From Ruditapes philippinarum (taxonomy: Eukaryota): 64,000 nucleotides of DNA. A program made the translations under genes and the position numbers. Every line of letters starts with the position of its first letter. Positions within the stretch are counted from its first letter, which is position 1. Below the pieces are notes generated by a model. That model saw only the letters and a list, made by a program, of their open reading frames with translations, searched no databases and was not told the origin of the DNA. Location of the stretch: contig NW_026866721.1 in the NCBI RefSeq assembly GCF_026571515.1, positions 248,001-312,000 of the forward strand, written 5' to 3'. Shown one piece after another: positions 1 to 64,000 of this stretch.

Positions 1-2951
1 GTGAAACAAATATTGACGACAAGGATAGTTGTGGCTATACCATCCTGCATCAGGAGAATGACAACACATTGCTGAGCAAAATACCAAAAGTTAGGAAGAA
101 CAACCATTGCCATGGATACATGAAAACATCAACGGTATACCTGATAATTGCTACAACAATAATCGTGTCTGCCATCGTCTCTTCTAGTAGTGGAATTTTG
201 GTTTATTTCGTGACAAAGGAGCGCATGGAATGCACTTGTAACATTCAAGGAATGAAATTCGGATCACCAGAGGTATCCCATACTATGACAAAAAGTGCAA
301 CAGTTGCATTGACTTCCGGTTTATCCGAAGCTATCTCTCTACCAAGTGAAATGTCAACGGATTCTACAACAATAACACCAAACTATTCGTCAACCGATCG
401 TGACATCTCTCTACCAAGTGAAATGACAACGGTGTCTACATTCGAGACGCCAAACAATTTGTCAACTGAACGCGACTCTCAAGGAGTAACGACAACAGCA
501 GCAACAACTCCTGAATATGAAGTTTCCGCATCAAATGTAGTTTGGAATTCGACAACCTCTACTATAAAAGGTTTACTTTTGTACAGAAATAAATATTGTC
601 GCTTTGAAAATTTTTTATTCTATGGAGCATGATTAAATCGTTGAATATTTAGAGATTGGTCTCATGTTGACTTTCAAAAGTTTTCTTTATTTTATCATGA
701 AACCTTTTTCTGCGCTTATTGAAATCAAAGCAACGTAGTGCATTGATTTTTTGGAATTAAACTAGTGCCGTGTTAACGTGATTGGCATAATCAGATAACT
801 ATAATATATCCTTGATTTTTACTTATCCTTGATTATTAAGTATCCTTGGTAACTTATTTCATTGGTTATACATGATTGATAATTGCATTTTCTTGATTAA
901 ACCTCCTTCATCATTACATATACATATAGATCGTTTTTCCGACTTTGTAAATAGTAGCGTAACCGCCATCTTCTAATCCTTGAATATAATAACTATATCC
1001 TAAGTTTTTAATATGTATATCCTTGATTATTATATATCCTTAAATATTTATACATGGTTGTTGCATATCTGATAATTACCTATAAAAGCCAATTCCATGA
1101 ACTCGACGTTTTACTGTAAGTTGTAGAATATGTCTTTGAAACTTTCAGGAAAACCATGTCCAGATGACTGGTTAAAAACTTCATCGTCTTGTTACTATTT
1201 TAGCACAGATTCTAAAAACTGGACGGATGCTTTGGTCAGTATTTGTGGTCTGACTTCATTATCAGCTTGATATTTTGCCAGTGTAATGTTTATTATGTAA
1301 TGATATTATATCGATATTAGAAATTGATGGCATATGATTATAAACAGGCCTTGTCATCCGCCCTTTTTAATTTAAAAAAGAGATAGGAAAGTCAAAATTA
1401 TTACACATATATTCACAGAACGCTTTAAATTATTGAATGTNNNNNNNNNNNNNNNNNNNNNNNNNNNNNNNNNNNNNNNNNNNNNNNNNNNNNNNNNNNN
1501 NNNNNNNNNNNNNNNNNNNNNNNNNNNNNNNNNNNNNNNNNNNNNNNNNNNNNNNNNNNNNNNNNNNNNNNNNNNNNNNNNNNNNNNNNNNNNNNNNNNN
1601 NNNNNNNNNNNNNNNNNNNNNNNNNNNNNNNNNNNNNNNNNNNNNNNNNNNNNNNNNNNNNNNNNNNNNNNNNNNNNNNNNNNNNNNNNGAACTCTTTAT
1701 CTCTTTTAGACAAAGACACATCGTTGAAAGATAAATGCAAAGCCGTGTTTTTATGATCACGTGTTATTTTTTCTACTCTTTTATTGTACTAGGAAGCCTG
1801 CAAAGCATTTGATAGTAAACTTGTTGAGATATCAGATATTGATGAAGACAATATAATGAGAACCAAGGCAAGGAACGTATATAGTGAGTAACAATTATTG
1901 CTCTCTTGGTCAATGAAAAAAAATAAAATAAATAAACATTGCAGACTAGGTTTGGTTAAGTCTGTCAATAAAGGACAATGCTATGCAACATCTCTCATGC
2001 CCTGTAGCACCGGCTGAAGCAGTATTCAATCTCTAACACTATAAAATATTTGGATCATTGGTCCTGAAGGACCGGGAAAAAAATAACAGCACTTTAACTG
2101 CATTTCACATTGACTGAAAAAGGGAACAATGCATGTACTATCAAAGCTAACTAGAGACGGAATTATACATATACGTTGTGTTTTGTCACAACGACAACTG
2201 ATTCGATTTCTGTTTAGATTAGTTACGATTATTTGTTTACAAAATGGATAAAACATAAACGCCGCATTTATATCGGGCATAGGTCTACTTATGCAATATC
2301 ATGATCATTTTAAAGATGAAGAATGATTGATCAATATTCAGTTTATAAACTCACATTTATAAGCATTGCGTTTTTTGACTATAATTTTAAGAATATAAAA
2401 ATACGAATATTGGTAATACAAATATTACTGTTCATGCGTAATACTCATTACCTGGAATTATATGAGCCGTGTCACGACAAAACCAACATAGTGGGTTTGC
2501 GACCAGCATGGATCCAGACCAGCCTGCGCATCCGCGCAGTCTGATCAGGATCCATGCTGTTCGCTATCAGTTTCTCCACTTGTAATAGAGTTGGTAAGCG
2601 AACAGCATGGATCCTGATCAGACTGCGCGGATGCGCAGGCTGGTCTGGATCCATGCTGGTCGCAAACGCACTATGTTGGTTTTGTCGTGACACGGCTCAT
2701 ATAACGTTTCAGGTAACTATTGGATCGGATTAACAGATCAAAGAGATGAAGGCGTGTGGATTTGGAGCGGGAGTAATACTCGGCTAACATCAGAAATGTA
2801 CACGAACTGGTCACCTGGGCAACCCGATGACGCCAGGGGGCGTGGTGAAGATTGTGCTTCTTTAGAAAAACGTTACTCATTTCGCTGGAATGACGAGGAA
2901 TGTTATATGAAATTAAGATACGTCTGTGAAATAAATTTGCCCAAGAGTTAA
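1..2951 (+). CDS. Type II transmembrane C-type lectin receptor (perlucin-like CTLD, QPD/WND type) with Ser/Thr-rich stalk; 5' end lies outside the window
   Basis: Exons <1-570, 1149-1234, 1793-1883, 2713-2951; GT-AG introns of phase 1, 0, 1. The frame is open from base 3 (ETNIDDKDSCGYTIL...). TM segment VYLIIATTIIVSAIVSSSSGILVYFV. CTLD: CPDDW...CYYFS...WTDALEAC...YWIGLTD...WSPGQPD...EDC...WNDEEC...YVCE. Confidence 0.9.
333..476 (+). repeat. 72-bp in-frame tandem duplication in the mucin-like stalk
   Basis: ISLPSEMSTDSTTITPNYSSTDRD (333-404) and ISLPSEMTTVSTFETPNNLSTERD (405-476). Confidence 0.85.
1441..1689. other. Assembly gap (N run)
   Basis: Run of N. Confidence 1.
2463..2699. mobile_element. 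~240-bp palindromic MITE (TGAGCCGCGTCACGACAAAACCAAC family), intronic
   Basis: Near-perfect fold-back with long TIRs and AT-rich flanks; nine copies in the window. Confidence 0.9.
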
Positions 2952-3032
2952 AGTGACCATAAGTTCATCCCAGGAATAGTGAGAAAGACAAAATGTCAAT
3001 AGCTATTCGGACCTTTGTGGAGCTTCTTTCTT

Positions 3033-3380
3033 TTAAAGCTGCACGCTTCCAGATTAGCCAAATTATCTTTAAAAATCTATCTAAGACTTTTAAAAAAAGT
3101 TTAAAAAATCTCCGACATTTAAGTACAATGTAATAATTTGAATTATGTGCGATTAAAGATCAATTGTGCAGTATTCATCATCATATTTCTACTGCGTAAC
3201 TAACGCAGTAAGGGCTATTTTTGCATATTTTGACCTCTTTTTGGTTATTTGCGTGGACTGTAAATGTCGTTTGCAATTTATTGATCATATACGTTGTTCT
3301 TTTGATAATATTTTTTACTTTTAAATAGACGTTAAAATGTTCAGGAACATCAGTATGAATCTGGAGGCGTGCTGCTTACT
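3033..3380. mobile_element. TTAA-flanked Kolobok-like MITE (AGCTGCACGC family)
   Basis: TTAAAGCTGCACGCTTCCAGATT...AATCTGGAGGCGTGCTGCTT; related copies near 31385 and 57220. Confidence 0.55.
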
Positions 3381-4926
3381 TGTTAATTAACTGCTATTTG
3401 AGCCTCATTGTACTTTTATTCATGTTTGTCACCTCATTGTGTCATGTTTGTACATGGAATACGAGAAATACATGTTTTCTGACTTGACCTGACTTGAATA
3501 ACAATCGATAACGATTTATATTAAGTAATGCCATTGAATCACAAGACTAAGTAAAAATAACATAAAATGACTATATTTTCAAAGCATACAGTAAATATGA
3601 TGTAAAGTAATATATTAATGTGGTGTTAATTCACATTGTTAAGTACAAATGTGAAATGTTGAATTCTTTGGACTGGTACACAGCTTATGGCATCTTTCTG
3701 TATCTTGCATTTTTATCCAAAATCTAAAATTACGAATACTCTCTTGGAGGACTCGCTCATAACGGCAACCGGTGGCGAGTAAAAATAAACTCAATTACAC
3801 ACACACATAGTCTTATATAGGCTTTGCAGTTGTGTAAGAGTCCAATAAAATCAGTATTGTACAAAGCAATGAATATTGATATCTTTATTGTACACCTTCA
3901 ACTTTTCGACAGAATTTAGTTACTGCGAATACAATTTGTAATTGGAAGTTTAAAAAATAAAAAAGGCTATAATGAGTACAATTGTGATTTTATACGAATT
4001 TTTTTGTCTGGCAAATGGAAACGAGGCTGAATTGCTAAAATTTGATTCATTTATGATTTATATTGAGAGATCACGTGGTCAAAACGCTGGAAGTTCATTT
4101 TTACATTTTATAAGGTGTGAATAAAAAAAACATTTTTTCTTGCGTATTTTTAATTCAATTGTAATACAATGATTTATTTCTACATGCATAATGCATTGCG
4201 TGTATACAAAAACACTCACTGTATTGTCAGAATTGCTTTTGTAATCAAAAAGCAAATTATTAACAACTACTACGTTCCAAATAAAATAGATTTATAGCGT
4301 GTACATATATATGTGAATAAAACATATACAAGTTATGATATCTACATGTCTATCATAACATTATAAAAGGCATCAGTATTTCGGAGTAATTCGGAATACA
4401 TCATTACCAAAGTAATTACAAAGAAAACGCAAAACCTATTGACAGCAAAATTAAACTGTTGATATTATGTGAAATATTTTTGCGTTTGAACATATTTACA
4501 TATTTGCATCAATCAATTTACAAAATGTTAATTGTATTTCTTCATTTTGTTCATCCTCAATTAGGAATGCATATATACATGTGCTTATTAATTATACATG
4601 AAATTACGACAGATCTTTAGCAGTGAACCCTTAATTTGGTGGCACCGGAAGTGTCTTGACTTGGCAAGTAATATAAATAGAGCAAGACATGTCCGTGCAG
4701 CGTAACCAGGCTCGTTATCGTTAGTACCTCAATTTTTAATATTTTGATATTAAAATTCATAAAATTTAAAAAAAACAGCTGATGCAAATACGAAGCTTGG
4801 CAAATGCATAAAACAAATTCAGTAGGATAAATAACGTGCATTGTTTTTTGACTTTGTGCGTTCAGCGTCTGAAAATAAATATACATGTTTTTATGACAAA
4901 AGAATATCGTCTGCTCCAAAAATATC

Positions 4927-7900
4927 TTATGCTGGGAACTGTGAAGCACTTGACTTTTCACACACGTACATTGCCGGATATTCACAACTTTGAGCATTCC
5001 AGGAAAATCCCAATGTTCCCGCCATGTAACCACACATTCCTTTCGTGGGTTTGCCGTCTGCCCAGTGAGTATAATGTGTGTCTTCTGTTTTCTCGTTCAT
5101 CCATTTCCACTGTCCTTCAAGCGTTACAAGCCCAATCCAGAAGTCACCTGCGTTTTAGTTTTAAGATTATTTTTTTAAATTTTTTTTTCAAGCAAATTTG
5201 AATGACAATTATATTAATCATGATTCGTGTTAAATTGAAAGAAAATATAAACTTTTGGTGCAAAAATTATCTTAATTTATGTTTTGGCTTTAAAGCTAAA
5301 TATTTGACATAAATGTTAATATACAAAACTGCGACCATTAATCTTTCTTAATAATTCACTGTTAATGAATAAAAAATATGTATAAAAATGTGCAAACCGT
5401 GCACTACTTTTTTAACTCATTACTCATTTGGTTTTAATCTTCAGCTCTTTAAAGATAATGAAGGGAAAAATATATAAAGCATGCATACCACCAGTGCAGC
5501 TATAAATTCCACAATGTTGCCATCTTATTTTCGGATCTGTTGTGTAGCACCAAGGAAACCCCTCACCGTCTGGATCACGACAATAATTAGAGGCATTGAC
5601 TAGAGTCTTGTCTGGGAATGTTTCCGCTTTGTTCCGCGTATGAATATGCGGCGTCTGTGAATCCCATCGTTGACACACGTGACCGTCATATGTCGTCTGC
5701 CGCACTCCATTATATTCACTTGACTTATTTTGATAACAATCTTAAACAAAAACATATACTCATATTACAATATTTTTCTAAATTCTATTTTGTTTTTAAC
5801 GTCTTTTTAAACAAGGGAAAAGACAAGGAGAAAGTTGTGGTTACTTTTCATCACGGATTTATATTACACATTTTGTGTCCATTTAGTTTATAAGTGTGAT
5901 ACGGTTTCGAACACACACAAAACAAACAAACAGGAAATTACAATTTTGAAAAATATAAATGGATAGTTGGATATCAAAGTTTAGTTCCTGAAATACATTA
6001 AAACAATTTTAACTTTGATTAATTTGTTTGCATCTGGATTTTTTAAATTTGAATTTATTTTAAAAACTTTTTTTCCCAATTGTTTCGTCATTTCTCGTTA
6101 ACTCAACATATAATAATGACCCGATTTTTGAACGTGTTTGACATATTGTCTCACAAACTCATCTTCTGCCTCTGATTTAATCCCGGCAAGATAACCCCCT
6201 TCATTTTGGCAACGAGTCTGAAAAGAATTTTAAGCTTTTTTTAACCGAAATTATGATGTTTGATTTGAGGGAAATGTCATTGTTCTTGATTTTAACTATT
6301 GAATGTATAAACTCGAAATTAATAAATGGATTACTTTAGATATGTTTTAACAATCCAATAATATTATGTTTTCGTGATACAAATGTACTAATAATAAATT
6401 CAGTCGAAATGCAGAGTAAAGGAATAAATAAATATGCAACCACATATTAGTATAAATATCATTGTCTATCATAGTTGCAAATAATGTCAAGAAGGTTTTA
6501 AGAAAAAGAGCGATAAAACAAGAGAAAAAGAAACAAAAAACAAATTAATCTGTCCCGGATTTTAAACGGATAAAGGGAAACAAACGTCTATCTCGTTTTT
6601 TTGTAATGTAACGTGTAATGTAATCTTGTAATCCATTTTGTAATGTATCTTGGTATCTTGTAATGTATATTGGTATCTTGTAATTAAACTTGTAATGTAT
6701 CTTCTAATGTATCTTACCAATGCAGTTAACCACGTGACAGATTCGTTACTGAACAAGTAGCACGAGTTGCCGTACTCTATCCAGTTACCATGACAACCTG
6801 TTATATATAGAACCAAATTCTGATACGATTCATAGTTTTATATTAATTAGAATTAAAACGACTTCTTTTTCCCTTTGACTTAAAAGAAACAGCAAATGGT
6901 AACAATGTATTGGAGCCGCGCCATTAACAAAACCAACATAGTGCGTTTGCGACCAGCATGGATCCAGACCAGCCTGCGCATCCGTGCAGTCTGATCAGGA
7001 TCCATGCTGTTCGCTTAATAACCCTATTACAAGTAAAGAGACTGATAGCGAACAGCATGGATCCTGTTCAGCCTGCGCGGATGCGCAGGCTGGTCTGGAT
7101 CCATGCTGGTTGCAAACGCACTATGTTGGTTTTGTCGTGACGCGGCTCATTTTTGTTAAGTTGCTTATCTGTTATTGTTAAATGTGTTTTTACTTCAAAG
7201 GCATACATGCATGTTCAAATTATCTACATGTACATGTCTGTAATACATTTAACTTAACCACATCAGACCAATCTTTTCGAAATCAAAATCACATATGCCT
7301 ACAACCTTGTATATTTAGTGACAATACTTTTAAAGAAGACCTTTTGATACTAATTTAAACTAAGCCTTGGAGGTAAAATGTCTTAACCACTGTTGTCCGT
7401 GTGCATGCTCAATCAAATCGAGCTTAAAACATTGCAGCATATTCAATTTTGCCATGTTGACACTCTGTAAGGTTTCCAGTTTTCCTTTTTTGCAGACAGC
7501 ACACAAGTAACAAAACAAACATCATGATAGTAAAGCAATCTTATCTTCTACTTTATATTTGTATCCCTCTTATACTTTGTTACTGCTCATATGTTTAAAC
7601 ATGTTTTCGTTTCTATAGCTTCGAATGCTTAAGGAAAGGACAGTTAATAATGTTGCTAGAACTTGTTGTTCAACCCTTTTACTCTTTGTTAAAATTGTTC
7701 TTATGTGAAAATAATGTTCTTAAATTGTATTCAAAGAGCAATAAAATATTATTAAACTAAAATAAACTTATATCTCCAAATCAATAATAAAAAATACCTT
7801 GGCTAACAATTGATATAGCATTGATCCCTTCGTCTGAGTTTTCCTTTTCAGCTGCCGCTTCGATTTCTGGACTTTGCACTTGTTTCTCGGAAATGGCAAA

Positions 7901-8170
7901 GTCTGATGGGAGGATCACTTTGCATTCCGTGTTTTTATTGGTCAGAAGAAACACAAGAACTCCGCATCCGATGCAACAAATTGCAGCAACGTTCAGGATA
8001 AAAAATATCATCAAACAAACTGACGATCTCTTCAGATACCGATCACCATGAACTTTTCTGGGTGTGTTTATGCCATTCCGCTTATGTGATTCAAGAATTG
8101 TATACACGTTTGGTGATGTTTGAGTTGTCGTGCTGAGATTGTCCAAATTATCAAAATCAGTTTCATCCAT
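4927..8170 (-). CDS. Type II transmembrane receptor with a C-type lectin domain split by an inserted kringle domain, 340 aa
   Basis: Exons 8170-7798, 6797-6718, 6217-6121, 5740-5489 (kringle), 5147-4927; 1023 nt with phases 1, 0, 1, 1. CTLD N-half: CHGNWIEYGNSCYLFS...WLTALTRCQNEGGYLAGIKSEAEDEFV. Kringle: CYQ...YNG...CQRWDSQTPH...NYCRDPDGEGFPWCYTTDPKIRWQHCGIYSC. CTLD C-half: FWIGL...WKW...YTHWADGKP...CGYM...WNAQSC...YVCEK. Confidence 0.85.
5489..5740 (-). CDS. Kringle-domain exon (252 nt, phase 1-1) of the above gene
   Basis: All six kringle Cys and the NYCR(D)PD and PWCYT signatures; acceptor tttaag, donor gtatgc. Confidence 0.92.
6912..7149. mobile_element. Palindromic MITE copy
   Basis: Same family as 2463-2699. 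Confidence 0.88.
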
Positions 8171-9092
8171 TTTGAATTTAATGTTGAAGTATTTTCACTC
8201 AATTTACATATAAAAACATGTTTACATGTTTACCTTAAATTACTAACAAAGTCTGAAAAGATTGATAGCTCGGTTTGTCGGTAAGCGATTATGTGCGGTT
8301 AAACTTTAACAATTTCACGATTAACATTCACTTAATTATACAAATTTGCATTATGTTATGACAAAAAGCCGTGCGAGATAAATATAAACAACAATAAACA
8401 AAATATAATAAGAAGTTTTAATGAATTTGCATATACATGTTGTATATTTTAAGATTAAAAGGTTAAGTAAACAACATAATTCTATTCTTTCCGGGAAATG
8501 ATAAGCTTGATTGCGTAGATGAAGTTAACACTAGGCTAGACGGAGTACAATATTGATTTAATATGGACTTTTTGGACTCGGAAAATAAATGAACAATATT
8601 AATTTGATATAGGTTTTTGGACTAGCAATAACAACGAGACTTGATTGATATGACTGGATCGAATATTGATTTTCATTGGGAGATATCATGGTGCAAACGC
8701 TGAAAATTCATTTGTTACATTTTTTTACGGTGTGATATAACTAAAGTTACACTTGTAGTCAAACAAATACAATATGAGTCCAACAACAACAACAACAAAT
8801 AACCAGTCAATATACACAGGTTAGTCTGGTTCCAAGCATCTATTATAAACATATAGTCAAAGGGCAGGTAATACAGACTATACAAAGGTTTATTTAAATA
8901 ATGTTTCTTTAAACTGGATATTTACTCAAAGAACAGATTGAAATCCAAGAAACTATAAAATCGGATGCATCCAAATTTAATACATGAACACAATACTTTT
9001 ATACAATACAATAAAGTTACCAACATAATAAGGCTGTCTACATGGTTTAATAAAATACATATGATGTATTACTAAAAAACTGTTACACTTTA

Positions 9093-9398
9093 TTAAAAGC
9101 ACATCATGCCTAAGAAATGAATAAATCATGGCAAACAAATGTTTAATAATGTTTTAATAATGAAGCACAACTGAAGAAAGTATCACTGCATTTGCAGTAG
9201 TGTGTGTAAAAGTAGCAAGGTGTAATTAAGGTAGAATTTTAACTTCTATACAAAATAGTAATTCATTACACAACTGCCAATAAAGCAAAAGAATCAACGA
9301 TAGTTCTTGAGTATTTTTTTTAACAAGTTGCAAAAAAAAAAAAACATTTTTTGAGAGATAAAAATGAAAATATTAATGAGGCATAATGGGCCTTTTAG
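9093..9398. mobile_element. Kolobok-like non-autonomous element (AGGCACATCATGCC...GGCATAATGGGCCT family)
   Basis: Short TIRs and TTAA-type flanks; homologous to 12617-12918, 23795-24146, 24502-24844, 39010-39362 and a decayed copy near 42084. Confidence 0.6.
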
Positions 9399-9630
9399 GA
9401 AATATAATTGTGTTAACCATACTGCTTTCTTAAAAGCAGAAACAATTTGACAAATAAATGTTATTACTAGTACAAGTTTGCTGTAAACAACAGTGTGACC
9501 TGTATGATCTGGGTTACCGTACTAATCGTGTCACATCCATCTTTATAACAACTTATTTCTGTTGCCGTAACGGTTATAAAAAGTGCAAAAAGTATGATAA
9601 TAAAAAACAAAGTTTTCAAAAAAATATTTA

Positions 9631-9782
9631 CAGTGCAACCTTTGCAGAGTGGCCCTCTATTGAACAATCACCTATTTACAACAACTGTATCAACTCTTCC
9701 CAAATTAAGACCCTCCCTAGAGAAATACCTCTCGGAAACAACCAAACAACCAAAGGGCGTTGCTTCTGCAGAGGTTTAACTG
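9631..9782. mobile_element. Tc1/mariner-like MITE
   Basis: TA|CAGTGCAACCTTTGCAGA...TCTGCAGAGGTTTAACTG|TA: imperfect TIRs with TA TSD. Confidence 0.6.
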
Positions 9783-10029
9783 TATATTTAAATCCGTTAA
9801 AAATATGAATTGGTATAGATTTTGTCGGTCGTCTTAAGAAGTTTGACTGTATATTTAAAAAAAAAGTTAAAATTTCGTTAAAAAGGAATTGGAATATATT
9901 TTGAAATATCAATTATCACCAATATTTCTCTTAAACTGACAATAAGTCTAGTCATAACTAAATGTATTAAAATGTATAAAAAAATGCAATATAATATTGA
10001 ATATATAACTAAAGTCACGTCAATTGTTT

Positions 10030-13000
10030 TCACAATGAAAAATGATCTTTTGTTCCTGTAATATTTTCTTTGAACTTTTGCCACCATGTCGATGGGTAAA
10101 CATAAGGTTTCATGAGGTATTTCTCCCGAGTGCCTTCCTCATACGGTCCCCAAGTGTCGTTTGGTTTTAGACTCGCTACAAAACGCTGAAAATAATAATC
10201 ATATACATGTATATATATCATAGCAAATATCTGATCAATTATAATTATATTCATTTTATATTTCCATATCAACAGAAAGGATAAAATTGCTATAATTTCC
10301 ACAATCTTTTGAGGTATATATAGGGAAAATTACACAAGCATGCATTTGCTTTTCTGAATGATTGTATGTGTAAATGTGTATTCATGACCCAACAGCTGTA
10401 AGACGTATAGAAATACAACCAATACCCATCCAATAAGAACGATACTGACCGTTCATATTTTCTTTCTTAAATTCTTCGCAGTATATTTTGTTAAGGAAAA
10501 TCTAAATAAAACTTTAAAAGTACTATTTCCATATGAATGAATTTGATATCTAAGTGTGTATGCATATGTATCTATATGCAAAGACTATATCCATATTTTG
10601 AAAAGTTATATAATTTACAAACTAATCAAATAAATAGGGTGAGAGAATAAAAAATCCTCAACTCGCTGAATTTCTTATATGGACTTTCCCAACTTTAACT
10701 TTTAGGACCGTTCATTATTAATTTTAGGGGTATCAAGTTAAAACTTGAACGCTTGTTATCCAACAGTAAAGAGCCTGATCTGATTTCACGAATGTGCGGG
10801 CTGGTCCAGCTCTATACTGGTGGCAAAGGCTAATCACTTTTCGGTTGCCGCAGGAAAATTATTGTTATTATTTTTTACAAAACTTATATAGCACCTTTTT
10901 CATATACACATTCAAATGCCCTTAAAGATCCAGTATGTTGTAATAAAGGATGTAACAACACTTAAGTGAAATTTTATATACATGTATGTGTATAATTATT
11001 GTTCTAATGCAATTTTTAACATCCAAGAATATGTTAAATATGTACTGCAAATGTTTAAACACATTATATGTAATCATTGAAATATATGCATTAATTTCTG
11101 TTCGAAAAATTTGGCTTAGACTTTATAGAAAATAAAATTCTAATTACCTCCCTTTATTTACATGAAATGTAAATTCGGTAATACCTTTACAAATAATGCT
11201 TTTTGGAACATACAGTATTGATAAATCTTCATTTGAGCATCATATTTATAAAACCATATAAAAAATTGACTTACAGGATCTTTAAATAACGAATGTTAAT
11301 AAAAAAGATTGAATGAAACTGTACCTGTAACAGTGAACCGTCTTGATTTATTACAGAAAATATTCCTATAGCTACCATTGCTGCAATAGGTAACATGCCG
11401 ACCATTATACCACAGACCAAGGCTCCTTTACTGTATTTATACCCGTCACCATACTCCGGAGCGGAATATTGCGTAAGCAAGGCGAAGAATGCAATCTGTA
11501 AGAGAGAATTACATTGTAATCATTTCTCCTTCTTATTCCTTTTTTTCTCAGAAATTGGTCAGAAATTAAAGTGTTCTTACAGAACCATTTTATATTGCAC
11601 ACAAGTGACGTTCATATTTTCACTGTTTTTCGTGTTCTTAATTAATCAAATGGAGTATCATGCGGGTAATTAAGTGCCCTCTATAGATGCCATAAGCCGA
11701 TCAATTCGAATTTGACGTCCTTCCACAAATTTCTTGACGAAACTGTTGTAAAACATACAATGACTGTTTTGTTAATCTTAAGAGATATCCATTGTTACGA
11801 CATATAAAGCTCCCACTGACTCCGGGGTATATGGTTTCCACCGAATTTAACTCTCCGGGAATATAACTTCCGCCGAGTTTAGCTTTTCGGTGAATATAGC
11901 TCTCGCCGAATATAGCTCACCGGCAGATTTATCTCTCCGGGACAAAAAGCTCCCGGGAAATATTGTTCTTGACAAACATAGCTTAAAAATATACAGCTAG
12001 CTTTCGGGCAAATATTGTTCCCACTGAATATAGCTCTCTCTTTGGGAATGTATAACATATCTGACGTCGAACATAGCTCTCAAGGATTCGCATGTTTGAT
12101 AAAGCTCCCGGAGAGCACAATATTTGTCAAGGAGCAATAGGCGCAGGCTCCCAAATGAGCTTTATATGTAAAAGCGCAAAGGATAAAGCTCCTTGTCAAA
12201 GCGCAATAATGCTGAAGAGAGCTGTGTGTGTGACGTCACAAATCCACAAATCCAGGGTGTCAATCATCATTCATTTGTTATTGTCATGATTTCAGTGCTC
12301 TCTCATGCCTTATTGACTTGATGAGGTGCATACATGCCACACTACAAAACACACTCACTTCAAGTTAATAAGATTGATCCTTGGTATGTATTTCATATAA
12401 TTTATCACAACACAAACAACAAATAAAATACTGGCTTAAAAAGGACTTTCTTACCGTAATAAATAAAGGAATTATGATGGTCCATAAAACGCGAAGCGCT
12501 ACAGAAACATTTCTCCCCGTCATAAAATATATATCCCGGGCAAACCTGTCAGTACCTGGAAAAAAAGAGTGTTTTGTATTATTTCAATACAATATGCAAT
12601 CGTGCAATAAAGTAATATTAAAGGCCCATTATGCCCCACAAATGTTTTCATTTTTTTCTCAAAATCTTTTATTTTTTTGTTTTCTTTTACAGTTTCCAAC
12701 AAGTTACTCAATTACCAGTTACCTTCTTCTGATGCTTTTTGGCAATAAGTATATTTCTAGTGAACGGAAGTCAATATACAATATATAATATTTTGTTTAC
12801 GTTTTGCTACATCTATGATATATTATTTTACATTTAGCGCTATTTTTTCAGGCAACATGCATCGAACATGCTCTAAAACCATTATTTAAACGTTTTAAAA
12901 CTCATGTTTGCCCTTTATTAAGAAGTAAATATTCATTCCTTACAATGTGCATTTAGATAAAATCCCAAGCGTACTGTTATGGCAAAAAATCTGTTAAATA

Positions 13001-16000
13001 TGACAACATTTCAGTTTGACTTTTCCTTTAGAAATGTTATTCTTTTAAGTAAGAGATTTTGACGTTGAACAGATCAGTTCAACTTAATATTTTATTTCTT
13101 ATCTAATGGATTTGCCCTGCTTTGAATTTGGAACAGTCCATTTAAAGTCACAGGGATTTCAAAAACAAAATACAAAACTGAGCTTCCAATTGTTTAGTGC
13201 CCGGTTCACTGTGTGTAGAAACCGTCTACTTCCTGTGATCGCAAAAGACGATACAAGTTGAAGTGTGTCAGCTCGCAATATATGATACAGTGATCGAAAA
13301 ACGGGGCTTGTAATTACAATACCCCATACACAGTGAATTGTATAGACTGGCAGAAAATGATACAATGATTTCGTTTTTACACTGTGCGAGTATATTGCAC
13401 GGATGCACATGTTAATGGCAAAGGCTAATCACTTTCGGTTCAATCAGCTTAAAGGAACTCCACTGAGGTCTAAAAACGTCAAATATCATTTTTACATAGA
13501 TCAGCTTGGGCACTTCAAACAGACCGATTTGCAAAAGATAATGAAGAAATAAACTCATAAATAAATTGAACATCGTGATACTGAGCCATTCTTAGCCAAA
13601 TTTAAGTGAAAGGCATTGCAACGCATTTTCATTTTTTGTCATTTTTCAAAAGTACAATAGTCAAACTGCCATTCTGGAAAAATGAAGTGAGCGAATGATC
13701 TGAAATTTTGCACACAAGTTACTGGTCAAGACATACATCAATTGGAACATAAATTTCGAAAATTTATTTCTTGTCCCCTCATGTTCAAAAACCTCAGCGG
13801 AGTCTCTTTAAACCATGGGCTTATCTTTTAATTTAAATGAAGAAAAAACAATCTATTTGCACATAAGGATACATAAATAAATAATCCATTTAAACAATAT
13901 GAGCCACGTCACGACAAAACCAACATAGTGCGTTTGCAACCAGCATGGATCCAGACCAGCCTGCGCATCCGCGCAGTCTGATCAGGATCCATGCTGTTCG
14001 CTTACAAACCCTATAACAAGTACAGAAACTGATAGCGAACAGCATGAATCTTGATCAGACTGCGCGGATGTAGGCTGTTCTGGATCCATGCTGGTCGCAA
14101 ACCCATTATGTTGGTTTTGTCATGGCACGGCTGATATAAAAGCTTACCATATATCCAACAGATTGATACACATTCAAACAGAGACCCAATTAATAAAGCA
14201 AAGGAGGAGAAATACCAGTCGGCTAATTGGAAAAGGTAAATTCCGCCCTGAAAAAATGAAAATTAAAAATTACGCTAAAAATAGAACTATATGTTAAATT
14301 AAACTGTTTAGAAGTCAAGTTTATTTTGATAAAGAGCATATGAACGTCCTAAATAAGTGAATCACGTGAACATTAATATTAACTGCATTCAGTCATGCAA
14401 AATCCTAAACAACTGTCATTCTACTCACTTTACTGTCAAATAACATAAAGACATACTTTTCTTGATCAATTATCAAAAGGAATGCAATAAATATCCCTTG
14501 TACTTTAAAATTTGTTATGTAAAGATTTATGTAAATTTTGTTTTAATTTTTAAGTAAATAAAACAGTTTTACTGCTACAAAAAAATAAAAATAAATAAAA
14601 AAAGGAAAAGAAGCTTCAAAATGATATTTGTTTACGAGACAACTAGAAAATCTTACATTCATTGAGAGCGGAAGTCCTGTGAGGAAGAAAAAGAATCCTG
14701 TAACTATGTTAACAAGAACGCGCCTCTTCAGTAACTGACGTGGAAATTGGTCAATAATGCCACTGGTAACCGTCTCTATCATTCCAAACTAAAACATATA
14801 TGAGCCGCGTCACGACAAAACCAACATAGTGTGTTTGCGACCAGCATGGATCCAGACCAGTCTGCGCATCCGCGCAGTCTGATCAGGATCCATGCTGTTC
14901 GCTTACCATCTCTATTACAAGTGGAGAAACTGACAGCGAACAGCATGGATCCTGATCAGACTGCGCGGATGCGCAAACGAACTATGTTGGTTTTGCCGTG
15001 ACGCGGCTCATATGTATGTTCACTTATGATATATTAACAGTGATTCAATTTTTTCATAATCAAAATATAATTTTGCATTTTTTATTAGCTCATAACAGTG
15101 AACGTTCGTCTGCTCGATTGTTACATGTAAACAGAAAGTTTGTCTTAAATATTGTCACGTTCGTCTGCTAGATTTGTCAGATATAAAAAGAAAGTTTGTC
15201 TTAAATAGTGGGAGGTCGTCTAAAGAATGCAATGTATAACTCAAGGTAGATTTGTGTAATTTAAAAGATGAATCGAATCATTTCATCCAAAAAAATCCAA
15301 TTGAAACGTTTCGGCCATTTCCGTCAGTCTTTGGATAAAGATAATAGCCGAAGACGTTCCGATTGCAAAAAAATCTCGTACTTGTGAGAAATCGTCGAGA
15401 ATTTTGTAAATATTAGAAATTTATAACGTATCTATAACATATGAAAAGAAATCATCTATAGAATTTAAAAGAAAGCAGTCTACATCTCTAAAAATATCAA
15501 AAGAATATGTGCGACATATTGGACATAAATGGAAAAAGTTATTGTAAATTCTTACAATGCTGTCAAAGACTACCGTGATCAGCATAAGGAAAAACAGTAC
15601 AGACCAAAGATGTGGTACAGGCATCATGCTAATTGCTGTTGGAAACACAACAAACGCCAAGCCGGGTCCTGTTGAAGAAATTAAACGTTGGTTTATACAG
15701 AATTTATTAAAGTTCGATTGTCAAGGCAGCTATAATCTTATAGACACACTTTCGAGTCCGTCCCTGGAACCAACCAGTACTGAGCATTGGGTGTAAAGTT
15801 TCTTGCTCATGGAAACAACGACTTGCCCCTGACGGGGTTTGAACATTGAAACCAAACGTTAATTTTGCAAGAATTACGTATAACATCATATGTATAGACA
15901 AGACACTTAGCCGCTTATATATTTACATAATAAAAAATCCATTCTTTAGAAAATGCGCTTCATAAAAATATCTACATAAGGCTTGTTCGTCTTCTTTTTC

Positions 16001-19000
16001 AATTTAATAAAACTCTACATCATAAGAATAACTGGATAAAATATGTATTGAAAGAAGCTTACTTTTAAGTCCGTGGATATCTTAATTTGAAGATGGTACT
16101 ATTGTTTTTTTATATAAATTTGGATGTAAAATTACATTTGTTAATAAATTCTTATTTCTGCAAAGACTTCATGGGTCATTTATGCGTGTTATTTATAAAC
16201 AACTCTAGTCGATTCAATGGTTACTCCTTCTTGATTCTTTGCAATCCTAATTTATTTTGTTGCCAATACCAAAGTTGTAATCATTTCCTTCTGATTTCTG
16301 GCACTACTTTTTACCACACATAGTCTCGTTACATCTGGTCATTTCAAATAGAATTCTATTTTGAAGATCCTGAATACATTGATGAATTGTATAAGTGCAA
16401 GCATACCCGATTGTTGTGCTATTTTAGCGACTGTCATGCCAGAAGACTTTGCCATAAATCCTAGTAAAGCAAATACAACCATGCCGTTGTAAAAGGATGT
16501 AAAACCAGCAAAGACTACACAAATGGTAGAGGACCTGTAAGGAGATTTATGACCTTTCAACACTTACACACATACCCCCGTGACCAAATGGTTAAAGACT
16601 CCTTGCCCTATAACAGAATCGGGTTCGAATCCCATTAGAGACACTGGTTTCTTTCATTTCGGGAATCTATAGGGTTAGCTGAGGGTACGGACGGTGGTTA
16701 TATTCAGGTGCCAACTCATGCTTGTAGAACATACCTAGATATCTCTATGAGTTTGTTGGAAGTTGTTGTTGTTGTTTTTGTTTTTTTTTGGTTTTATTTT
16801 GGCCTTTTTTAAACATTACAATTTGAAAAGCATGTAAGATTAAAAAGTTTTCGAAATAAACATGTTGATAGTTCTATTCAGAATTCTATATGAATGTATA
16901 AATGGACATACTATGTATACCTTTCATACTGTGTGTTTTGCCCAAGATTCGTACGAATTATAAAAACATGTTAAAAAGATCAAAAGGTTGAAGGATCATT
17001 AAGTAAAAACGACTATCTTTTAGAGTAAGTGTTGAGTGTTAAGAATTGGATTAATTATTAGAATAATCATAGTAAGAATTTATCATCATTATCATTCTTA
17101 AAAATTCACTTTCAAATCCCAATAGTATTTTTTATCTATTAAATGTCTCTAAAAATAGCAACATTCATTTATGAAAGTTAATGAGCTTAAATCATACAGC
17201 TTGGCATTACCAGAAAGATTTCTGATGGAATTTGTTGTAACTTGACATGGTGATTACTCCGCCCCAAGTCGGTCCTAATGAATAAAACACTTGTAGAGCC
17301 GCCTCTAACCATACCTTCAAAGAAATATTCAAATAAGTCAAGCATTTGACGTTAGTAAATAAGTTTAAAGGGACTCCACTGAGGCTTTTTTTGACATGAT
17401 GGGAATAGAAATAATTTTTCGAGATATATGTACTTTCTGAAGCCGGCCTTTTCAAATACTTTGTGTGCACAATTTGTTCAGTCCGTTTTAACAGAATACT
17501 TATATTGATTGTGAAAAAAAGAAATGATAAAATCAATGTGTTTAAATGCTTTAAACTAAAATAAGGCTTAGAATTGCATAAAAATACAGTATAAATGTAG
17601 TATTTAGAAATAATGATATAAACCTTCAGAATTTCATTGAATTCTGTAGTTAGTGTATAGTAATGGATAGGTTTACCTGTGTTGTGAGAAGTTTGGAAAA
17701 GTCAGGTTCCACAAATGTTTTGATACCATCAATAGCTCCATCAAGTGTTAGAGCCTTTATAAAAATTATCGTCAAAAATACGTAAGGAGCCGTAGCCGTA
17801 ACATAAACGACCTGAAATATAGAATATCATTTTTAATCAGTAGTATGGACGTTTTATTTAATTTTGTCACCAGTGCGCTTCCATACTGTGTTTCGCGTCG
17901 CACCAACACAGTAAAGGTCATATGATGACTTTTAACGGTGGAAGAAGACCTGTGGTGCCCCTCCGTGCATTATTTCAGGCATTAATTCAGGTAGGTACAA
18001 ACGAGGCCCTGAGTAAAACCACAGATGTTCTTTTAAGCTAGCTGGACAAGTTCCTCACATGAAAAAAATCCAAAGTCTCTGGTGGGATTCGAACCAACAG
18101 CGGTAAGGAGAAAATGGTTTGAAGCCAAATGGCCGAACTAGTATGTGAAAATTTTATATATACATGTATATATAACATATCTTGACAAATTGAAAACGAT
18201 GCTTTTACTTACCTTTCCAAGAGATTTAACACCTTTGATGACGGCCGCCACACAAAATAACCAAGCAAGGAATAGTCCGATCACAAGATGCAACTGTAAA
18301 CTTCCCATTTCCTCAAGACCACGTGACCGTCCAATTACATTATACCTAAATAGTGTAGGTATAAATACGGTCATGCCAATAAATCAATTATATGTAATTG
18401 TTGTTTTTTAACACACTCACGCACGCGCGCACAAACACACACGCAGACGCGCGTGCGTACACACATACGTCATATAGTTATCATTGTAAACAGTTGGGAT
18501 CCAAACGTTTATTATATGAAAAGTACTTGCAAAGAAAAAATATCATCATCATTGCCGATATAGGACTACCGCTTCAAGAATTAAAAAGACAATAAACGAT
18601 AAACTATAAAATTGCGGGAAATATTTTAAAACTATATACAGTACAGACTAAAAAGTTAATTGAAAATAATACACCATTTTATTCATAAATTTCAAAATTT
18701 TGCCAAATTAGGGACCATAGTAATTATGTGGTTACGGCAACAGTCTCAAACACGTAAGATATATGAAAGGGGTTGAGATAAACCCTTCATTAAACACTTT
18801 AAGTATTTTTTTTACAGTTTCACGTTTATCGGTAAATGTTGATTAAAAAATAAGTTCCAATGTAAAAAAAAGCTTTAAATCCGCGGTTTATGTCTAAATT
18901 TCTGGACTAGGGTGCGATCTATGTGTTTGTGTGTTGTTTTCGTGTGTGTGTGATTTTTGTTAATGCTGTTGTTGTTGTTTTAATTCTGTCATCATTATGG

Positions 19001-21992
19001 CGAATCATCTCGGCAAAAAACATTTATCCAAATACCATCAATAAAAATTTAAGGGTCGGGTAGGGCTTACTTGGGTGGAATGGGTGGTTTTTGATTGGCT
19101 AGGTTGCCCGAAACAAAGAAATAATTTGGGCCTAGGTAATGTTATTCCTTCCTGCTACATGTATCAGTTAAAAGTTTTAACATAAAGTTATATATACTCA
19201 CTCCCAAAATTCGTAGGCTGAGGAACTTGACATGGTCACCACTGATGTAATATTAGATGGCGAAAGTGGAGATGGATCGAACAACATACTGGCAGTCATA
19301 TTGTATACTTCCGCATGTGTGTAAATAGTTCCGTTAATGGACGAACTGTTTGTATGAACTGCATACGAGTCTGTAGATCTTCCAGAAACTAAGTCCGATA
19401 TTACTAAAATTAGAAAAATTACACCAATATACAAGGAATGCCGTCAAATAAAAAACATCTCTTACCAAAAGCGTTCATGCTTTTATACACATAACACGTT
19501 CAGCTCCAAATACTAGTTAGGATTATGTTCTACGAGAACGACTATGTGGTCATTTTGTCGTATTTTCGTGTTTTCATCTGACGCCACGCGGAGCCAAAAA
19601 AATTCGACATTTGTATTACACAGATCAGCCACCATTATTTACAGAACAAAAAAGGGGAAAACCCTATGAATTCTATTTACTTGAGTAAATTTTGAAAATA
19701 AGGTTGGTGCTAAGATATTATTTTTCAAAGTTCTGTTATAAGGCGATTTGACATGCATGTAAATAAATTAATGCATGCAATAAACAAATTAAAAAAAACG
19801 TGCGGTTCAGCATATGTAACATTTGAATAAAAAGAATAAATGGTAGCCCTTTTTTGTCAGTCGAAATAATGTATCAATTTGAAGCAATACCTGTGCAGTT
19901 GACCGTGTTCCATGAGTTATTACATGTAGTCCAAGGCAATGTGGGAAGGAAAGAACTGTACAAGAAGTATAGAACCCAGGCTAAAATACAGATTACGTAC
20001 CATAGCACCGTAAATGACAACATAACTTGTAAAATACCTATACCTGTAATCAAAAGAAAGTAATTGGTTACAGAAGATCGCATTATCTTACCATTGAAAA
20101 TGTGTCAGAGCCATATATGCACAGTACGTTAACTGGAGTACATGTATTACTTATTCATACTCCAATTGCCGCATCAAAATAGAGCAAGCTCATTGATAGG
20201 CTCTTTTTTCTAGAGTTTACTTACAAAATCAGATAGTCTCGTGTTTCGACGGTTATTCTTTTACTAAAATTTAGTGTATCTTTTATAAGAGTATTACGTG
20301 TTCAAAGGGAAATACACACGCATAAGTGTGGTCAAAATACATGTACCTATTGGAGTCTCTCAATGATGATTCTACTACACGGAAAAGTAACGGGGGAGTT
20401 AAAACAGAATAATTTCCATCCCTTTTATCTCAAGAGATTTTGTATATCAAACTACTTGGATCATGTGTCCATTGTAGAACAGACCCAACATCTCGGCACA
20501 TGACCAATGGTCTACAACGTGTGCTGTACAATGACTTTTTAATAAGAGTACAAAACAGTTTTACAAAATATACTTGCCCTTGAACAAGGAACAACAGTCA
20601 AAAGCCTGTCCGGCACTTTGCCCTGTAAACTGTCCAAGACAAACCTCCAAGTAGTACAAAGGTCCACCTGATGTTATTAGGAAGAAGAAGAACGGGATTA
20701 AAAAGGCACCTCCTCCGTTCCGGCTGTAGAAAATAAAAACATACACAACCTATATGTGTTTAATAGCTAAACATTGTCCTATAAAACAATGTAAAGCCTT
20801 GAGGAAAACCCTTATAAAATTCAAAGCAAAGGGTAATAATTTACAAAAAAATAGTGAAAACGCGGGGATCTCTTCGAGTGTCCTTACACCGATCGCTCGC
20901 CTCAAAAAGATAGAGTATAAGCAATTTCGGTTTGGCGTCAATCATCATATATATAGACGCATAGAAAGTATTACAGTAGCCAAATGGGGATAGGGGTGCT
21001 TTATTTTTTCATTATTTTTTCTAACTTTATCAACATTTGAGGGAAATGGGAGGAAATCACATTTATCACATTTGCTAGCTATAACCATTTCATATCAAAT
21101 TAGTTCTTGATACTTTTTTCGAAACATGTAACCTTTATTAATTATATTAATTATAAAATAATAACCTGAAATATACTGTTATTTCTGAAACATTTTAATG
21201 AACATATGCCTGGGTTCCAGTCTGTTGATTTTTTATGTGCCTCTATTTGGCAAAATGAATAAGCAAAAACCATCAATTTTTTTAGCCTGTAGTTTACCTT
21301 ATAACAACAGCAAGTAGGTTGGTTTAAAAATGCCTTTTAATAAAATGTTCATCGGTGTTGCCCAAATAGCAACATGAAAGTAATGCGTTTAGCAGTGACA
21401 AAAAAGTCACGTGATCATTATGCGCTATAATTTTATTTTCAATAAGAGGATAACCAGACACAAGAATAAAAATTGAGCCGCGTCACGACAAAACCAACAT
21501 AGTGGGTTTGCGACCAGAATGGATCCAGACAAGCTTGCGCATCCGCGCAGTCTGATCAGGATCCATGTTGTTCGCTATCAGTTTCTCTACTTGTAATAGG
21601 GTTTGTAAGCGAACAGCATGGATCTTGATCAGACTGCGCGGATGGGCAAGCTTGTCTGGATCCATTCTGGTCGCAAACCCACTATGTTGGTTTTGTCATG
21701 ACGCTGCTCAAATAACAACACCGTACCTGCAAATAATTGGAAACCTCCATACGCTTCCTATACCTATTGTATAACCCATAATCGCCAAAAAGAACTCCAT
21801 CTTGTTTGACCACACACCGCGGTCCTGCTCCAGGTCAACTTTCTCGGATGACAACCATCCCGTTTCACCCCCTTCTGTATCAGAACTTCCGTCATCCTCC
21901 TTAAAACCATTTTGTTTCTTCAGAAACAATTCTTTACTATCTATTTCCGTCAGACCATCGCCGTTTAATTGTTTAAGCTCTGTCGAATCCAT
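10030..21992 (-). CDS. SLC6 (neurotransmitter:sodium symporter family) transporter, glycine/amino-acid-transporter-like but atypical, 679 aa
   Basis: 14 coding exons: 21992-21727, 20723-20578, 20043-19891, 19403-19202, 18345-18213, 17811-17677, 17314-17211, 16534-16407, 15668-15556, 14788-14657, 14247-14148, 12555-12455, 11495-11325, 10185-10030 (2040 nt, phases consistent). Motifs [73 protein letters not shown]. Confidence 0.93.
11805..12200. repeat. Degenerate ~21-bp minisatellite in an SLC6 intron
   Basis: Repeated ATATAGCTCyCsCCGA-like units. Confidence 0.55.
12617..12918. mobile_element. Kolobok-like MITE copy (reverse orientation)
   Basis: Starts TTAAAGGCCCATTATGCC; homologous to 23795-24146. 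Confidence 0.6.
13449..13811. mobile_element. Kolobok-like MITE (AGGAACTCCACTGAGG family)
   Basis: TTAA|AGGAACTCCACTGAGG...CCTCAGCGGAGTCTCT|TTAA; relatives at 35104-35432 and ~17365. Confidence 0.7.
13900..14134. mobile_element. Palindromic MITE copy
   Basis: Same family as 2463-2699. Confidence 0.88.
14801..15010. mobile_element. Palindromic MITE copy (small internal deletion)
   Basis: Same family as 2463-2699. Confidence 0.88.
15730..15845 (-). mobile_element. tRNA-derived SINE fragment (CORE-like)
   Basis: Minus strand has a GTTCAAACCCC B-box followed by TTTCCATGAGCAAGAAACTTTAC...CTCAGTACTGGTTGGTTCCAGG; relative at ~23340-23490. Confidence 0.5.
16575..16725 (+). mobile_element. tRNA-derived SINE, 3' truncated
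   Basis: A/B boxes (TGACCAAATGG; GGGTTCGAATCCC); body matches 44916-45191. Confidence 0.65.
17880..18135 (-). mobile_element. tRNA-derived SINE
   Basis: Reverse-complement homolog of 44916-45191. Confidence 0.7.
21474..21710. mobile_element. Palindromic MITE copy
   Basis: Same family as 2463-2699. Confidence 0.88.
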
Positions 21993-23794
21993 CTGGAGAA
22001 AGCAACAACAAAAACAAAGCTAAAAGGAATTGTTCAAATCCAAAACTATATGCGCAAATAATGAGTGTTCTGTCATGATAAAGTATATGCTTCTTTGCCT
22101 TTCATAAATTTTTGATATACAGTTCGCTTTCTACTATCACAAAGGACTTTTTTATCTTTAACCTTTGTAACATACGCTCTTCGTATGACCTTATCTGAAA
22201 AAGTTTGATTTCCTTAACTAAACATAGAGTTCAACGGCGCATGGGTATGAAATATTAATTTGTAATTTACCCTTTTATCGCCGCCAAGTACGATCTGATG
22301 TTAACATCTCTCTTTTATAGTGTTTTTTTTCCACTTAAATAAATCAAAGAGGCATGACTGCATTGTATACACACCGGTCTCAGACGTCAGTAAGACCGAA
22401 GTGTACAATTCGTATGAAAAATTAATTTGTAATTAGTTTTCTTTTTTAACAGGATCAGACCTAGTGTGAAATGTCGATCCATTAATATTTGTAAATTTCG
22501 AATCTCGAGGGGTCCCTCTCCCATCTTCGTCATCTACAATGTCTTTTACATAGATTTTTTTTTTTCAAATTTACTGGAATTAGAATTGTGTTTTGGAATC
22601 ACAAAACTTTTAACAAAATTGAACAACTATAAGAATAATATTGGTTATGATTTCTTTTCGATAATAAACTAGTATGAATACGGTAAAGGTGACCGACTAA
22701 AGTCGAATTAAAGATTTTAGATAAGCTTAGCTTAACTATATTTTTCTTTCTTACATTGTCTTTTTTGATATCACTTTTCATTGGATAATCGTGACGTTTA
22801 TATAGTATACACGGCTGTCGTCACTTTAGGAAAAAATCCTGTTTTTTATAATTATTTTCCTTTAATTAAAAGGTTTTATAAAATGTCTTGTATTATGAAT
22901 TTGTTATATGGCCGTATATAAACGGTTGTTTGAAATATAACCCTCACCTTAACGCTACTGTTTATATATGGCCATATAACCTGCCAAAAATCGTTATAAA
23001 TAATAATATTTTGCAAAACTAGGAAAGGGTTACATAATATTTTGCATTATCAAGAAAACAAGACCAAGAAAACCCTTGCCGCCCTTAATATAAAAAAGGA
23101 CATGTCCATCATACAATCTGGATAAAACTACTCGTCTTCTAGGGAAATTTTCAAACTGTGCTGACTGAACATCGGCATGGATGTGCAGGCTGATTTTAAT
23201 GTTGCACTGGTTGCAAGGGTAGAACCTGTTGCTTGTTTCAGGTTAAGATTTCATCCCAAATAACTTTTGGTATGTAGTTTATACTAATGAATTTTAGTTC
23301 GTTATATAGTATCAGAAGCTATAAGCTTATTGAAATACCCTCGAATCTGTGAATTGTACCTACCAGTACTAAGCCATGTTTGTAAAGTTTCTGGTTTAAG
23401 GAAAAAACGGTTTGCTCCTGTGGCGTGGTTTGAACCAACGCCGCGTGCAATCCTTAGATAACTAGTTTGACGCGTTAACCACTGGTATTTGATATATAGA
23501 CCTTTTCACGACACGGTCCTTTGCCAAGAAAAATCGACCGGAAATTATATTTTCCGCGCATGTGCAATCTGCGTAGGGCAAAATGAGCAATTTTCATTAA
23601 TATTATGACATTGAAAAGCTTCAGATTACTTAAACGATATTAAAATTAAAATATTGAAAAACAAAAATGTTGACGAATCCATTTTAATATCCGCTTGAAC
23701 TTGAATTTGAAACTTGAACTTGAGTACAATAGCCACCTGATTCTGTTGAAATGATTTTCGTTAAATGCGTATCAAAAATCAACAACATTCTTTA

Positions 23795-24146
23795 TTAAAG
23801 GCACATTATGCCTAAGAAATTAATATTTTTTTCCATCTTTAGAAAGGGCAAGCATCAGGTTTTAAATGAAAAAATAATGGTTTTAGAGAATGTTTGATAC
23901 TTCTCACCTGAAAACAGCATCGCTGAATGTGAAAGAATTTGACGTCATAAATGTAGTAAAATGCAAACAAAGTAATATTTTGACTTCCACTTATCACTAT
24001 AGCTTATTGACAAAAGTAAAAGTAGAAAAAGATATTTCAGGTACTTGGCCAATAAAGAAACATTTTGGAAACTATTACAAGACACCAAAAATATAAGTTT
24101 TTGAGAAATAAAACTTAAAGCATTTCTGAAACATAATGGGCCTTTA
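23795..24146. mobile_element. Kolobok-like MITE
   Basis: TTAA|AGGCACATTATGCC...CATAATGGGCCT|TTAA. Confidence 0.7.
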
Positions 24147-24501
24147 AATCGCCAAAGCTAACGCGCCATTCGGATATACTTAATATTCTTCGTACGTATC
24201 ACTCGAAACCAATATAATAATATTCCGAAACTTGAAACATTGTTTGTCTTTCGTATTTTCCCCAAGTAAAAATTTTACAAATGACTCAACTAAAATTCGA
24301 AAATAGATCCTATCACTAAAACGTCATCATTATGAATATTTTGTGATATTATATTAAAAAATCTGGGTCATTTTTATTCATTATATTCAAATGAACTTAA
24401 ATAGACTGTTTAACCTGACATGCCATATTGTACTTGTTATAAGTTATCATAAAGGTTTATATCGTGTTTAATCGGTTTTGCGTTACTTAAAAAAAATGTT
24501 T

Positions 24502-24844
24502 TTAAAGGCACATCATGCCTTAAAAAAACGAGTAAGTTTCACATCTTTAAAAAGAGCAAACATAAGTTCATTACGTTTATATAATGGTTTTAGAGCATGT
24601 TAGATGCTTGTTACCTGAAGAAAGTAACGCTAAATGTGAAATGATTTGTCATGTAAGTAGCAAAATGTAAACAAAGTAGTATTTTGACTTTCATTCAAAA
24701 CGGAACAAAAGAAAGAGCTGTTTCAAGTACTTGGCCAATGAATAGCTCTTTGGAAACTACAAAAGTACGCCAAAACTAAAAAATAAACTTTTGAGATAAT
24801 TCATAAAAAATAGAAGCATTTTTAGGGGCATAATGGGCCTTTAA
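24502..24844. mobile_element. Kolobok-like MITE
   Basis: TTAA|AGGCACATCATGCC...GGCATAATGGGCCT|TTAA. Confidence 0.7.
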
Positions 24845-24934
24845 TAAATATTTTCTTATATTGGACAAGGACATATATAATATCCAATGTATCCTAAGGG
24901 TAATTCTGTTTGACATTATTCAAGTAGGAATATT

Positions 24935-27900
24935 TCTATTAGATCCTATTGGAATGTCGTCTTCTTTAGAATGTTTATTCTCGGGTGTTTATAATACAGA
25001 CAAGTTAATCAGTGACCATTTTGGAACATTTGCCTATATTAGAACAAGAAATCAAATTAATGATCCTTTTAAAAGACGAGTCTGGAACTATAAAAGAGCA
25101 AATTTCGAACAACTTAATGAAAAGATTCAAAACACTGACTGGTCATTTCTGACACTCACTGATATTAATACTGCAACAAAACAATTTACAGATAAGTTTT
25201 TAAATTTGGCAAAAACGTGTATTCCTACCACTATGGCAACTATCCGTCCAAAAGATAAACCTTGGTACAATTCTGAAATTAGGAAAACCACTAAAAGACG
25301 AAATAAACAAAAACGAAAAGCTATTTCTACCAGAAAATACGAAGACTGGGTCGGATATAAAACTTTAAGAAATAAGGTTAATAACATGATAAAGCATGCT
25401 AAAGAAGAGTTCTTTAATAATATCGAATTTACTTTGAGTGATTGTAGTTCAACGAATCCGCGTCAATATTGGAAACTGGTTAAATTATTAGTCAAAGAAA
25501 ATTCCCCAAATTGTAAATGTATGCCCCCATTAATAAAAGATGATAATTCCCTAGCCTTTTCTGATAAAGACAAGGCCGATACACTTAATGATTATTTCGT
25601 ATCTATTTCAACTATTGATGACTCTAATACCTCTTTACCACCGCTAGTATATAAGACGAATAAACAGCTCGATAGTTTCAGCATTACCAATCAAGATATT
25701 ATTGACGTTCTTTCAAATCTTATTATTAATAAGGCAAGTGGATCTGATGAAATAAGCCATCGTATGTTAAAGGAGACTCGTTTTACTATTTGTGAACCCC
25801 TAAAAATATTATTCAACATGTCTGTCAATCTTAATATGTACCCAGATAGCTGGAAAACTGCAAATGTTATGCCCTTATTTAAAAAGGGTGATAGCTCAAT
25901 GCCGTCAAATTATCGACCAGTTTCACTTATTAGTTGTATAGGTAAAGTTATGGAACGAATTATGTTTAAGTATGTCTATGACTATTTTCATGAAAATAAT
26001 CTAATCTATAAAAATCAGTCAGGTTTCCTACCTGGACATTCTACAGTGTATCAATTAATTGACATTTACAATCAAATTTGCAAAGCGTTGGATGACAAGA
26101 AATCGACTTGCATCGTTTTTTTTGTGATATTAGTAAAGCCTTTGATCGTGTATGGCATAAGGGTTTGATTTTCAAATTAAAACAATATGGAATTACAGAC
26201 AATATTCTTAAATGGATGTACAGTTACTTAATAAGTCGAAAACAAAAAGTATTCGTTGGATCTACCTTTTCTGAGGAAAGAACCATTAATGCCGGCGTGC
26301 CACAGGGCTCAGTACTTGGACCTCTACTTTTTCTTATTTACGTGAACGATATTGCAGATTCTCTGTCTAGTGTAACACGTTTATTTGCCGACGACAGTTC
26401 ATTATCAGTTAGTTCTAATAATATTAACCATATCGAATCAACATTAAATGACGACCTAAATATATTATCAAAATGGGCAAAACAATGGCTTGTTAAATTT
26501 AATCCGACTAAAACAGAAGTATTATTTCTCTCTCTTAATAGACAAAACGTGAACGTACTTTCACTTTTCTTTGATAATACACGCTTAACGTTTGTTGACA
26601 ACCATAAACACTTGGGTATTACATTTAGTAAAGATGGTTCATGGCATGACCATATTACAAATAAAGCATCTTCCGCCACAAAAGTTTTAGGATCTATGCG
26701 AATGTTAAAGTTTAAGCTTAAACGGAAAACTTTGAATCAAATATATATATCTTATCTTAGACCATTTATTAAATATGCATCTATTGTTTGGGATAGCTGC
26801 ACAGTTTATGAAAAAGATCTTTTAGACAAAATTCAGTATGACGCTGCACGAATTGTAACTGGCTTAACAAGATCTGTATCAATAGAACGTTTACTAAAAG
26901 AAATAGGGTGGGTTTCATTATCAGACAGAAGAAACATGCAGAAATTAATTTTGGTATATAAATATAGCCGTGGAGAATTACCCTGTTATCTGTCTGAACT
27001 TTTTCCAAATACCGTTTTAGAAGCAAATACATACAATTTGAGAAACAATTCTGACTATGCTACTATGGCACGCCGGCTTGAAATCTATGCTAAATCTACA
27101 ATACCTTCATCTATCAAACTTTGGAACAATTTGGACACTCAATCTCGTACTGTAGACTCATTATCAGCTTTTAAACGTAATCTAAAAGAAAAATTTAAAC
27201 CCCCAATAGTTCCCCCATTCTTTATTTCTGGTGAAAGATTTTCACAGGTCCATCATGCAAGAATACGTAATAAATGTAGTAACCTAAACTCCGACTTATT
27301 TTACAACCACTTACGTGATAATCAAAAATGTGACTGTGGATATACCATAGAGGATGCAGAACACTATTTTTTCAAATGTCCGTTATTTCATCAACAGCGC
27401 CATCAATAATTCATTAATACCCGCCCATACCATCCTTTAAGTGTAAAGAAACTGCTGTTTGGAATTGATAACTTGTCGCCTGAAGATAATGACATTATTT
27501 TTGGGCATGTTCAAAAATATTTAAAGAATACGAATCGTTTTAGAACTTAATATATCTTAATGATAATTAAATATAACTCCGTGTTTCTATTTTTAATGCT
27601 GGTCCAGTAACGGAAATGGAGGCGAAACCTGTTTTTTTTTCAGAGGAAAGGTGAACAGAAGTTTGGATGTTTTTAGAATGTGTGTTTTTTTTTCTATTTC
27701 ATGATATTTAAACCTCATATCAATTTTTTTTTTGTTGTTGTTTTTTTTTTCAAAATATTGTCATCTAAATACTTTTATATCAATATAGATATATATAGAA
27801 GCAACTGTAAATATTACTCTGATGATGCGCAAAAAACATATATTTTCTTGTTTCTTCGCCTAACACATTAATTACGTAAACAAGTTTTGTATCTTTATAA

Positions 27901-28097
27901 TGAACATTTTGTTATTTAAACTTGCCTGGGAAGGGCCTTCATTAATGTTGGTAAAACTTGTGGCCCAACCCATTTGCTTCAAACTGTTAACATACATGTT
28001 TCCTTATTCGTATTTATTGTATTCTGTTTAGTATTAATGTAATCTCTATGTTACATGTACATGTTTCAAGCAATAAAATATAATTAAATCAAAAAAT
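24935..28097 (+). mobile_element. 5'-truncated LINE (CR1/L2-group) ORF2: APE C-terminus plus reverse transcriptase, disrupted
   Basis: SDH (end of APE), NYRPVSL, FCDISKAFDRVWH, GVPQGSVLGPLLFLIY, LFADD, C-terminal CDCG...HYFFKC. Frameshift in a T8 run at 26116-26123, in-frame TAA at 27407-27409, frame ends 27550, AATAAA near 28072. Confidence 0.92.
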
Positions 28098-28481
28098 ATT
28101 TGAACCACCCAACTAGAACAGCTAAAAATACCACAAACACAACAATAATGTCTGCTGAAGAATCTTCTTTAAAACGATTTTAGGCATGTGTAACGTTACA
28201 TACAGACAAATTACATAAAAAAACTATATATATAATTTATTTACACTTTGCATATGTTTGCATATGAAATTTGAAACATTTTAAGCGAAAAACAAGTGAA
28301 CGATTGATAACTCGGTAAAGTATATTACGCTGGTCGACAATAATGTGTTATACTGACTATTGCAATTAAAGTGAATTGTTTTATAATAGAAGGTCTGTAA
28401 TATATCATAATATATTTATATCCATTATGTTAGTAAGTATTTAGTATCATACGTGAAAACGAACCAGAACAGAATTATATA

Positions 28482-28700
28482 CGAGCCGTGTCATGACAAA
28501 ACAAAAATAATGGGTTTGCGACCAGCATGGATCAAGACCAGTCTGTGCATCCGCGCAGTCTGATCAGGATCCATGCTGTTCGCTTTTAGTGTCTCTATTT
28601 GTTATACGGTTCGTAAGCGAACAGCATGGATCCTGACCAGACTGCGCGGATCCATGCTGGTCGCAAACCCACTATGTTTGTTTTGTCGTGACGCGGCTCA
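28482..28700. mobile_element. Palindromic MITE copy
   Basis: Same family as 2463-2699. Confidence 0.85.
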
Positions 28701-29529
28701 TATGTTTATGTTGTTGGTATGTCCGACTCTCGAGAGACTAAGTAAATGGCGGCAATATCAGGATAAAATATGGCAAACAAAAACAACAACAACAAAAAAA
28801 CTAGTAAACATACATCTGTAACATATTAAAATTATTTTACGTGCATGGACATTGCCTAGACAATGTCTTTTACATTTAATATCAAACAAGAAAAATTATT
28901 TGGAATGAAATCAAATATGTAACATTTTTTACTACGATGAAATAAATGTTTTGCCTATCATTCTAAAAATACATAATCTATCATCACTTTTGTCTGACAA
29001 TGCATTTTATGTTCTTTCTGCGTTTTTTCCTACAATAAAATAACAGTTCGTACATAGCTGATTATTAAAAAAATCTCATTTTTCTCATTTTTAATCCCAG
29101 TCTCAAAATCACAAAAAAGAAGCTTTTTACATCTCCCAAAAAGTCTTTCTTCATTTTCAATAATACAACAGTTGTAAATGTATACATAAAAAGATTTTGG
29201 TATTGACCACTTGAAGTCCGACCAATCGCTACTAGAGACCATTTTTGACGACAAGTGTAATATTTGGTGTAGAAATTTATGTTTTAACTTTCAAATGATG
29301 TCTTTTGATTTTATCAGGTCAAAGTTCAGGGTCTCTGTGACCTTAACCGCTTCCAATAACAAGAGAACAATTAGTCCTACTGATCTTAGATAAGGTGTTG
29401 AGATAACACATGACTTTAAATTAACCGCTGTGGACGATTTAAGATCTTGGCCACCATATGCATAGCCATGACCATTAAAAGTTTGTGAAGAATACTTTGG
29501 CCTACAGTCTTATGATTTGTTAAATGAAT

Positions 29530-29830
29530 TACTTGTTTGTTGTATTTAAAACAGTAAGTTGTTTGTTGCATTTAATACAGCAAGTTGTTTGTGGCATTAA
29601 AAACAGTAAATCGTTTGTTGCATATAATATTATAATTTGTTGGTTGCTTTGAATACAGTAAGATGTTTGTTGCACTAAATACAGTAAATTGTTTGTTGCA
29701 TTAAATACAGTAAGTTATTTGGGTTTTTTTAAATGCAGTAAGTTCTTTTTTGCATTAAAAACAGCAAGTTGTTTGTTGCATTTGATATAGAAGGCTGTCT
29801 GTTGCATTTGATATTGTAAGATGTTTAATG
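29530..29830. repeat. ~26-bp minisatellite
   Basis: About 11 units of AAGTTGTTTGTTGCATTwAATACAGT. Confidence 0.85.
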
Positions 29831-30751
29831 AGTTTCATATTCATGGCATTTGTAACTGAATTCAAACAATGTTCATATGAACAGTGATAATTTGGTTTAA
29901 TATGTCGAGCTTGATCTTTAAATCATCTAAAGTTATAAAATGTACTACTATGTATATGAAGTGACGTATTTATGAGCACTATGCAATGTTGGCAGCTGGC
30001 AGCTGATTAATATGTTCTGACAATATTAATGTACCAACAAATATATATACCTCACGTGAAGTTACACCAACCTCAAACATGCGACTTACTTGTTTCACAT
30101 GTAGTTCATATGTACTCTCTAAATCGTTGATTTCCCCCCTTCTATACTGTTACCAATATAAACGATACGTTTAACTAGTTCGATCAATTTTCATACATTT
30201 TCAGTTAAAGAAATTATATATTAACATCTGGGTGTAATTTTTTTTGTCCCGTCATGAAAGAAATATGCTTAATATTTTGCGGTATGTACGTACAATTTGC
30301 GGTGTTAAAATGCCGAATTACTGTCTTGCTAACACATGCATGCATGCCATACGTATGCACACACGAGTGTGCATGCAGAATAATTGTACATACAAGTGTA
30401 CATACAAGTGTACATAAAACCTTGCATCAATGATAGTACGAAATCATTGCAATGAACACATTTTTTTTGTAAAAAAAACATTAAAGATATTCTATACACA
30501 TCCTAGAGTAAAATATTTTAGCCGAACTTTACTAAATATGTCTTATTTGAAAAAAAAAACAAAAAAAAAAACAGAATAGATAAACTATGTATGGGAAGCT
30601 GCGTTCCCTATTACTGGTCAGGCAAAGTTGATACTTCTTTAAAAACTGCCAGGGTTTTTTTAATGACGCTTTATATTCATATTATGACCAGCAATCAATT
30701 TGAGCATAGTATATCTTTAACCCTTCTTTTATTCAACACGTTTTTAATTGT

Positions 30752-30800
30752 CCATCACCATCATCATCATCTTATTCTTCTTCTTCTTCATCATTATCAT

Positions 30801-30844
<44 letters not shown>

Positions 30845-30845
30845 C
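30752..30845. repeat. (CAT)n/(CTT)n microsatellite
   Basis: Direct reading. Confidence 0.95.
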
Positions 30846-30921
30846 AATTATAAGAAGCAGCAGCAGCATCAGAGACTCTAATGCAGCAGCATTATTTCAA
30901 TACTTTAAATATTAATATTTT

Positions 30922-31054
30922 NNNNNNNNNNNNNNNNNNNNNNNNNNNNNNNNNNNNNNNNNNNNNNNNNNNNNNNNNNNNNNNNNNNNNNNNNNNNNNN
31001 NNNNNNNNNNNNNNNNNNNNNNNNNNNNNNNNNNNNNNNNNNNNNNNNNNNNNN
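30922..31054. other. Assembly gap (N run)
   Basis: Run of N. Confidence 1.
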
Positions 31055-31762
31055 GATAACGATAAACAATAACAAAAACGTAAAACGTTTGCTAGTTTAA
31101 AAGCAAATATTTGACAAAACAGTTCTTAAATTTGGGATATTTGCTATGTTTATTTAATAATAAAATTCATATTGTGTATACAATAAATAGACACTCACCT
31201 ATAAAACCGTATAATAAATCCGCACCTTACAAACTTGACACTACTAATGAATATTTAAGTTACTATCTTTACTATTTAACTGTGTCCATGTTTTCTGTCG
31301 TGAAATAAGTTTTTGGCGTGTTTCTAGTGAACATTTGCACGAATATAGTATTTAAAAAAACGTATCAGTCGAAATAAACGTGCTTAAATCTACATGTCTC
31401 CAGATGAGTCAAAATATTTCAAGAAAATCAAACTTGAGAAAAATGTTCTGAGATTTTAAGGCAAGCTAAAAGTTTCAAGCTTTAAGTAATAATGTAAATA
31501 TTTTGTGCCACCAATGACTGATTTTGCAATGTGTAGATTACTGTTCATTTCACAATGTTATACTTAGGAAATAGATATCAATTTTGAATGATCGGTTTGA
31601 GTTCAAATGCGCGGGAATATAATCACAAAGGCCAGTATACCTTCTTATATATGGAAGATAACTGGTACAGCCTTGGAAATACTGAACATAAGGACTATTT
31701 CGCACATCGTTTTATTGTGCAGCAGATTTTGTACAGAGAGTTTATGGACCGACCCCAAAACT

Positions 31763-32628
31763 ACGAAATGCCGTTAGGGCCATCGCCTATGAATGTGTTG
31801 ATCTAAAACGCGATGGTCGATAGTACGATGGTGAAAACGCGAAATCACGAAACTACGATGGTGAAAACGCGAAAGCACGATGGTGAAAACACGATAGCAC
31901 GATGATGAAAACGCGACAGTACGATACTACGATGATGAAAACGCGATAAACTATCGTGTTTTCACCATCGTACTGTCGCGTTTTCACCATCGTAGTTTCG
32001 TGTTTTCGCGTTTTCATCATCGTACTGTCGTGTTTTCACCATCGTACTATCGACTATCGCGTTTCAGTACCGGAATGCCGTTAGGGCCATCGCCTATGAA
32101 TGTGCTAATCTGAAACGCGATAGTCGATAGGACGATGGTGAAAACACGAAATCACGAAACTACGATGGTGAAAACGCGATAGTACGATGCTGAAAACGCG
32201 ATAGTACGATGATGAAATCACGACAGTACGATGGTGAAAACGCGATAGTACGATGATGAAAACACGACAGTACGATGATGAAAACGCGATAGTACGATGG
32301 TGAAAACGCGATAGTACGATGGTGAAAACGCGATAGTCGATAGTACGATGGTGAAAACACGACAGTACGATGATGAAAACGCGAAATCACGAAACTACGA
32401 TGGTGAAAACGCGACAGTACGATGGTGAACACACGATGGTTTATCGCGCTTTCATCATCGTAGTATCGTACTGTCGCGTTTTCATCATCGTACTTTCGCG
32501 TTTTCATCATCGTGCTTTCGCGTTTTCACCATCGTAGTTTCGTGATTTCGCGTTTTCACCATCGTACTATCGACTATCGCGTTTCAGATCAACACATTCA
32601 TAGACAATGGCCCTAACGGCATTCCGTA
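31763..32628. mobile_element. Fold-back element built from ~22-bp ACGATGGTGAAAACGCGATAGT repeats; two consecutive hairpin units
   Basis: Terminal motif TACG(G/A)AATGCCGTTAGGGCCATCGCCTATGAATGTG at 31763 and ~32070, with an inverted copy at ~32590-32628; repeat orientation flips near 31950 and 32440. Confidence 0.8.
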
Positions 32629-32850
32629 AATTATTGCCTTGTCATCTTGTCGCCCTGTCGCAGGCGAAACACGAAAAACAGCACGTTGTCTCACGGCGAG
32701 TGGCGCGATGACTATTGTTGCTTGACTCAAACGGAAGAAATGGCTTACTGAAGCTTTAATGCCATGCAACAGCTTACCCTTGGCTAAAAGCCACGCGACA
32801 GGGCGACAACGCGCCGCAGAATGGCGCGTTTCGCAGCGACAAAACGAAAA

Positions 32851-32915
32851 AGCGATAATGATATTCGTTGTGTTGTTGCTAACAACAACAACAACACAAC
32901 AAATATCATTATCGC
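32851..32915. repeat. Inverted repeat within a decayed MITE (32640-32975)
   Basis: GCGATAATGATATTCGTTGTGTTGTTG...CAACAACACAACAAATATCATTATCGC. Confidence 0.6.
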
Positions 32916-33489
32916 CTTAATGTAATCGCCCATTCGTCATTCTGCAACACGTTGTCGGCATGTCGCTCTGTAGCTTGTCTTAAATCCATTGTCAATAAGA
33001 AGACACAAGTAAAATGGTTTCCTGCGGGGAACATTTTTAATGATATAAAGATATTTCCTTCAACTATTTTCAACATTGTTTGGGGGATAAATAAACGTTT
33101 GTATCAGGAATATAGTTGACAATAAACGATCAATATAGAAGAAGGTCTTTAGAAACTGGTGACCGTTGAAGACCGGAGGTCGTACATAAAACAATTATTT
33201 CTTTTGAAGTAAATTATTAAATAGGCCTACCATTTTATGAATAGTTCCGAGCAAAAAAAGTAAACACACAAGTTTACGCAGAAAATATCTCTATTTATTA
33301 TGGCAGATGTCACTATGCGTAAATGAATCTTGTAGATTTTCAGTATAAACAATTTATTGTTTGTAAAAATGTGAGATAGATATTAAAGAATCATTGATAA
33401 TTTTCAAACACATCATTCAAGTTTTTCCACCTTAAACGGTAAAATAATTATAGAAAATTAGAAATATCACGTAATAGTTTTTTGTTCTT

Positions 33490-34170
33490 AATTAGGTGTA
33501 ATGCGGACTACATTCCCTAGAGGTAAATCCGTAACGTACCGGTAAACTGTAGGTCAGGGTATCGTATTGTAACACGGCCAGTGATTGGCTGAAAAAAAGT
33601 GCAGGGAAAACCGTATGATTCAGTTTATACATGAGGCGATTGGATGAAAGTGGGGTGTTTTTAAGTATAAAAACTAATTTAAAAAGTAACACTACAATGT
33701 TTTCTGAAGAAAATGAAATATTTCATGAGTCTCTGTGATAATTTTGACTTGGATATTTGCATTTATAAAAAGTGTATGTCAGTCCTGTGATCAGCAGAAA
33801 ATTTCAATGAAATGGGGGGTAATCCTCTTTGAAGTCAATTTGCAAAAAATTTGGTCGGCTACCCCTATATAACAGAAACATTTTTATGTGTCAGGCATTT
33901 CATTCTGCTAGAAAAAATACCTGTTTAGCATGAAAACTGAATTTTAAGGTAGGATAAGGGACCATTTCTTATAATGTAAGTATATGGAAATATCAATGTG
34001 AGTGTCTGACCTGTATTAAGCTGGGTTTTAGAAAAGGTCAATTAACCAATCATATACGGTTTACAGATCACGTGCTCCTCCATGTACCGAAAACAGGTCA
34101 CGTGCTCCTCCATGCCTCAAAAGTTAAACGCGTACTAATACCCTGCGGTCTCCAGACCGCAGGGAATAAT
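33490..34170 (-). mobile_element. Probable non-autonomous Helentron/HINE-like element
   Basis: Perfect hairpin CCCTGCGGTC-TCCA-GACCGCAGGG at one end, small stem-loop TGTAATGCGGACTACA at the other, T-rich flanks, no ORF. Confidence 0.4.
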
Positions 34171-35103
34171 TAACGGTCACTCTGTCAATCTTTCAATTTC
34201 AATCTTTTCAATCTTTCAATCAAAGTTTTCAATCTTCCGTGTTTTTTCGATCTTTAAATTTTGCTCGCCATTAAAAGACCAAGAAAGGTAAAATATTATA
34301 TGTGTCGTGTTTTTCGGCATAATTATACCAGGCTGTTGGCGAAAGGAAGAATAACACATAAGCACGAAAATGACACCATTTGTCGCAAAGAAAAAAAAAG
34401 AACTGAGACAATCAGGAAAAGTAAATGATCGTTTCTTAGCAAAGAAACGCTTTACATACTTTTTTAGTGAATAAAACAAAATTACTTTTAAACAAATGGA
34501 TTTGCTTATTCAAAATTGCATAATTTTATCATAAACAAAAAGTTGACACTATTGCAATAACGATATTAATGACTGTGCATAAATGTAGCTTATAAATTAT
34601 GACAGAAAACCGGTTTATTCGTGTAATATTTACTTCAATCTTGAATGTTGAAAGTTTTTAGCAACAGGTGCACGGTGTACTATGTCTGTGTCCTGTGACA
34701 CATAATGTTCCCTCATTATGAAACTTCAGATGAAGAATAATATAATACATATTTGGTTGCATAAAAGCTTCGGATAAGATTTCATATACGGAGTGAACAT
34801 GTTAACAAAGAAGCAACAAAAAAACGCACAAAAACACAAAAAAGAAACACAAAATTAAAACACATTTCTGATACATTTATCATATTCAATACCAAATACC
34901 GGTATAATATAAAATCTCTGCAGCCTATTTGAATCCATGACTTTTTTTGCAGAATACATGACCAGGAAGAAGTCTAAATATCCACAATGATATTCAAGCA
35001 AAACTCTCCTCAGATTTTTCTTCAAAAATTGTTAACGTGGCAGTTACGAAAAAAATGTCCAAACTCATAATGCGTTAATATTACAGGAAAACAGATACAT
35101 GTA

Positions 35104-35432
35104 TTAAAGCGACTCCACCGGGGGTTATTTGTTTTACATGACGAGAGTTGAAATAATTTTTCGAAATAAATGTTCCTTTTGATGCAGATCTATAATAACG
35201 TGTGTGCAATATTACAGATCATTTGCTAATTCCGATTTTCAAGATTGTGAAACATAACACAAAATTAAAAAGCGTTGCAACGCTTTTCACTCTAATAGGT
35301 CTAAGAGTACAACAAAAATGTGATTTTCAATTATTTCAAAGTCAATTTTACATAACTTCCAGGCTCAGCCGATCTATGTTAGAAATTTAAATTTCATTTT
35401 TATGTTTTTGGACCTCAGTGAAGTTTCTTTAA
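35104..35432. mobile_element. Kolobok-like MITE
   Basis: TTAA|AGCGACTCCACCGGGG...CCTCAGTGAAGTTTCT|TTAA; homolog of 13449-13811. Confidence 0.65.
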
Positions 35433-37517
35433 AGACCCTGTTTGTAAAATTATGGATGTAACAGCGAACTGACATTTTATACACGTATATAGTAGGTTTT
35501 CACCCAAAACAATTTCTAAACAGCCAAGTATTTGATCTACACTTTTTTATGTACATTATATATATTAAAAGTCATACAATAAAAGGGTCTTTATATCGAT
35601 TTTTATATCGACATTTTTATCGATTTTGTGATTTTCACATGAAATTTAGTGCCATGAAATACGCTTTCATGTGTTTTAACTCATGTGTCTATTCTCTACA
35701 TTATATTTTTATTGAAAAAAGCGGCCAAGACATTATCAAAAATATATGTTTAATAACAAATGTACCTCGTTATATTTACATAGGCTGTTTGTTTTTATCT
35801 TTTTCATAACTTCTGACTAACTATCTATTGATAATTATTCATTTGAGCACCAGATTTGCCATATAGAACTTAACATTTACATTTACAAGTACATGGACTA
35901 AAATACAAACTTCCCAAGGAAATCAGGTTCTTTAATGTCATCAGTAAATGACATTTCTCTGGCCTCGCAAACCTAATTGTTTTAATCTTCACAACAAAAC
36001 ACATTTTTTCTGGCATATTGTTGACAATTATATATACAGTGCATTTAAAGGGCGTCGATAATATTTTATTTATCACGTGCGAATGTGCAAGCATTATATA
36101 AGTGGGAATGTGTTAAAGTTTCTGTCCCGCGTAGAACTTGATACCTGCGTGCGCACGTGTTGACTACCTGTACGCATAGGATGGAGCCCCTTTAAAAATG
36201 AAATTAATACATAACTACAACAGTAATACCGCTCGGCAGTTTCCGGCATATCTCGGTAAATTCTTTCAAGGATAACAGATGAGGTGTTCCGAATATTATT
36301 TACATATGTTTTACATTCCTTATGTAACCTCGTCGTATCATCGGCGTGCATCTTTGACTATATTGAAAAGACAATTGCATGATATCAATCAATCATCTCA
36401 AAACAAAACAAAAATAACTTCCTTAAATGAATTAGTTTCGTCTAAATACTATTGTTTCATATCAATATATTAAACATTATCTGAGTACAAGTAATGCATC
36501 CAATTTATGCCCACCGAATAATTCGGTACATTCGGACAAGTTAATTTCTGGTATCATCCCAATACGGAATTTTGACCAAACCCGTTCTAGAAAATAGTTC
36601 TTTCGCATTTTGAAGAGTCCCAATTTAAGTCATCCCTAGTTTTACTGGTCATAATTATGTTAGTGTATCTACTGCATCTGTGTAGTTTTGTGTGTGTGTT
36701 ATATGATGACTATAAAAGTTGATTTGTGTGTTTTCTCAGGACCTCATTTCTGAATGTACGGATGAATCAAAGATGTACTATGCGCCAACAGTAAAAAGGA
36801 CAATTTAAAAGAGACGGCTAACATATTATATTTTGGGTCTCATTTGACTTTGATAGTGTTGATGTTTAAAGTTGAAGACATTATATAATTCATCAAGGAT
36901 TGAGGAATCCAGAATTAAGCCTCAAATTTGACTTATTAATGGAACATTTGACTTGGTCGAGTCTTTCTGGTACGAAGGATGCCCGATAAATAACCGGGAT
37001 AGTTTCATACTGATTAATTCATATGCTTACCTCTATGTATTTTATTAAAAATCCGACAAAAAACTAGATTCGACAGAAAAAATAACCTCTTTGCACTGAC
37101 GCATTATCTACTAAACAATGTAAGAGTCCAATTGACCTAGAGCATCTTCTGACACGAAAAATGACAAGATTAAATGAATAAAACGGAAAGTTGGCCGAAA
37201 AAATAAAACGGAACGAAATTAAAATCAGTTCGCCAAATTCAGCTTTTGATACATGTATCACCTTAAACATTATTGTCATTAAGAAACAAGTCACACAAAA
37301 ACATGAAACTAGATGCGACAAAAGATTAGATACCTGGTAAGGAAAAAGAAAACAAGGAGGAAAAATATCAACAAAGCGGCCTCTACAAATAAAAACATCA
37401 TCTTAAAACAAAAGAATTACATAATAAAATATTTGTTTCGTCTATCTTCAGTTAGACTTTACCAAGACTTCCGTACAAACTAACTTTCTGAAGTGATAAA
37501 TCAAAAACGGGAGAAAA

Positions 37518-39898
37518 ATGAAACATATTACTCTTTTAGTGAAGATTTTCTTCATATTTCTCTCAGCTCAGCCTGTTTTCACTGAATCTGAACAACTGTG
37601 TACTCTAAGGCAAGACATGGATTACAGGATATCTGAAGAGCTGATTTTGTTGAGGAACGAAGTGTTCACAGCTACGAGTGAGATTGAAAGGCTACAAAAT
37701 GAAATAAACGAACACAGAGATGAGCAGAAAGGTAAATCCTTTTTTTTAAGACATCCTTTAATGTTTTTTTTTTATTGTTTATTGTTATTTTAATACATAA
37801 AAATAACAGGAATGTGCATTCACGTTTAAGTAACTTAAAATATAGGAAAGACTGAACAAAACTAAAGTTAATGTTTAAAAAGAGATAGATACAAAAATTA
37901 ATAAAATAAAAACATTTCAACGTGAAAGAAAATGGTAAAAGCGTTGATTTATGAAAATAAGTTCTCCGATCTAATCACGTTTTATTGGTATTGCTTATAT
38001 CTTAATACATCTTTTATGGAACTGCATAACTAAATAATGTTTCCTAAAAAATATTTGTAATTTTCGATCAGAATGGAAGCCTATAAATGCAATGTTTTTT
38101 CTTAGTTCTCCAATGAAACTTACGCCATTTGGTCGTCTGCTTATGAGGTCTTAAACCTGAGCTCGTAGTATGTTGGTTTATTTAAATACAAGCTATTAAA
38201 AGATTTTAAACCTCTTACAGTTGCCGGGGGTGACCTGTATACGAGATGGGGCCGCAGGAGTTGTCCTGACAACGGAACAACCCAAGTATATACCGGTAAG
38301 TTATTTCTGTAGGTCAAGTCATGCTATAGGGTCAAATTTACATTTGTCCGGGGGTTATTGGTTTGTTTTTTCCCTATTTTTCGTCCTTACTTATTTGTAT
38401 AAAGCCCTCCGTTATTGCATATATAGAAATGGCATGTACATCTAACCTCTGTACTATTCTCTCTGGGTAATTTCGTCTGCTTGAATTTATCACTAATTGT
38501 ATGGTATTCCTATATAATTGAATAGAAGTGTCGTGCATGGACTTTTTAATGTTATTTTCATATCATTATCGTAGCTAAAATATTTTTTTCTTAAATTTAC
38601 ATCGGCAACACTGGCAAATCGTTTCTTGTTTGTGACGTCATGAACCTTTTATAGTGTCTTTAAACTCTATAAATAATGTGTAAGGTCATCATCTAAAGTC
38701 ATCATTGCAGTGTCCATGGGCTTGAGTAATAACCCCTGTAAGTTCATGACCAGAAACCTTAATTAACGTGAACTTACTGATAAGCTTAATGACACCCCCG
38801 CCCTGTGTGTCTAATGAATAATTCTAATGCCTAATTAATTAATCAATTAATTATAGTTAGCTTATTATAAAATCAATACTATTGACTTATTGTATATCTT
38901 TTATGCCTGTGAACCTGATAATTAAAAATCGACAAACTTTATTTATAACCATATTGCCCATAATGAACTTAATAAATAATCTAAATACACAGACATGTAA
39001 TTTATAATCTTAAAGGCTCATTATGCTTTAGAAATGAATGTATATTTTTCCATCTTAGGAAAGGGCAAGCATGGGTTTTTAATGTTAGAATACTAGTGTA
39101 AAACATGATTTTAGAAATTTGATACTTATCACCTGAAGGATGTGAAAGTATTTGTCATAAATGCAGCAAAAAGTAAATAAAGTAGTATTTTGTCTTCCAT
39201 ACAAAATACTTAAATTACTTTTACTTTAGTAACTGACAAAAGCAAAAGTAGAAAAAGATGTTTCTGGTACTTGGCCAATGAGAAACATTTAGGAACCCCA
39301 AAATAAAAATGCTTTTGAGTAATAATATTAAAAGCATAACTGAGACGTTATGGCCCTTTAAACCCCATGAGACTTTTAAACCATAAGCTATATTTATCTA
39401 TTTCTAGGTTTTATGGCTGGATCGAGCAACTCTCATACCGGTACGGGCTCTAATTACATCTGTTTATCCGACAGACCGACGTGGGATCACTATTCGGGGT
39501 TAAAGAGTCAAGGAACAATCACTGGCGTAGAGTATCAGTTTTGGCACCATCGGGAGACCGGTGCTGCAGAATACTTCGGAGATAACATGTTCAACCACAA
39601 TGCCCCGTGTGCTGTGTGCTACACGAAAAGACGCGTGGCGGTGATGCTCCCGGGAAGGAATAAGTGTTACGACGGCTGGACGACGGAATATGAAGGCTAT
39701 CTCGTGTCCGGGCCTTACAGCGACAGCGGTGCTACTGAATATGTATGCCTTGATAGGCGTCCGGAAAAGGTGATAAATGGGGACAAGAATGATGACGACA
39801 ACCGGCTTTATTTAGTAGAAGGAACATGCGGTGAAAGTTTATCTTGCCCGCCGTATGAGGCAGGTCGGGAGCTGACATGCGTAGTATGTTCTCTGTAA
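37518..39898 (+). CDS. Secreted protein: signal peptide, short coiled coil and short-chain collagen C4-like (NC1-related) domain, 259 aa
   Basis: Exons 37518-37731, 38221-38295, 39408-39898 (780 nt, phases 1, 1). Motifs YTRWGRRSCP, GFMAGS...GSNYICL, GVEYQ, APCAVC, PGRNKCYDGWTTEYEGYL, YVCLD, CPPY...ELTCVVCS. Confidence 0.88.
39010..39362. mobile_element. Kolobok-like MITE in intron
   Basis: TTAA|AGGCTCATTATGC...TATGGCCCT|TTAA. Confidence 0.65.
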
Positions 39899-40346
39899 CG
39901 TATCTCGATCGCGGACTGATCGCGCTTCCAAAACAAATGAACAAACAAACAAAAAGAAAACTCATGAATTGTTCCATTTTCCACTTCTTTCGACAACTTA
40001 CTTTTTGATTTTATAATAATCTGTCTGCGTGCATATTACTGATGTAATAAAGCTTCAGCCATCAAAAAAAATATTGAAGCGTTTTTATACAGTCCTATCA
40101 ATGATACGTATTATCAAAGGACGGACATGTGCGTTATAATAATCGAATCGGATACGAAATACAGCTATGTTGAGCTATATTTGTCACTGATTAAATATGT
40201 AAAATAAACATCTGAATATATTACACCACCACTGCCATCACCATGATCTTCATCAATATCGTCATAAAGATCATTATTATCATTATCATCATAATAACAA
40301 CGGCCATCATTACCACATTATCATCATCATCGTCATCATTATCATA

Positions 40347-40532
40347 TTTTGTTTGGGTTTAAATAACGTCACATCGACACAGTATAAGTCATATGGCTAC
40401 ATTTCCAGATTTACTGGTGGAGGAAGACCTAAGGTGCCCTTCCGTGCATAATGTCAGGCACGAACGGGCACCTGAGTAGAACCACCGACATTCCGTAAGC
40501 TAGGTGGATAGCTTCTTCACGAGAAAGAATCC
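40347..40532 (-). mobile_element. tRNA-SINE 3' part inserted in a (CAT)n tract
   Basis: Reverse homolog of 45005-45191. Confidence 0.7.
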
Positions 40533-41709
40533 ACCACTAGTACTATCATCATCATCATCACCATGACGACCATGATAAAATATAACCAATCTACGAACAC
40601 TACCATCACCTACAACATTAAGATGTTAAGTTCCCCTAAAATTTTAGACAATTTAAAATTCTATAGTACACAGGTGATTTTCTTAGCCCACTGAGGGCCA
40701 CCGAACATAATAAGCCTAGGTCACGAGTATAGATCTAGGCCAACTCGTACAACAATCCAGACTGGCCTTAGTATATTAATCTTGTAATATGGACTGGTTC
40801 AAAGTCAAAAACGGGAACCCACTCTCATCAAGATTCTAGGAGACAAGATGTTACATATCCCATGTGCTTACAAAGGATACTTGTCTACTTATATACAGAT
40901 CAAATTTTATATGATTGTATTAAGATTGTTTATTACAAAAAATAACATTAACACTTGATCTGATATAAAAATGTAAACATAATATGGTAAATGCAAATTG
41001 TAATGATACTGCAAGTACAAACATGATTGTCACAATAAAAACAAAACATTATTGACTATAACCAAGCATTTTACACAAGTTCTGTTCTGATATCAAAATA
41101 TAAACTTGTAAAATAAAAGGCATTCCATTGAGCATAAAATTCTTTCATAGATCAAATCGGAAATTTAAAACGGAAAGATATCCAAAAGTACATGCAGATT
41201 TCAGTTGAAAATCGTATTTTTTTGTGCTATTCTTAGTGCGATTTGAGTCAAAGGCGTTTAAAGGTTGTTGTTTTACTTGTCGTTTTTTTTATTTTCTTTA
41301 TTTTTTGTCGTTTTTTGTACATTTAGGACAATCGGAGTGAACGAATGGTCAAACCTACGCCAAATGGTTCATAAATCTCGAAAAAATATTTCCAGTAGTA
41401 CATGAGTTAAGTCCCTTTAAGATTAAATATCAAAACAAAACATTGCATTGTCGTTGGTATCAGAAATAAACATGTTGATATACATGTATAATAATTCGTC
41501 GGCTTGGTGCAAAAATATTGTAACTCCATCTTTATGTCATATGAGTTAAAGCCATGCCGCACAAAGCCCTCGATATGCACAAATAGTAATTGTATTTCAA
41601 AACATTATCTTTAGACATACTGAAATATATGTACTCAAAACAAACAAGAAATGATGTTAAAATGTTTCATTAACAAATTATTCATTTCAAGCTGATTTGA
41701 AAGACCATA

Positions 41710-41927
41710 TGAGCCGCGTCACGACAAAACCAACATAATGGGTTTGCCACCATCATGAATCCAGACCAGCCTGCGCATCCGCTTACATTCGCTTACAAAC
41801 CTTATAGCAAGTAGAGAAACTGATAGCGAACAGCATGGATCCTGATCAGACTGCGCGGATGCGCAGTCTGGTCTGGATCCATGCTGGTCTCAAACCCATA
41901 ATGTTGGTTTTGTCGTGACGCGGCTCA
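41710..41927. mobile_element. Palindromic MITE copy
   Basis: Same family as 2463-2699. Confidence 0.85.
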
Positions 41928-42807
41928 TATATTTATTTGATATTAATTACACTTTTTATATCAATGTATAAATAGAATATTCTTAATGTACAAACATTTA
42001 TGTGACTTTTTATCACTGTATACAAGTTGATTTATATTTATGTCATCGTGACCTGAATAAATTACCTAGACAAAAAATACATTAAAGGCACATGAAGTCT
42101 CATATTTTTGTATCTATAGAAAGAGCAAACGCGTGTTTTATAATGTTGTCATAATTGATTTAGAACAATATAATTATGTAAGATACTTATGACTTGAAAA
42201 ATAGCTCTGAATGTGAAATAATTTATGATAAAGGAAGTAAAATGTAAACAAAGAGGCATTTTGACTTCCACAACGAGTAACAAATCATTATGACTGTTCA
42301 ACTGCCAAAAGGCAAAACGAGGGTCAATGATCGAATAGTGCACCAAAAATACAAAGTTTTTGAAAATTAAAAATATAACGTTTTTCAGGCTTTATGGAAC
42401 TTTAAGATATTTAGGCACATATTTTTCTGTCAAAATAACAAATTCACGTTGTTTCCCTGAGTGAATAAATAACATGCATCTAAACCAAAACAGTGATGAA
42501 TAAATAACGTGCATTAAAATCAAAACAGTGAATAAATAACATGCATCGTAACCAAAACAGTGAATAAATAACATGTATCGAAACTAAAACATGAAACATT
42601 TTTCATATCAAACCATACTGTATTAGTTTTGTATATATGTCATGTTGATTTTGTTGTCACAGCTCTCCGTAAAAATTCCTTATTTACCAAAAGTAATGGT
42701 TTTGCTTATTTTGTTTATTATGTCACATGTCTGTTTGTCGTACTAATATTGTATCTTAAAGGAGCCTTCAGCTTTTTACCGAAGGTTAAATATGTTATTT
42801 TTAGATT

Positions 42808-43022
42808 TTGTTTGTTTGCTTGATTGGGTTTTACGTCACACCGACACAGTATATGTCATATGGCGACATTCCAGCTTTACTGGTGAATGAAGACCTCAGT
42901 TGCCCTTCCGAGCATTATTTCAGGCACGGACGCAAACCTGAGTAGAACCACCGACGTTACGTAAGCTAGCAAGATAGCTTCCTCACATTAGGAATTCGAA
43001 CCTACAGCGGTAAGGGGCAAGT
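42808..43022 (-). mobile_element. tRNA-derived SINE
   Basis: Reverse homolog of 44916-45191 with a (CAAA)n tail. Confidence 0.75.
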
Positions 43023-43371
43023 TGTTTTTTAGACAAATCGTTTCATAAATTTGTCAAATCCAAAAGAATTTAGGTGGAAAATGAAAAGAATTTAGATGGA
43101 AAATGAAAATTTGCCGACAATAAAATACAAATAAAAACAAATAGGACGACTCGTTGTTTTAGAAACGAACGTCGCCGATGCGTTATAAATAGTTCTCGGG
43201 ACCCTGTTTTGAAGCTAAACAGTGATATGATTCCAAGATAAAACTACTAAAACTACTGAAATACTTAGTTTGAAACAACACAGAATTGTTTTTGCAACAA
43301 AAAATAGCAGCTGAAGGCCGCTTTAAATGTAGACATTAAAATAAATGGAAACTCCTAACACTAAATGTTCA

Positions 43372-46300
43372 TCAAGATGTCACATGTTCGTCTGTCAACG
43401 TCACAACTTCTCCGTGCTTCACTGTGAAGAAACATCCTGAATCTAAACCTTTCTCTTTCACTATATCACTTAGCTTCTGTTTAGGCTCCATGTAATGCTG
43501 AAATATAAGAAAGAAAAAGTTACAATGGAAACGGTTTTCGTACTGCAATTTATTGATAAGCGTATTAAGCAGTCATGTTTTAAAAGTGACTGAGTGAAAA
43601 ATAATTGTTTTTTTTTAATTGACTTGACTTTGGCTTTATTTCTGGTGTACATAAAAAAGCTTGCTGAAATTACACTTCTTCTATATGTAGATTCAAAAAG
43701 TTAAAGAACTATCGGAATTAAGTAAATATTTTGTCACATTATGACATTTTATAAACTGTAAACTATATAATTTTACCATCATCAGATTTGCTAAGTTTGA
43801 TATCATCTGAAGTCACATACGTTCATATGGCTACTTCATTTTCATTGGTGGAAAAAAGACCACATGTGACAGTCCATGAGCAAACATTACCTATATAAAC
43901 AATCTGGCCCACATAGCTAATACTCTTCTGGAGGAATAGCCCATATGGGCAACCGGTGGTGAGTATAAATAAACTCAAAAACACACAAATTATGTACAAA
44001 AGAATATCCGTCAATATCACACCATACCTCTGTTGTCAGTCTGAATGTCCCCCAATGTATCCCTACAGATTTCTCTGACTTTAATTCCTCGTGCATAATG
44101 ACGGCCTCCTCCGGATTCACGTGCTGTGGTCTCATGAACCATCTGTATATATCAGAAAAGGTCTTATTGTTTATACTTTCATTTATTATCAGTGACAATA
44201 TTAGTCTTTATCTTGGCAACTGATCTGGGACATTGAATCCAATGATTTTTGTTTCCCGCCGCTGATCCTGAAATCATGCAGGAATGTCACTTGAGGAAAA
44301 AAAAGGTTATTACTGCTTAAAGTTATCCAGGAAAACTGGTAAAATGGGGCAATTTCCGGCATATGACCAAAATGAATCTAAATGGCCGTAAAACGGACAA
44401 TCAAACTTAATTTCAAGTAATTTCTACTTTAACTTACGAACAGGGACCTAACTTAACCACTAAGAGTATCAAGTTAAGTCAGTACTGTTTCTGTCTGCCA
44501 GCATGCCTGGATCTAACCTTAAAATGTTTCCTTTAGCCCCCAGGTGTTACAAATGTTCAAATCTTACAATTTTAACCATATATCAATACGGCTCTTCACT
44601 GTAACTGGCGACACAAAGCTGTAAGAACTATATTAATGGTTAAATATGGTAAGGTAACAAGTATTATTACATAGTACAATCATACAGAAAAAACAAAATA
44701 CTATCACCTTGGCTCATACGCTCCTATAGGTATGGCTGACAATGAGAATGGACCATATTTGTTCCCAATCTGTTTAAAAGCACAACAGTAACCTGTGTCT
44801 CCAGCAAAGTAAAAACTGTGTTTTGGACCTTTAACAACCCAGCTACACCATAGTGCCTGAAACATGGGCAATATAATAAAAATATAATGACATGACACGA
44901 TATGATATAAGACATGGCGTCCTTGGCCGAGGGGTTAAAGTCGTTGACTTCAAACCACTTGCCCCCTCACCAATGTGGGTTCGAATCTCGACTGGGACTT
45001 TGGATTCTATCATGTAAGGAAGCTATCTAGCTAGCTTACGGAACGTCGGCGGTTTTATTCAGGTGACTGTTTGTGCCTGAAAGCACTTAATGGCACCTGA
45101 GGTCTTCCTCCATCAGTAAAGCTGGAATGTCCCCATATGACCTATAATATACTGTGTTGGTGTGACGTAAAACCTAATCAAACAAACAAACATTTCATAG
45201 CATATCATTTCATTTCATTGCATTACAAAACAACACAACACAAGGCTATTAATTGGAACTTTGCGTAGACAAACATCGTGGTTCATACTTGATGTTTTGC
45301 CTATAATAATATTTATCGGACATAATGCATCATGCGATTATGATTAAACAGGGTTCATGTAATTTATTATTATGATTTATTAATTTTTTGAATTTCAATT
45401 TGATTTCTCAATTTCGTTTGGAGGGTTATATTGGGTCATATAATCTGTCAAAAATCTTTATAACCAATATATAATATACCTTGTTTGTATCCGATATTGT
45501 TCGCTTGCACCAATGCTGTGCTGGGGTTGCAGCAAACATGTACTGTTTACCATCTTTGGCAAGAGTGTGTTCTTGCCACCATGTTAGCTCCACTACATTT
45601 TTACACCCACACTGCCTCATCCAGTCGGCTTGACCTATAGCGACAAACCAATGTAGCTTGTCGCCAAACTTCCGGTTCAGTTTGACCACCGATTCGTGAT
45701 TAAGATGGTCGTAATGATTATGGCTGATAACAACTGCATCCACGTGTGGGATATCCTCAATCTTGCACGGGGGCGGGCGATATCTCTTCGGACCCATAAT
45801 TCCAAGCGGCCCGCACCTGTCTCCCCATATTGGGTCAGTGAGTACAGTCAGTCCATCAAACTGTACCAGTATAGAGGCGTGTCCGGCCCACATTAGCTGA
45901 ACGTTGCCGTTTGGAGGGTTCCTCAACTTCTCAAAATCTGGTGTTACAACTGGTAATGTTCTGTCAAGTTCCTGTATTAAGAACATTTTGTGAATTTTGT
46001 TTCAAAGTGTTCTAAAATTTACTAAAATGAATGAAAAATATATATATATTATTACATCCTTTATTACTACAGTAAACGGGCGCTAGGTAGATCAGCTAGA
46101 TCAAGTATTATTTTTTTTATTTTTGATGATCTATGGGAGATAATTTTTACGATCATCTTCTCATTATACTGTAGACAAGACAAATGAGCCGAATACCCGT
46201 GGATAAAGTTATGCACAAGATTGTATTTCCCCGCGAATGGTTTTGGATAGTTATTAATCATAACCTAAAGAGTTACTTCCCTTTATAATTAACACCCCAT

Positions 46301-46526
46301 TATAAATAAAAAATCAATTTACCTCTTTATTTTTCCATGGTATTTTACTGTTGTCCTCAGACCTGATCATCTTAAAAACATCTGTCAATGTCCTTTCTTC
46401 GAACGTATCGAACGGATTTTTGAAACGTCCATTTTCAAATATAGGTTGTACTAATCCATTTTCTTCAAAACTTTTCGGATCGATGCCATTCTCATCTTTG
46501 TTTATCTTTCCCCCTGTACCGCCCAT
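43372..46526 (-). CDS. NAPEPLD: N-acyl-phosphatidylethanolamine-hydrolysing phospholipase D, 361 aa
   Basis: Exons 46526-46323, 45971-45480, 44856-44708, 44142-44028, 43497-43372 (1086 nt). GRFKNP, WAGHAS, LTDPIW, metallo-beta-lactamase [40 protein letters not shown]. Confidence 0.95.
44916..45191 (+). mobile_element. Full-length tRNA-derived SINE in a NAPE-PLD intron
   Basis: A box TGGCCGAGGGGTTAAAG, B box GGGTTCGAATC, conserved body, (CAAA)n tail; at least six copies in the window. Confidence 0.85.
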
Positions 46527-48879
46527 GTTTATCAGCAGTTTATTATTAATAATTAAAGCGAAACTAGAAAATAATCAGGCCTTATAATTAAATCGAATAA
46601 ATCCGTGTACGTTTCTGTAGAATCTACTTTATAGTTTCCCACTGCATTACGTAACTAAAGATAGAACGTGTTAAAATCTAGGACATACAGCTCTAGGTTG
46701 CTCAGTATGGTAGAACTTTATTTAATCCAAACACAATGGTGAATTTGAAATATCCACATATCTTATTCCGTTGAATTTGGTATTATTTTGTCAGTTTAAC
46801 CAAACCTGTGTACAGTGTTAAATCTATGATAAAGGTCAAATATTTCGGACATTGATCAAGGGAAGTAATTCATGACGTATACATAGTACATGTGTAAAAC
46901 CAAAGTTATTGGCGACGCCGGTGAGCGGCGTCGTCTTTTATGGAACGCTTTTTATTTTTGCCTATGGAAGGAGCTGTTATTATTAGCAGTTAATTTCATG
47001 TTGTGTAAATTAGTTTTATTTTGATTCGTAAAAATCAAGTAAACAAATGTGTTGTTATATTTGTATTTAATAACTTTATGTAAAAAGCATGTGCATTGTG
47101 ATATTATTTTCACGAAATTGCAGGTTAAGTTTAACAGCTTGTCCCTTAGTTTTAATGACAATACTAAAACCCGGATTTCGAATATCGTTGTGGTCTAGAT
47201 TGAGGCCGTATCATTTATACATTTTCAAAATTTTCCTACAAGAAGAAAGTTCACCTGCAATTGAGTATAAGGATAGGTAATGAAACTGTTGTAAACGATT
47301 ATCCTATTGATTTTATCCTTATTAAGGCAGCACACCACACTAAATGAAGCCGCAGCTTCGAATGGCCAGGGAGGATTTCATGGATATAGTGACTATTGTG
47401 GATTTAAATGACTGGTTGTCTTTAAAATGCATTTTCAGCATGAAATTTGTTTTTGTGACATGTAATATGAGCATTGGCAAATTCGAAAACATGGTTAGAA
47501 ATCACATGCTGATAATTATTGATGTCAAGGTCGCCATTGTTTGTAAACATTGCTTTTAAACAGCATGCTCGGTGAAAAAAAGTAATTTTACAGGGGGTAC
47601 AAACTTTCAGCAATAGCAAAAAATCTACAAGGCCAAGCACCTATTTCTTTGTGATATTTTGCATGCACAGGGAGTTGCTAAAGCAGTGACTGAGTTTTTG
47701 TAGACCGTATATTTGCAGGTATTTTTTGCCGGAGGTACGAAAAATGTTGTTTTGGGTCTCGGACCACTATAGATTTTTGGCTTTTACGGAATGAATTGGA
47801 TTTTTTTTAACTGTCTGACTGTTGCACATGGGATGATTTCATTACAGATTTGCAATGGTATGACATATATGTTCTTAACAAAATGTGTTTTCTTTTTCCA
47901 GGTTGTTTAGTTTGGGATCAGATTTATCAGACATATTGCTTGTAGGACATTGACGACAGAAACTTGAAATTTAGTGTGGAGTGCTACCTTTACATTTATC
48001 TGTTGCGCAGAATGGTTGTTTTTACAAAGTGTACCAGTATCCGGATGTTGAAAGCTATCCGATTTTCTGCAATTACTGCTGACACATGGCCATCTATTTT
48101 TTTATGAATACTTTACCATTAATTTGCATGGCTTGATAAAATTGAACCTGCAACATTTCATAATTTTGCTGTTTATCGTGTTCTTTTGGGTTTCAGGTTT
48201 TCTTTATTTTAAGGGGAAGTAACTTATGTTTACTAAATTATTTGTTCTTTTCTGTCTATCTTAGGTATTACTTATAATACTATTTTTGTTGTATATAATT
48301 CACCAGTTGTAAGGTCATCAAAAGCATGTTAATGTTAATGTTAGGATTTCATATTTATTTAATATAAACTGGGAATTATTAATGTTATGTGCATACATGT
48401 ATATCTTAGACAGTAGTATATTGATATGTTGAGACTTATATTGTGATTTGTGCCACATGAAAACCAACATAGTACAAAAAGTAACTGGGCGCCAGATGAA
48501 AACATGAAAATACAATCTACCACAAAGTGGTTTGTTTGTTGCATTTTCATGTTTTTGCCCGGTGCCCTTGATGCAAAATACAAATCAGCCTTCATAAAAT
48601 TTCTTCTTATGTTGGTCACAGGTTAATGAGTTCTGGTCAAGCTCAAAGTTTTTCTCATCCTATGACTGCATATAAGCATGAGTTCAATTTCCTATGCTCT
48701 GTAACATAAGAAATTCACGAACACAAATCGATATAGTGGGGAAATATGTTGTGGTTTAGAACTGTTTCATTATTAAAGAGAAAATGTGTAGCAGGCCGGA
48801 TAGCTCAGTTGGTCTTCTGAAAGTCATGGGTTCGAGTCATGGTCAGGCAGTTTCAGTCAGGGTTTAGAAGTGGTTTTTC

Positions 48880-49755
48880 AATTGACACATGTTTGATTCA
48901 TTTAACAGATTGCATTATTTGAAATGGACAAAGGCAGTATTGCATGATACTTTTAGATCTACAAAGGGCATTTGATACAGTTGAACACACTATCCTGCAC
49001 ATGAAGAAGTTGTTTTTCTTCTTCTTCATGAAACTTCAAGCATCTGCCATATATAATGACATTCTTACATGGTTTAAGTCTTATCTCTGATAGTAGCTGG
49101 TTGATGTGGCTGGTACTTATTCTACTACTGCTCTGAGTACCTATGCTGTCCCCCTGATGTTCATTTTAGGTCCTCTTTTTATGTCTAATATATGTCAATT
49201 ACATGTCTTCAACCCTAAGCAATAAGCTTTTATTATAATGCACAGGCACGAGTATCAGACCTTGGATGAAAAAATATGGCCAGATTGATAAAAGAACCTG
49301 TGTTCATCTTAAAAGTGTCAACAACCAAAATAAAATGTAAATAATGACCCCCTTTAAAAATATACTTCAAGTTGAAAGTATATTTTTAAAGGGGATCATT
49401 ATTTACATTTTTTGTTTTGGTTTTTATAAACACAGTTTTTTTTTATCAATCTGGTCATCTGGTCATATTTTTTCTTCCCAGGTCCGATACTCGTGCCAGT
49501 GATTATATGCTGATGACTCAGGAATCCTTGTGTCTCATAAATTAAATCTGAAGAAATTCTTTCTTATAACATGAGTCTTATAAGATTGCTTAATTGACTA
49601 TAAATTGCCTTTGCATCTTGGCAAGACAGAGTCTATTCTTTTTTGGTTTAAGTTTCAACTTAACCTGGCCCTAGCCTCCAGGTCACATGTAATGGTACTG
49701 CTATAAAGTACACATCTTTTGTTAAGTATTTAGGTGCAAATCTGGATCAAATTCT
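48880..49755 (+). mobile_element. Highly decayed LINE reverse transcriptase remnant
   Basis: Frame-shifted motifs DTCLIHLTD, LLDLQRAFDTVEH, ILTWFKSYL, YADDSGILVS, LHLGKTESILF, VKYLGANLDQ. Confidence 0.7.
49237..49505. mobile_element. Palindromic MITE inserted just upstream of the YADD motif of the decayed LINE
   Basis: CAC(A/T)GGCACGAGTATC...GATACTCGTGCCAGTG; fold-back over its whole length. Confidence 0.75.
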
Positions 49756-49794
49756 TTTGGCGTCGCCCTTTGATGCTTTGCATCAATGCTTTTC

Positions 49795-51130
49795 TTGTTA
49801 TATTTTGGAAAACCAAGAGAGGTTTGCGTAATATGCCTAACTTTCACTATGAGGGGACTGTCCAGGAAATTGTTGAGCATTTCTCATATTTAGGTGTCCA
49901 ATTTTCATTTAATGGTAAATTCAGCAGAACTAAAACATTCCTTATTGATCAAGCCCGTAAAGCCATGTTTTCTGTAATTAGGAAATCTAGGATACTTAAT
50001 TTACCAATAGATATGCAATTACACTTGTTTGATACAATGATAGCACCCATTTTGTTGTATGGGTGTGAAGTTTGGGGTGTTGAAGATGTGAGTGTTGTGG
50101 ATAAATTTCAATTAAAATACCTAAAGATAATTCTACAGTTGAAACAGAGTACTCCAAATGCTATGATTTATGGGGAGTTGGGTATTACCCCACTTTCAAC
50201 ACAAATTAAAAGTAGAGTTCTCAATTACTGGGGTAAAATAGTTAATTCTGAACATGATAAGATAGTCAGCATTCTATATAGAACAACTCATAATTTATAT
50301 ACTCTGAATAATATTAAATCAGATTGGGTCTGTTTTGTTCGAAATAATTTAAATGATCTTGGATTGTCGCATTTTTGGATAAATCAAAATGTGGAATCTC
50401 CTGCTTCATTCAAGAATACTGTCAACTTAAGATTGCGTGATCATTTTATGCAAAATTGGAGAAGTACAATTAATAATTCCAGTAAATGTCTAAATTACAG
50501 GATTTATAAACAGGATTTTTGTTTTGAGCCATACCTCAGCAAGTTACCTATGAATTTAGCTTTAATTCTCTTTAAATTTAGAAGTATGAATCACAAACTT
50601 CCTATTGAAAAAGGAAGGTTTGATGATATTCCAAGAGAACTTAGAACTTGTAACCTATGTACCAGTAACTCTTTAGGCGACGAATTCCATTATCTTTTTG
50701 AATGTTCACATTTAGTCAATACAAGAAAGCTGTATCTTGATAAATATTTCTATGAACGTCCAAGTGCTTTAAAATTTGAAAAATTAATGAACCATAGTAA
50801 TAAAGATATCCTTTTGAAACTTGCCATATTTTGCAAAAATATTATGTTATTATTTAAATAATGTTAGCTTATTAGATTATGTATTTTCTCTTTGTTTTTT
50901 TTTTCTCGCAATGATTTTTGATTTTTCTCTCTCATCCTCCATTATCAGTCAATTATTACAGTAATTTTATTACATCATGGAGTTGTATGACCATTTATAA
51001 TTTGTCATTTTGTAGTATTTTGTTTTTACATATTATTTGCCATTTTGTATTATTTTGTATGTATGTACTGTTTTATGTTGTCACATGCCCATATGGGCCC
51101 TGACGTATTCAAATAAACCTTGAAACCTTG
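49795..51130 (+). mobile_element. 5'-truncated LINE (RTE-X-like) ORF2 C-terminal part with short-repeat tail
   Basis: Open frame to 50861: FSYLGV, PILLYGCEVWG, YGELG, LPIEKGR, CNLC...GDEFHYLFEC; ends AATAAACCTTGAAACCTTG. Confidence 0.85.
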
Positions 51131-51534
51131 TAACAGGATTACCTCCCGTTTTTACCCGGTTCAATTCTGTATTTATTTTCTTATTAATAGCACGGATTTA
51201 TATTATGTAATATAAATCCGTGTTAATAGTAAGTAACTATAATTTTTAATTTAAAGTTACAGGTAATTCACATCTTAAAAACTCATCAACGATATAATAT
51301 TTTATTCTTCCTTTTCATATTAACAAGAAACATTTTTGAAGTATTTAATGACAATGATTTTTAGCTTTTTAAGATTTAGAAACCCTGACCAAAATATAAA
51401 ATGATTTCCCTAATTACCAACTAGAAATGGCTAATTTCTTACTTTTACTTCTACATTATACTGCTTTTAGATCGTTTACGATCACTCTAAGCAGGTATAC
51501 ATTGTATACATTAAAGAGGCAGCTATGAGATATA

Positions 51535-51758
51535 AGGGAATCTAGCTCTTATTGAATAGACCCCTTGGTTCCTTTACATGCCCAGTGTATAGCACTGATA
51601 CATGCGAGGATTACCTGGATTTCTTACCAGTACACCTCTAGGTAGTTGTGAAACACTGAAAGTGTCTCTGAAAAATCCCAAGGGTGTAACCTAGGATCGA
51701 ACCCGGGACCTCAGGAGTGATAATCAGTGGTTTAACCAATTGAGCTATCGCGCCACCT
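51535..51758 (-). mobile_element. tRNA-derived SINE (second family)
   Basis: Minus strand GGCGCGATAGCTCAATTGG...CCCGGGTTCGATCC followed by a non-tRNA body. Confidence 0.65.
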
Positions 51759-51866
51759 AACAAGAGGTAAGATAAACCTTGCACGTGTCTTTGAATCATC
51801 GGCTATTTAAAGTGTGTATTTTTGGTAAATTTATACCATTATCACACCAAAATGCATTCCTTTAAA

Positions 51867-52095
51867 TGAGCTGCGTCATGACAAAACCAACATAATGGGT
51901 TTGCGACCAGAATGGGTCCAGACCAGTCTACGCATCCGCGCAGTCTGGTCAGGATCCATGCTGTTCGCTTACCAACAAGTACAGAAACTGATAGCGAACA
52001 GCATGGATCCTGATCAGACTGCGCGGATGCGCAGGCTGGTCTGGATCCATGCTGGTCGCAAACGCACTATGTTGGTTTTGTCGTGACGCGGCTCA
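51867..52095. mobile_element. Palindromic MITE copy
   Basis: Same family as 2463-2699. Confidence 0.87.
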
Positions 52096-53777
52096 AATAT
52101 GATCTCGCTTTGAGAAATTTTTGCTTCTGGTCAAAGCAACGTCATATAGGAATTGCTCAAAAACCCATATCACGTTCCGCAAGAACGTAACTAAAGATAG
52201 AACGTTTTAAAAACTAGGACATACATCTCTAATGTCGCTCAGTATTGTCGAATTGTATTAAATCCAAGCACAATGATGAATTTGAAAAACACACATATCT
52301 TTATCCCGATTAATTTGGGACATAGATCAAGGGAAATAATCCTTGATGTATAAATAGTATATTGATAAGTTGCAATAAGCATGCGCGATTCTTCCAGGCG
52401 ATTAGCTAGGTCATCATCATTATGACAGAAAAATCATTTTTGATTCAAAATTTTTCTTACAAAATTAATGTATGTTTATTTCTTTCTAGTATCAAATATG
52501 GTTTTGATGATTTTTACTGCTAACAACTAAGGGCATTATCCGATGATCATTGACTAATTAAAGTTTAACACACTGGATAATTTTATCCGTTAGCAACAGA
52601 ATTTATCGGACAGTCATTTTTTAGCCAGTGGATCCTTTGTTTATCACTTGCCAATGTTTTGAACAATCTGGAGCCTGTAGTTTGAAAAGGGAAAGTTTCA
52701 ATATACATTGTACCTGTGTTTGTATAATTCCTCGATCAGACACATAAAATAGTGTAGTGCATTGCTAAAAGCAGCATAATATTTTGTTCAGGGACATTTT
52801 ATTCCGTTAACATATAATATTCATGTGTGTTAAATAGATACAGGGGCAGTGTGTCCAATGGAGGTGCATATCATGTCACATACATTGCGTTAATTGCAGT
52901 CCATTATCGGCAGTAACTGTGCTATATTAGTTATGCCCAGAGGCAAGGATTAAATTTATTGACAAGCGCTGTGTGACAAGTAAAGATATATACACGTTGT
53001 AAGTAAAAATGTTCGGCGATTAAGTTTAAGATTATTTTGCATTAGGTTTCTGAATTTTTTTTAACAAGAAAACGAAAATCCACGAATTTAAGAACCCACG
53101 AAAATTCCCTTTTTGATCAAACCACGAAATTTCATGCCCACGAATTTAAGTGAATTCGCAGTATATAAAGACATTCGATGATACAACTCTTACTTTTTAT
53201 ATAGCTTTTTCCCCTTTAAAAGGGAAATAAATCATGTACCTGCGGGTGTGATAGTTTCCTGGATTATCTCTCTTTATTCGCCACATTGAATACTGCTACA
53301 TAGGGTTTATATAACGCTCATTTACGTACTCTGAAACAGGCGTGCGGACCCTTATTGAGCTTAGAACACACACGCGCGCCTTTACAATTCGAATAATGTC
53401 CCTTCAAAATTCCACAATACCAGCTTCAAAACCGAAAGAAACGCCATTTTCGCAATAATTAAAAAAATGAATGAATACTTCCGAAAACAGTATATAAACA
53501 AAATTTCAAAATTTATTTAGTAGCTTCACCTCGTACCCAAAAGTGTCCAAGTTATGAAAAAGTTATTAAAATATTCAATGTTGAAAAATGTCAAGTAAGC
53601 ATTTTGTGTTGACCAAAACTGGGTTGTGAATTGTTGTTCACAAATTATGTTGATATCGCTTCTTCTTTCACAATTTTAAGCAAAAAAATACTTAAACTTT
53701 ACCATTTCAGGAAAATCGCGCTTGTTTTTTTATTGTTCCCAATCTGCCCTTATATTTTTGAAATGTATTGTATTTAT

Positions 53778-53968
53778 GCCAGCCTGCATAGCTCAATCGT
53801 TTAAAGCGCGAGTCTTGTAATCTCGATCATGTGGGTTTGATTACCGGGCTGTCCATCTAAAACTACAGAACAGTCTCGGCAGTCTCTCGGATGAGAATTT
53901 AAAGAAGTGGAGGAATTGCCCATATGGACAATTGGTGGCGAGTATAAATATACTGAAATACACACACT
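53778..53968 (+). mobile_element. tRNA-derived SINE (third family) with (AC)n tail
   Basis: tRNA-like head; the tail TGGAGGAAT.GCCCATATGG.CAA..GGTGG.GAGTATAAAT also occurs at ~3746-3806 and ~43929-43987. Confidence 0.6.
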
Positions 53969-55197
53969 TTATGTTTTGTTGGTGGGTTCAAAGGCACACC
54001 GACACTGTAAATGTGAAATGACCAGTTCCCGGCTAATACTGGTTGAGGAATTAAGACGCAGAACTGCACCTGCAAGCCTTTTCCAGACACAACTGGGCAC
54101 CTAAATAGAACCTTCTGTAACCAAGCTGTATAACTTCCTTATAGGCAAGAATCATAGTCCCTGGCATGATTCGAATCCACAGTTGTGGGGTGCAAATAGT
54201 TCAAAGTGTTCGACTTGAACTAATCGAAGTGAAAACTCATAATTACATACATGTAGTTGAATGTTCTGATATTTGAAGATAGTACAAGAGAAACCTGTAA
54301 TTATTTAAGAATTAACAAAAGCATTTTCGGGGGTAAAAAAACTCAAATTTGAAAAGATCAACATTTCCAACGCAAAGTGTGTTAGAAACACATTTTTGTG
54401 TAGAGATCGCAAATTCTTTAGATGCATTACGTTGAGACGAATACGTAACTAACGCTATAATGCATTATTCATTCTTCAACAATCATAATTCCAGTAATGG
54501 CCTTTAAAAGGAATTTAAATATAATTATCTTTGATAGTAACGGGCCTGTGAATGAATGGCACTAAATCCTTATATTTCAGACAGTTGGGGATTAGTCTTA
54601 CATTTTAGTATTGAAATACAATACAAATTATAACAAGATATTCTCCCTAATAAAGAAGAGCTCAGAAATACAAAGTTCATTAGGCATAGGAAACTATTAA
54701 CTATTGATCTTACCGCACCGCTTTGGTGTATACCCTGTTGATTCGGTTAAATGATTTCTATATTTTATATTTGGAACTGTTTAATGTCACCTCAAGTGTT
54801 TTCGAAAAGAAATAAAGAGTTAAGTTCGCCTGCACGGATCTGCAGACAGATATATCTATAAGTCTATCTTTAAATCATATCATAAAATTAAACGGCAAAA
54901 ATATTTTCTTCAGATGATAAGTATACTGTATTTGAATAGGGTTTGATAAGCAACACAACACGTATGTAACATGTAAATGTAATAATAATGATAAATTTAT
55001 TAACATTAAAGAAATGCACATGATAACAGATAACTGTTGTTCCAATTTTGTCATTTTCAAGAACGTTTGTTACGTCAAAATGTTTACATAGCGCATGAGA
55101 ATAACAACACATCCATGGAAGAAAATGAGAAATGAGTTTCTGCAAGTGTTAGAGGGTAATAGCCATTTTGTCCGTCGCAACAACTTGTCCGAGCACT

Positions 55198-58100
55198 TCA
55201 TGCCAGTAGTTGTGACACCTCTGTAAAATAAAAAAGATAAAACAGGAAGCTGAGATGAATACATAGTCAAAGGGGACGTTGTCGAGTTAGTAAACAAAGT
55301 AACGCATAAAAGATTTCCATGTAATGGTTCCCGAAGCCTACATCTTTTAATAAAATGTTGAAAGTTGCCCACTCCCGTACTTCATCTTGGTACTTTGTCC
55401 CGTCCCAAAGGATAATTGATTCCAATACTATTAGTGTTAAAGATTGAACGCTTCTTAATTCGGTGCTAGAGGGCGTGATAGTATGTCGGTGCTCTGGGGT
55501 GTTAGAGTAAGTTGGTGCTGCTAGTGGCGTGAGAGTAAGTCGGTGCTAGGGGCGTGATAATAAGTAGGTGCTTAGGAGCGTGAGAGTAAGTCGGTGCTTG
55601 GGAGCGTGAGAGTAAGTCGGTGCTAGGGGCTTGAGAGTAAGTCGGAGCTAGGGGCGTGGGTGTTAGCAGGTGCTAGGGGAGATGAGAGTAAGTCGGTGCT
55701 AGGGGGCGAGAGAGATGTGGCATTGTTCATCATCTCTAATGAACAATTTCCACAAATCCAAGAGACTCCGAATTTCATCTCTTAAGTTTTGTTTTCTTGG
55801 CCCTGAAATTTTATAAATTATCTAAGACGTACAAACGGACTATTTACGTAAAAAAAAATGGCCTGAATGGACAAGAAACAAGGCACCTTAAGAAAGTGCT
55901 TTAGAATAAAAAAGTTACTACAGTATATCACATGAAGATAAAATTATAAGTTCTTTTCATAAGTACGGCTTCAATATATTGTAATCTAAAATAATTATTT
56001 TGTAAATGTTTTCATAATTCAATTTCAGTTAGTAGTATTCATTCATTATCAAATAATACAGTATGACAGGAAAGAAAATGTAACTTCAGAAGTTGTTCAA
56101 GCATTGTACATGTAAATACATTTCATTTACAAAACAAAAATCCGATATTTACCAACTATACTCAAAGTTCCACTTCCGTCAGTATCAAGTTGATTGAAGA
56201 CTTCGTCCACGTCTTCGTCCGTTAGACATTCACCGAGGGAAGTTAAACATCTCTTTAGCTCCTCTCTGTCTAATGTACCATTTTTATCACGATCAAAAAG
56301 TCTGAAATATTTGTAGAATCATTTACAAATTAACCAAAAAGTTAAAGAACTATCCTCATTCTTGTACATTTTATTCTAGAACTTTCCTTAACATTTTGTT
56401 TAATAGTGGCAAAAGCTATCCCTTACATTTTTAGAGCTATCCTTGAAATTTTATTTTAGAATGGTAAGAACTATCCTTTACATTTTATTTCAGAAAAGGT
56501 AGAACTGTCCTTTACATTTTATTTAAGAATGACCAATGAGATTCATCGTGGTTTCAGTTTGCAATTCTAAAATGATCAATGAAAATTATTTTTGTTATTT
56601 CAGTCCTTTCCTGCAGTCCTTTTCTGATAATTTTACAGGAAGACCAACGGATAACAGACGGACTTCTTCCGAACAGGAACAAACTTTTCTCCTTATGAAG
56701 TTTCCTAATTTGACCCACGTGGGTCAGGTTAGAGCGTTAAGATTTCACAATAGTTGTCACAGTGAACTCTGAAAACGTTTATGAATATGTCAAAGGAATG
56801 GCTTAGAATTGTTTCAATCATACAATATATTGTAACTTCCAGGGTTTGTTCAAGTCACATTACTTGTTTTAAAACTACTCGGTGATTCTGTCGGCGTCTA
56901 AATTTCTTTTTTTAACATATATAGATATATTTACGATTTAAAACCAAAAAAATATTGAATTTTTATGGGACTATAAAAATGTCATTTTAGCGTGATTTGA
57001 GTACATAAGATCTTTTTAATGTTTTGTGATCAATTTGCTTGAGAATGAAACCTATGTGTATTAAAATATTGGCAGTACCTAAATGCTTCCAAAAGATCAA
57101 ACTCTGTGGAAGTATGTTTCAATAGTTCCTCCTTCATGATCTGTTCAAATACTTCATATGTGACCTTCTCTAAATATATGATAATAACATGTTTATATAT
57201 GAAATGCTTGAAATTGATATTAAAGTTGCATACAGCCAGATGAGTCAAAATATTTCAAGAAAACCAAACTTTAGAAAAATGTACACAGATTTTAAGAAAA
57301 TGAAAAAAGATTCAAAATTCCAGTAATTATTTACATGTTATGTGCGATTGATGACTGTTTTGCAGTATTTATCATCATAATCCTAATGCTTTACTAAAGC
57401 TGGAAAGGGCTTCTTTTGCATATTTTGACCTCCTTTTTGGTATCTTACATGGATTGTAAGTGCCCTTTGCAATGTATAAATTACTTTTTTGTTCCCTTAA
57501 CAATATTTTACTTTTAAATACATTTTAAATTTTCATGAAAACTAGTATAAGTATGTAGTCATGCTGCTTCAACAACCGATATGTCCATAATAATAACATT
57601 GTCCTCCGCGAGGTTGGTGGCCATTAGCTTTTATTTGCTTAAAATGTCTCTGTGGTGATCTATATATCATTAGATTTTATTATGCAGTTTTCAATCTGTA
57701 ATATGTCTTAATGTAACTGTGGTGTACGCCTTTAAAGTATTACAAAAATAAAAAAAGACAACTTATAACTATGTAACATGATGCCTTTTGGCAAGACACT
57801 CTTCTGTAACGATTGTAAAGTGTAAATACTGATGCAAAAAATATAAATGCATTTACTTTTTCCCTTAGAATTTGGCCCAACGTCATTTTTCTTCATAATG
57901 TCTTTCACATCTTTGACTGTGGGGTTCAAACCAAGAATCTGTAGTGCTTTTCTCAGCTCTTTTAATGATAATGTACCGGACTTGTCTATATCAAAATTTT
58001 CATATAAATCTTTAATGTCTGAAATGAAAATAAGAAATAAAAGGAATTAAAAAAATAATAAAAATAGAAATGTTCAGATATCTTATCCATTGATATTTGA

Positions 58101-59031
58101 TCACTTGGGAATAATATTTTACAATAAACATGTTTTCATATAATACTGTTTGTGCTAACCGATTCATACCGTAAAATGGCCTTACACATTTTACACAATT
58201 CGTCCTATTTAATCCCTATAAGTAGCTTGTTATGAATTGAAAACTGACATTCCACACTAATTTTATGTCTCACTATAGACTCGCGGGATTTCGGCGTAAG
58301 TGGCTAAGACTTTATAAAATCTGGAAAAAAAAGAGCCGACCCTCGGAAGCAATTAAATTACAATATTATAGGAATTAACATGTCCAACATCATTTTTCCT
58401 CAAATTAATTATGAAGTCATTGTTAACATAAAATAGCAGGGTTCTATCAAGAGGGACTGGGGAAAGACATGGGGGCAGGGAGAAGGGATGGGGGCGTTAT
58501 TTAATCATGAAAGTGTTTGGCCTCTTATTAGTCAAACTTACATGCCTGTTTTAACCGAGTTTTTAAATATTTATTTTGTTTTGTTTTGCATTCATTCATA
58601 AAAATTATCTGAAAATAAAAGTCATACTGTGTTCGTAACATGTGACATAATAAAAAGATTTCAAAATATAATGATTAATTAATTAATTTGAGCACAGGCC
58701 AACTACGTTGACAGGATGTTCGTGTGTCAACATTTAATTCTGTCACAAAATTGTCACTGAATGTTTTACGAGTATAACAATCATTGTGTCACATGGAAAT
58801 GAAAACAATTATTTATTATGCGATACCAAAAGGGGAGATTTAAATTACTTATATATATTTACTTTTTTCCATAGAATAAAAATAATATATTTTAATCAGG
58901 TACAACATTCAGAAAAAATGCTTACGCTCTTTTTGACTTTCTGTAAGTTCCCCCGTTGGAGCCTCATGTTGCTCGCATTCGTCCTCATCTGGATCGTAAC
59001 CGGCGTCCATTCCGCACTCATCCATATCCAT
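55198..59031 (-). CDS. Calmodulin-like EF-hand protein with acidic N-terminal extension, 176 aa
   Basis: Exons 59031-58926, 58018-57857, 57169-57079, 56301-56153, 55220-55198 (531 nt). EF loops DIDKSGTLSLKE, DRDKNGTLDREE, DTDGSGTLSIVE; also LGLNPT, EAFRLFD, SLGECLTDEDVDE. Confidence 0.85.
55460..55712. repeat. G-rich ~25-bp minisatellite
   Basis: About 10 units of GAGAGTAAGTCGGTGCTAGGGGCGT. Confidence 0.85.
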
Positions 59032-61760
59032 TTCCTAGAATAATTACCACATGTTGTGTAAAATTGTGTAAAAATTGTATACGTTTTTTTAAATATATTT
59101 TTCTATTAAATTCATCATCTTAAAAAATGACTTTCACACCGTAGCATTCTTATTTTCACTGTGTATATTCGTTTCAACAATCTGTCAAGAAAATAAAAAA
59201 TAAAAATATCGCGAGAAATCATTTAGTGGTGTATTACCTAACGTTAAGAAATAAATGAAACACATTTTGAAAATTTATTGTTCTTTAAATTAACCAGTGT
59301 CTGAAGTGCTTGAAAAAAATAACCTTATACATGTATATTGAGATGAAAAGATACTCTTTAAATTAATAAGTAAAATCCATCAATCACAAGTAAAATCTCC
59401 GAGCTTAATTTCCATTCAAAATGTCAAATTTACCTAATGAATTTAAAAACAAAACAAAAAACACAATTTGCAAATGTATTATTTTTCAAATTCACCACAA
59501 TTTTAAGAAGTGCTTAAAAAATCTTATACTAAGATGAAAACATACACTTAAACTTAAACAAGTAAAATCCAACAACAACGAATAAAAACTCCGAAAAAAA
59601 TCCTTTCAAACAACCAAATATACCTCTTGTCTTAATCACTGTGAAAAAAGTAAAACCCGATTATAGATTTGTCCTGACATGGTATATACATGTTTAGCTA
59701 GTTGATTTTAGATTGTAATCGCCCCCTATTGTTCGGTAATATACCTTTAAAAACTATTAGTTTGGCCTATTGGCATATATGATTTATTAGTGAAATAACT
59801 GACGGTTAAACAAATACAGGTGAAATTTTCACAGTGTTAAGTGGCGACAAAATCTTTTTAAGATTACTTTTCAGATATATTTTTATGAATCCTTACATTG
59901 TGATGACCAATCTTTCTTTTAAAGTATGATAGTGTGCTTTAAATTTTAGTGTGCTTTGAATTAAGTGACTATCGCATACCATAAATATAAAGCCTGGTCA
60001 AATCTGTATTTTATTGCTATTTTTTCAGAATCTGTGCTGTTAATTAGGTAAATTAAAAGGGTATAAAGCTATATCTACGGAAATATTTTCATATAAAATT
60101 TTATATATTTTTGTATAAAATTCATTTATGGTAAAATAATGTTGATTCCAAAAATATTGTGGCCATTTTTCGAAAGAGCTGTGAAATAGAATGTTGTTTT
60201 TTAAATCTACACACAGGAAAAATTGTAACAGAATAAAAGTTTCAAAACAAAAATAGTATCATGTTCTGTTTTAACCGTTTCACAATGATGTTGTGCATGC
60301 GCCGTTGCTCTTATGAAATATAAAGAAATATTTCCTTTATACTGGTATTTTGCCATTGTTCTTTTTCAAAAAATTTAACAATTAATTTGTAAACTACAGG
60401 CAGTAAATATATTATACAGCTTTATATATTTTTGATAGTTTGACGCTTAAATCATGAAAATGAACGCGAAGCAGTTCTAAATTCCATCCAGTCCGTATAC
60501 TGCCTGGACAACACTTTAAGTTACTTATGCATATAACATAAATGTTAACATACTTGGTCCGCCTTCATTTGAAACATGTTTTAATCCTTTCTTATGTAAG
60601 TACGAAAAACTAATTCAAACAATTATCTTTTAATATTTCCGTTGTTGTTGTTGTTGTTGTTTTTTAACTAAAAATTGTCTTGTTTATAAACACAGTTCAT
60701 AAGAGTTAACTTTTCTATAAAACACATTTTCAATCGTTCAAATTCTGTTTTTAATCCTTAAATCGGATTTTTCCGGTAGAGTGACCATATTTATAAATAT
60801 GAAGAAAAAAATTTGTTCATATATCTTTATAAAGCATGATCAATCAGTGATTTATTTACCTTCCCCAAAAGAGTTTTGAAATTTGAAATGCCGGTACTGT
60901 AACATATTGCAAAACTAAATTACATGTTTACAAGTTCATGAAAAGAAGTTGTGCATTTAATATGGATATTAATCAATGGTATATTAAACATCGCCAACAG
61001 ATCAATCTAATCTCAATAGATCCGAGATAGTTCTTTGACATCGGCGTTGACGTCTTTGTGATAGTTAAATGATTCAAGCTGTTTAAGAGATGATCGATAT
61101 CTGATTGAAATGACATATATATCATTGATCAATAAAGAAAGAATAAAACAGATGAAAAATTTAAACGCAATTGAAGAAGATTGCTATGTCTATTTGATAG
61201 CAAAATGTCACGTGGTAAGGCGTCCATAAATGAAATGCTTTAAAACATCTGCAGCACCGGTTGAAAAATTTACCCAAGAGTTCTAACATCACCTTAACAT
61301 TCACTTTCAGCGCACTGATATACGTTAGCGGTACTGGTTGTGTAGGAGACTGTAAGACATGTTCCACCAACTTCTTAAGTTCAACCAAAGGAGTAACGAC
61401 TTAAGTAAAACCCGCCATAAATATATTTGTAAGCTGTACCGACTATTATCATAGCTGAGTCGTAGATTTAATAACTGCCATTTTGAATTCTTTTGATCGA
61501 TAAGTATTTTTTTCTCTTATTGGAGGGACCATGCTGATATTTGCCAAAAATAAAGGCGGTGGAAGGGTCACGGACGACTTTAAAAGTATTGTAGAATATA
61601 ATATGTCATCCTGCGTGCAAAACAATGGCGTTATTACATGTCATCTCACATATGCAGTAAGACGATTAATTCATCTTTCCTCTGTTACATTATGCTAATA
61701 CAGTTTTGAAACACAGTCGCAAAGTTATTTTGACTGCAATCATTATTCTGTTAAATGATA

Positions 61761-61830
61761 TGAGCCGCGTCACGACAAAACCAACATAATGGGTTGCGAC
61801 CAGCATGGATCCAGACCAGCCTGCGCATCC
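61761..61830. mobile_element. Truncated palindromic MITE (one arm)
   Basis: TGAGCCGCGTCACGACAAAACC...CTGCGCATCCG, then an abrupt junction. Confidence 0.75.
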
Positions 61831-62714
61831 GGAGCTTGCCTCGTTTTTATTCCGTGCCCCGCTTGGTGCCGTTCCGTTTTTAGGGAGGTGACTGTGGATG
61901 CTGGGCTGCTTTTGTGGGGGTGGAGGTTGTTATCTTCATTCTAATTCTTTCGATAATTATCACATTGCCCAGTGTAACCATATTGCGACCTTGGTTGTAC
62001 TTTCTAAAAAAGTTTATTTCAGTTTCCATGTTGCTGTCAAGGATAAAGATGAAGCGCAAAAGACTATTCATTCCTAGCCAATGTATACACGTGTGTCTTG
62101 TAAAACGTTCTGAGCTTGTTTTCGTAGCTAGTCCTTTTTATGGTCTAATTAAAATACAAATACAATATGGTTTCTTTCAAATCAGGTTTAATTTCAAGTC
62201 AGCGCGTAAAAGTCTCATACGTGTGTACACAATAATTATATTGTCTGAATGTATTTAAATGTGACACATGACTATACCCCCTGTTCAATATACCAAAAAA
62301 TATATATAGGCATCAAAATGCAATTCATACACACACAATTGTAGTGGCGACAATTCCAATTCCGTATTCCTTTCCTTGTATGGAAACAAATAAGGAATAA
62401 ATTCTCAACCATCATAAATTAGTAATAAGTTTAAGCAATATATCAACGTCAAAATAAAGTAAATTGCCACTAATATTTACCAGTAAGAAAAGAGAACGGA
62501 AGAACGCACTGAAAATTAAAATGATCATTAATTATTAAGTTGTAGGCTGTCAGAAACGGACAAAGTTTGGCGAATGTAGGTCTCTCGGTTAATGCACTTT
62601 TATTTCCATGCGTCATCATCTGTAGACGCGATTAAAGTTCAAACCGGAAGAACGATTAAATAATTCTAAGAGACTTCTGCAGATATTAATGCTAGAAAAG
62701 GTGCATTAGAGTAA

Positions 62715-63222
62715 TTTTTATACCCCCGCGCAACAAAGTTGTAAGGGGGATTTACTAGAATCAGCTTGTCCGTCCAGACGTCCGTCTGTCCGGCCGGCCG
62801 GACGTCTGGCCGTCCGTCGGTTTTTCCTTGTCCGCCCAATAACTTAAGATTCCTTTGACCCACAGGCTTCATATTTGGCATGGAAGTTAGTCATGATTAG
62901 TAGATGACCCCTTTTGATTTTGAGGTCACTGGGTCAAAGGTCAAGGTCACAGGGGCCTTGACAATAAAAAGCTTGTCTACCCAATAACTTAAGATTCCTT
63001 TGACTCACAATATTCATATTTGGCATGGAGGTTAGTCGTGATTAATAGGTGACCCCTTTAGATTTTAGGTCACTGGGTCAAAGGTCAAGGTCAAAGGGGC
63101 CTTGACTAAAAAAGCTTTTCCGCCCAATAACTTAAGATTCCTTTGACCCACAGGCTTCATATTTGGCATGGAGGTTAGTCATGATTAGTAGATGACCCCT
63201 TTTGGTTTTGAGGTCACTGGTC
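62715..63222 (+). mobile_element. Helentron-associated (HINE/pearl-like) element with ~145-bp internal tandem repeats, 3' truncated
   Basis: TTTTTATACCCCC...GGGGGA head, (GTCC/GTCT)n tract, repeats containing GAGGTCACTGGGTCAAAGGTCAAGGTCA, with CCCAATAACTTAAG at 62835, 62980 and 63123. Confidence 0.8.
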
Positions 63223-63414
63223 AGTACTCAGCATTTAAGCAGAATTCAATTTGCACCTTCAGAACTTTGGAACCCAAAGTGCGTTGATATGTAGTATATT
63301 AACGTCCTTTCGGGTTCATTTCTCGATGATGACCCCAAAGTGTGCTGTGAAGACCCCGCACTTTGGGGTCGGACTTTTGCTTTTGAAGTGCGGTATCACG
63401 CATTGCCCGTTCGA

Positions 63415-63532
63415 TTTTTTTCCGTTTATGCAATTTTCATTTCCGTTCATGTCCATTAGTGTCGCAGTTTAAGATTTTATCCATTCATGCATTTTTCATT
63501 TCCGTTCATGTCTATCAGCGTGGCAGTTTAAA
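63415..63532. repeat. ~58-bp tandem duplication
   Basis: Two copies of TTCATTTCCGTTCATGTC.AT.AG.GT.GCAGTTTAA. Confidence 0.7.
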
Positions 63533-64000
63533 TACAAAAGAATACTTAAAATTTTCAGGACAACTGATTGAGCGAAAACACACAATCATGTGTAAAAAAT
63601 GAGGTTGATCACGTTGAACCTTACATTGTTTCCTAAATCAGTTTTTTTTTCTCATCTGCGTCTCTGACATTAGAGCAAACATGCATGCCTGAATCCAAAC
63701 AATTCCGCTCAAGTTTATATCTCTTCGTTTGTTTTATTTTTAGTTGGTGTCAATTTAATAGCAGGCTTTAAAACCGCCCAGTTTTCTGAACATATTGTAT
63801 TCATCAAACTAACGCTTCACGTTAAGTCACGTGATTGACAAACGGCTGACAATACTAAAGTTCACATCGTTCTGAATTACATATATTACCACTTTTAATT
63901 ATCTAAGGCCATATTCCTTTTTGTTTTTGATAGTGTGTGTTGTACGGACTGTTAAGATGTTAATATTTAAATCTGAAAAGAGGAGGGGTCGACTAAATGA

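Follow-up and report, generated by a model that had tools for sequence, protein, structure and literature searches.

Two convergent, paralogous C-type lectin receptor genes in Ruditapes philippinarum, one with a kringle spliced inside its lectin domain

The first 8,170 positions of the window, a stretch of 64,000 nucleotides of Ruditapes philippinarum DNA, hold two convergent genes for receptors with a C-type lectin domain (CTLD), which end at stop codons 2949-2951 (+, gene 1) and 4929-4927 (-, gene 2). The reading that we favour, with a probability of about 0.6, is that these are two paralogous predicted type II receptors, that gene 2 carries a kringle spliced inside a CTLD that refolds around it and binds variable ligands, and that the YTIL motif of both cytoplasmic tails is a YxxPhi uptake signal. 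The reassembled CTLD of gene 2 would then bind variable non-sugar or foreign ligands, with specificity provided by its variable lectin face, and the lysine-pocket-like site of the kringle would probably offer a second, constant contact by gripping a protein that bears Lys or Arg. The stalk Cys would be expected to link dimers, and the tail Tyr to drive internalisation.

Gene 2 comprises five exons on the minus strand. Exon 1 (7798..8170), supported by the NCBI protein XP_060576104.1 (340 aa) and by contig cover, encodes the tail, the transmembrane segment (~8020-7940), the stalk Cys83 (7924-7922) and the stalk; among 97 candidates, a search for its homologues recovered its own protein and no other. 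The transmembrane segment reaches a hydropathy of 2.69 at residues 51-69, and the predicted model has a helix at 49-77. Exon 2 (6718..6797) contains the N-half of the CTLD (beta1 and the start of alpha1) and exon 3 (6121..6217) continues from alpha1 to alpha2, ending in a weak phase-1 donor, GTCATT. Exon 4 (5489..5740; 252 nt, phase 1-1) is a complete kringle inserted in the CTLD loop that connects alpha2 and beta2, and exon 5 (4927..5147) supplies the C-half from WIGL to beta5 and the stop, without EPN/QPD or WND. Splicing joins the kringle exon to the CTLD half on either side of it. The joint 5145/5487 has 255 and 89 nt on its shorter side in the runs X1 and X2, and the joint 5740/6121, with 29 nt on its shorter side, occurs in both; both joints have CT..AC ends on the plus strand and the gene 2 junctions of the NCBI model are the same. 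This splice support comes from transcript-like contigs of two studies, X1 and X2, which we guess to be RNA. In both runs an unspliced contig also crosses the intron 5741-6120, at depths of 20 and 14 versus 58 and 47 for the joint. Given these unspliced contigs, the 29 nt on the short side of the joint and 406 further joints outside those listed, a kringle-skipping isoform may exist. The raw-read runs X21 and X23, of which 4 and 6 in 100 were read, give almost no cover of gene 2 exons, their depth being dominated by a MITE.

The two halves of the gene 2 CTLD are predicted to close into one normal domain, from which the kringle protrudes as a loop between alpha2 and beta2. The AlphaFold2 model, obtained with an alignment that we set up to place generic CTLD C-halves over exon 5, has a mean pLDDT of 71, and its ten-residue blocks across 131-330 lie at 72-97, except for one at 56; 11 family rows alone gave a pLDDT of 44, and alignments with intact CTLDs or added N-halves, which misaligned onto the kringle, were dropped. 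Predicted residues 125-335 superpose as one domain on codakine (Z 19.6, rmsd 1.7, 124 of 129 residues) and on NKp80 (Z 19.4, rmsd 1.4, 120 aligned), and the split CTLD also resembles Dectin-1 (Z 18.1) and CLEC-2 (Z 17.4). The Atlas's own model likewise gives single-CTLD matches across 122-337 (TM 0.56/0.62, 132 aligned), and the top Foldseek match is MGL. The CTLD Cys at 126, 137, 154, 306, 322 and 330 are present. A homodimer prediction for residues 122-336, in which the alignment was not used, gave no answer (score 0.02). EPN/QPD or WND is kept in none of the 10 split-CTLD proteins, which have thus all lost the calcium and sugar motifs.

The inserted module matches the Pfam Kringle profile (PF00051) at residues 185-265, over profile positions 1-79 of 79 and with six Cys (E 9.9e-22; 77.5 bits versus a cut-off of 34.3), and matches plasminogen kringle 4 with E 3.7e-20. 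The earlier note called gene 2 a kringle sensor; this description is incomplete, as the kringle sits inside the gene 2 CTLD. Alignment to plasminogen kringles places D241, E243, W247, Y249, R256 and W257 at lysine-pocket-like positions, where we take the aromatic trough to be numbered Trp62/Phe64. The lysine-binding pocket consists, in the portion of the source available, of an anionic centre (Asp55/Asp57), Arg71 and an aromatic trough (PMC9736318). In gene 2, D241, R256 and W257 are retained and Glu occupies the Asp57 position. Across 12 kringles the equivalents of Asp55 and Arg71 are found in all 12 and that of Trp72 in 11, and Glu stands at the Asp57 position in eight. Because this position is Glu, Leu or Thr overall, lysine binding may be weak or lost. 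Kringles are also present in Mactra P0005 and Haliotis P0011-P0013, but with no Lectin_C match.

The order alpha2 exon, kringle, WIGL exon recurs in 10 of the 15 other genomic regions examined (one of the ten has a frameshifted kringle and in one the last exon was found in part), and in the remaining five only kringle exons were found. C10961, which encodes P0002, has two kringles, and the nested layout is also seen in two Mercenaria proteins, P0003 and P0004. In the tree, the 8 split CTLDs fall into one group with a support of 92/95; as 31 of 500 shuffles are as low, this does not reach the starred bar. We infer that a single exon-shuffling event, before Ruditapes and Mercenaria split, brought the kringle into the phase-1 intron that separates the alpha2 exon from the WIGL exon. 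Atlas feature searches gave leads under 0.9 only and no lectin-kringle cluster.

Six paralogues show excess amino-acid change on the ligand face. For exon 5, M2a versus M1a gives an LRT of 23.0 (p 1e-5), with an omega of 11.3 on 37% of sites, and the selected sites cluster in the long loop and beta3-beta4; the same codon models applied to the kringle give an LRT of 1.7 (p 0.42) and an omega of 0.64, not significantly different from 1 (p 0.15). These values come from our own codon-model script and six sequences, possibly including alleles or haplotigs and gene-converted copies; gene 2, the more divergent C10961, C815 and C1741, which is almost identical to C4740, were left out. The kringle omega, together with loss of the pocket acid in 4 of 12 kringles, would suit a module that a permissive loop tolerates as a passenger or spacer, in receptors serving adhesion, mucus or shell rather than immunity, and non-immune functions of bivalve lectins are indeed described in the accessible part of one source (PMC12842671). 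However, both species keep the reading frame of the kringle, one paralogue has duplicated it, and its six Cys are conserved along with most pocket residues. In addition, conflict with foreign ligands would fit the strong diversifying selection that the lectin face shows, so that we consider a passenger kringle or a non-immune role quite unlikely.

Gene 1 lies on the plus strand and has an in-frame ATG 28 nt before base 1 (G000:C15208:247973). The frame is open back to this ATG, and YTIL therefore lies inside the ORF. Exon 1 (1..570) encodes the tail, the transmembrane segment (~135-212; hydropathy 1.95, weaker than that of gene 2), the stalk Cys (231-233) and a Ser/Thr-rich stalk, and ends in the phase-1 donor GTTTAC, which is similar to GTTTGA, the exon-1 donor in three paralogues annotated by NCBI; the splice between exons 1 and 2 is placed by this family-type donor. 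Exon 2 (1149..1234) covers the CTLD from beta1 to the start of alpha1, exon 3 (1793..1883) alpha1-alpha2, and exon 4 (2713..2951; Lectin_C E 3.7e-15) the C-half with QPD (2820-2828), WND (2886-2894) and the stop. Judged by these motifs, gene 1 is predicted to have an intact galactose-type (QPD/WND) lectin domain, in agreement with the earlier note. The NCBI model of gene 1 (144 aa) omits exon 1 and so lacks the transmembrane exon. With tblastn no kringle remnant was seen in the gene 1 introns, one of which is partly N. A homologue search with exon 4 matched its own protein alone (1 of 3 candidates) and found no gene 1 orthologue; close copies of gene 1 turned up on C10661 alone. Cover of gene 1 on X1, X2, X3 and X5 is almost nil (a 227-nt piece of exon 4 at depth 2.7 in X2 and two pieces in X5), and no exon joints are listed in these four runs, which were chosen with gene 2 and hence have no bearing on expression or co-expression.

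The paralogy and tail-to-tail orientation of the two genes, already proposed, are confirmed by the stop positions, by BLASTP (E 2e-8, 32% over 81 aa) and by the alignment of the first 95 residues, which scores 88 versus 26.9 +/- 4.8 for shuffles, none of 2000 being as high. The transmembrane and juxtamembrane segments are homologous, as had been claimed, with a stalk Cys (gene 1 C87, gene 2 C83) that all 4 aligned exon-1 sequences share, and type II topology is supported by prediction for both genes. Both tails contain YTIL, at 36..47 (+) within DDKDSCGYTIL (15-47, Tyr 36-38) and at 8093..8104 (-) within SPNVYTIL (8116-8093, Tyr 8104-8102). When the tails are compared by themselves the resemblance is weak (56 of 2000 shuffles are as high), and a common 4-mer occurs in 3.4% of shuffled tail pairs; given the strong N-terminal alignment, common ancestry is therefore a better account of the shared YTIL than convergence. 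Adjacency, homologous transmembrane segments and the aligned stalk Cys could also suggest a dedicated disulfide-linked heterodimer of a galactose sensor and a kringle sensor, which we regard as very improbable. The stalk Cys is a family-wide feature, the gene 2 layout is found in ten further regions, all on other contigs and none with a gene-1-like partner in the stretches examined, the close gene 1 copies found are all on C10661, and convergent neighbours share no promoter. In addition, the gene 1 lectin domain is not the sister of that of gene 2 in the tree. The idea of a dedicated paired locus is thus not upheld, and the neighbourhood looks like an ordinary local duplication.

A search with an exon-1 profile returned 9 proteins. 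One match, P0024, consists of 11 short stretches and was set aside as a probable repeat artefact; another exon-1 match, C6834, has five stops. YxxPhi occurs in 10 of 13 tailed family members, the +3 residue being L, I or F; YxxL/I is found in eight of the 13 tails, and two relatives have Phe at +3. Three tails lack YxxPhi, including that of the Mercenaria orthologue of gene 2, P0003, which reads YTIS; the orthologue P0019 keeps YTIL. A single cytoplasmic YxxL is likewise found in genes 1 and 2 and not in P0003. The ITIM consensus is [ILVS]-x-Y-x-x-[LVI]. Genes 1 and 2, with Cys and Asn at -2, do not match it; four other family tails do (P0002, P0004, P0016 and P0020, with Leu at -2 and L or I at +3).

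In the part of the source at hand, hemITAMs are defined by acidic residues at -2, -3 and -4, and this triacid is needed for phosphorylation but not for binding of the Syk SH2 domains, with NKp65 and NKR-P1A diverging from it (PMC3576117). By this definition, a hemITAM, to which the earlier note likened the motif, is not supported for either clam tail: gene 1 has one of the three acids (at -4), gene 2 has none, and the triacid is present in none of the 10 family tails with YxxPhi. Rather than a Dectin-type switch, YTIL is more likely a signal for uptake, in which the tail Tyr would drive internalisation as part of a YxxPhi motif; phospho-Tyr signalling by it is possible. That the motifs are functional hemITAMs, with Cys-linked dimers offering two phospho-YTIL to a clam Syk in the manner of CLEC-2, Dectin-1 and oyster CgCLec-TM1, we find unlikely. 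It would agree with the YTIL kept in gene 1, gene 2 and P0019 and the YxxL/I of eight tails, with the gene 1 tail, which has Gly at -1 and Asp at three of the positions -4 to -7, with the dispensability of the triacid for Syk SH2 binding, and with Syk-coupled lectins reported in oyster in the portion available of one paper (PMC13027682), but sits poorly with the missing triacids, the YTIS of Mercenaria and the Phe at +3 of two relatives. The idea alone would add little, because hemITAM lectins, CgCLec-TM1 and CgCLec-HTM, are already reported for oyster in that same portion (PMC13027682).

The ITIM-like tails raise the alternative of an NK-like paired system, in which ITIM-like (L-x-Y-x-x-L/I), YTIL and tail-less members would share a diversifying ectodomain and send opposite signals. 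P0006, P0017, P0022 and the C65 frame begin with MQKSS and are almost tail-less, and the ligand face is positively selected. However, the tail-less starts come from gene models, where an upstream exon is possible, and the transmembrane segments of these members have no charged residue for an adaptor, which makes such a system distinctly unlikely. Less improbable, though still only tentative, is a venerid NK-like variable receptor family, whose kringle-split CTLD would diversify under pathogen pressure beside a constant, lysine-gripping kringle, and whose ITIM-like, YTIL and tail-less members would give opposing signals.

On the favoured reading of kringle-split uptake receptors, gene 2 is a transcript-supported case of an extracellular module nested inside a C-type lectin domain, and suggests that exon shuffling can use the phase-1 intron separating the alpha2 exon from the WIGL exon as a socket. 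Domain counts would score such a split lectin as two broken half-lectins, and NCBI labels for the family ('apolipoprotein(a)-like', 'plasminogen-like') miss the architecture. Lineage-restricted receptors with a positively selected binding face are also a testable candidate for specific recognition in farmed clams.

In the literature searched, which did not extend to subscription journals, no description of a kringle nested in a CTLD was found; 'kringle' is absent from the text and one supplement of PMC10140915. In the same species, 'RpMR' genes combine CLECT and KR domains, with no nesting described in the portion of the paper available, and may overlap with the present family (PMC12321717). 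Oyster CgCLec-TM1 and CgCLec-HTM are likewise transmembrane C-type lectins of a bivalve and have a Tyr motif on the cytoplasmic side; as far as the accessible parts of their descriptions go, they are set apart by reported LPS binding and Syk coupling and no mention of a kringle, and CgCLec-HTM has a C-terminal transmembrane segment, unlike the clam genes (PMC13027682, PMC12842671). CLEC-2, Dectin-1, CLEC9A and NKp80 share with the clam genes type II topology, one CTLD, one YxxL and a short tail, and the folds of CLEC-2, Dectin-1 and NKp80 are matched by the split CTLD of gene 2. In contrast to these vertebrate hemITAM receptors, the clam tails have no triacid at -2 to -4 and vary at +3 across orthologues, and the gene 2 CTLD contains a kringle. 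Type II topology, a stalk and a YxxPhi tail are features that the clam genes have in common with the endocytic type II lectins (ASGPR, MGL/CLEC10A and the DC-SIGN group). Gene 1 resembles this group in its galactose-type QPD/WND set, its stalk being Ser/Thr-rich and not coiled-coil, whereas gene 2 has lost the calcium site. With the kringles of plasminogen and apolipoprotein(a), the clam kringle has in common six Cys and mostly kept lysine-pocket positions, including, in gene 2, the Glu at the Asp57 position found in plasminogen kringle 2; the clam family differs in placing one or two kringles within the lectin domain of a membrane receptor, with no protease domain.

Gene 1, on the forward strand, consists of exons at upstream-570, 1149-1234, 1793-1883 and 2713-2951; its reading frame is open and its introns have GT-AG ends. 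Gene 2 runs on the reverse strand (8170-7798, 6797-6718, 6217-6121, 5740-5489 and 5147-4927), and its protein is held in NCBI as 'apolipoprotein(a)-like [Ruditapes philippinarum]' (XP_060576104.1, 340 aa). Both genes carry the cytoplasmic YTIL exactly where the earlier note had placed it. The ATG of gene 1 lies 28 nt 5' of the window start, ahead of the motif, so that, as far as the DNA goes, the objection of a start downstream of YTIL falls away. The proposed paralogy holds for the N-terminal parts, the first 95 residues being homologous (score 88 versus 26.9 +/- 4.8 for shuffled sequences, 0/2000; E 2e-8). In NCBI, gene 1 is modelled as a 144-aa 'perlucin-like' protein that begins in intron 1 and omits the TM exon. 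We prefer the longer model with this exon, its exon 1-2 splice being deduced from the DNA, because exon 1 is homologous to exon 1 of gene 2 and ends in a family-type donor (G/GTTTAC, similar to the G/GTTTGA seen in three annotated paralogues). That the two genes are neighbours is most readily accounted for by a local duplication with inversion. Further copies of the gene 1 5' part lie at G000:C10661:31062-31449 and 37332-39879 (L004, L005); one runs into a tandem repeat after ~135 codons, and in the other ATG is replaced by ACG and the last exon is garbled. They represent a haplotig, a duplicate or an assembly error.

Several other sequences accompany the pair. One intron of each gene contains a palindromic MITE-like repeat of ~235 bp (2463-2700 and 6927-7150) that is extremely abundant in reads and has a further copy ~1.0-1.3 kb before the window begins (L001); a contig from sequencing run X5 joins 3408 to 3699 of stretch L007, which suggests an allele without the repeat. 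Long ORFs at 24834-27406 (+) and 49734-50858 (+) are presumably remnants of non-LTR retrotransposon endonuclease/reverse transcriptase, judging by their motifs. An open stretch of 191 codons (46001-45429, -) has an SHNHYDH motif that we take to be of metallo-beta-lactamase type, the stretch resembling a NAPE-PLD exon, and another of 172 codons (39380-39895, +) is presumably similar to a short-chain-collagen-C4/apextrin-like exon.

The distinctive feature of gene 2 is a kringle nested within its CTLD. Pfam reports a full kringle at residues 185-265 and Lectin_C in two stretches, the better at 268-332. The kringle is encoded by a 252-nt exon, phase 1 at both ends, located between the exon ending after helix alpha2 and the last, WIGL exon; gene 1, in contrast, has a plain phase-1 intron at the equivalent site. 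Contigs of two public runs from separate studies, RNA by guess (X1 and X2), show the kringle spliced on both sides (joints 5145/5487 and 5740/6121, intron-type ends). Among the joints and contigs listed, an unspliced contig across 5741-6120 is present in both runs too, so that isoforms with intron retention or kringle skipping are possible. The two CTLD halves are predicted to close into one domain. An 11-row alignment gave no usable AlphaFold2 model; 54 rows arranged by hand (the family, 20 kringle exons, 20 generic C-halves and 6 family last exons) gave a mean pLDDT of 71 with a confident ectodomain. As a single CTLD, residues 125-335 of this model overlay codakine (Z 19.6, rmsd 1.7, 124/129), NKp80 (Z 19.4, rmsd 1.4, 120 aligned) and ASGPR1 (Z 19.0, rmsd 1.7, 119 aligned), and the Foldseek matches include a kringle of apolipoprotein(a) (TM by target 0.74, rmsd 2.3). 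The Atlas's own model, also a prediction, gave single-CTLD matches spanning 122-337.

Further paralogues, which the earlier note had suggested looking for, do exist. Fifteen genomic regions of the 1.41-Gb assembly, some of which may be alleles or haplotigs, were chosen from the best kringle and exon-1 matches. In ten, the kringle sits between the alpha2 exon and the last exon (C4740, twice, C65, C1741, C6270, C1078, C10961, with two kringles, C15703, C4865 and C815); at C10790, C3010, C6030, C7709 and C10032, the sequence covered contains kringle exons alone. The C10961 kringle exons (G000:C10961:219971-221421) form a closely related tandem pair nested in the CTLD; similar pairs occur at C10790:38264-39290 and C3010:36113-37165, where lectin exons were not found around them. 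Frameshifted kringle exons or exons 1 (G000:C815:36671-36924, C6030:108171-108417 and C1741:1973-2206) are pseudogenes or assembly indels. Intronless CTLD coding stretches also cluster in the genome (L095-L112, e.g. G000:C13984, C2727, C13971, C15505); the CTLDs of genes 1 and 2 have three exons. In a homologue search, nine of 13 returned proteins were family members, all from R. philippinarum or Mercenaria mercenaria. M. mercenaria has two proteins of nested-kringle layout, P0004 and P0003 (XP_053377567.1), the latter with an extra intact EPN-type CTLD ahead of the split one; the first intron of gene 2 yielded no sign of this extra CTLD. With kringles cut out, eight split CTLDs group together with support 92/95, which is below the method's bar (31/500 shuffles were as low); the gene 1 CTLD falls outside, its placement unresolved. 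This grouping fits a single kringle insertion before Ruditapes and Mercenaria separated.

Gene 1 retains QPD and WND, but both EPN/QPD and WND are missing from all 10 split-CTLD proteins. Selection was analyzed in six close paralogues (C4740, C65, C6270, C1078, C15703, C4865), excluding the near-identical C1741 and the more divergent gene 2 and C10961. Pooled dN/dS is 2.06 in the last exon, 0.33 in exon 2 (four sequences), 0.64 in exon 3 and 0.60 in the kringle. In site models, run with our own script and no recombination screen, the last exon has an LRT of 23.0 (p 1e-5); that of the kringle is 1.7 (p 0.42). The selected sites lie in the long loop and beta3-beta4, the usual CTLD ligand face. 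At the lysine-pocket positions of kringles (PMC9736318, in part), equivalents of Asp55, Arg71 and Trp72 are kept almost throughout the family, and the Asp57 position is occupied in 12 kringles by Glu (8), Leu (3) or Thr (1).

The hemITAM reading of YTIL fares poorly. Published hemITAMs require acidic residues at -2, -3 and -4 for phosphorylation (PMC3576117, in part); gene 1 matches one of these three positions and gene 2 none, and the triacid is absent from all 10 YxxPhi tails. Conservation, which the earlier note had proposed to test, stands for the general form, with YxxPhi in 10 of 13 tailed family members, but not for YTIL itself, which occurs in three; the others are YSLL (two), YNLL, YKLI, YTSL, YNIF and YTEF. 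YxxPhi is missing from P0003 (YTIS), to which gene 2 is most closely related, from P0023, which has no Tyr, and from P0010, with a long tail of unrelated sequence. Equating Tyr at position 8 of short tails with Tyr22/23 depends on a gapped alignment. Three gene models, as well as one genomic frame, begin at MQKSS and are nearly tail-less. The +3 position accepts L, I or F in these YxxPhi tails, a latitude more in keeping with a YxxPhi sorting signal than with a Syk site. Four tails with Leu at -2 and L/I at +3 fit the ITIM consensus.

Most likely, the products of both genes sit at the cell surface, where they bind a ligand and internalise it. The exon structure, the family, the loss of motifs and the signal of selection are observed and the fold is predicted; ligand, uptake, dimerisation and immune role are what we infer. 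Gene 1 would bind galactose-type glycans in a calcium-dependent manner, and ligand binding by gene 2 and its family would combine a variable face that works independently of calcium with a constant contact made by the kringle.

Type II lectin receptors that carry Tyr motifs are familiar, bivalves included, and Syk-coupled lectins have already been reported in oyster (parts of PMC13027682 and PMC12842671). In the literature searched, no CTLD with a nested kringle is described; kringles go unmentioned in the portions covered of a bivalve CTL review (PMC12842671) and of the text and one supplement of a genome-wide survey (PMC10140915). In the sections seen of a Manila clam paper, KR is among the domains co-occurring with CLECT, and its Fig. 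S3 may include a member of the nested-kringle family (PMC12321717).

What the first reader, a model, noticed from the sequence alone, without database searches (positions are those of the whole stretch)
4927..5740. Possible ligand switch: lectin Ca2+/sugar motifs lost, kringle lysine-binding residues retained
Seen: the split CTLD has GKPTKG and WNA where the paralog has QPD and WND, and its long loop is shorter. The kringle has D-G-E followed by PWCY and RW (CRDPDGEGFPWCYTTDPKIRW). Knowledge: plasminogen lysine-binding kringles use a D-x-D/E anionic centre with Trp, Tyr/Phe, Arg and Trp at these positions. Inference: recognition may have moved from carbohydrate to lysine-bearing ligands, such as C-terminal lysines of proteolysed proteins or microbial surface proteins, with the CTLD acting as a scaffold.
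Basis: partly seen in the sequence, partly recalled or inferred. Interest (0 to 1): 0.7.

Follow-up and report, generated by a model that had tools for sequence, protein, structure and literature searches.

The report
Clam lectin receptor with nested kringle
This Manila clam gene is spliced into a message for a predicted cell-surface receptor whose lectin-type domain has lost its usual calcium/sugar site and carries a whole kringle domain inserted inside it, and that kringle would likely bind lysine-bearing proteins weakly, which no one has tested yet.

Summary
The gene (minus strand, five exons, 340 aa, NCBI 'apolipoprotein(a)-like', Ruditapes philippinarum) encodes a predicted type II membrane protein. 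[quoted passage not shown] The CTLD keeps 1 of 5 calcium-site-2 ligands; its neighbour keeps 5. The kringle has all seven lysine-site positions, but Glu57 marks the weak class. The six-position set is uncommon in other clam kringles (7 of 99) and common in this family (8 of 14; Mercenaria too). A sister branch has both the lysine site and an EPS/WSD lectin site, so the order looks like 'kringle added, calcium site lost later', not a swap. Against a clean switch: four family kringles lost Glu57 as well, and a venerid KPD lectin binds sugar without calcium. Binding is untested. The scan found split CTLDs before on other DNA. The nested architecture is shown; the ligand hand-over is about even odds.

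The parts
7798..8170 (-). Exon 1: cytoplasmic tail with YTIL (Tyr23, 8104-8093), hydrophobic segment (residues 51-69, 8020-7964), short stalk with one Cys; ends in phase 1
   Evidence: exon 1-2 joint seen as loose ends at 6799 in runs X3 and X8; identical to P0001
6718..6797 (-). Exon 2: CTLD start (Cys126, Cys137, to helix 1), phase 1-0
6121..6217 (-). Exon 3: CTLD Cys154 to end of helix 2, phase 0-1, non-consensus GTCATT donor
   Evidence: (Lectin_C 11-38)
5489..5740 (-). Exon 4: one complete kringle, 252 nt, symmetric phase 1-1, inserted between CTLD helix 2 and the WIGL strand
5634..5636 (-). Kringle Arg35 (Arg219), second cationic position
   Evidence: aligns with Lys35 of plasminogen K4
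5562..5570 (-). Kringle Asp55-Gly56-Glu57 (241-243), anionic centre of the weak type
5520..5552 (-). Kringle Trp62, Tyr64, Arg71, Trp72 (247, 249, 256, 257): aromatic trough and cationic centre
4927..5147 (-). Exon 5: CTLD second half (WIGL to last strand, Cys306, Cys322, Cys330) and stop
   Evidence: (Lectin_C 41-107)
5044..5052 (-). KPT (300-302) in place of QPD/EPN, followed by a loop 5 residues shorter than in gene A
4993..5001 (-). WNA (317-319) in place of WND
4650..4926 (-). 3' untranslated region (covered by spliced contigs at least this far)
1..2951 (+). Gene A, kringle-less relative in tail-to-tail orientation: exons up to 570 (ATG 28 bases before the window), 1149-1234, 1793-1883, 2713-2951; same three CTLD intron positions and phases; QPD, Glu and WND kept
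   Evidence: its splicing was not tested by RNA

Best explanation
The gene is spliced into a message for a predicted type II membrane receptor whose CTLD lacks four of the five canonical calcium-site-2 ligands and has a kringle inserted inside it, and it likely binds lysine-bearing protein ligands weakly through that kringle while the refolded CTLD likely serves as the socket that displays it. Shown: gene structure, splicing, motif states, family. Inferred history: a symmetric phase 1-1 kringle exon with a full lysine site landed in the phase-1 intron between the second and third CTLD exons; the calcium site eroded afterwards in the Ruditapes/Mercenaria branch; the family then expanded, with kringle doubling in one gene and loss of Glu57 in a subgroup. 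Inferred action: Asp55/Glu57 hold the epsilon-amine, Trp62/Tyr64/Trp72 the chain, Arg71/Arg35 the carboxylate of a C-terminal lysine or a spatial mimic; single-site affinity would be low and would need avidity (clustering or a stalk-Cys dimer); the cytoplasmic YxxL motif would couple capture to uptake or signalling. The ligand is unknown.
For: Splicing: joints exon3-kringle and kringle-exon5 in 4 of 4 runs of 4 studies, one 1715-nt contig through all, no skipping joint listed; NCBI model identical to mine. Fold: AlphaFold2 pLDDT 83.8, pTM 0.74; halves superpose on intact CTLDs, Z 20.9, rmsd 1.6 A, 126 residues; the Atlas's own model also aligns residues 122-335 to CTLDs, TM 0.53-0.57 by query. 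Lysine site: all seven positions named for apo(a) KIV10 and K1 are matched. Six-position set in 8 of 14 family kringles of this genome (6 of the 10 whose CTLD context was confirmed) against 7 of 99 others, and in 11 of 12 kringles of family proteins. In 13 family kringles against 100 others: Asp55 1.00 vs 0.32, Glu57 0.77 vs 0.20, Arg35 0.85 vs 0.06, while position 56 between them varies (G, D, H, E, K). Calcium site: none of 10 family-type CTLD ends has W-x-D, 19 of 20 other top hits do. Order of events: kringle-bearing CTLD halves form one clade (97/91), with the EPS/WSD proteins P0014 and P0175 as sister to the rest (98/93). All 11 kringle exons checked are phase 1-1.
Against: No binding data. 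Glu57 kringles (apo(a) KIV5-8) bind lysine analogues more weakly, and baboon KIV10 is non-functional despite having the residues (PMC11555715 section 6). Four family kringles have Leu57 (one also Lys72) with open frames, so the family does not always need the site. Family members share descent, so the Fisher p (2.6e-5) is not a test of independent events, and several non-site columns are just as family-specific (Gln74, Gly77, Ile78 numbering). The set is present in 151 of 594 kringles of other animals' proteins (a set picked by likeness to the query). SPL-1/2 of a venerid clam have RPD/KPD and bind GlcNAc/GalNAc without calcium (PMC12842671). P0005 of Mercenaria, whose N-terminus is closest to this protein, carries an extra intact EPN/WVD CTLD. 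The good model used an alignment in which 14 intact CTLDs were laid across the kringle gap, which steers the halves together; with 9 family rows alone pLDDT was 40.9. The tree rests on 72 columns and a midpoint root; P0001 is a long branch.
Confidence: 0.5

Rival explanations
1. Dual recogniser: the CTLD still binds a glycan, lipid or protein without calcium through its remodelled long loop, and the kringle adds a second, weak lysine contact. Recognition was widened, not handed over.
For: Venerid SPL-1/2 (RPD/KPD) and several other bivalve lectins bind without calcium (PMC12842671 passages). The CTLD keeps all six Cys and its core and folds well in the model. The long-loop region differs strongly between family members, as a diversifying binding surface would. 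P0014/P0175 show that both sites coexisted.
Against: The SPL-2 site is not matched residue for residue: two places after the Asn stands Gln, not His, and the loop that carries Asp106 is shortened (my mapping from the numbers; Tyr66 not mapped; primary paper not held). A conserved fold is also expected of a pure scaffold.
Confidence: 0.27
2. The lysine-site residues are inherited from the donor kringle and kept for folding or by recent descent; the kringle binds a protein partner by another surface or acts as a spacer, and lysine binding is absent or irrelevant.
For: Leu57 subgroup with intact frames; presence of the residues is not sufficient in baboon KIV10; clam kringles outside the family with the same set exist (7 of 99, e.g. 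L015, L016) and could mark the donor; non-site columns are equally family-specific.
Against: Asp55, Glu57, Arg71 and mostly Arg35 persist between Ruditapes, Mercenaria and the distant P0014/P0175 branch while their neighbours vary; these are surface charges that most clam kringles lack.
Confidence: 0.15
3. Tetranectin-like self or family pairing: the calcium-free CTLD loop offers its own lysine (Lys303 in KPTK) to the kringle of another copy or paralogue, giving homophilic adhesion or auto-inhibition.
For: Tetranectin's CTLD binds plasminogen K4 through the lysine pocket and is calcium- and lysine-sensitive (PMC10770464 passage and reference titles). A Lys stands three residues before the Cys here and in P0005 and P0007.
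Against: That Lys is absent from most Ruditapes members and from P0014/P0175; the likeness to tetranectin's loop lysine is recalled, not tested.
Confidence: 0.05
4. A decaying duplicate: the motif loss reflects relaxed selection and the protein has no ligand.
For: Long branch (0.65); some family copies are frameshifted (L014, C815); intron 3 is partly retained.
Against: Open frame, all 12 ectodomain Cys kept, spliced in 4 studies, 3 of the 4 listed exon-5 variants checked are silent, counterpart in Mercenaria.
Confidence: 0.03

Closest known systems
Weak lysine-binding kringles: apo(a) KIV5-8 and plasminogen K2
   Same: Asp55-x-Glu57, Trp62, aromatic 64, Arg71, Trp72 (K2 alignment; KIV5-8 description in PMC11555715 section 6); here also Arg35.
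   Different: Single kringle nested in another domain of a predicted membrane protein; no protease, no tandem chain; binding unmeasured.
Plasminogen K1/K4 and apo(a) KIV10 (strong sites)
   Same: Six of seven positions matched.
   Different: Glu instead of Asp at 57.
Type II transmembrane C-type lectin(-like) receptors (ASGPR, MGL, Dectin-1, CD69 as fold matches)
   Same: N-terminal tail with YxxL, one membrane segment, stalk, C-terminal long-form CTLD; model matches ASGPR1 at Z 20.6, rmsd 1.6 A.
   Different: CTLD interrupted by an 84-residue kringle; calcium site 2 lost.
SPL-1/SPL-2 of Saxidomus purpuratus (PDB 6A7T, 6A7S)
   Same: Venerid CTLD with Lys/Arg-Pro in place of EPN/QPD; Z 19.3, rmsd 1.8 A.
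   Different: SPLs are soluble dimers, keep WND and use Tyr66/Asp106/Asn118/His120; those are not matched here by my mapping.
Tetranectin (CLEC3B) with plasminogen K4
   Same: A CTLD and a lysine-binding kringle as a working pair.
   Different: There they are two proteins; here one chain, and no contact is shown.
Flatworm Tmed-krg1 (PMC9229212)
   Same: Invertebrate membrane protein whose kringles are proposed to grip lysine-rich protein (passages).
   Different: Six tandem kringles, no CTLD; lysine binding there is also a hypothesis.
NCBI label 'apolipoprotein(a)-like' / 'plasminogen-like'
   Same: Has a kringle.
   Different: Automatic label; architecture unrelated.

Membership tests
Kringle domain (PF00051) | Six Cys and profile score over the curated cut-off | tested here: met
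   82.8 bits vs 34.3, model 1-79 of 79; six Cys align with plasminogen kringles
Lysine-binding kringle, strong class (K1, K4, KIV10) | Asp55 and Asp57 | tested here: not met
   Asp55, Glu57
Lysine-binding kringle, weak class (K2, KIV5-8) | Asp55 and Glu57 with K4-type loop spacing | tested here: met
   aligned without gaps to K2 and K4 over the loop; class described
Lysine-binding kringle | Aromatic trough Trp62, Phe/Tyr64, Trp/Tyr72 | tested here: met
Lysine-binding kringle | Cationic centre Arg71 and Arg/Lys35 | tested here: met
Lysine-binding kringle | Measured binding of lysine or its analogues | not testable with these tools
   needs protein; residues alone are not sufficient (baboon KIV10)
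C-type lectin-like domain (PF00059) | CTLD fold, WIGL core, conserved Cys pairs | tested here: met
   Pfam 54.4 bits in two stretches; model Z 20.9, rmsd 1.6 A over 126 residues, with the alignment caveat; six Cys present
Calcium-dependent carbohydrate-recognition domain | EPN/QPD, the acidic residue before the Cys, and WND (five site-2 ligands) | tested here: not met
   KPT, loop deletion, WNA: only Asn318 kept; gene A keeps all five
SPL-type calcium-independent lectin | Tyr66, Asp106, Asn118, His120 site | tested here: inconclusive
   Asn equivalent present, His equivalent is Gln, Asp loop shortened, Tyr not mapped; numbers from a review, primary paper not held
Type II transmembrane CTLD receptor | No signal peptide, one N-proximal membrane segment, C-terminal CTLD | tested here: met
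   hydropathy 2.69 over residues 51-69, basic residues before it; topology is a prediction
Type II transmembrane CTLD receptor | Surface display and use of the YxxL motif | not testable with these tools
   motif present in 8 of 11 N-termini examined
Apolipoprotein(a)/plasminogen family | Secreted tandem kringles followed by a trypsin-like domain | tested here: not met
   Pfam finds only Kringle and Lectin_C; 340 aa with a membrane segment

The most novel reading that the evidence does not exclude
Venerid clams have built a receptor family in which a C-type lectin domain became a display socket for a plasminogen-type lysine site: a kringle exon was plugged into the lectin's helix-2 loop, the sugar site was then given up, and the cell now reads C-terminal lysines on cleaved or microbial proteins directly, without plasminogen. 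Extant members preserve each step (both sites; lysine site only; doubled kringle; neither), and the same loop was used independently in at least one other lineage.
Probability: 0.3. Interest if true: 0.72.

Novelty: new variant of a known kind. Interest (0 to 1): 0.5.

Why it matters
If the kringle binds lysine, this is a membrane receptor for lysine-bearing protein ends in an animal without a known plasminogen system, and a natural series in which a lectin hands recognition to an inserted module step by step; one lysine-Sepharose experiment with two point mutants decides it. Independently of ligand, it shows that the loop after CTLD helix 2 tolerates one or two whole kringles, which matters for annotation (these genes are filed as plasminogen-like or apo(a)-like and their CTLD scores as fragments) and for protein design.

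Tried and rejected
Raw RNA reads of four 2026 runs (4-12% of each read) on 1-8500 were swamped by repeats at about 2460-2700 and 6920-7380; exon depth was about 0-2 and no exon joint was among those shown: uninformative. No listed holder was on record as RNA; the four laid are 'RNA?' guesses, taken as cDNA only because their contigs skip the introns at GT-AG. Kringle skipping would keep the frame but no such joint was listed; contigs drop rare forms, so absence is not shown. First AlphaFold2 run with 9 rows failed (pLDDT 40.9). Mixing 55 kringle-only rows with CTLD rows misaligned them; 12 were used. Homodimer prediction gave no answer (score 0.01). The idea that the NCBI name means a plasminogen relative was rejected. 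The idea that PWCY/RW are special was rejected. Contigs C10790, C3010 and C6030 hold family-like kringles but no CTLD exon was found in the stretches fetched. Paper searches: kringle + C-type lectin + bivalve gave 5 papers, kringle + Ruditapes 2, and three searches gave none; no description of this architecture was seen; 'kringle' does not occur in the main text of PMC12842671, PMC10140915 or PMC13114784 nor in the supplements held for the last two. PMC12321717 lists a kringle among the domains of 13 RpMR genes; 7 of its 11 supplements are pictures and could not be read, so one of those genes may be a family member. Subscription papers and bioRxiv supplements were not searchable. No kringle chain appeared in the shown fold-search rows because CTLDs filled the lists; the kringle was not folded alone.

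Full report
What is there. The finding covers the last two exons of a five-exon gene on the minus strand: 8170-7798, 6797-6718, 6217-6121, 5740-5489 and 5147-4927, all with AG/GT ends, giving 340 residues without internal stop. The same 340 residues are on record as XP_060576104.1, 'apolipoprotein(a)-like', Ruditapes philippinarum. Exon 1 gives a tail with YTIL, a hydrophobic segment (51-69) preceded by basic residues, and a stalk with one Cys. Exons 2, 3 and 5 are the three parts of one C-type lectin-like domain (Lectin_C positions 11-38 and 41-107). Exon 4 is a whole kringle (82.8 bits), 252 nt, phase 1 at both ends, sitting in the phase-1 intron that gene A has at the same place without a kringle.

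It is spliced that way. Logan contigs of four runs from four studies (labelled 'RNA?') all join 6121 to 5740 and 5489 to 5147, all join exons 2 and 3, and two show the exon 1 end as a loose end; one 1715-nt contig runs through all of them; no joint skipping the kringle is listed. Contigs lose rare forms. Raw reads of four other runs were uninformative. Intron 3 is covered at depth 14-20 against 47-58 for the spliced joint in two runs; read-through would stop seven codons later.

It folds that way in prediction. With 66 aligned rows AlphaFold2 gave pLDDT 83.8 and pTM 0.74, and the two halves superposed on intact CTLDs over 126 residues (Z 20.9, rmsd 1.6 A). The alignment laid 14 intact CTLDs across the kringle gap, which favours this result; 9 family rows alone gave pLDDT 40.9. 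The Atlas's separate model also matches CTLDs over residues 122-335 at TM 0.53-0.57 by query.

The lectin site. Against gene A, Gln becomes Lys300, Asp becomes Thr302, the Glu before the Cys is lost in a five-residue deletion, Asn318 stays and Asp becomes Ala319: one of five site-2 ligands (the five-ligand scheme is established knowledge). This is family-wide: of the 30 best genomic matches to exon 5, the 10 of family type have no W-x-D, while 19 of the other 20 do, and none of those 20 showed a kringle within about 1.5 kb. Gene A ranks 41st of 59 in that search and lies outside the kringle clade, but shares the membrane exon with the family (E 2e-10 to P0005) and the N-terminal pattern, so it is a fair but distant comparator.

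The kringle site. Aligned to human plasminogen, the kringle has Arg35, Asp55, Glu57, Trp62, Tyr64, Arg71, Trp72: all seven positions named for apo(a) KIV10 (PMC11555715, section 6 read) and the four charged ones named for K1 (PMC9736318, passages). Glu57 is the state of K2 and of apo(a) KIV5-8, which that review calls weaker; it also notes a baboon kringle that is non-functional with all residues present. As a background I fetched stretches for part of the 150 scored genomic kringle matches (330 candidates) and recovered 115 distinct kringles. The six-position set occurs in 8 of 14 parsed family kringles (15 assigned, 1 frameshifted and unparsed; 6 of the 10 with confirmed CTLD context) and in 7 of 99 parsed others (100, 1 unparsed); with position 35, 6 of 14 and 5 of 99. 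Trough (58 of 99) and Arg71 (54 of 99) are common, so the second acid and Arg35 carry the signal. In 150 other proteins picked by likeness, 151 of 594 parsed kringles (619 found) have the set. Column by column, 13 family against 100 other kringles, Asp55 is 1.00 vs 0.32, Glu57 0.77 vs 0.20, Arg35 0.85 vs 0.06, but a few non-site columns behave alike, and kin are not independent.

The family and the order of events. Eight more loci in this genome show CTLD exon, kringle, CTLD exon in order, one with two kringles (8 of 12 regions fetched), a further one has a frameshifted kringle, and all 11 kringle exons checked are phase 1-1. Three Mercenaria mercenaria proteins and an unnamed branch (P0014, P0175 and seven cluster members) share the layout. 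No named protein outside these two venerids with this layout was among the rows shown (24, best 150 of 7884, best 120 of 356); multi-kringle proteins crowd those lists, so the range is not settled. P0014 and P0175 have the full lysine set and also EPS, Glu and WSD; EPD/WSD scallop lectins are calcium-dependent (PMC12842671 table passage). They are sister to all members that lost the site (97/91 for the clade, 98/93 for the rest; 72 columns, midpoint root). The simplest reading is insertion first, loss of the calcium site second, and in four Ruditapes kringles loss of Glu57 third. An unnamed protein, P0129, has three shorter kringles between a weak CTLD first-half match (E 0.001; 1 of 5000 shuffles) and a CTLD second half, and falls elsewhere in the tree: probably a separate insertion into the same loop. 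Earlier notes of this scan report a CTLD split by a 666-residue insert in another genome and CTLDs with an inserted WSC domain in this one; I did not check them.

How it most likely works. I commit at 0.5 to a surface receptor that grips lysine-bearing protein ligands weakly through the kringle, with avidity, the CTLD displaying it and the YxxL tail (8 of 11 N-termini examined) coupling to uptake or signalling. Shown: structure of the gene, splicing, residue states, family. Predicted: fold and topology. Inferred: binding, avidity, signalling, order of events. The chief rival (0.27) is that the CTLD still binds something without calcium, as the venerid SPL-1/2 do with RPD/KPD (review passages), though their site is not matched by my mapping. 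Smaller rivals: inherited but unused residues (0.15), tetranectin-like self-pairing (0.05; PMC10770464 passages), decay (0.03).

Novelty. Both domains are well known, and an invertebrate membrane kringle protein has been proposed to grip lysine-rich protein (PMC9229212, passages). I saw no description of a kringle nested in a CTLD in ten library searches (listings only) or in term look-ups of PMC12842671, PMC10140915, PMC13114784 and PMC6337849. PMC12321717 names a kringle among the domains of 13 clam 'mannose receptor' genes, with the figure in an unreadable supplement. The proteins are in NCBI under automatic names. Verdict: observation confirmed, interpretation partly supported, new variant of a known kind, interest 0.5.

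Noticed in passing
window 5741-6120 (intron 3 of gene B): Partly retained in transcript contigs (depth 14-20 vs 47-58 spliced in X1, X3); weak GTCATT donor; read-through stops after 7 codons, which would give a membrane protein with half a CTLD.
   Followed up: partly
P0129 (unnamed JGI/IMG protein, 535 aa): Three short kringles apparently inserted at the same CTLD loop, followed by a second intact CTLD; probably an independent insertion.
   Followed up: partly
G000:C10961:219971-221421 (L031/L032; P0002, P0168): Family member with two tandem kringle exons inside the CTLD; NCBI lists isoforms with two and with one kringle.
   Followed up: partly
L007, L008, L010, L011: Subgroup with Asp-x-Leu at kringle 55-57 and fully remodelled CTLD long loops: neither canonical site; natural negative controls.
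   Followed up: partly
P0005 (Mercenaria): N-terminus closest to gene B, but with an extra intact EPN/WVD CTLD before the split one; could be real or a fused model.
   Followed up: no
window 1-570 (gene A exon 1): Acidic stretch then GYTIL in the tail, recalling a hemITAM (recalled likeness), and a Ser/Thr-rich stalk with a duplicated SLPSEM-TDST-type segment.
   Followed up: no
window about 2460-2700, 6920-7150, 13850-14120: Copies of a short palindromic repeat element in introns, very abundant in RNA reads; likely a MITE.
   Followed up: no
window about 10000-22000, minus strand: Multi-exon sodium:neurotransmitter symporter (SNF, PF00209) gene; 8 exon frames matched.
   Followed up: no
window 24834-27406, plus strand: Reverse transcriptase (RVT_1) split over two frames: a broken retroelement.
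   Followed up: no
window 44707-46001, minus strand: Exons with a metallo-beta-lactamase-fold match (Lactamase_B_2).
   Followed up: no
window 5005: Variant seen in contigs of X1 and X3 changes Phe315 to Leu just before WNA; three other exon-5 variants checked are silent.
   Followed up: yes
L015, L016, L061, L022, L051: Non-family clam kringles that also carry the full lysine-site set; L015/L016 are the nearest and may mark the donor lineage.
   Followed up: no

What the first reader, a model, noticed from the sequence alone, without database searches (positions are those of the whole stretch)
4927..6797. Kringle domain inserted inside a C-type lectin domain of a membrane receptor
Seen: the CTLD N-half (exons 6797-6718 and 6217-6121, through helix alpha2) and the C-half (5147-4927, starting GDFWIGL; missed by the ORF track) are separated by a complete 6-Cys kringle on one 252-nt phase 1-1 exon. 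The neighbouring paralog (1-2951) has the same intron positions and phases but no kringle in the equivalent phase-1 intron. Knowledge: kringles spread by phase-1 exon shuffling and normally sit in tandem with other modules, and their termini are held together by the C1-C6 disulfide, so a loop can tolerate one. Inference: this is a nested domain insertion in the alpha2-beta2 loop that creates a hybrid recognition module. I do not know a described protein like it, and profile searches would probably report the lectin as two broken halves.
Basis: partly seen in the sequence, partly recalled or inferred. Interest (0 to 1): 0.9.

Follow-up and report, generated by a model that had tools for sequence, protein, structure and literature searches.

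The report
Kringle nested inside clam lectin domain
A Manila clam membrane-receptor gene really does carry a complete kringle domain spliced into the middle of its C-type lectin domain, and it belongs to a small venerid-clam gene family with this undescribed "domain within a domain" design.

Summary
On the minus strand, five exons (8170-7798, 6797-6718, 6217-6121, 5740-5489, 5147-4927) encode 340 aa. The product is identical to RefSeq XP_060576104.1, "apolipoprotein(a)-like", of Ruditapes philippinarum.

- **Architecture:** Pfam finds a full kringle (1-79/79) between Lectin_C positions ~1-38 and 40-107.
- **Not a one-off:** at least 10 loci in this genome share the layout exA | exB | kringle exon(s), phase 1-1 | exD. 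One has two kringles and one is a pseudogene. Three Mercenaria mercenaria proteins share it too.
- **Transcript support:** a 1352-nt Logan contig from one paralog carries exB-kringle-exD uninterrupted, which implies spliced mRNA.
- **Origin:** kringle-less CTLD paralogs, including the neighbour, have the same phase-1 intron. This fits exon insertion into an existing intron.
- **Selection:** the kringle is the most constrained part. It keeps the lysine-pocket residues, while the lectin's Ca2+/sugar motifs are lost (KPT, WNA).
- **Fold:** the AlphaFold model gives one intact CTLD from both halves (codakine Z 21.2, rmsd 1.4 Å, 123/129 residues).
- **Comparison:** amphioxus CTLD+kringle proteins are tandem, not nested.
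- **Literature:** no paper found describes the nesting.

The scan had not noted this architecture on other DNA.

Verdict: real; a new variant of known kinds; interest about 0.6.

The parts
7798..8170 (-). Exon 1 (373 nt, ends in phase 1). Encodes an acidic cytoplasmic tail with NVYTIL (a YxxL motif), basic residues before the membrane, a TM helix (aa ~51-76), a juxtamembrane Cys and a short stalk.
   Evidence: ORF; maps to P0059 aa 1-125 at 100%; AF2 helix 48-78; donor G|gtattt.
6718..6797 (-). exA: CTLD beta0-beta1 and the start of alpha1 (CHGNWIEYGNSCYLFSNESVTWLTAL). Phase 1 in, phase 0 out.
   Evidence: (family N-half HMM positions 1-29, E 2e-13).
6121..6217 (-). exB: CTLD alpha1 Cys through helix alpha2 (TRCQNEGGYLAGIKSEAEDEFVRQYVKHVQKS). 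Ends in phase 1 at the weak donor G|gtcatt.
   Evidence: (Lectin_C positions 11-38).
5489..5740 (-). Kringle exon: 252 nt, symmetrical phase 1-1, six Cys, complete PF00051. Protein aa 185-267.
   Evidence: Kringle 1-79/79, 77-83 bits; aligned with plasminogen kringles 1-5.
4927..5147 (-). exD: CTLD beta2 (FWIGL) to beta5 (YVCEK), then a tail and the stop codon. Carries KPT in place of EPN/QPD and WNA in place of WND.
   Evidence: Lectin_C positions 41-107; aligned with mannose-receptor and DEC-205 CTLDs from the WIGL strand onward.
1149..2951 (+). CTLD part of the convergent neighbour paralog, used as the kringle-less comparator. exA' 1149-1234, exB' 1793-1883, exD' 2713-2951. The phase-1 intron 1884-2712 holds only a hairpin repeat. 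QPD and WND motifs are kept.

Best explanation
**What it is.** This is a real five-exon gene of the Manila clam. It encodes a 340-aa type II single-pass membrane protein whose extracellular long-form C-type lectin-like domain (CTLD) has a complete kringle nested in the alpha2-beta2 loop.

**How it arose (inferred).** A symmetrical phase 1-1 kringle exon, one of 150 or more single-exon kringles in this genome, was inserted into a phase-1 intron. That intron already split the CTLD at this point in a large clam CTLD subfamily. The insertion happened before Ruditapes and Mercenaria diverged, and the gene then duplicated into a family.

**Fold (predicted).** The two lectin halves still fold into one CTLD, with a cross-half disulfide C154-C329 expected by homology. 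The kringle's ends are expected to be pinned by its first-last disulfide (C185-C265, by homology). It hangs off through linkers of only 3-4 residues.

**Function (inferred, about 40-50% likely).** The CTLD has lost its Ca2+/sugar site and serves mainly as a scaffold. The kringle, which is the most conserved part and keeps its lysine-binding pocket, is the main ligand-binding element. The likely ligands carry exposed or C-terminal lysines, on microbes or on host matrix or clot proteins. The cytoplasmic acidic-YxxL motif would couple binding to endocytosis or signalling.
For: **Shown**
- Exon anatomy and phases.
- A matching public protein P0059 = XP_060576104.1.
- Pfam finds Lectin_C in two stretches around a full Kringle, in 14 Ruditapes and Mercenaria RefSeq proteins plus one protein from a Logan contig.
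- The same exA|exB|K|exD structure, with canonical splice sites, at 8 further loci that keep all of exB, kringle and exD, among them one locus with two kringles.
- A 1352-nt Logan contig encodes exon1-exA (P0330) and exB-kringle-exD (P0150) of paralog LOC132719211. The genomic span of those exons is 7.4 kb, so the contig is spliced mRNA.
- The phase-1 intron sits at the same spot in at least 10 kringle-less paralogs. About 50 of the 150 best Lectin_C genome hits begin at profile position 36-42.
- Purifying selection: dN/dS is 0.20-0.36 for kringles and 0.17-0.36 for C-halves among paralogs. This gene against its paralogs gives dN 0.22-0.29 for the kringle and 0.62-0.69 for the C-half.

**Predicted**
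- The AF2 model built on a 94-row alignment has ectodomain block-mean pLDDT of 64-94 and the secondary-structure order beta0, beta1, alpha1, alpha2 | kringle | beta2-beta5.
- Foldseek's top hits are complete CTLDs with TMt 0.67-0.89.
- VIA-align to codakine gives Z 21.2, rmsd 1.4 Å, 123 of 129 residues, over model residues 125-335.
- The ESM Atlas's own model also aligns CTLDs across residues 125-337.

**Bearing on function**
- The alignment with plasminogen K4 keeps D55, E57, R35, R71, W62, Y64 and W72. Which residues form the pocket comes from my own knowledge.
- KPT and WNA replace EPN/QPD and WND.
- An N-terminal acidic YxxL motif is conserved in the family.
Against:
- The exB donor (G|gtcatt) is weak.
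- This copy sits on a long branch (0.63) and could be under relaxed constraint.
- The first AF2 run, with 10 sequences, failed (pLDDT 40). The good model depends on an alignment I enriched with exon translations.
- All functional statements are inferred from residues. In two paralogs position 57 of the kringle is Leu.
- The symmetrical exon could be skipped in some transcripts.
Confidence: 0.8

Rival explanations
1. The kringle exon is an optional cassette. Because it is phase 1-1, skipping it restores an ordinary uninterrupted CTLD. On this view the main product of this gene could be a plain lectin receptor, with the nested form a minor isoform.
For: The exon is symmetrical in phase. Paralog LOC132719211 has RefSeq isoforms with two kringles (X1, X2) or one (X3), and an mRNA contig with a single kringle. 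So kringle number does vary among transcripts or alleles.
Against: Every protein model recovered for the family (14 RefSeq proteins plus one from a Logan contig), in both species, keeps at least one kringle. The kringle is the most conserved segment, which is hard to square with an exon that is mostly skipped. The one-kringle contig may be a collapsed assembly of two 93%-identical exons.
Confidence: 0.1
2. Gene-model or assembly artefact. On this view the kringle exon belongs to another transcript, is a dead exon, or was placed between the lectin halves by misassembly.
For: No direct reads were available for this locus. The assembly is fragmented (15,874 contigs), with an N run 3.2 kb away.
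Against: The same order, strand, phases and splice sites occur at 9 or more other loci on different contigs. They also appear in proteins from a chromosome-scale Mercenaria assembly. A spliced mRNA contig exists for a paralog. The frames are intact and under purifying selection. There is no N within 4927-8170.
Confidence: 0.03
3. The halves do not refold within one chain. The short linkers force a domain-swapped dimer, in which the N-half of one chain pairs with the C-half of another, or they leave the CTLD halves as non-lectin linkers flanking a functional kringle.
For: The linkers are very short, 3-4 residues on each side. A conserved juxtamembrane Cys could make dimers. The relative domain geometry in the model is unchecked.
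Against: Two predictors give an intramolecular, complete CTLD. All CTLD core residues, including the Cys and WIGL motifs, are conserved in both halves. A kringle's N- and C-termini lie next to each other (my own knowledge), so a loop can accommodate it.
Confidence: 0.05

Closest known systems
Group II type II CTLD receptors (asialoglycoprotein receptor, MGL, CD23, DC-SIGN)
   Same: N-terminal cytoplasmic tail with a Tyr motif, a single TM and a C-terminal long-form CTLD. The CTLD is encoded by three exons. These are among the best structural matches: ASGR1, MGL and CD23 score Z 19.5-20.4.
   Different: No kringle or any other domain interrupts their CTLD. They keep EPN/QPD + WND and bind sugars through Ca2+, whereas here the motifs are KPT + WNA. 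No coiled-coil neck is predicted here (stalk pLDDT ~32).
Lysine-binding kringles of plasminogen and apolipoprotein(a) (K1, K4, KIV-10)
   Same: Full PF00051 match with six Cys. D55, E57, R35, R71, W62, Y64 and W72 align with the K4 pocket. RefSeq names the protein after them.
   Different: Those kringles sit in tandem arrays ahead of a serine-protease domain. Here there is a single kringle (two in one paralog), no protease domain, and the kringle lies inside another domain.
Amphioxus 'plasminogen-like' CTLD-EGF-kringle and kringle-CTLD proteins (P0159, P0169, P0048, P0176, P0174, P0076)
   Same: The same two domain types occur in one extracellular protein.
   Different: In those proteins the CTLD is continuous (profile positions 2-106/107) and the kringles follow or precede it in tandem. 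None is nested.
Mannose-receptor family (MRC1, PLA2R, DEC-205, Endo180): FNII plus CTLDs
   Same: FNII has a kringle-like fold next to CTLDs (my own knowledge). The closest CTLD sequences in the PDB belong to this family. The ESM Atlas feature search returns FNII+Lectin_C clusters. The Mercenaria homologue P0152 is named PLA2R-like.
   Different: Those are type I proteins with a ricin-type domain, FNII and 8-10 tandem CTLDs. Nothing is nested.
Tetranectin (CLEC3B) CTLD binding plasminogen kringle 4
   Same: A CTLD and a lysine-binding kringle act together. This is recalled from my own knowledge and was not tested here.
   Different: That interaction is between two separate proteins. Here the two domains are fused, one inside the other.
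Classical nested domains (for example the integrin alpha-I domain inside the beta-propeller)
   Same: A self-contained module with adjacent termini is inserted in a loop of a host domain.
   Different: The folds are different. I found no report of kringle as the insert or CTLD as the host.

Membership tests
C-type lectin-like domain (PF00059, CTLD fold) | Profile match above Pfam's gathering score | tested here: met
   P0059 scores 54.4 bits against a cut-off of 22.6. The match comes in two stretches, the best covering profile positions 40-107; exB alone covers 11-38.
C-type lectin-like domain (PF00059, CTLD fold) | Conserved Cys framework (C0-C0', C1-C4, C2-C3) and the WIGL motif | tested here: met
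   C126, C137, C154, C306, C322 and C330 plus FWIGL are present. C306, C322 and C330 are invariant in the family and C154 is nearly so. Disulfide pairing itself was not testable.
C-type lectin-like domain (PF00059, CTLD fold) | Double-loop alpha/beta CTLD fold | tested here: met
   This holds for a predicted model only. Codakine 2vuv gives Z 21.2, rmsd 1.4 Å, 123/129 residues; Foldseek TMt is up to 0.89. The Atlas model agrees.
Ca2+-dependent carbohydrate-recognition domain (C-type lectin in the strict sense) | EPN or QPD motif plus WND at Ca2+ site 2 | tested here: not met
   The motifs are KPT and WNA here. Mercenaria relatives have EPS/EPL with WNG/WKA/WKS. The neighbour paralog keeps QPD + WND.
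Kringle (PF00051) | Full-length profile match with six Cys | tested here: met
   Positions 1-79/79, 77.5-82.8 bits against a cut-off of 34.3. Cys at aa 185, 206, 237, 248, 260 and 265.
Kringle (PF00051) | Lysine-binding pocket (anionic 55/57, cationic 35/71, aromatic 62/64/72) | tested here: inconclusive
   The residues align as D, E, R, R, W, Y, W with plasminogen K4. The pocket definition comes from my own knowledge, and binding was not assayed.
Type II CTLD receptors (vertebrate group II/V-like) | No signal peptide, one TM near the N-terminus, C-terminal CTLD | tested here: met
   Acidic N-terminus, basic residues before a hydrophobic stretch at aa 51-76, AF2 helix 48-78, and the CTLD at the C-terminus.
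Type II CTLD receptors (vertebrate group II/V-like) | Orthology to a named vertebrate receptor (ASGPR, CD23 and so on) | not tested
   There is only fold-level and roughly 30% sequence similarity. RefSeq's 'asialoglycoprotein receptor 1-like' name is automatic.
Plasminogen / apolipoprotein(a) (the RefSeq name) | Tandem kringles followed by a trypsin-like protease domain | tested here: not met
   One kringle and no PF00089.
Mannose-receptor family | Type I topology with ricin-type, FNII and multiple tandem CTLDs | tested here: not met
   Type II topology, one CTLD, and no FNII or ricin domain.

The most novel reading that the evidence does not exclude
Kringle-in-CTLD is a previously unrecognised composite recognition module that defines a venerid-clam class of innate-immune or endocytic receptors. 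On this reading, the kringle's lysine pocket and the remodelled lectin surface form one joint binding site. The number of nested kringles (0, 1 or 2) would be tuned by splicing of symmetrical cassette exons. It would be the first natural case of an extracellular shuffling module tolerated inside another module through an intra-domain phase-1 intron.
Probability: 0.2. Interest if true: 0.78.

Novelty: new variant of a known kind. Interest (0 to 1): 0.6.

Why it matters
Exon-shuffling theory explains mosaic extracellular proteins as beads on a string, with modules inserted into introns between domains. Here a shuffled module landed in an intron inside a domain. The result survived, was duplicated at least ten-fold, and is under purifying selection in two clam genera.

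That gives a natural, datable example of how nested domains can arise by exon shuffling. It also identifies the CTLD alpha2-beta2 loop as a site that tolerates insertion, which is useful for engineering lectin scaffolds.

For bivalve immunology, it flags a lineage-specific receptor family that automatic annotation hides under names such as 'plasminogen-like' and 'apolipoprotein(a)-like'. Its likely ligand chemistry (lysine-type rather than sugar-type) differs from what a 'C-type lectin' label suggests.

Tried and rejected

**Searches that found nothing useful**
- The search for homologous proteins with only the C-half region found nothing but the protein itself, because it shares too few 5-residue words with anything else.

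**Structure prediction**
- The first AF2 run on the 10-sequence family alignment failed (pLDDT 39.9).
- A 120-row alignment that included multi-kringle proteins was misaligned and discarded (A3).
- MAFFT placed kringle-less C-halves on the kringle unless some kringle rows were dropped. I chose the usable row set by sandbox tests and verified it (A4).

**Readings considered and rejected**
- Membership in the plasminogen/apo(a) family (no protease domain, one kringle).
- Membership in the mannose-receptor family (wrong topology and domain set).
- Amphioxus CTLD+kringle proteins as precedents (they are tandem).
- Misassembly (the architecture recurs on many contigs and in a second species).

**An unresolved lead**
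- A Vibrio-induced 'plasminogen' gene that PMC9125321 says 'belongs to the CTL family' was traced by its reverse qPCR primer to C9765:51950-51975. That is 7 kb upstream of a kringle exon at C9765:59150. The forward primer gave no hit.
- C9765 is not among the nested loci I found, and its DNA could not be fetched.

**Joined model**
- I did not build a joined spliced model myself. Exons were searched one by one by reference. Full-length work used the public protein P0059 returned.
Full report
**1. The observation**

| Exon | Coordinates | Splice signals | Phase |
|---|---|---|---|
| exA | 6797-6718 | cag\|G ... TTG\|gtaaga | in 1, out 0 |
| exB | 6217-6121 | cag\|A ... G\|gtcatt (weak donor) | out 1 |
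| kringle | 5740-5489 (252 nt) | aag\|A ... G\|gtatgc | 1-1 |
| exD | 5147-4927 | cag\|G ... stop | in 1 |

- Pfam on single exons gives Lectin_C positions 11-38 for exB. It gives a complete Kringle 1-79/79 (E 2e-23) for the middle exon and Lectin_C 41-107 (E 2e-10) for exD.
- Upstream, ORF 8170-7781 supplies exon 1 (8170-7798, donor G|gtattt). It encodes an acidic tail, a hydrophobic segment and a stalk.
- The five exons sum to 1023 nt.

Exon searches were done one by one by reference, and all full-length work used a public protein returned by a search.

**2. The gene model is already public**

- A HMMER search of 1.84 billion representatives with the kringle exon returned P0059. It is 340 aa, 100% identical over the kringle, with the kringle at aa 185-267.
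- P0059 is XP_060576104.1, 'apolipoprotein(a)-like [Ruditapes philippinarum]'. It maps at 100% identity to exon 1, the kringle exon and exD.
- The window therefore comes from the Manila clam (contig C15208 of a 1.41-Gb, 15,874-contig assembly).

**3. It is a gene family, not a single oddity**

- The genome holds at least 150 kringle exons (351 candidates).
- The closest genomic relatives of exD all lie 0.6-1.4 kb downstream of a kringle exon on the same strand. They are on contigs C10961, C1741, C4740, C1078, C6270, C15703, C65 and C4865.
- I extended those loci and scanned them with HMMs built from the family alignment. Every locus shows the same structure, although exA was picked up at only some loci. 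That structure is exA (phase 0 out), exB (phase 1 out), kringle exon (ttcag|A.. ... G|gtaagt, phase 1-1), then exD.
- Variants:
  - C10961 has two tandem kringle exons.
  - C815 has a frameshifted kringle and is a pseudogene.
  - A second C4740 locus has exA, exB and a kringle, but no exD within 2.8 kb.
- Pfam on the RefSeq products shows Lectin_C in two stretches around the kringle in Ruditapes proteins. The accessions are XP_060558945/6/7, XP_060557614, XP_060579384, XP_060590989, XP_060595519, XP_060591426 and XP_060597098.
- The same holds for three Mercenaria mercenaria proteins: XP_053377567, XP_045165015 and XP_045165013.
- In the family alignment the junctions are fixed...(D/E)C[kringle]C(P/T)G(G/R)(N/D/S)(Y/W/F)W....
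- A tree of the ectodomains separates {this gene + the three Mercenaria proteins} from {the other Ruditapes copies} with 100/98 support. So the architecture predates the split of the two genera. This gene sits on a long branch (0.63).
- A profile search of 5.8 billion proteins with the family alignment listed no further nested members among its best 120 hits.
- Amphioxus proteins that carry both domains have a continuous CTLD (positions 2-106/107) with kringles in tandem.

**4. Transcript evidence**

- For paralog LOC132719211 (C10961), a 1352-nt Logan contig carries two called proteins. P0330 covers exon 1-exA, and P0150 covers exB-kringle-exD without interruption. In the genome these exons span 7.4 kb. 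That contig is therefore spliced mRNA and shows the kringle joined between the lectin halves.
- RefSeq lists isoforms of that gene with two kringles (X1, X2) or one (X3). The kringle exons may therefore behave as cassettes, although the single-kringle contig could also be a collapse of two 93%-identical exons.

**5. Origin**

- The neighbour paralog (exA' 1149-1234, exB' 1793-1883, exD' 2713-2951) has the same boundaries and phases. Its phase-1 intron (1884-2712) is fully sequenced. It contains only a hairpin repeat and no kringle.
- At least ten other kringle-less CTLD loci have a phase-1 donor after the alpha2 exon and a phase-1 acceptor before (F/Y)WIGL.
- About 50 of the 150 best Lectin_C hits in the genome begin at profile position 36-42.
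- The simplest reading, which is an inference, is that a phase 1-1 kringle exon was inserted into a pre-existing intra-domain phase-1 intron.

**6. Selection**

- Among paralogs, dN/dS is 0.20-0.36 for kringle exons and 0.17-0.36 for exD.
- Between this gene and its paralogs, dS is saturated. The kringle's dN is 0.22-0.29, against 0.62-0.69 for the C-half.
- At the protein level the kringle is 63-69% identical to the paralogs' kringles, and the C-half 32-40%. The insert is the most constrained part.

**7. Structure**

- AF2 with the 10-sequence family alignment failed (pLDDT 39.9).
- I then built a 94-row alignment. The rows were selected so that MAFFT placed them correctly.
- The second model has block-mean pLDDT of 72-94 for the N-half, 64-91 for the kringle and 69-92 for the C-half. 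Its secondary-structure order is beta0, beta1, alpha1, alpha2 (H167-181) | kringle | beta2 (E270-277) ... beta5.
- Foldseek's top PDB hits are complete CTLDs. Their alignments span about 215 columns for targets of about 130 residues (TMt up to 0.89).
- VIA-align gives codakine Z 21.2, rmsd 1.4 Å, 123/129 residues over model 125-335. ASGR1, MGL and CD23 score Z of about 20.
- The ESM Atlas's independent model of the same protein also aligns CTLDs across residues 125-337.
- So the two halves are predicted to form one CTLD, with the kringle as an excursion on linkers of 3-4 residues.
Disulfide geometry and kringle orientation are therefore unchecked.

**8. Likely mechanism**

- *Shown by sequence.* The protein is type II: there is no signal peptide, basic residues precede the TM, and the CTLD is at the C-terminus. 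The tail carries an acidic stretch followed by NVYTIL. A (D/E)Y(N/S/T)(L/I)L motif is conserved in the full-length relatives that keep the tail.
- *Lectin site.* The Ca2+ site 2 motifs are degenerate: KPT for EPN/QPD and WNA for WND. The neighbour keeps QPD + WND.
- *Kringle pocket.* The kringle aligns with plasminogen K4 so that D55, E57, R35, R71, W62, Y64 and W72 are present. The roles of those residues come from my own knowledge.
- *Inference.* The CTLD acts as a membrane-anchored scaffold, and the kringle provides the main ligand pocket for lysine-type ligands. The YxxL tail links binding to uptake or signalling. I put this functional reading at 40-50%.

**9. Comparison and novelty**

- The parts are ordinary. 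The arrangement is not.
- Full-text searches for kringle with C-type lectin/CTLD, bivalves, Ruditapes/Mercenaria, or domain insertion found no description of a kringle inside a CTLD.
- A 2026 survey of domain insertions mentions neither domain.
- A Ruditapes 'mannose receptor' paper only lists KR among the domains of its 13 genes.
- The proteins exist in RefSeq under misleading automatic names.
- I rate this a new variant of known kinds and a lineage-restricted family. Interest is about 0.6. It is surprising for students of domain evolution and lectins, but the function is unproven and this gene's own splicing was not directly observed.

**10. Limits**

- There are no reads for this locus.
- Only the best 120 of 366 profile hits were seen.

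Noticed in passing
window 2458-2704 and 6927-7150: A hairpin repeat of about 250 bp (108-nt arms, 99% complementary, 31-nt loop) occurs in both genes. One copy lies just before the neighbour's exD' acceptor and the other in intron 1 of this gene. The two copies are about 95% alike in inverted orientation. It looks like a MITE, and it yields the recurrent 'MDPDQ...' ORFs on both strands.
   Followed up: partly
window 1441-1689: An N run lies in the neighbour paralog's exA'-exB' intron. It does not touch the phase-1 intron that matters for the comparison. I did not fill it.
   Followed up: yes
window 333-476: Two 72-nt tandem copies (79% alike) encode the Ser/Thr-rich stalk of the neighbour paralog.
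   Followed up: no
window 6607-6715: A degenerate short tandem repeat (TGTAATGTATCTT-like units) in the exA-exB intron, directly after the exA donor.
   Followed up: no
L061 (G000:C10961:213000-222999) 6972-7220 and 8174-8422: This paralog has two tandem nested kringle exons (dN 0.021, dS 0.10 between them). RefSeq isoforms carry 2 or 1 kringles. An mRNA contig has one kringle that looks like a hybrid of the two. That could reflect alternative splicing, a one-kringle allele or assembly collapse.
   Followed up: partly
L069 (G000:C815:31000-39700) 5675-5922 and 7419-7625: A family member whose kringle exon is split across frames by frameshifts while exD is intact. It is probably a pseudogene.
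   Followed up: partly
L070 (G000:C4740:66000-75999) 2059-7190: exA, exB and a kringle are present, but no exD lies within 2.8 kb downstream. The RefSeq model (XP_060590987, 'serine-rich adhesin for platelets-like', 539 aa) ends with the kringle. This may be a truncated variant or an incomplete model.
   Followed up: no
G000:C9765:51950-51975 and 59150-59371: The reverse qPCR primer of a Vibrio-induced 'plasminogen' gene matches here, 7 kb upstream of a kringle exon. [quoted passage not shown] The forward primer gave no hit, and the DNA could not be fetched.
   Followed up: partly
L012/L017 (G000:C10790:36770-40787): Two tandem kringle exons, one of them 70% identical to this gene's kringle, with no CTLD halves detected within about 1.5 kb. 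This could be a relative of the donor lineage or a family member with longer introns.
   Followed up: no
P0059 aa 83 and alignment A1: A juxtamembrane Cys in an N-x-x-C motif just outside the TM is conserved in the six family members that have the TM and stalk. It may form an interchain disulfide.
   Followed up: no
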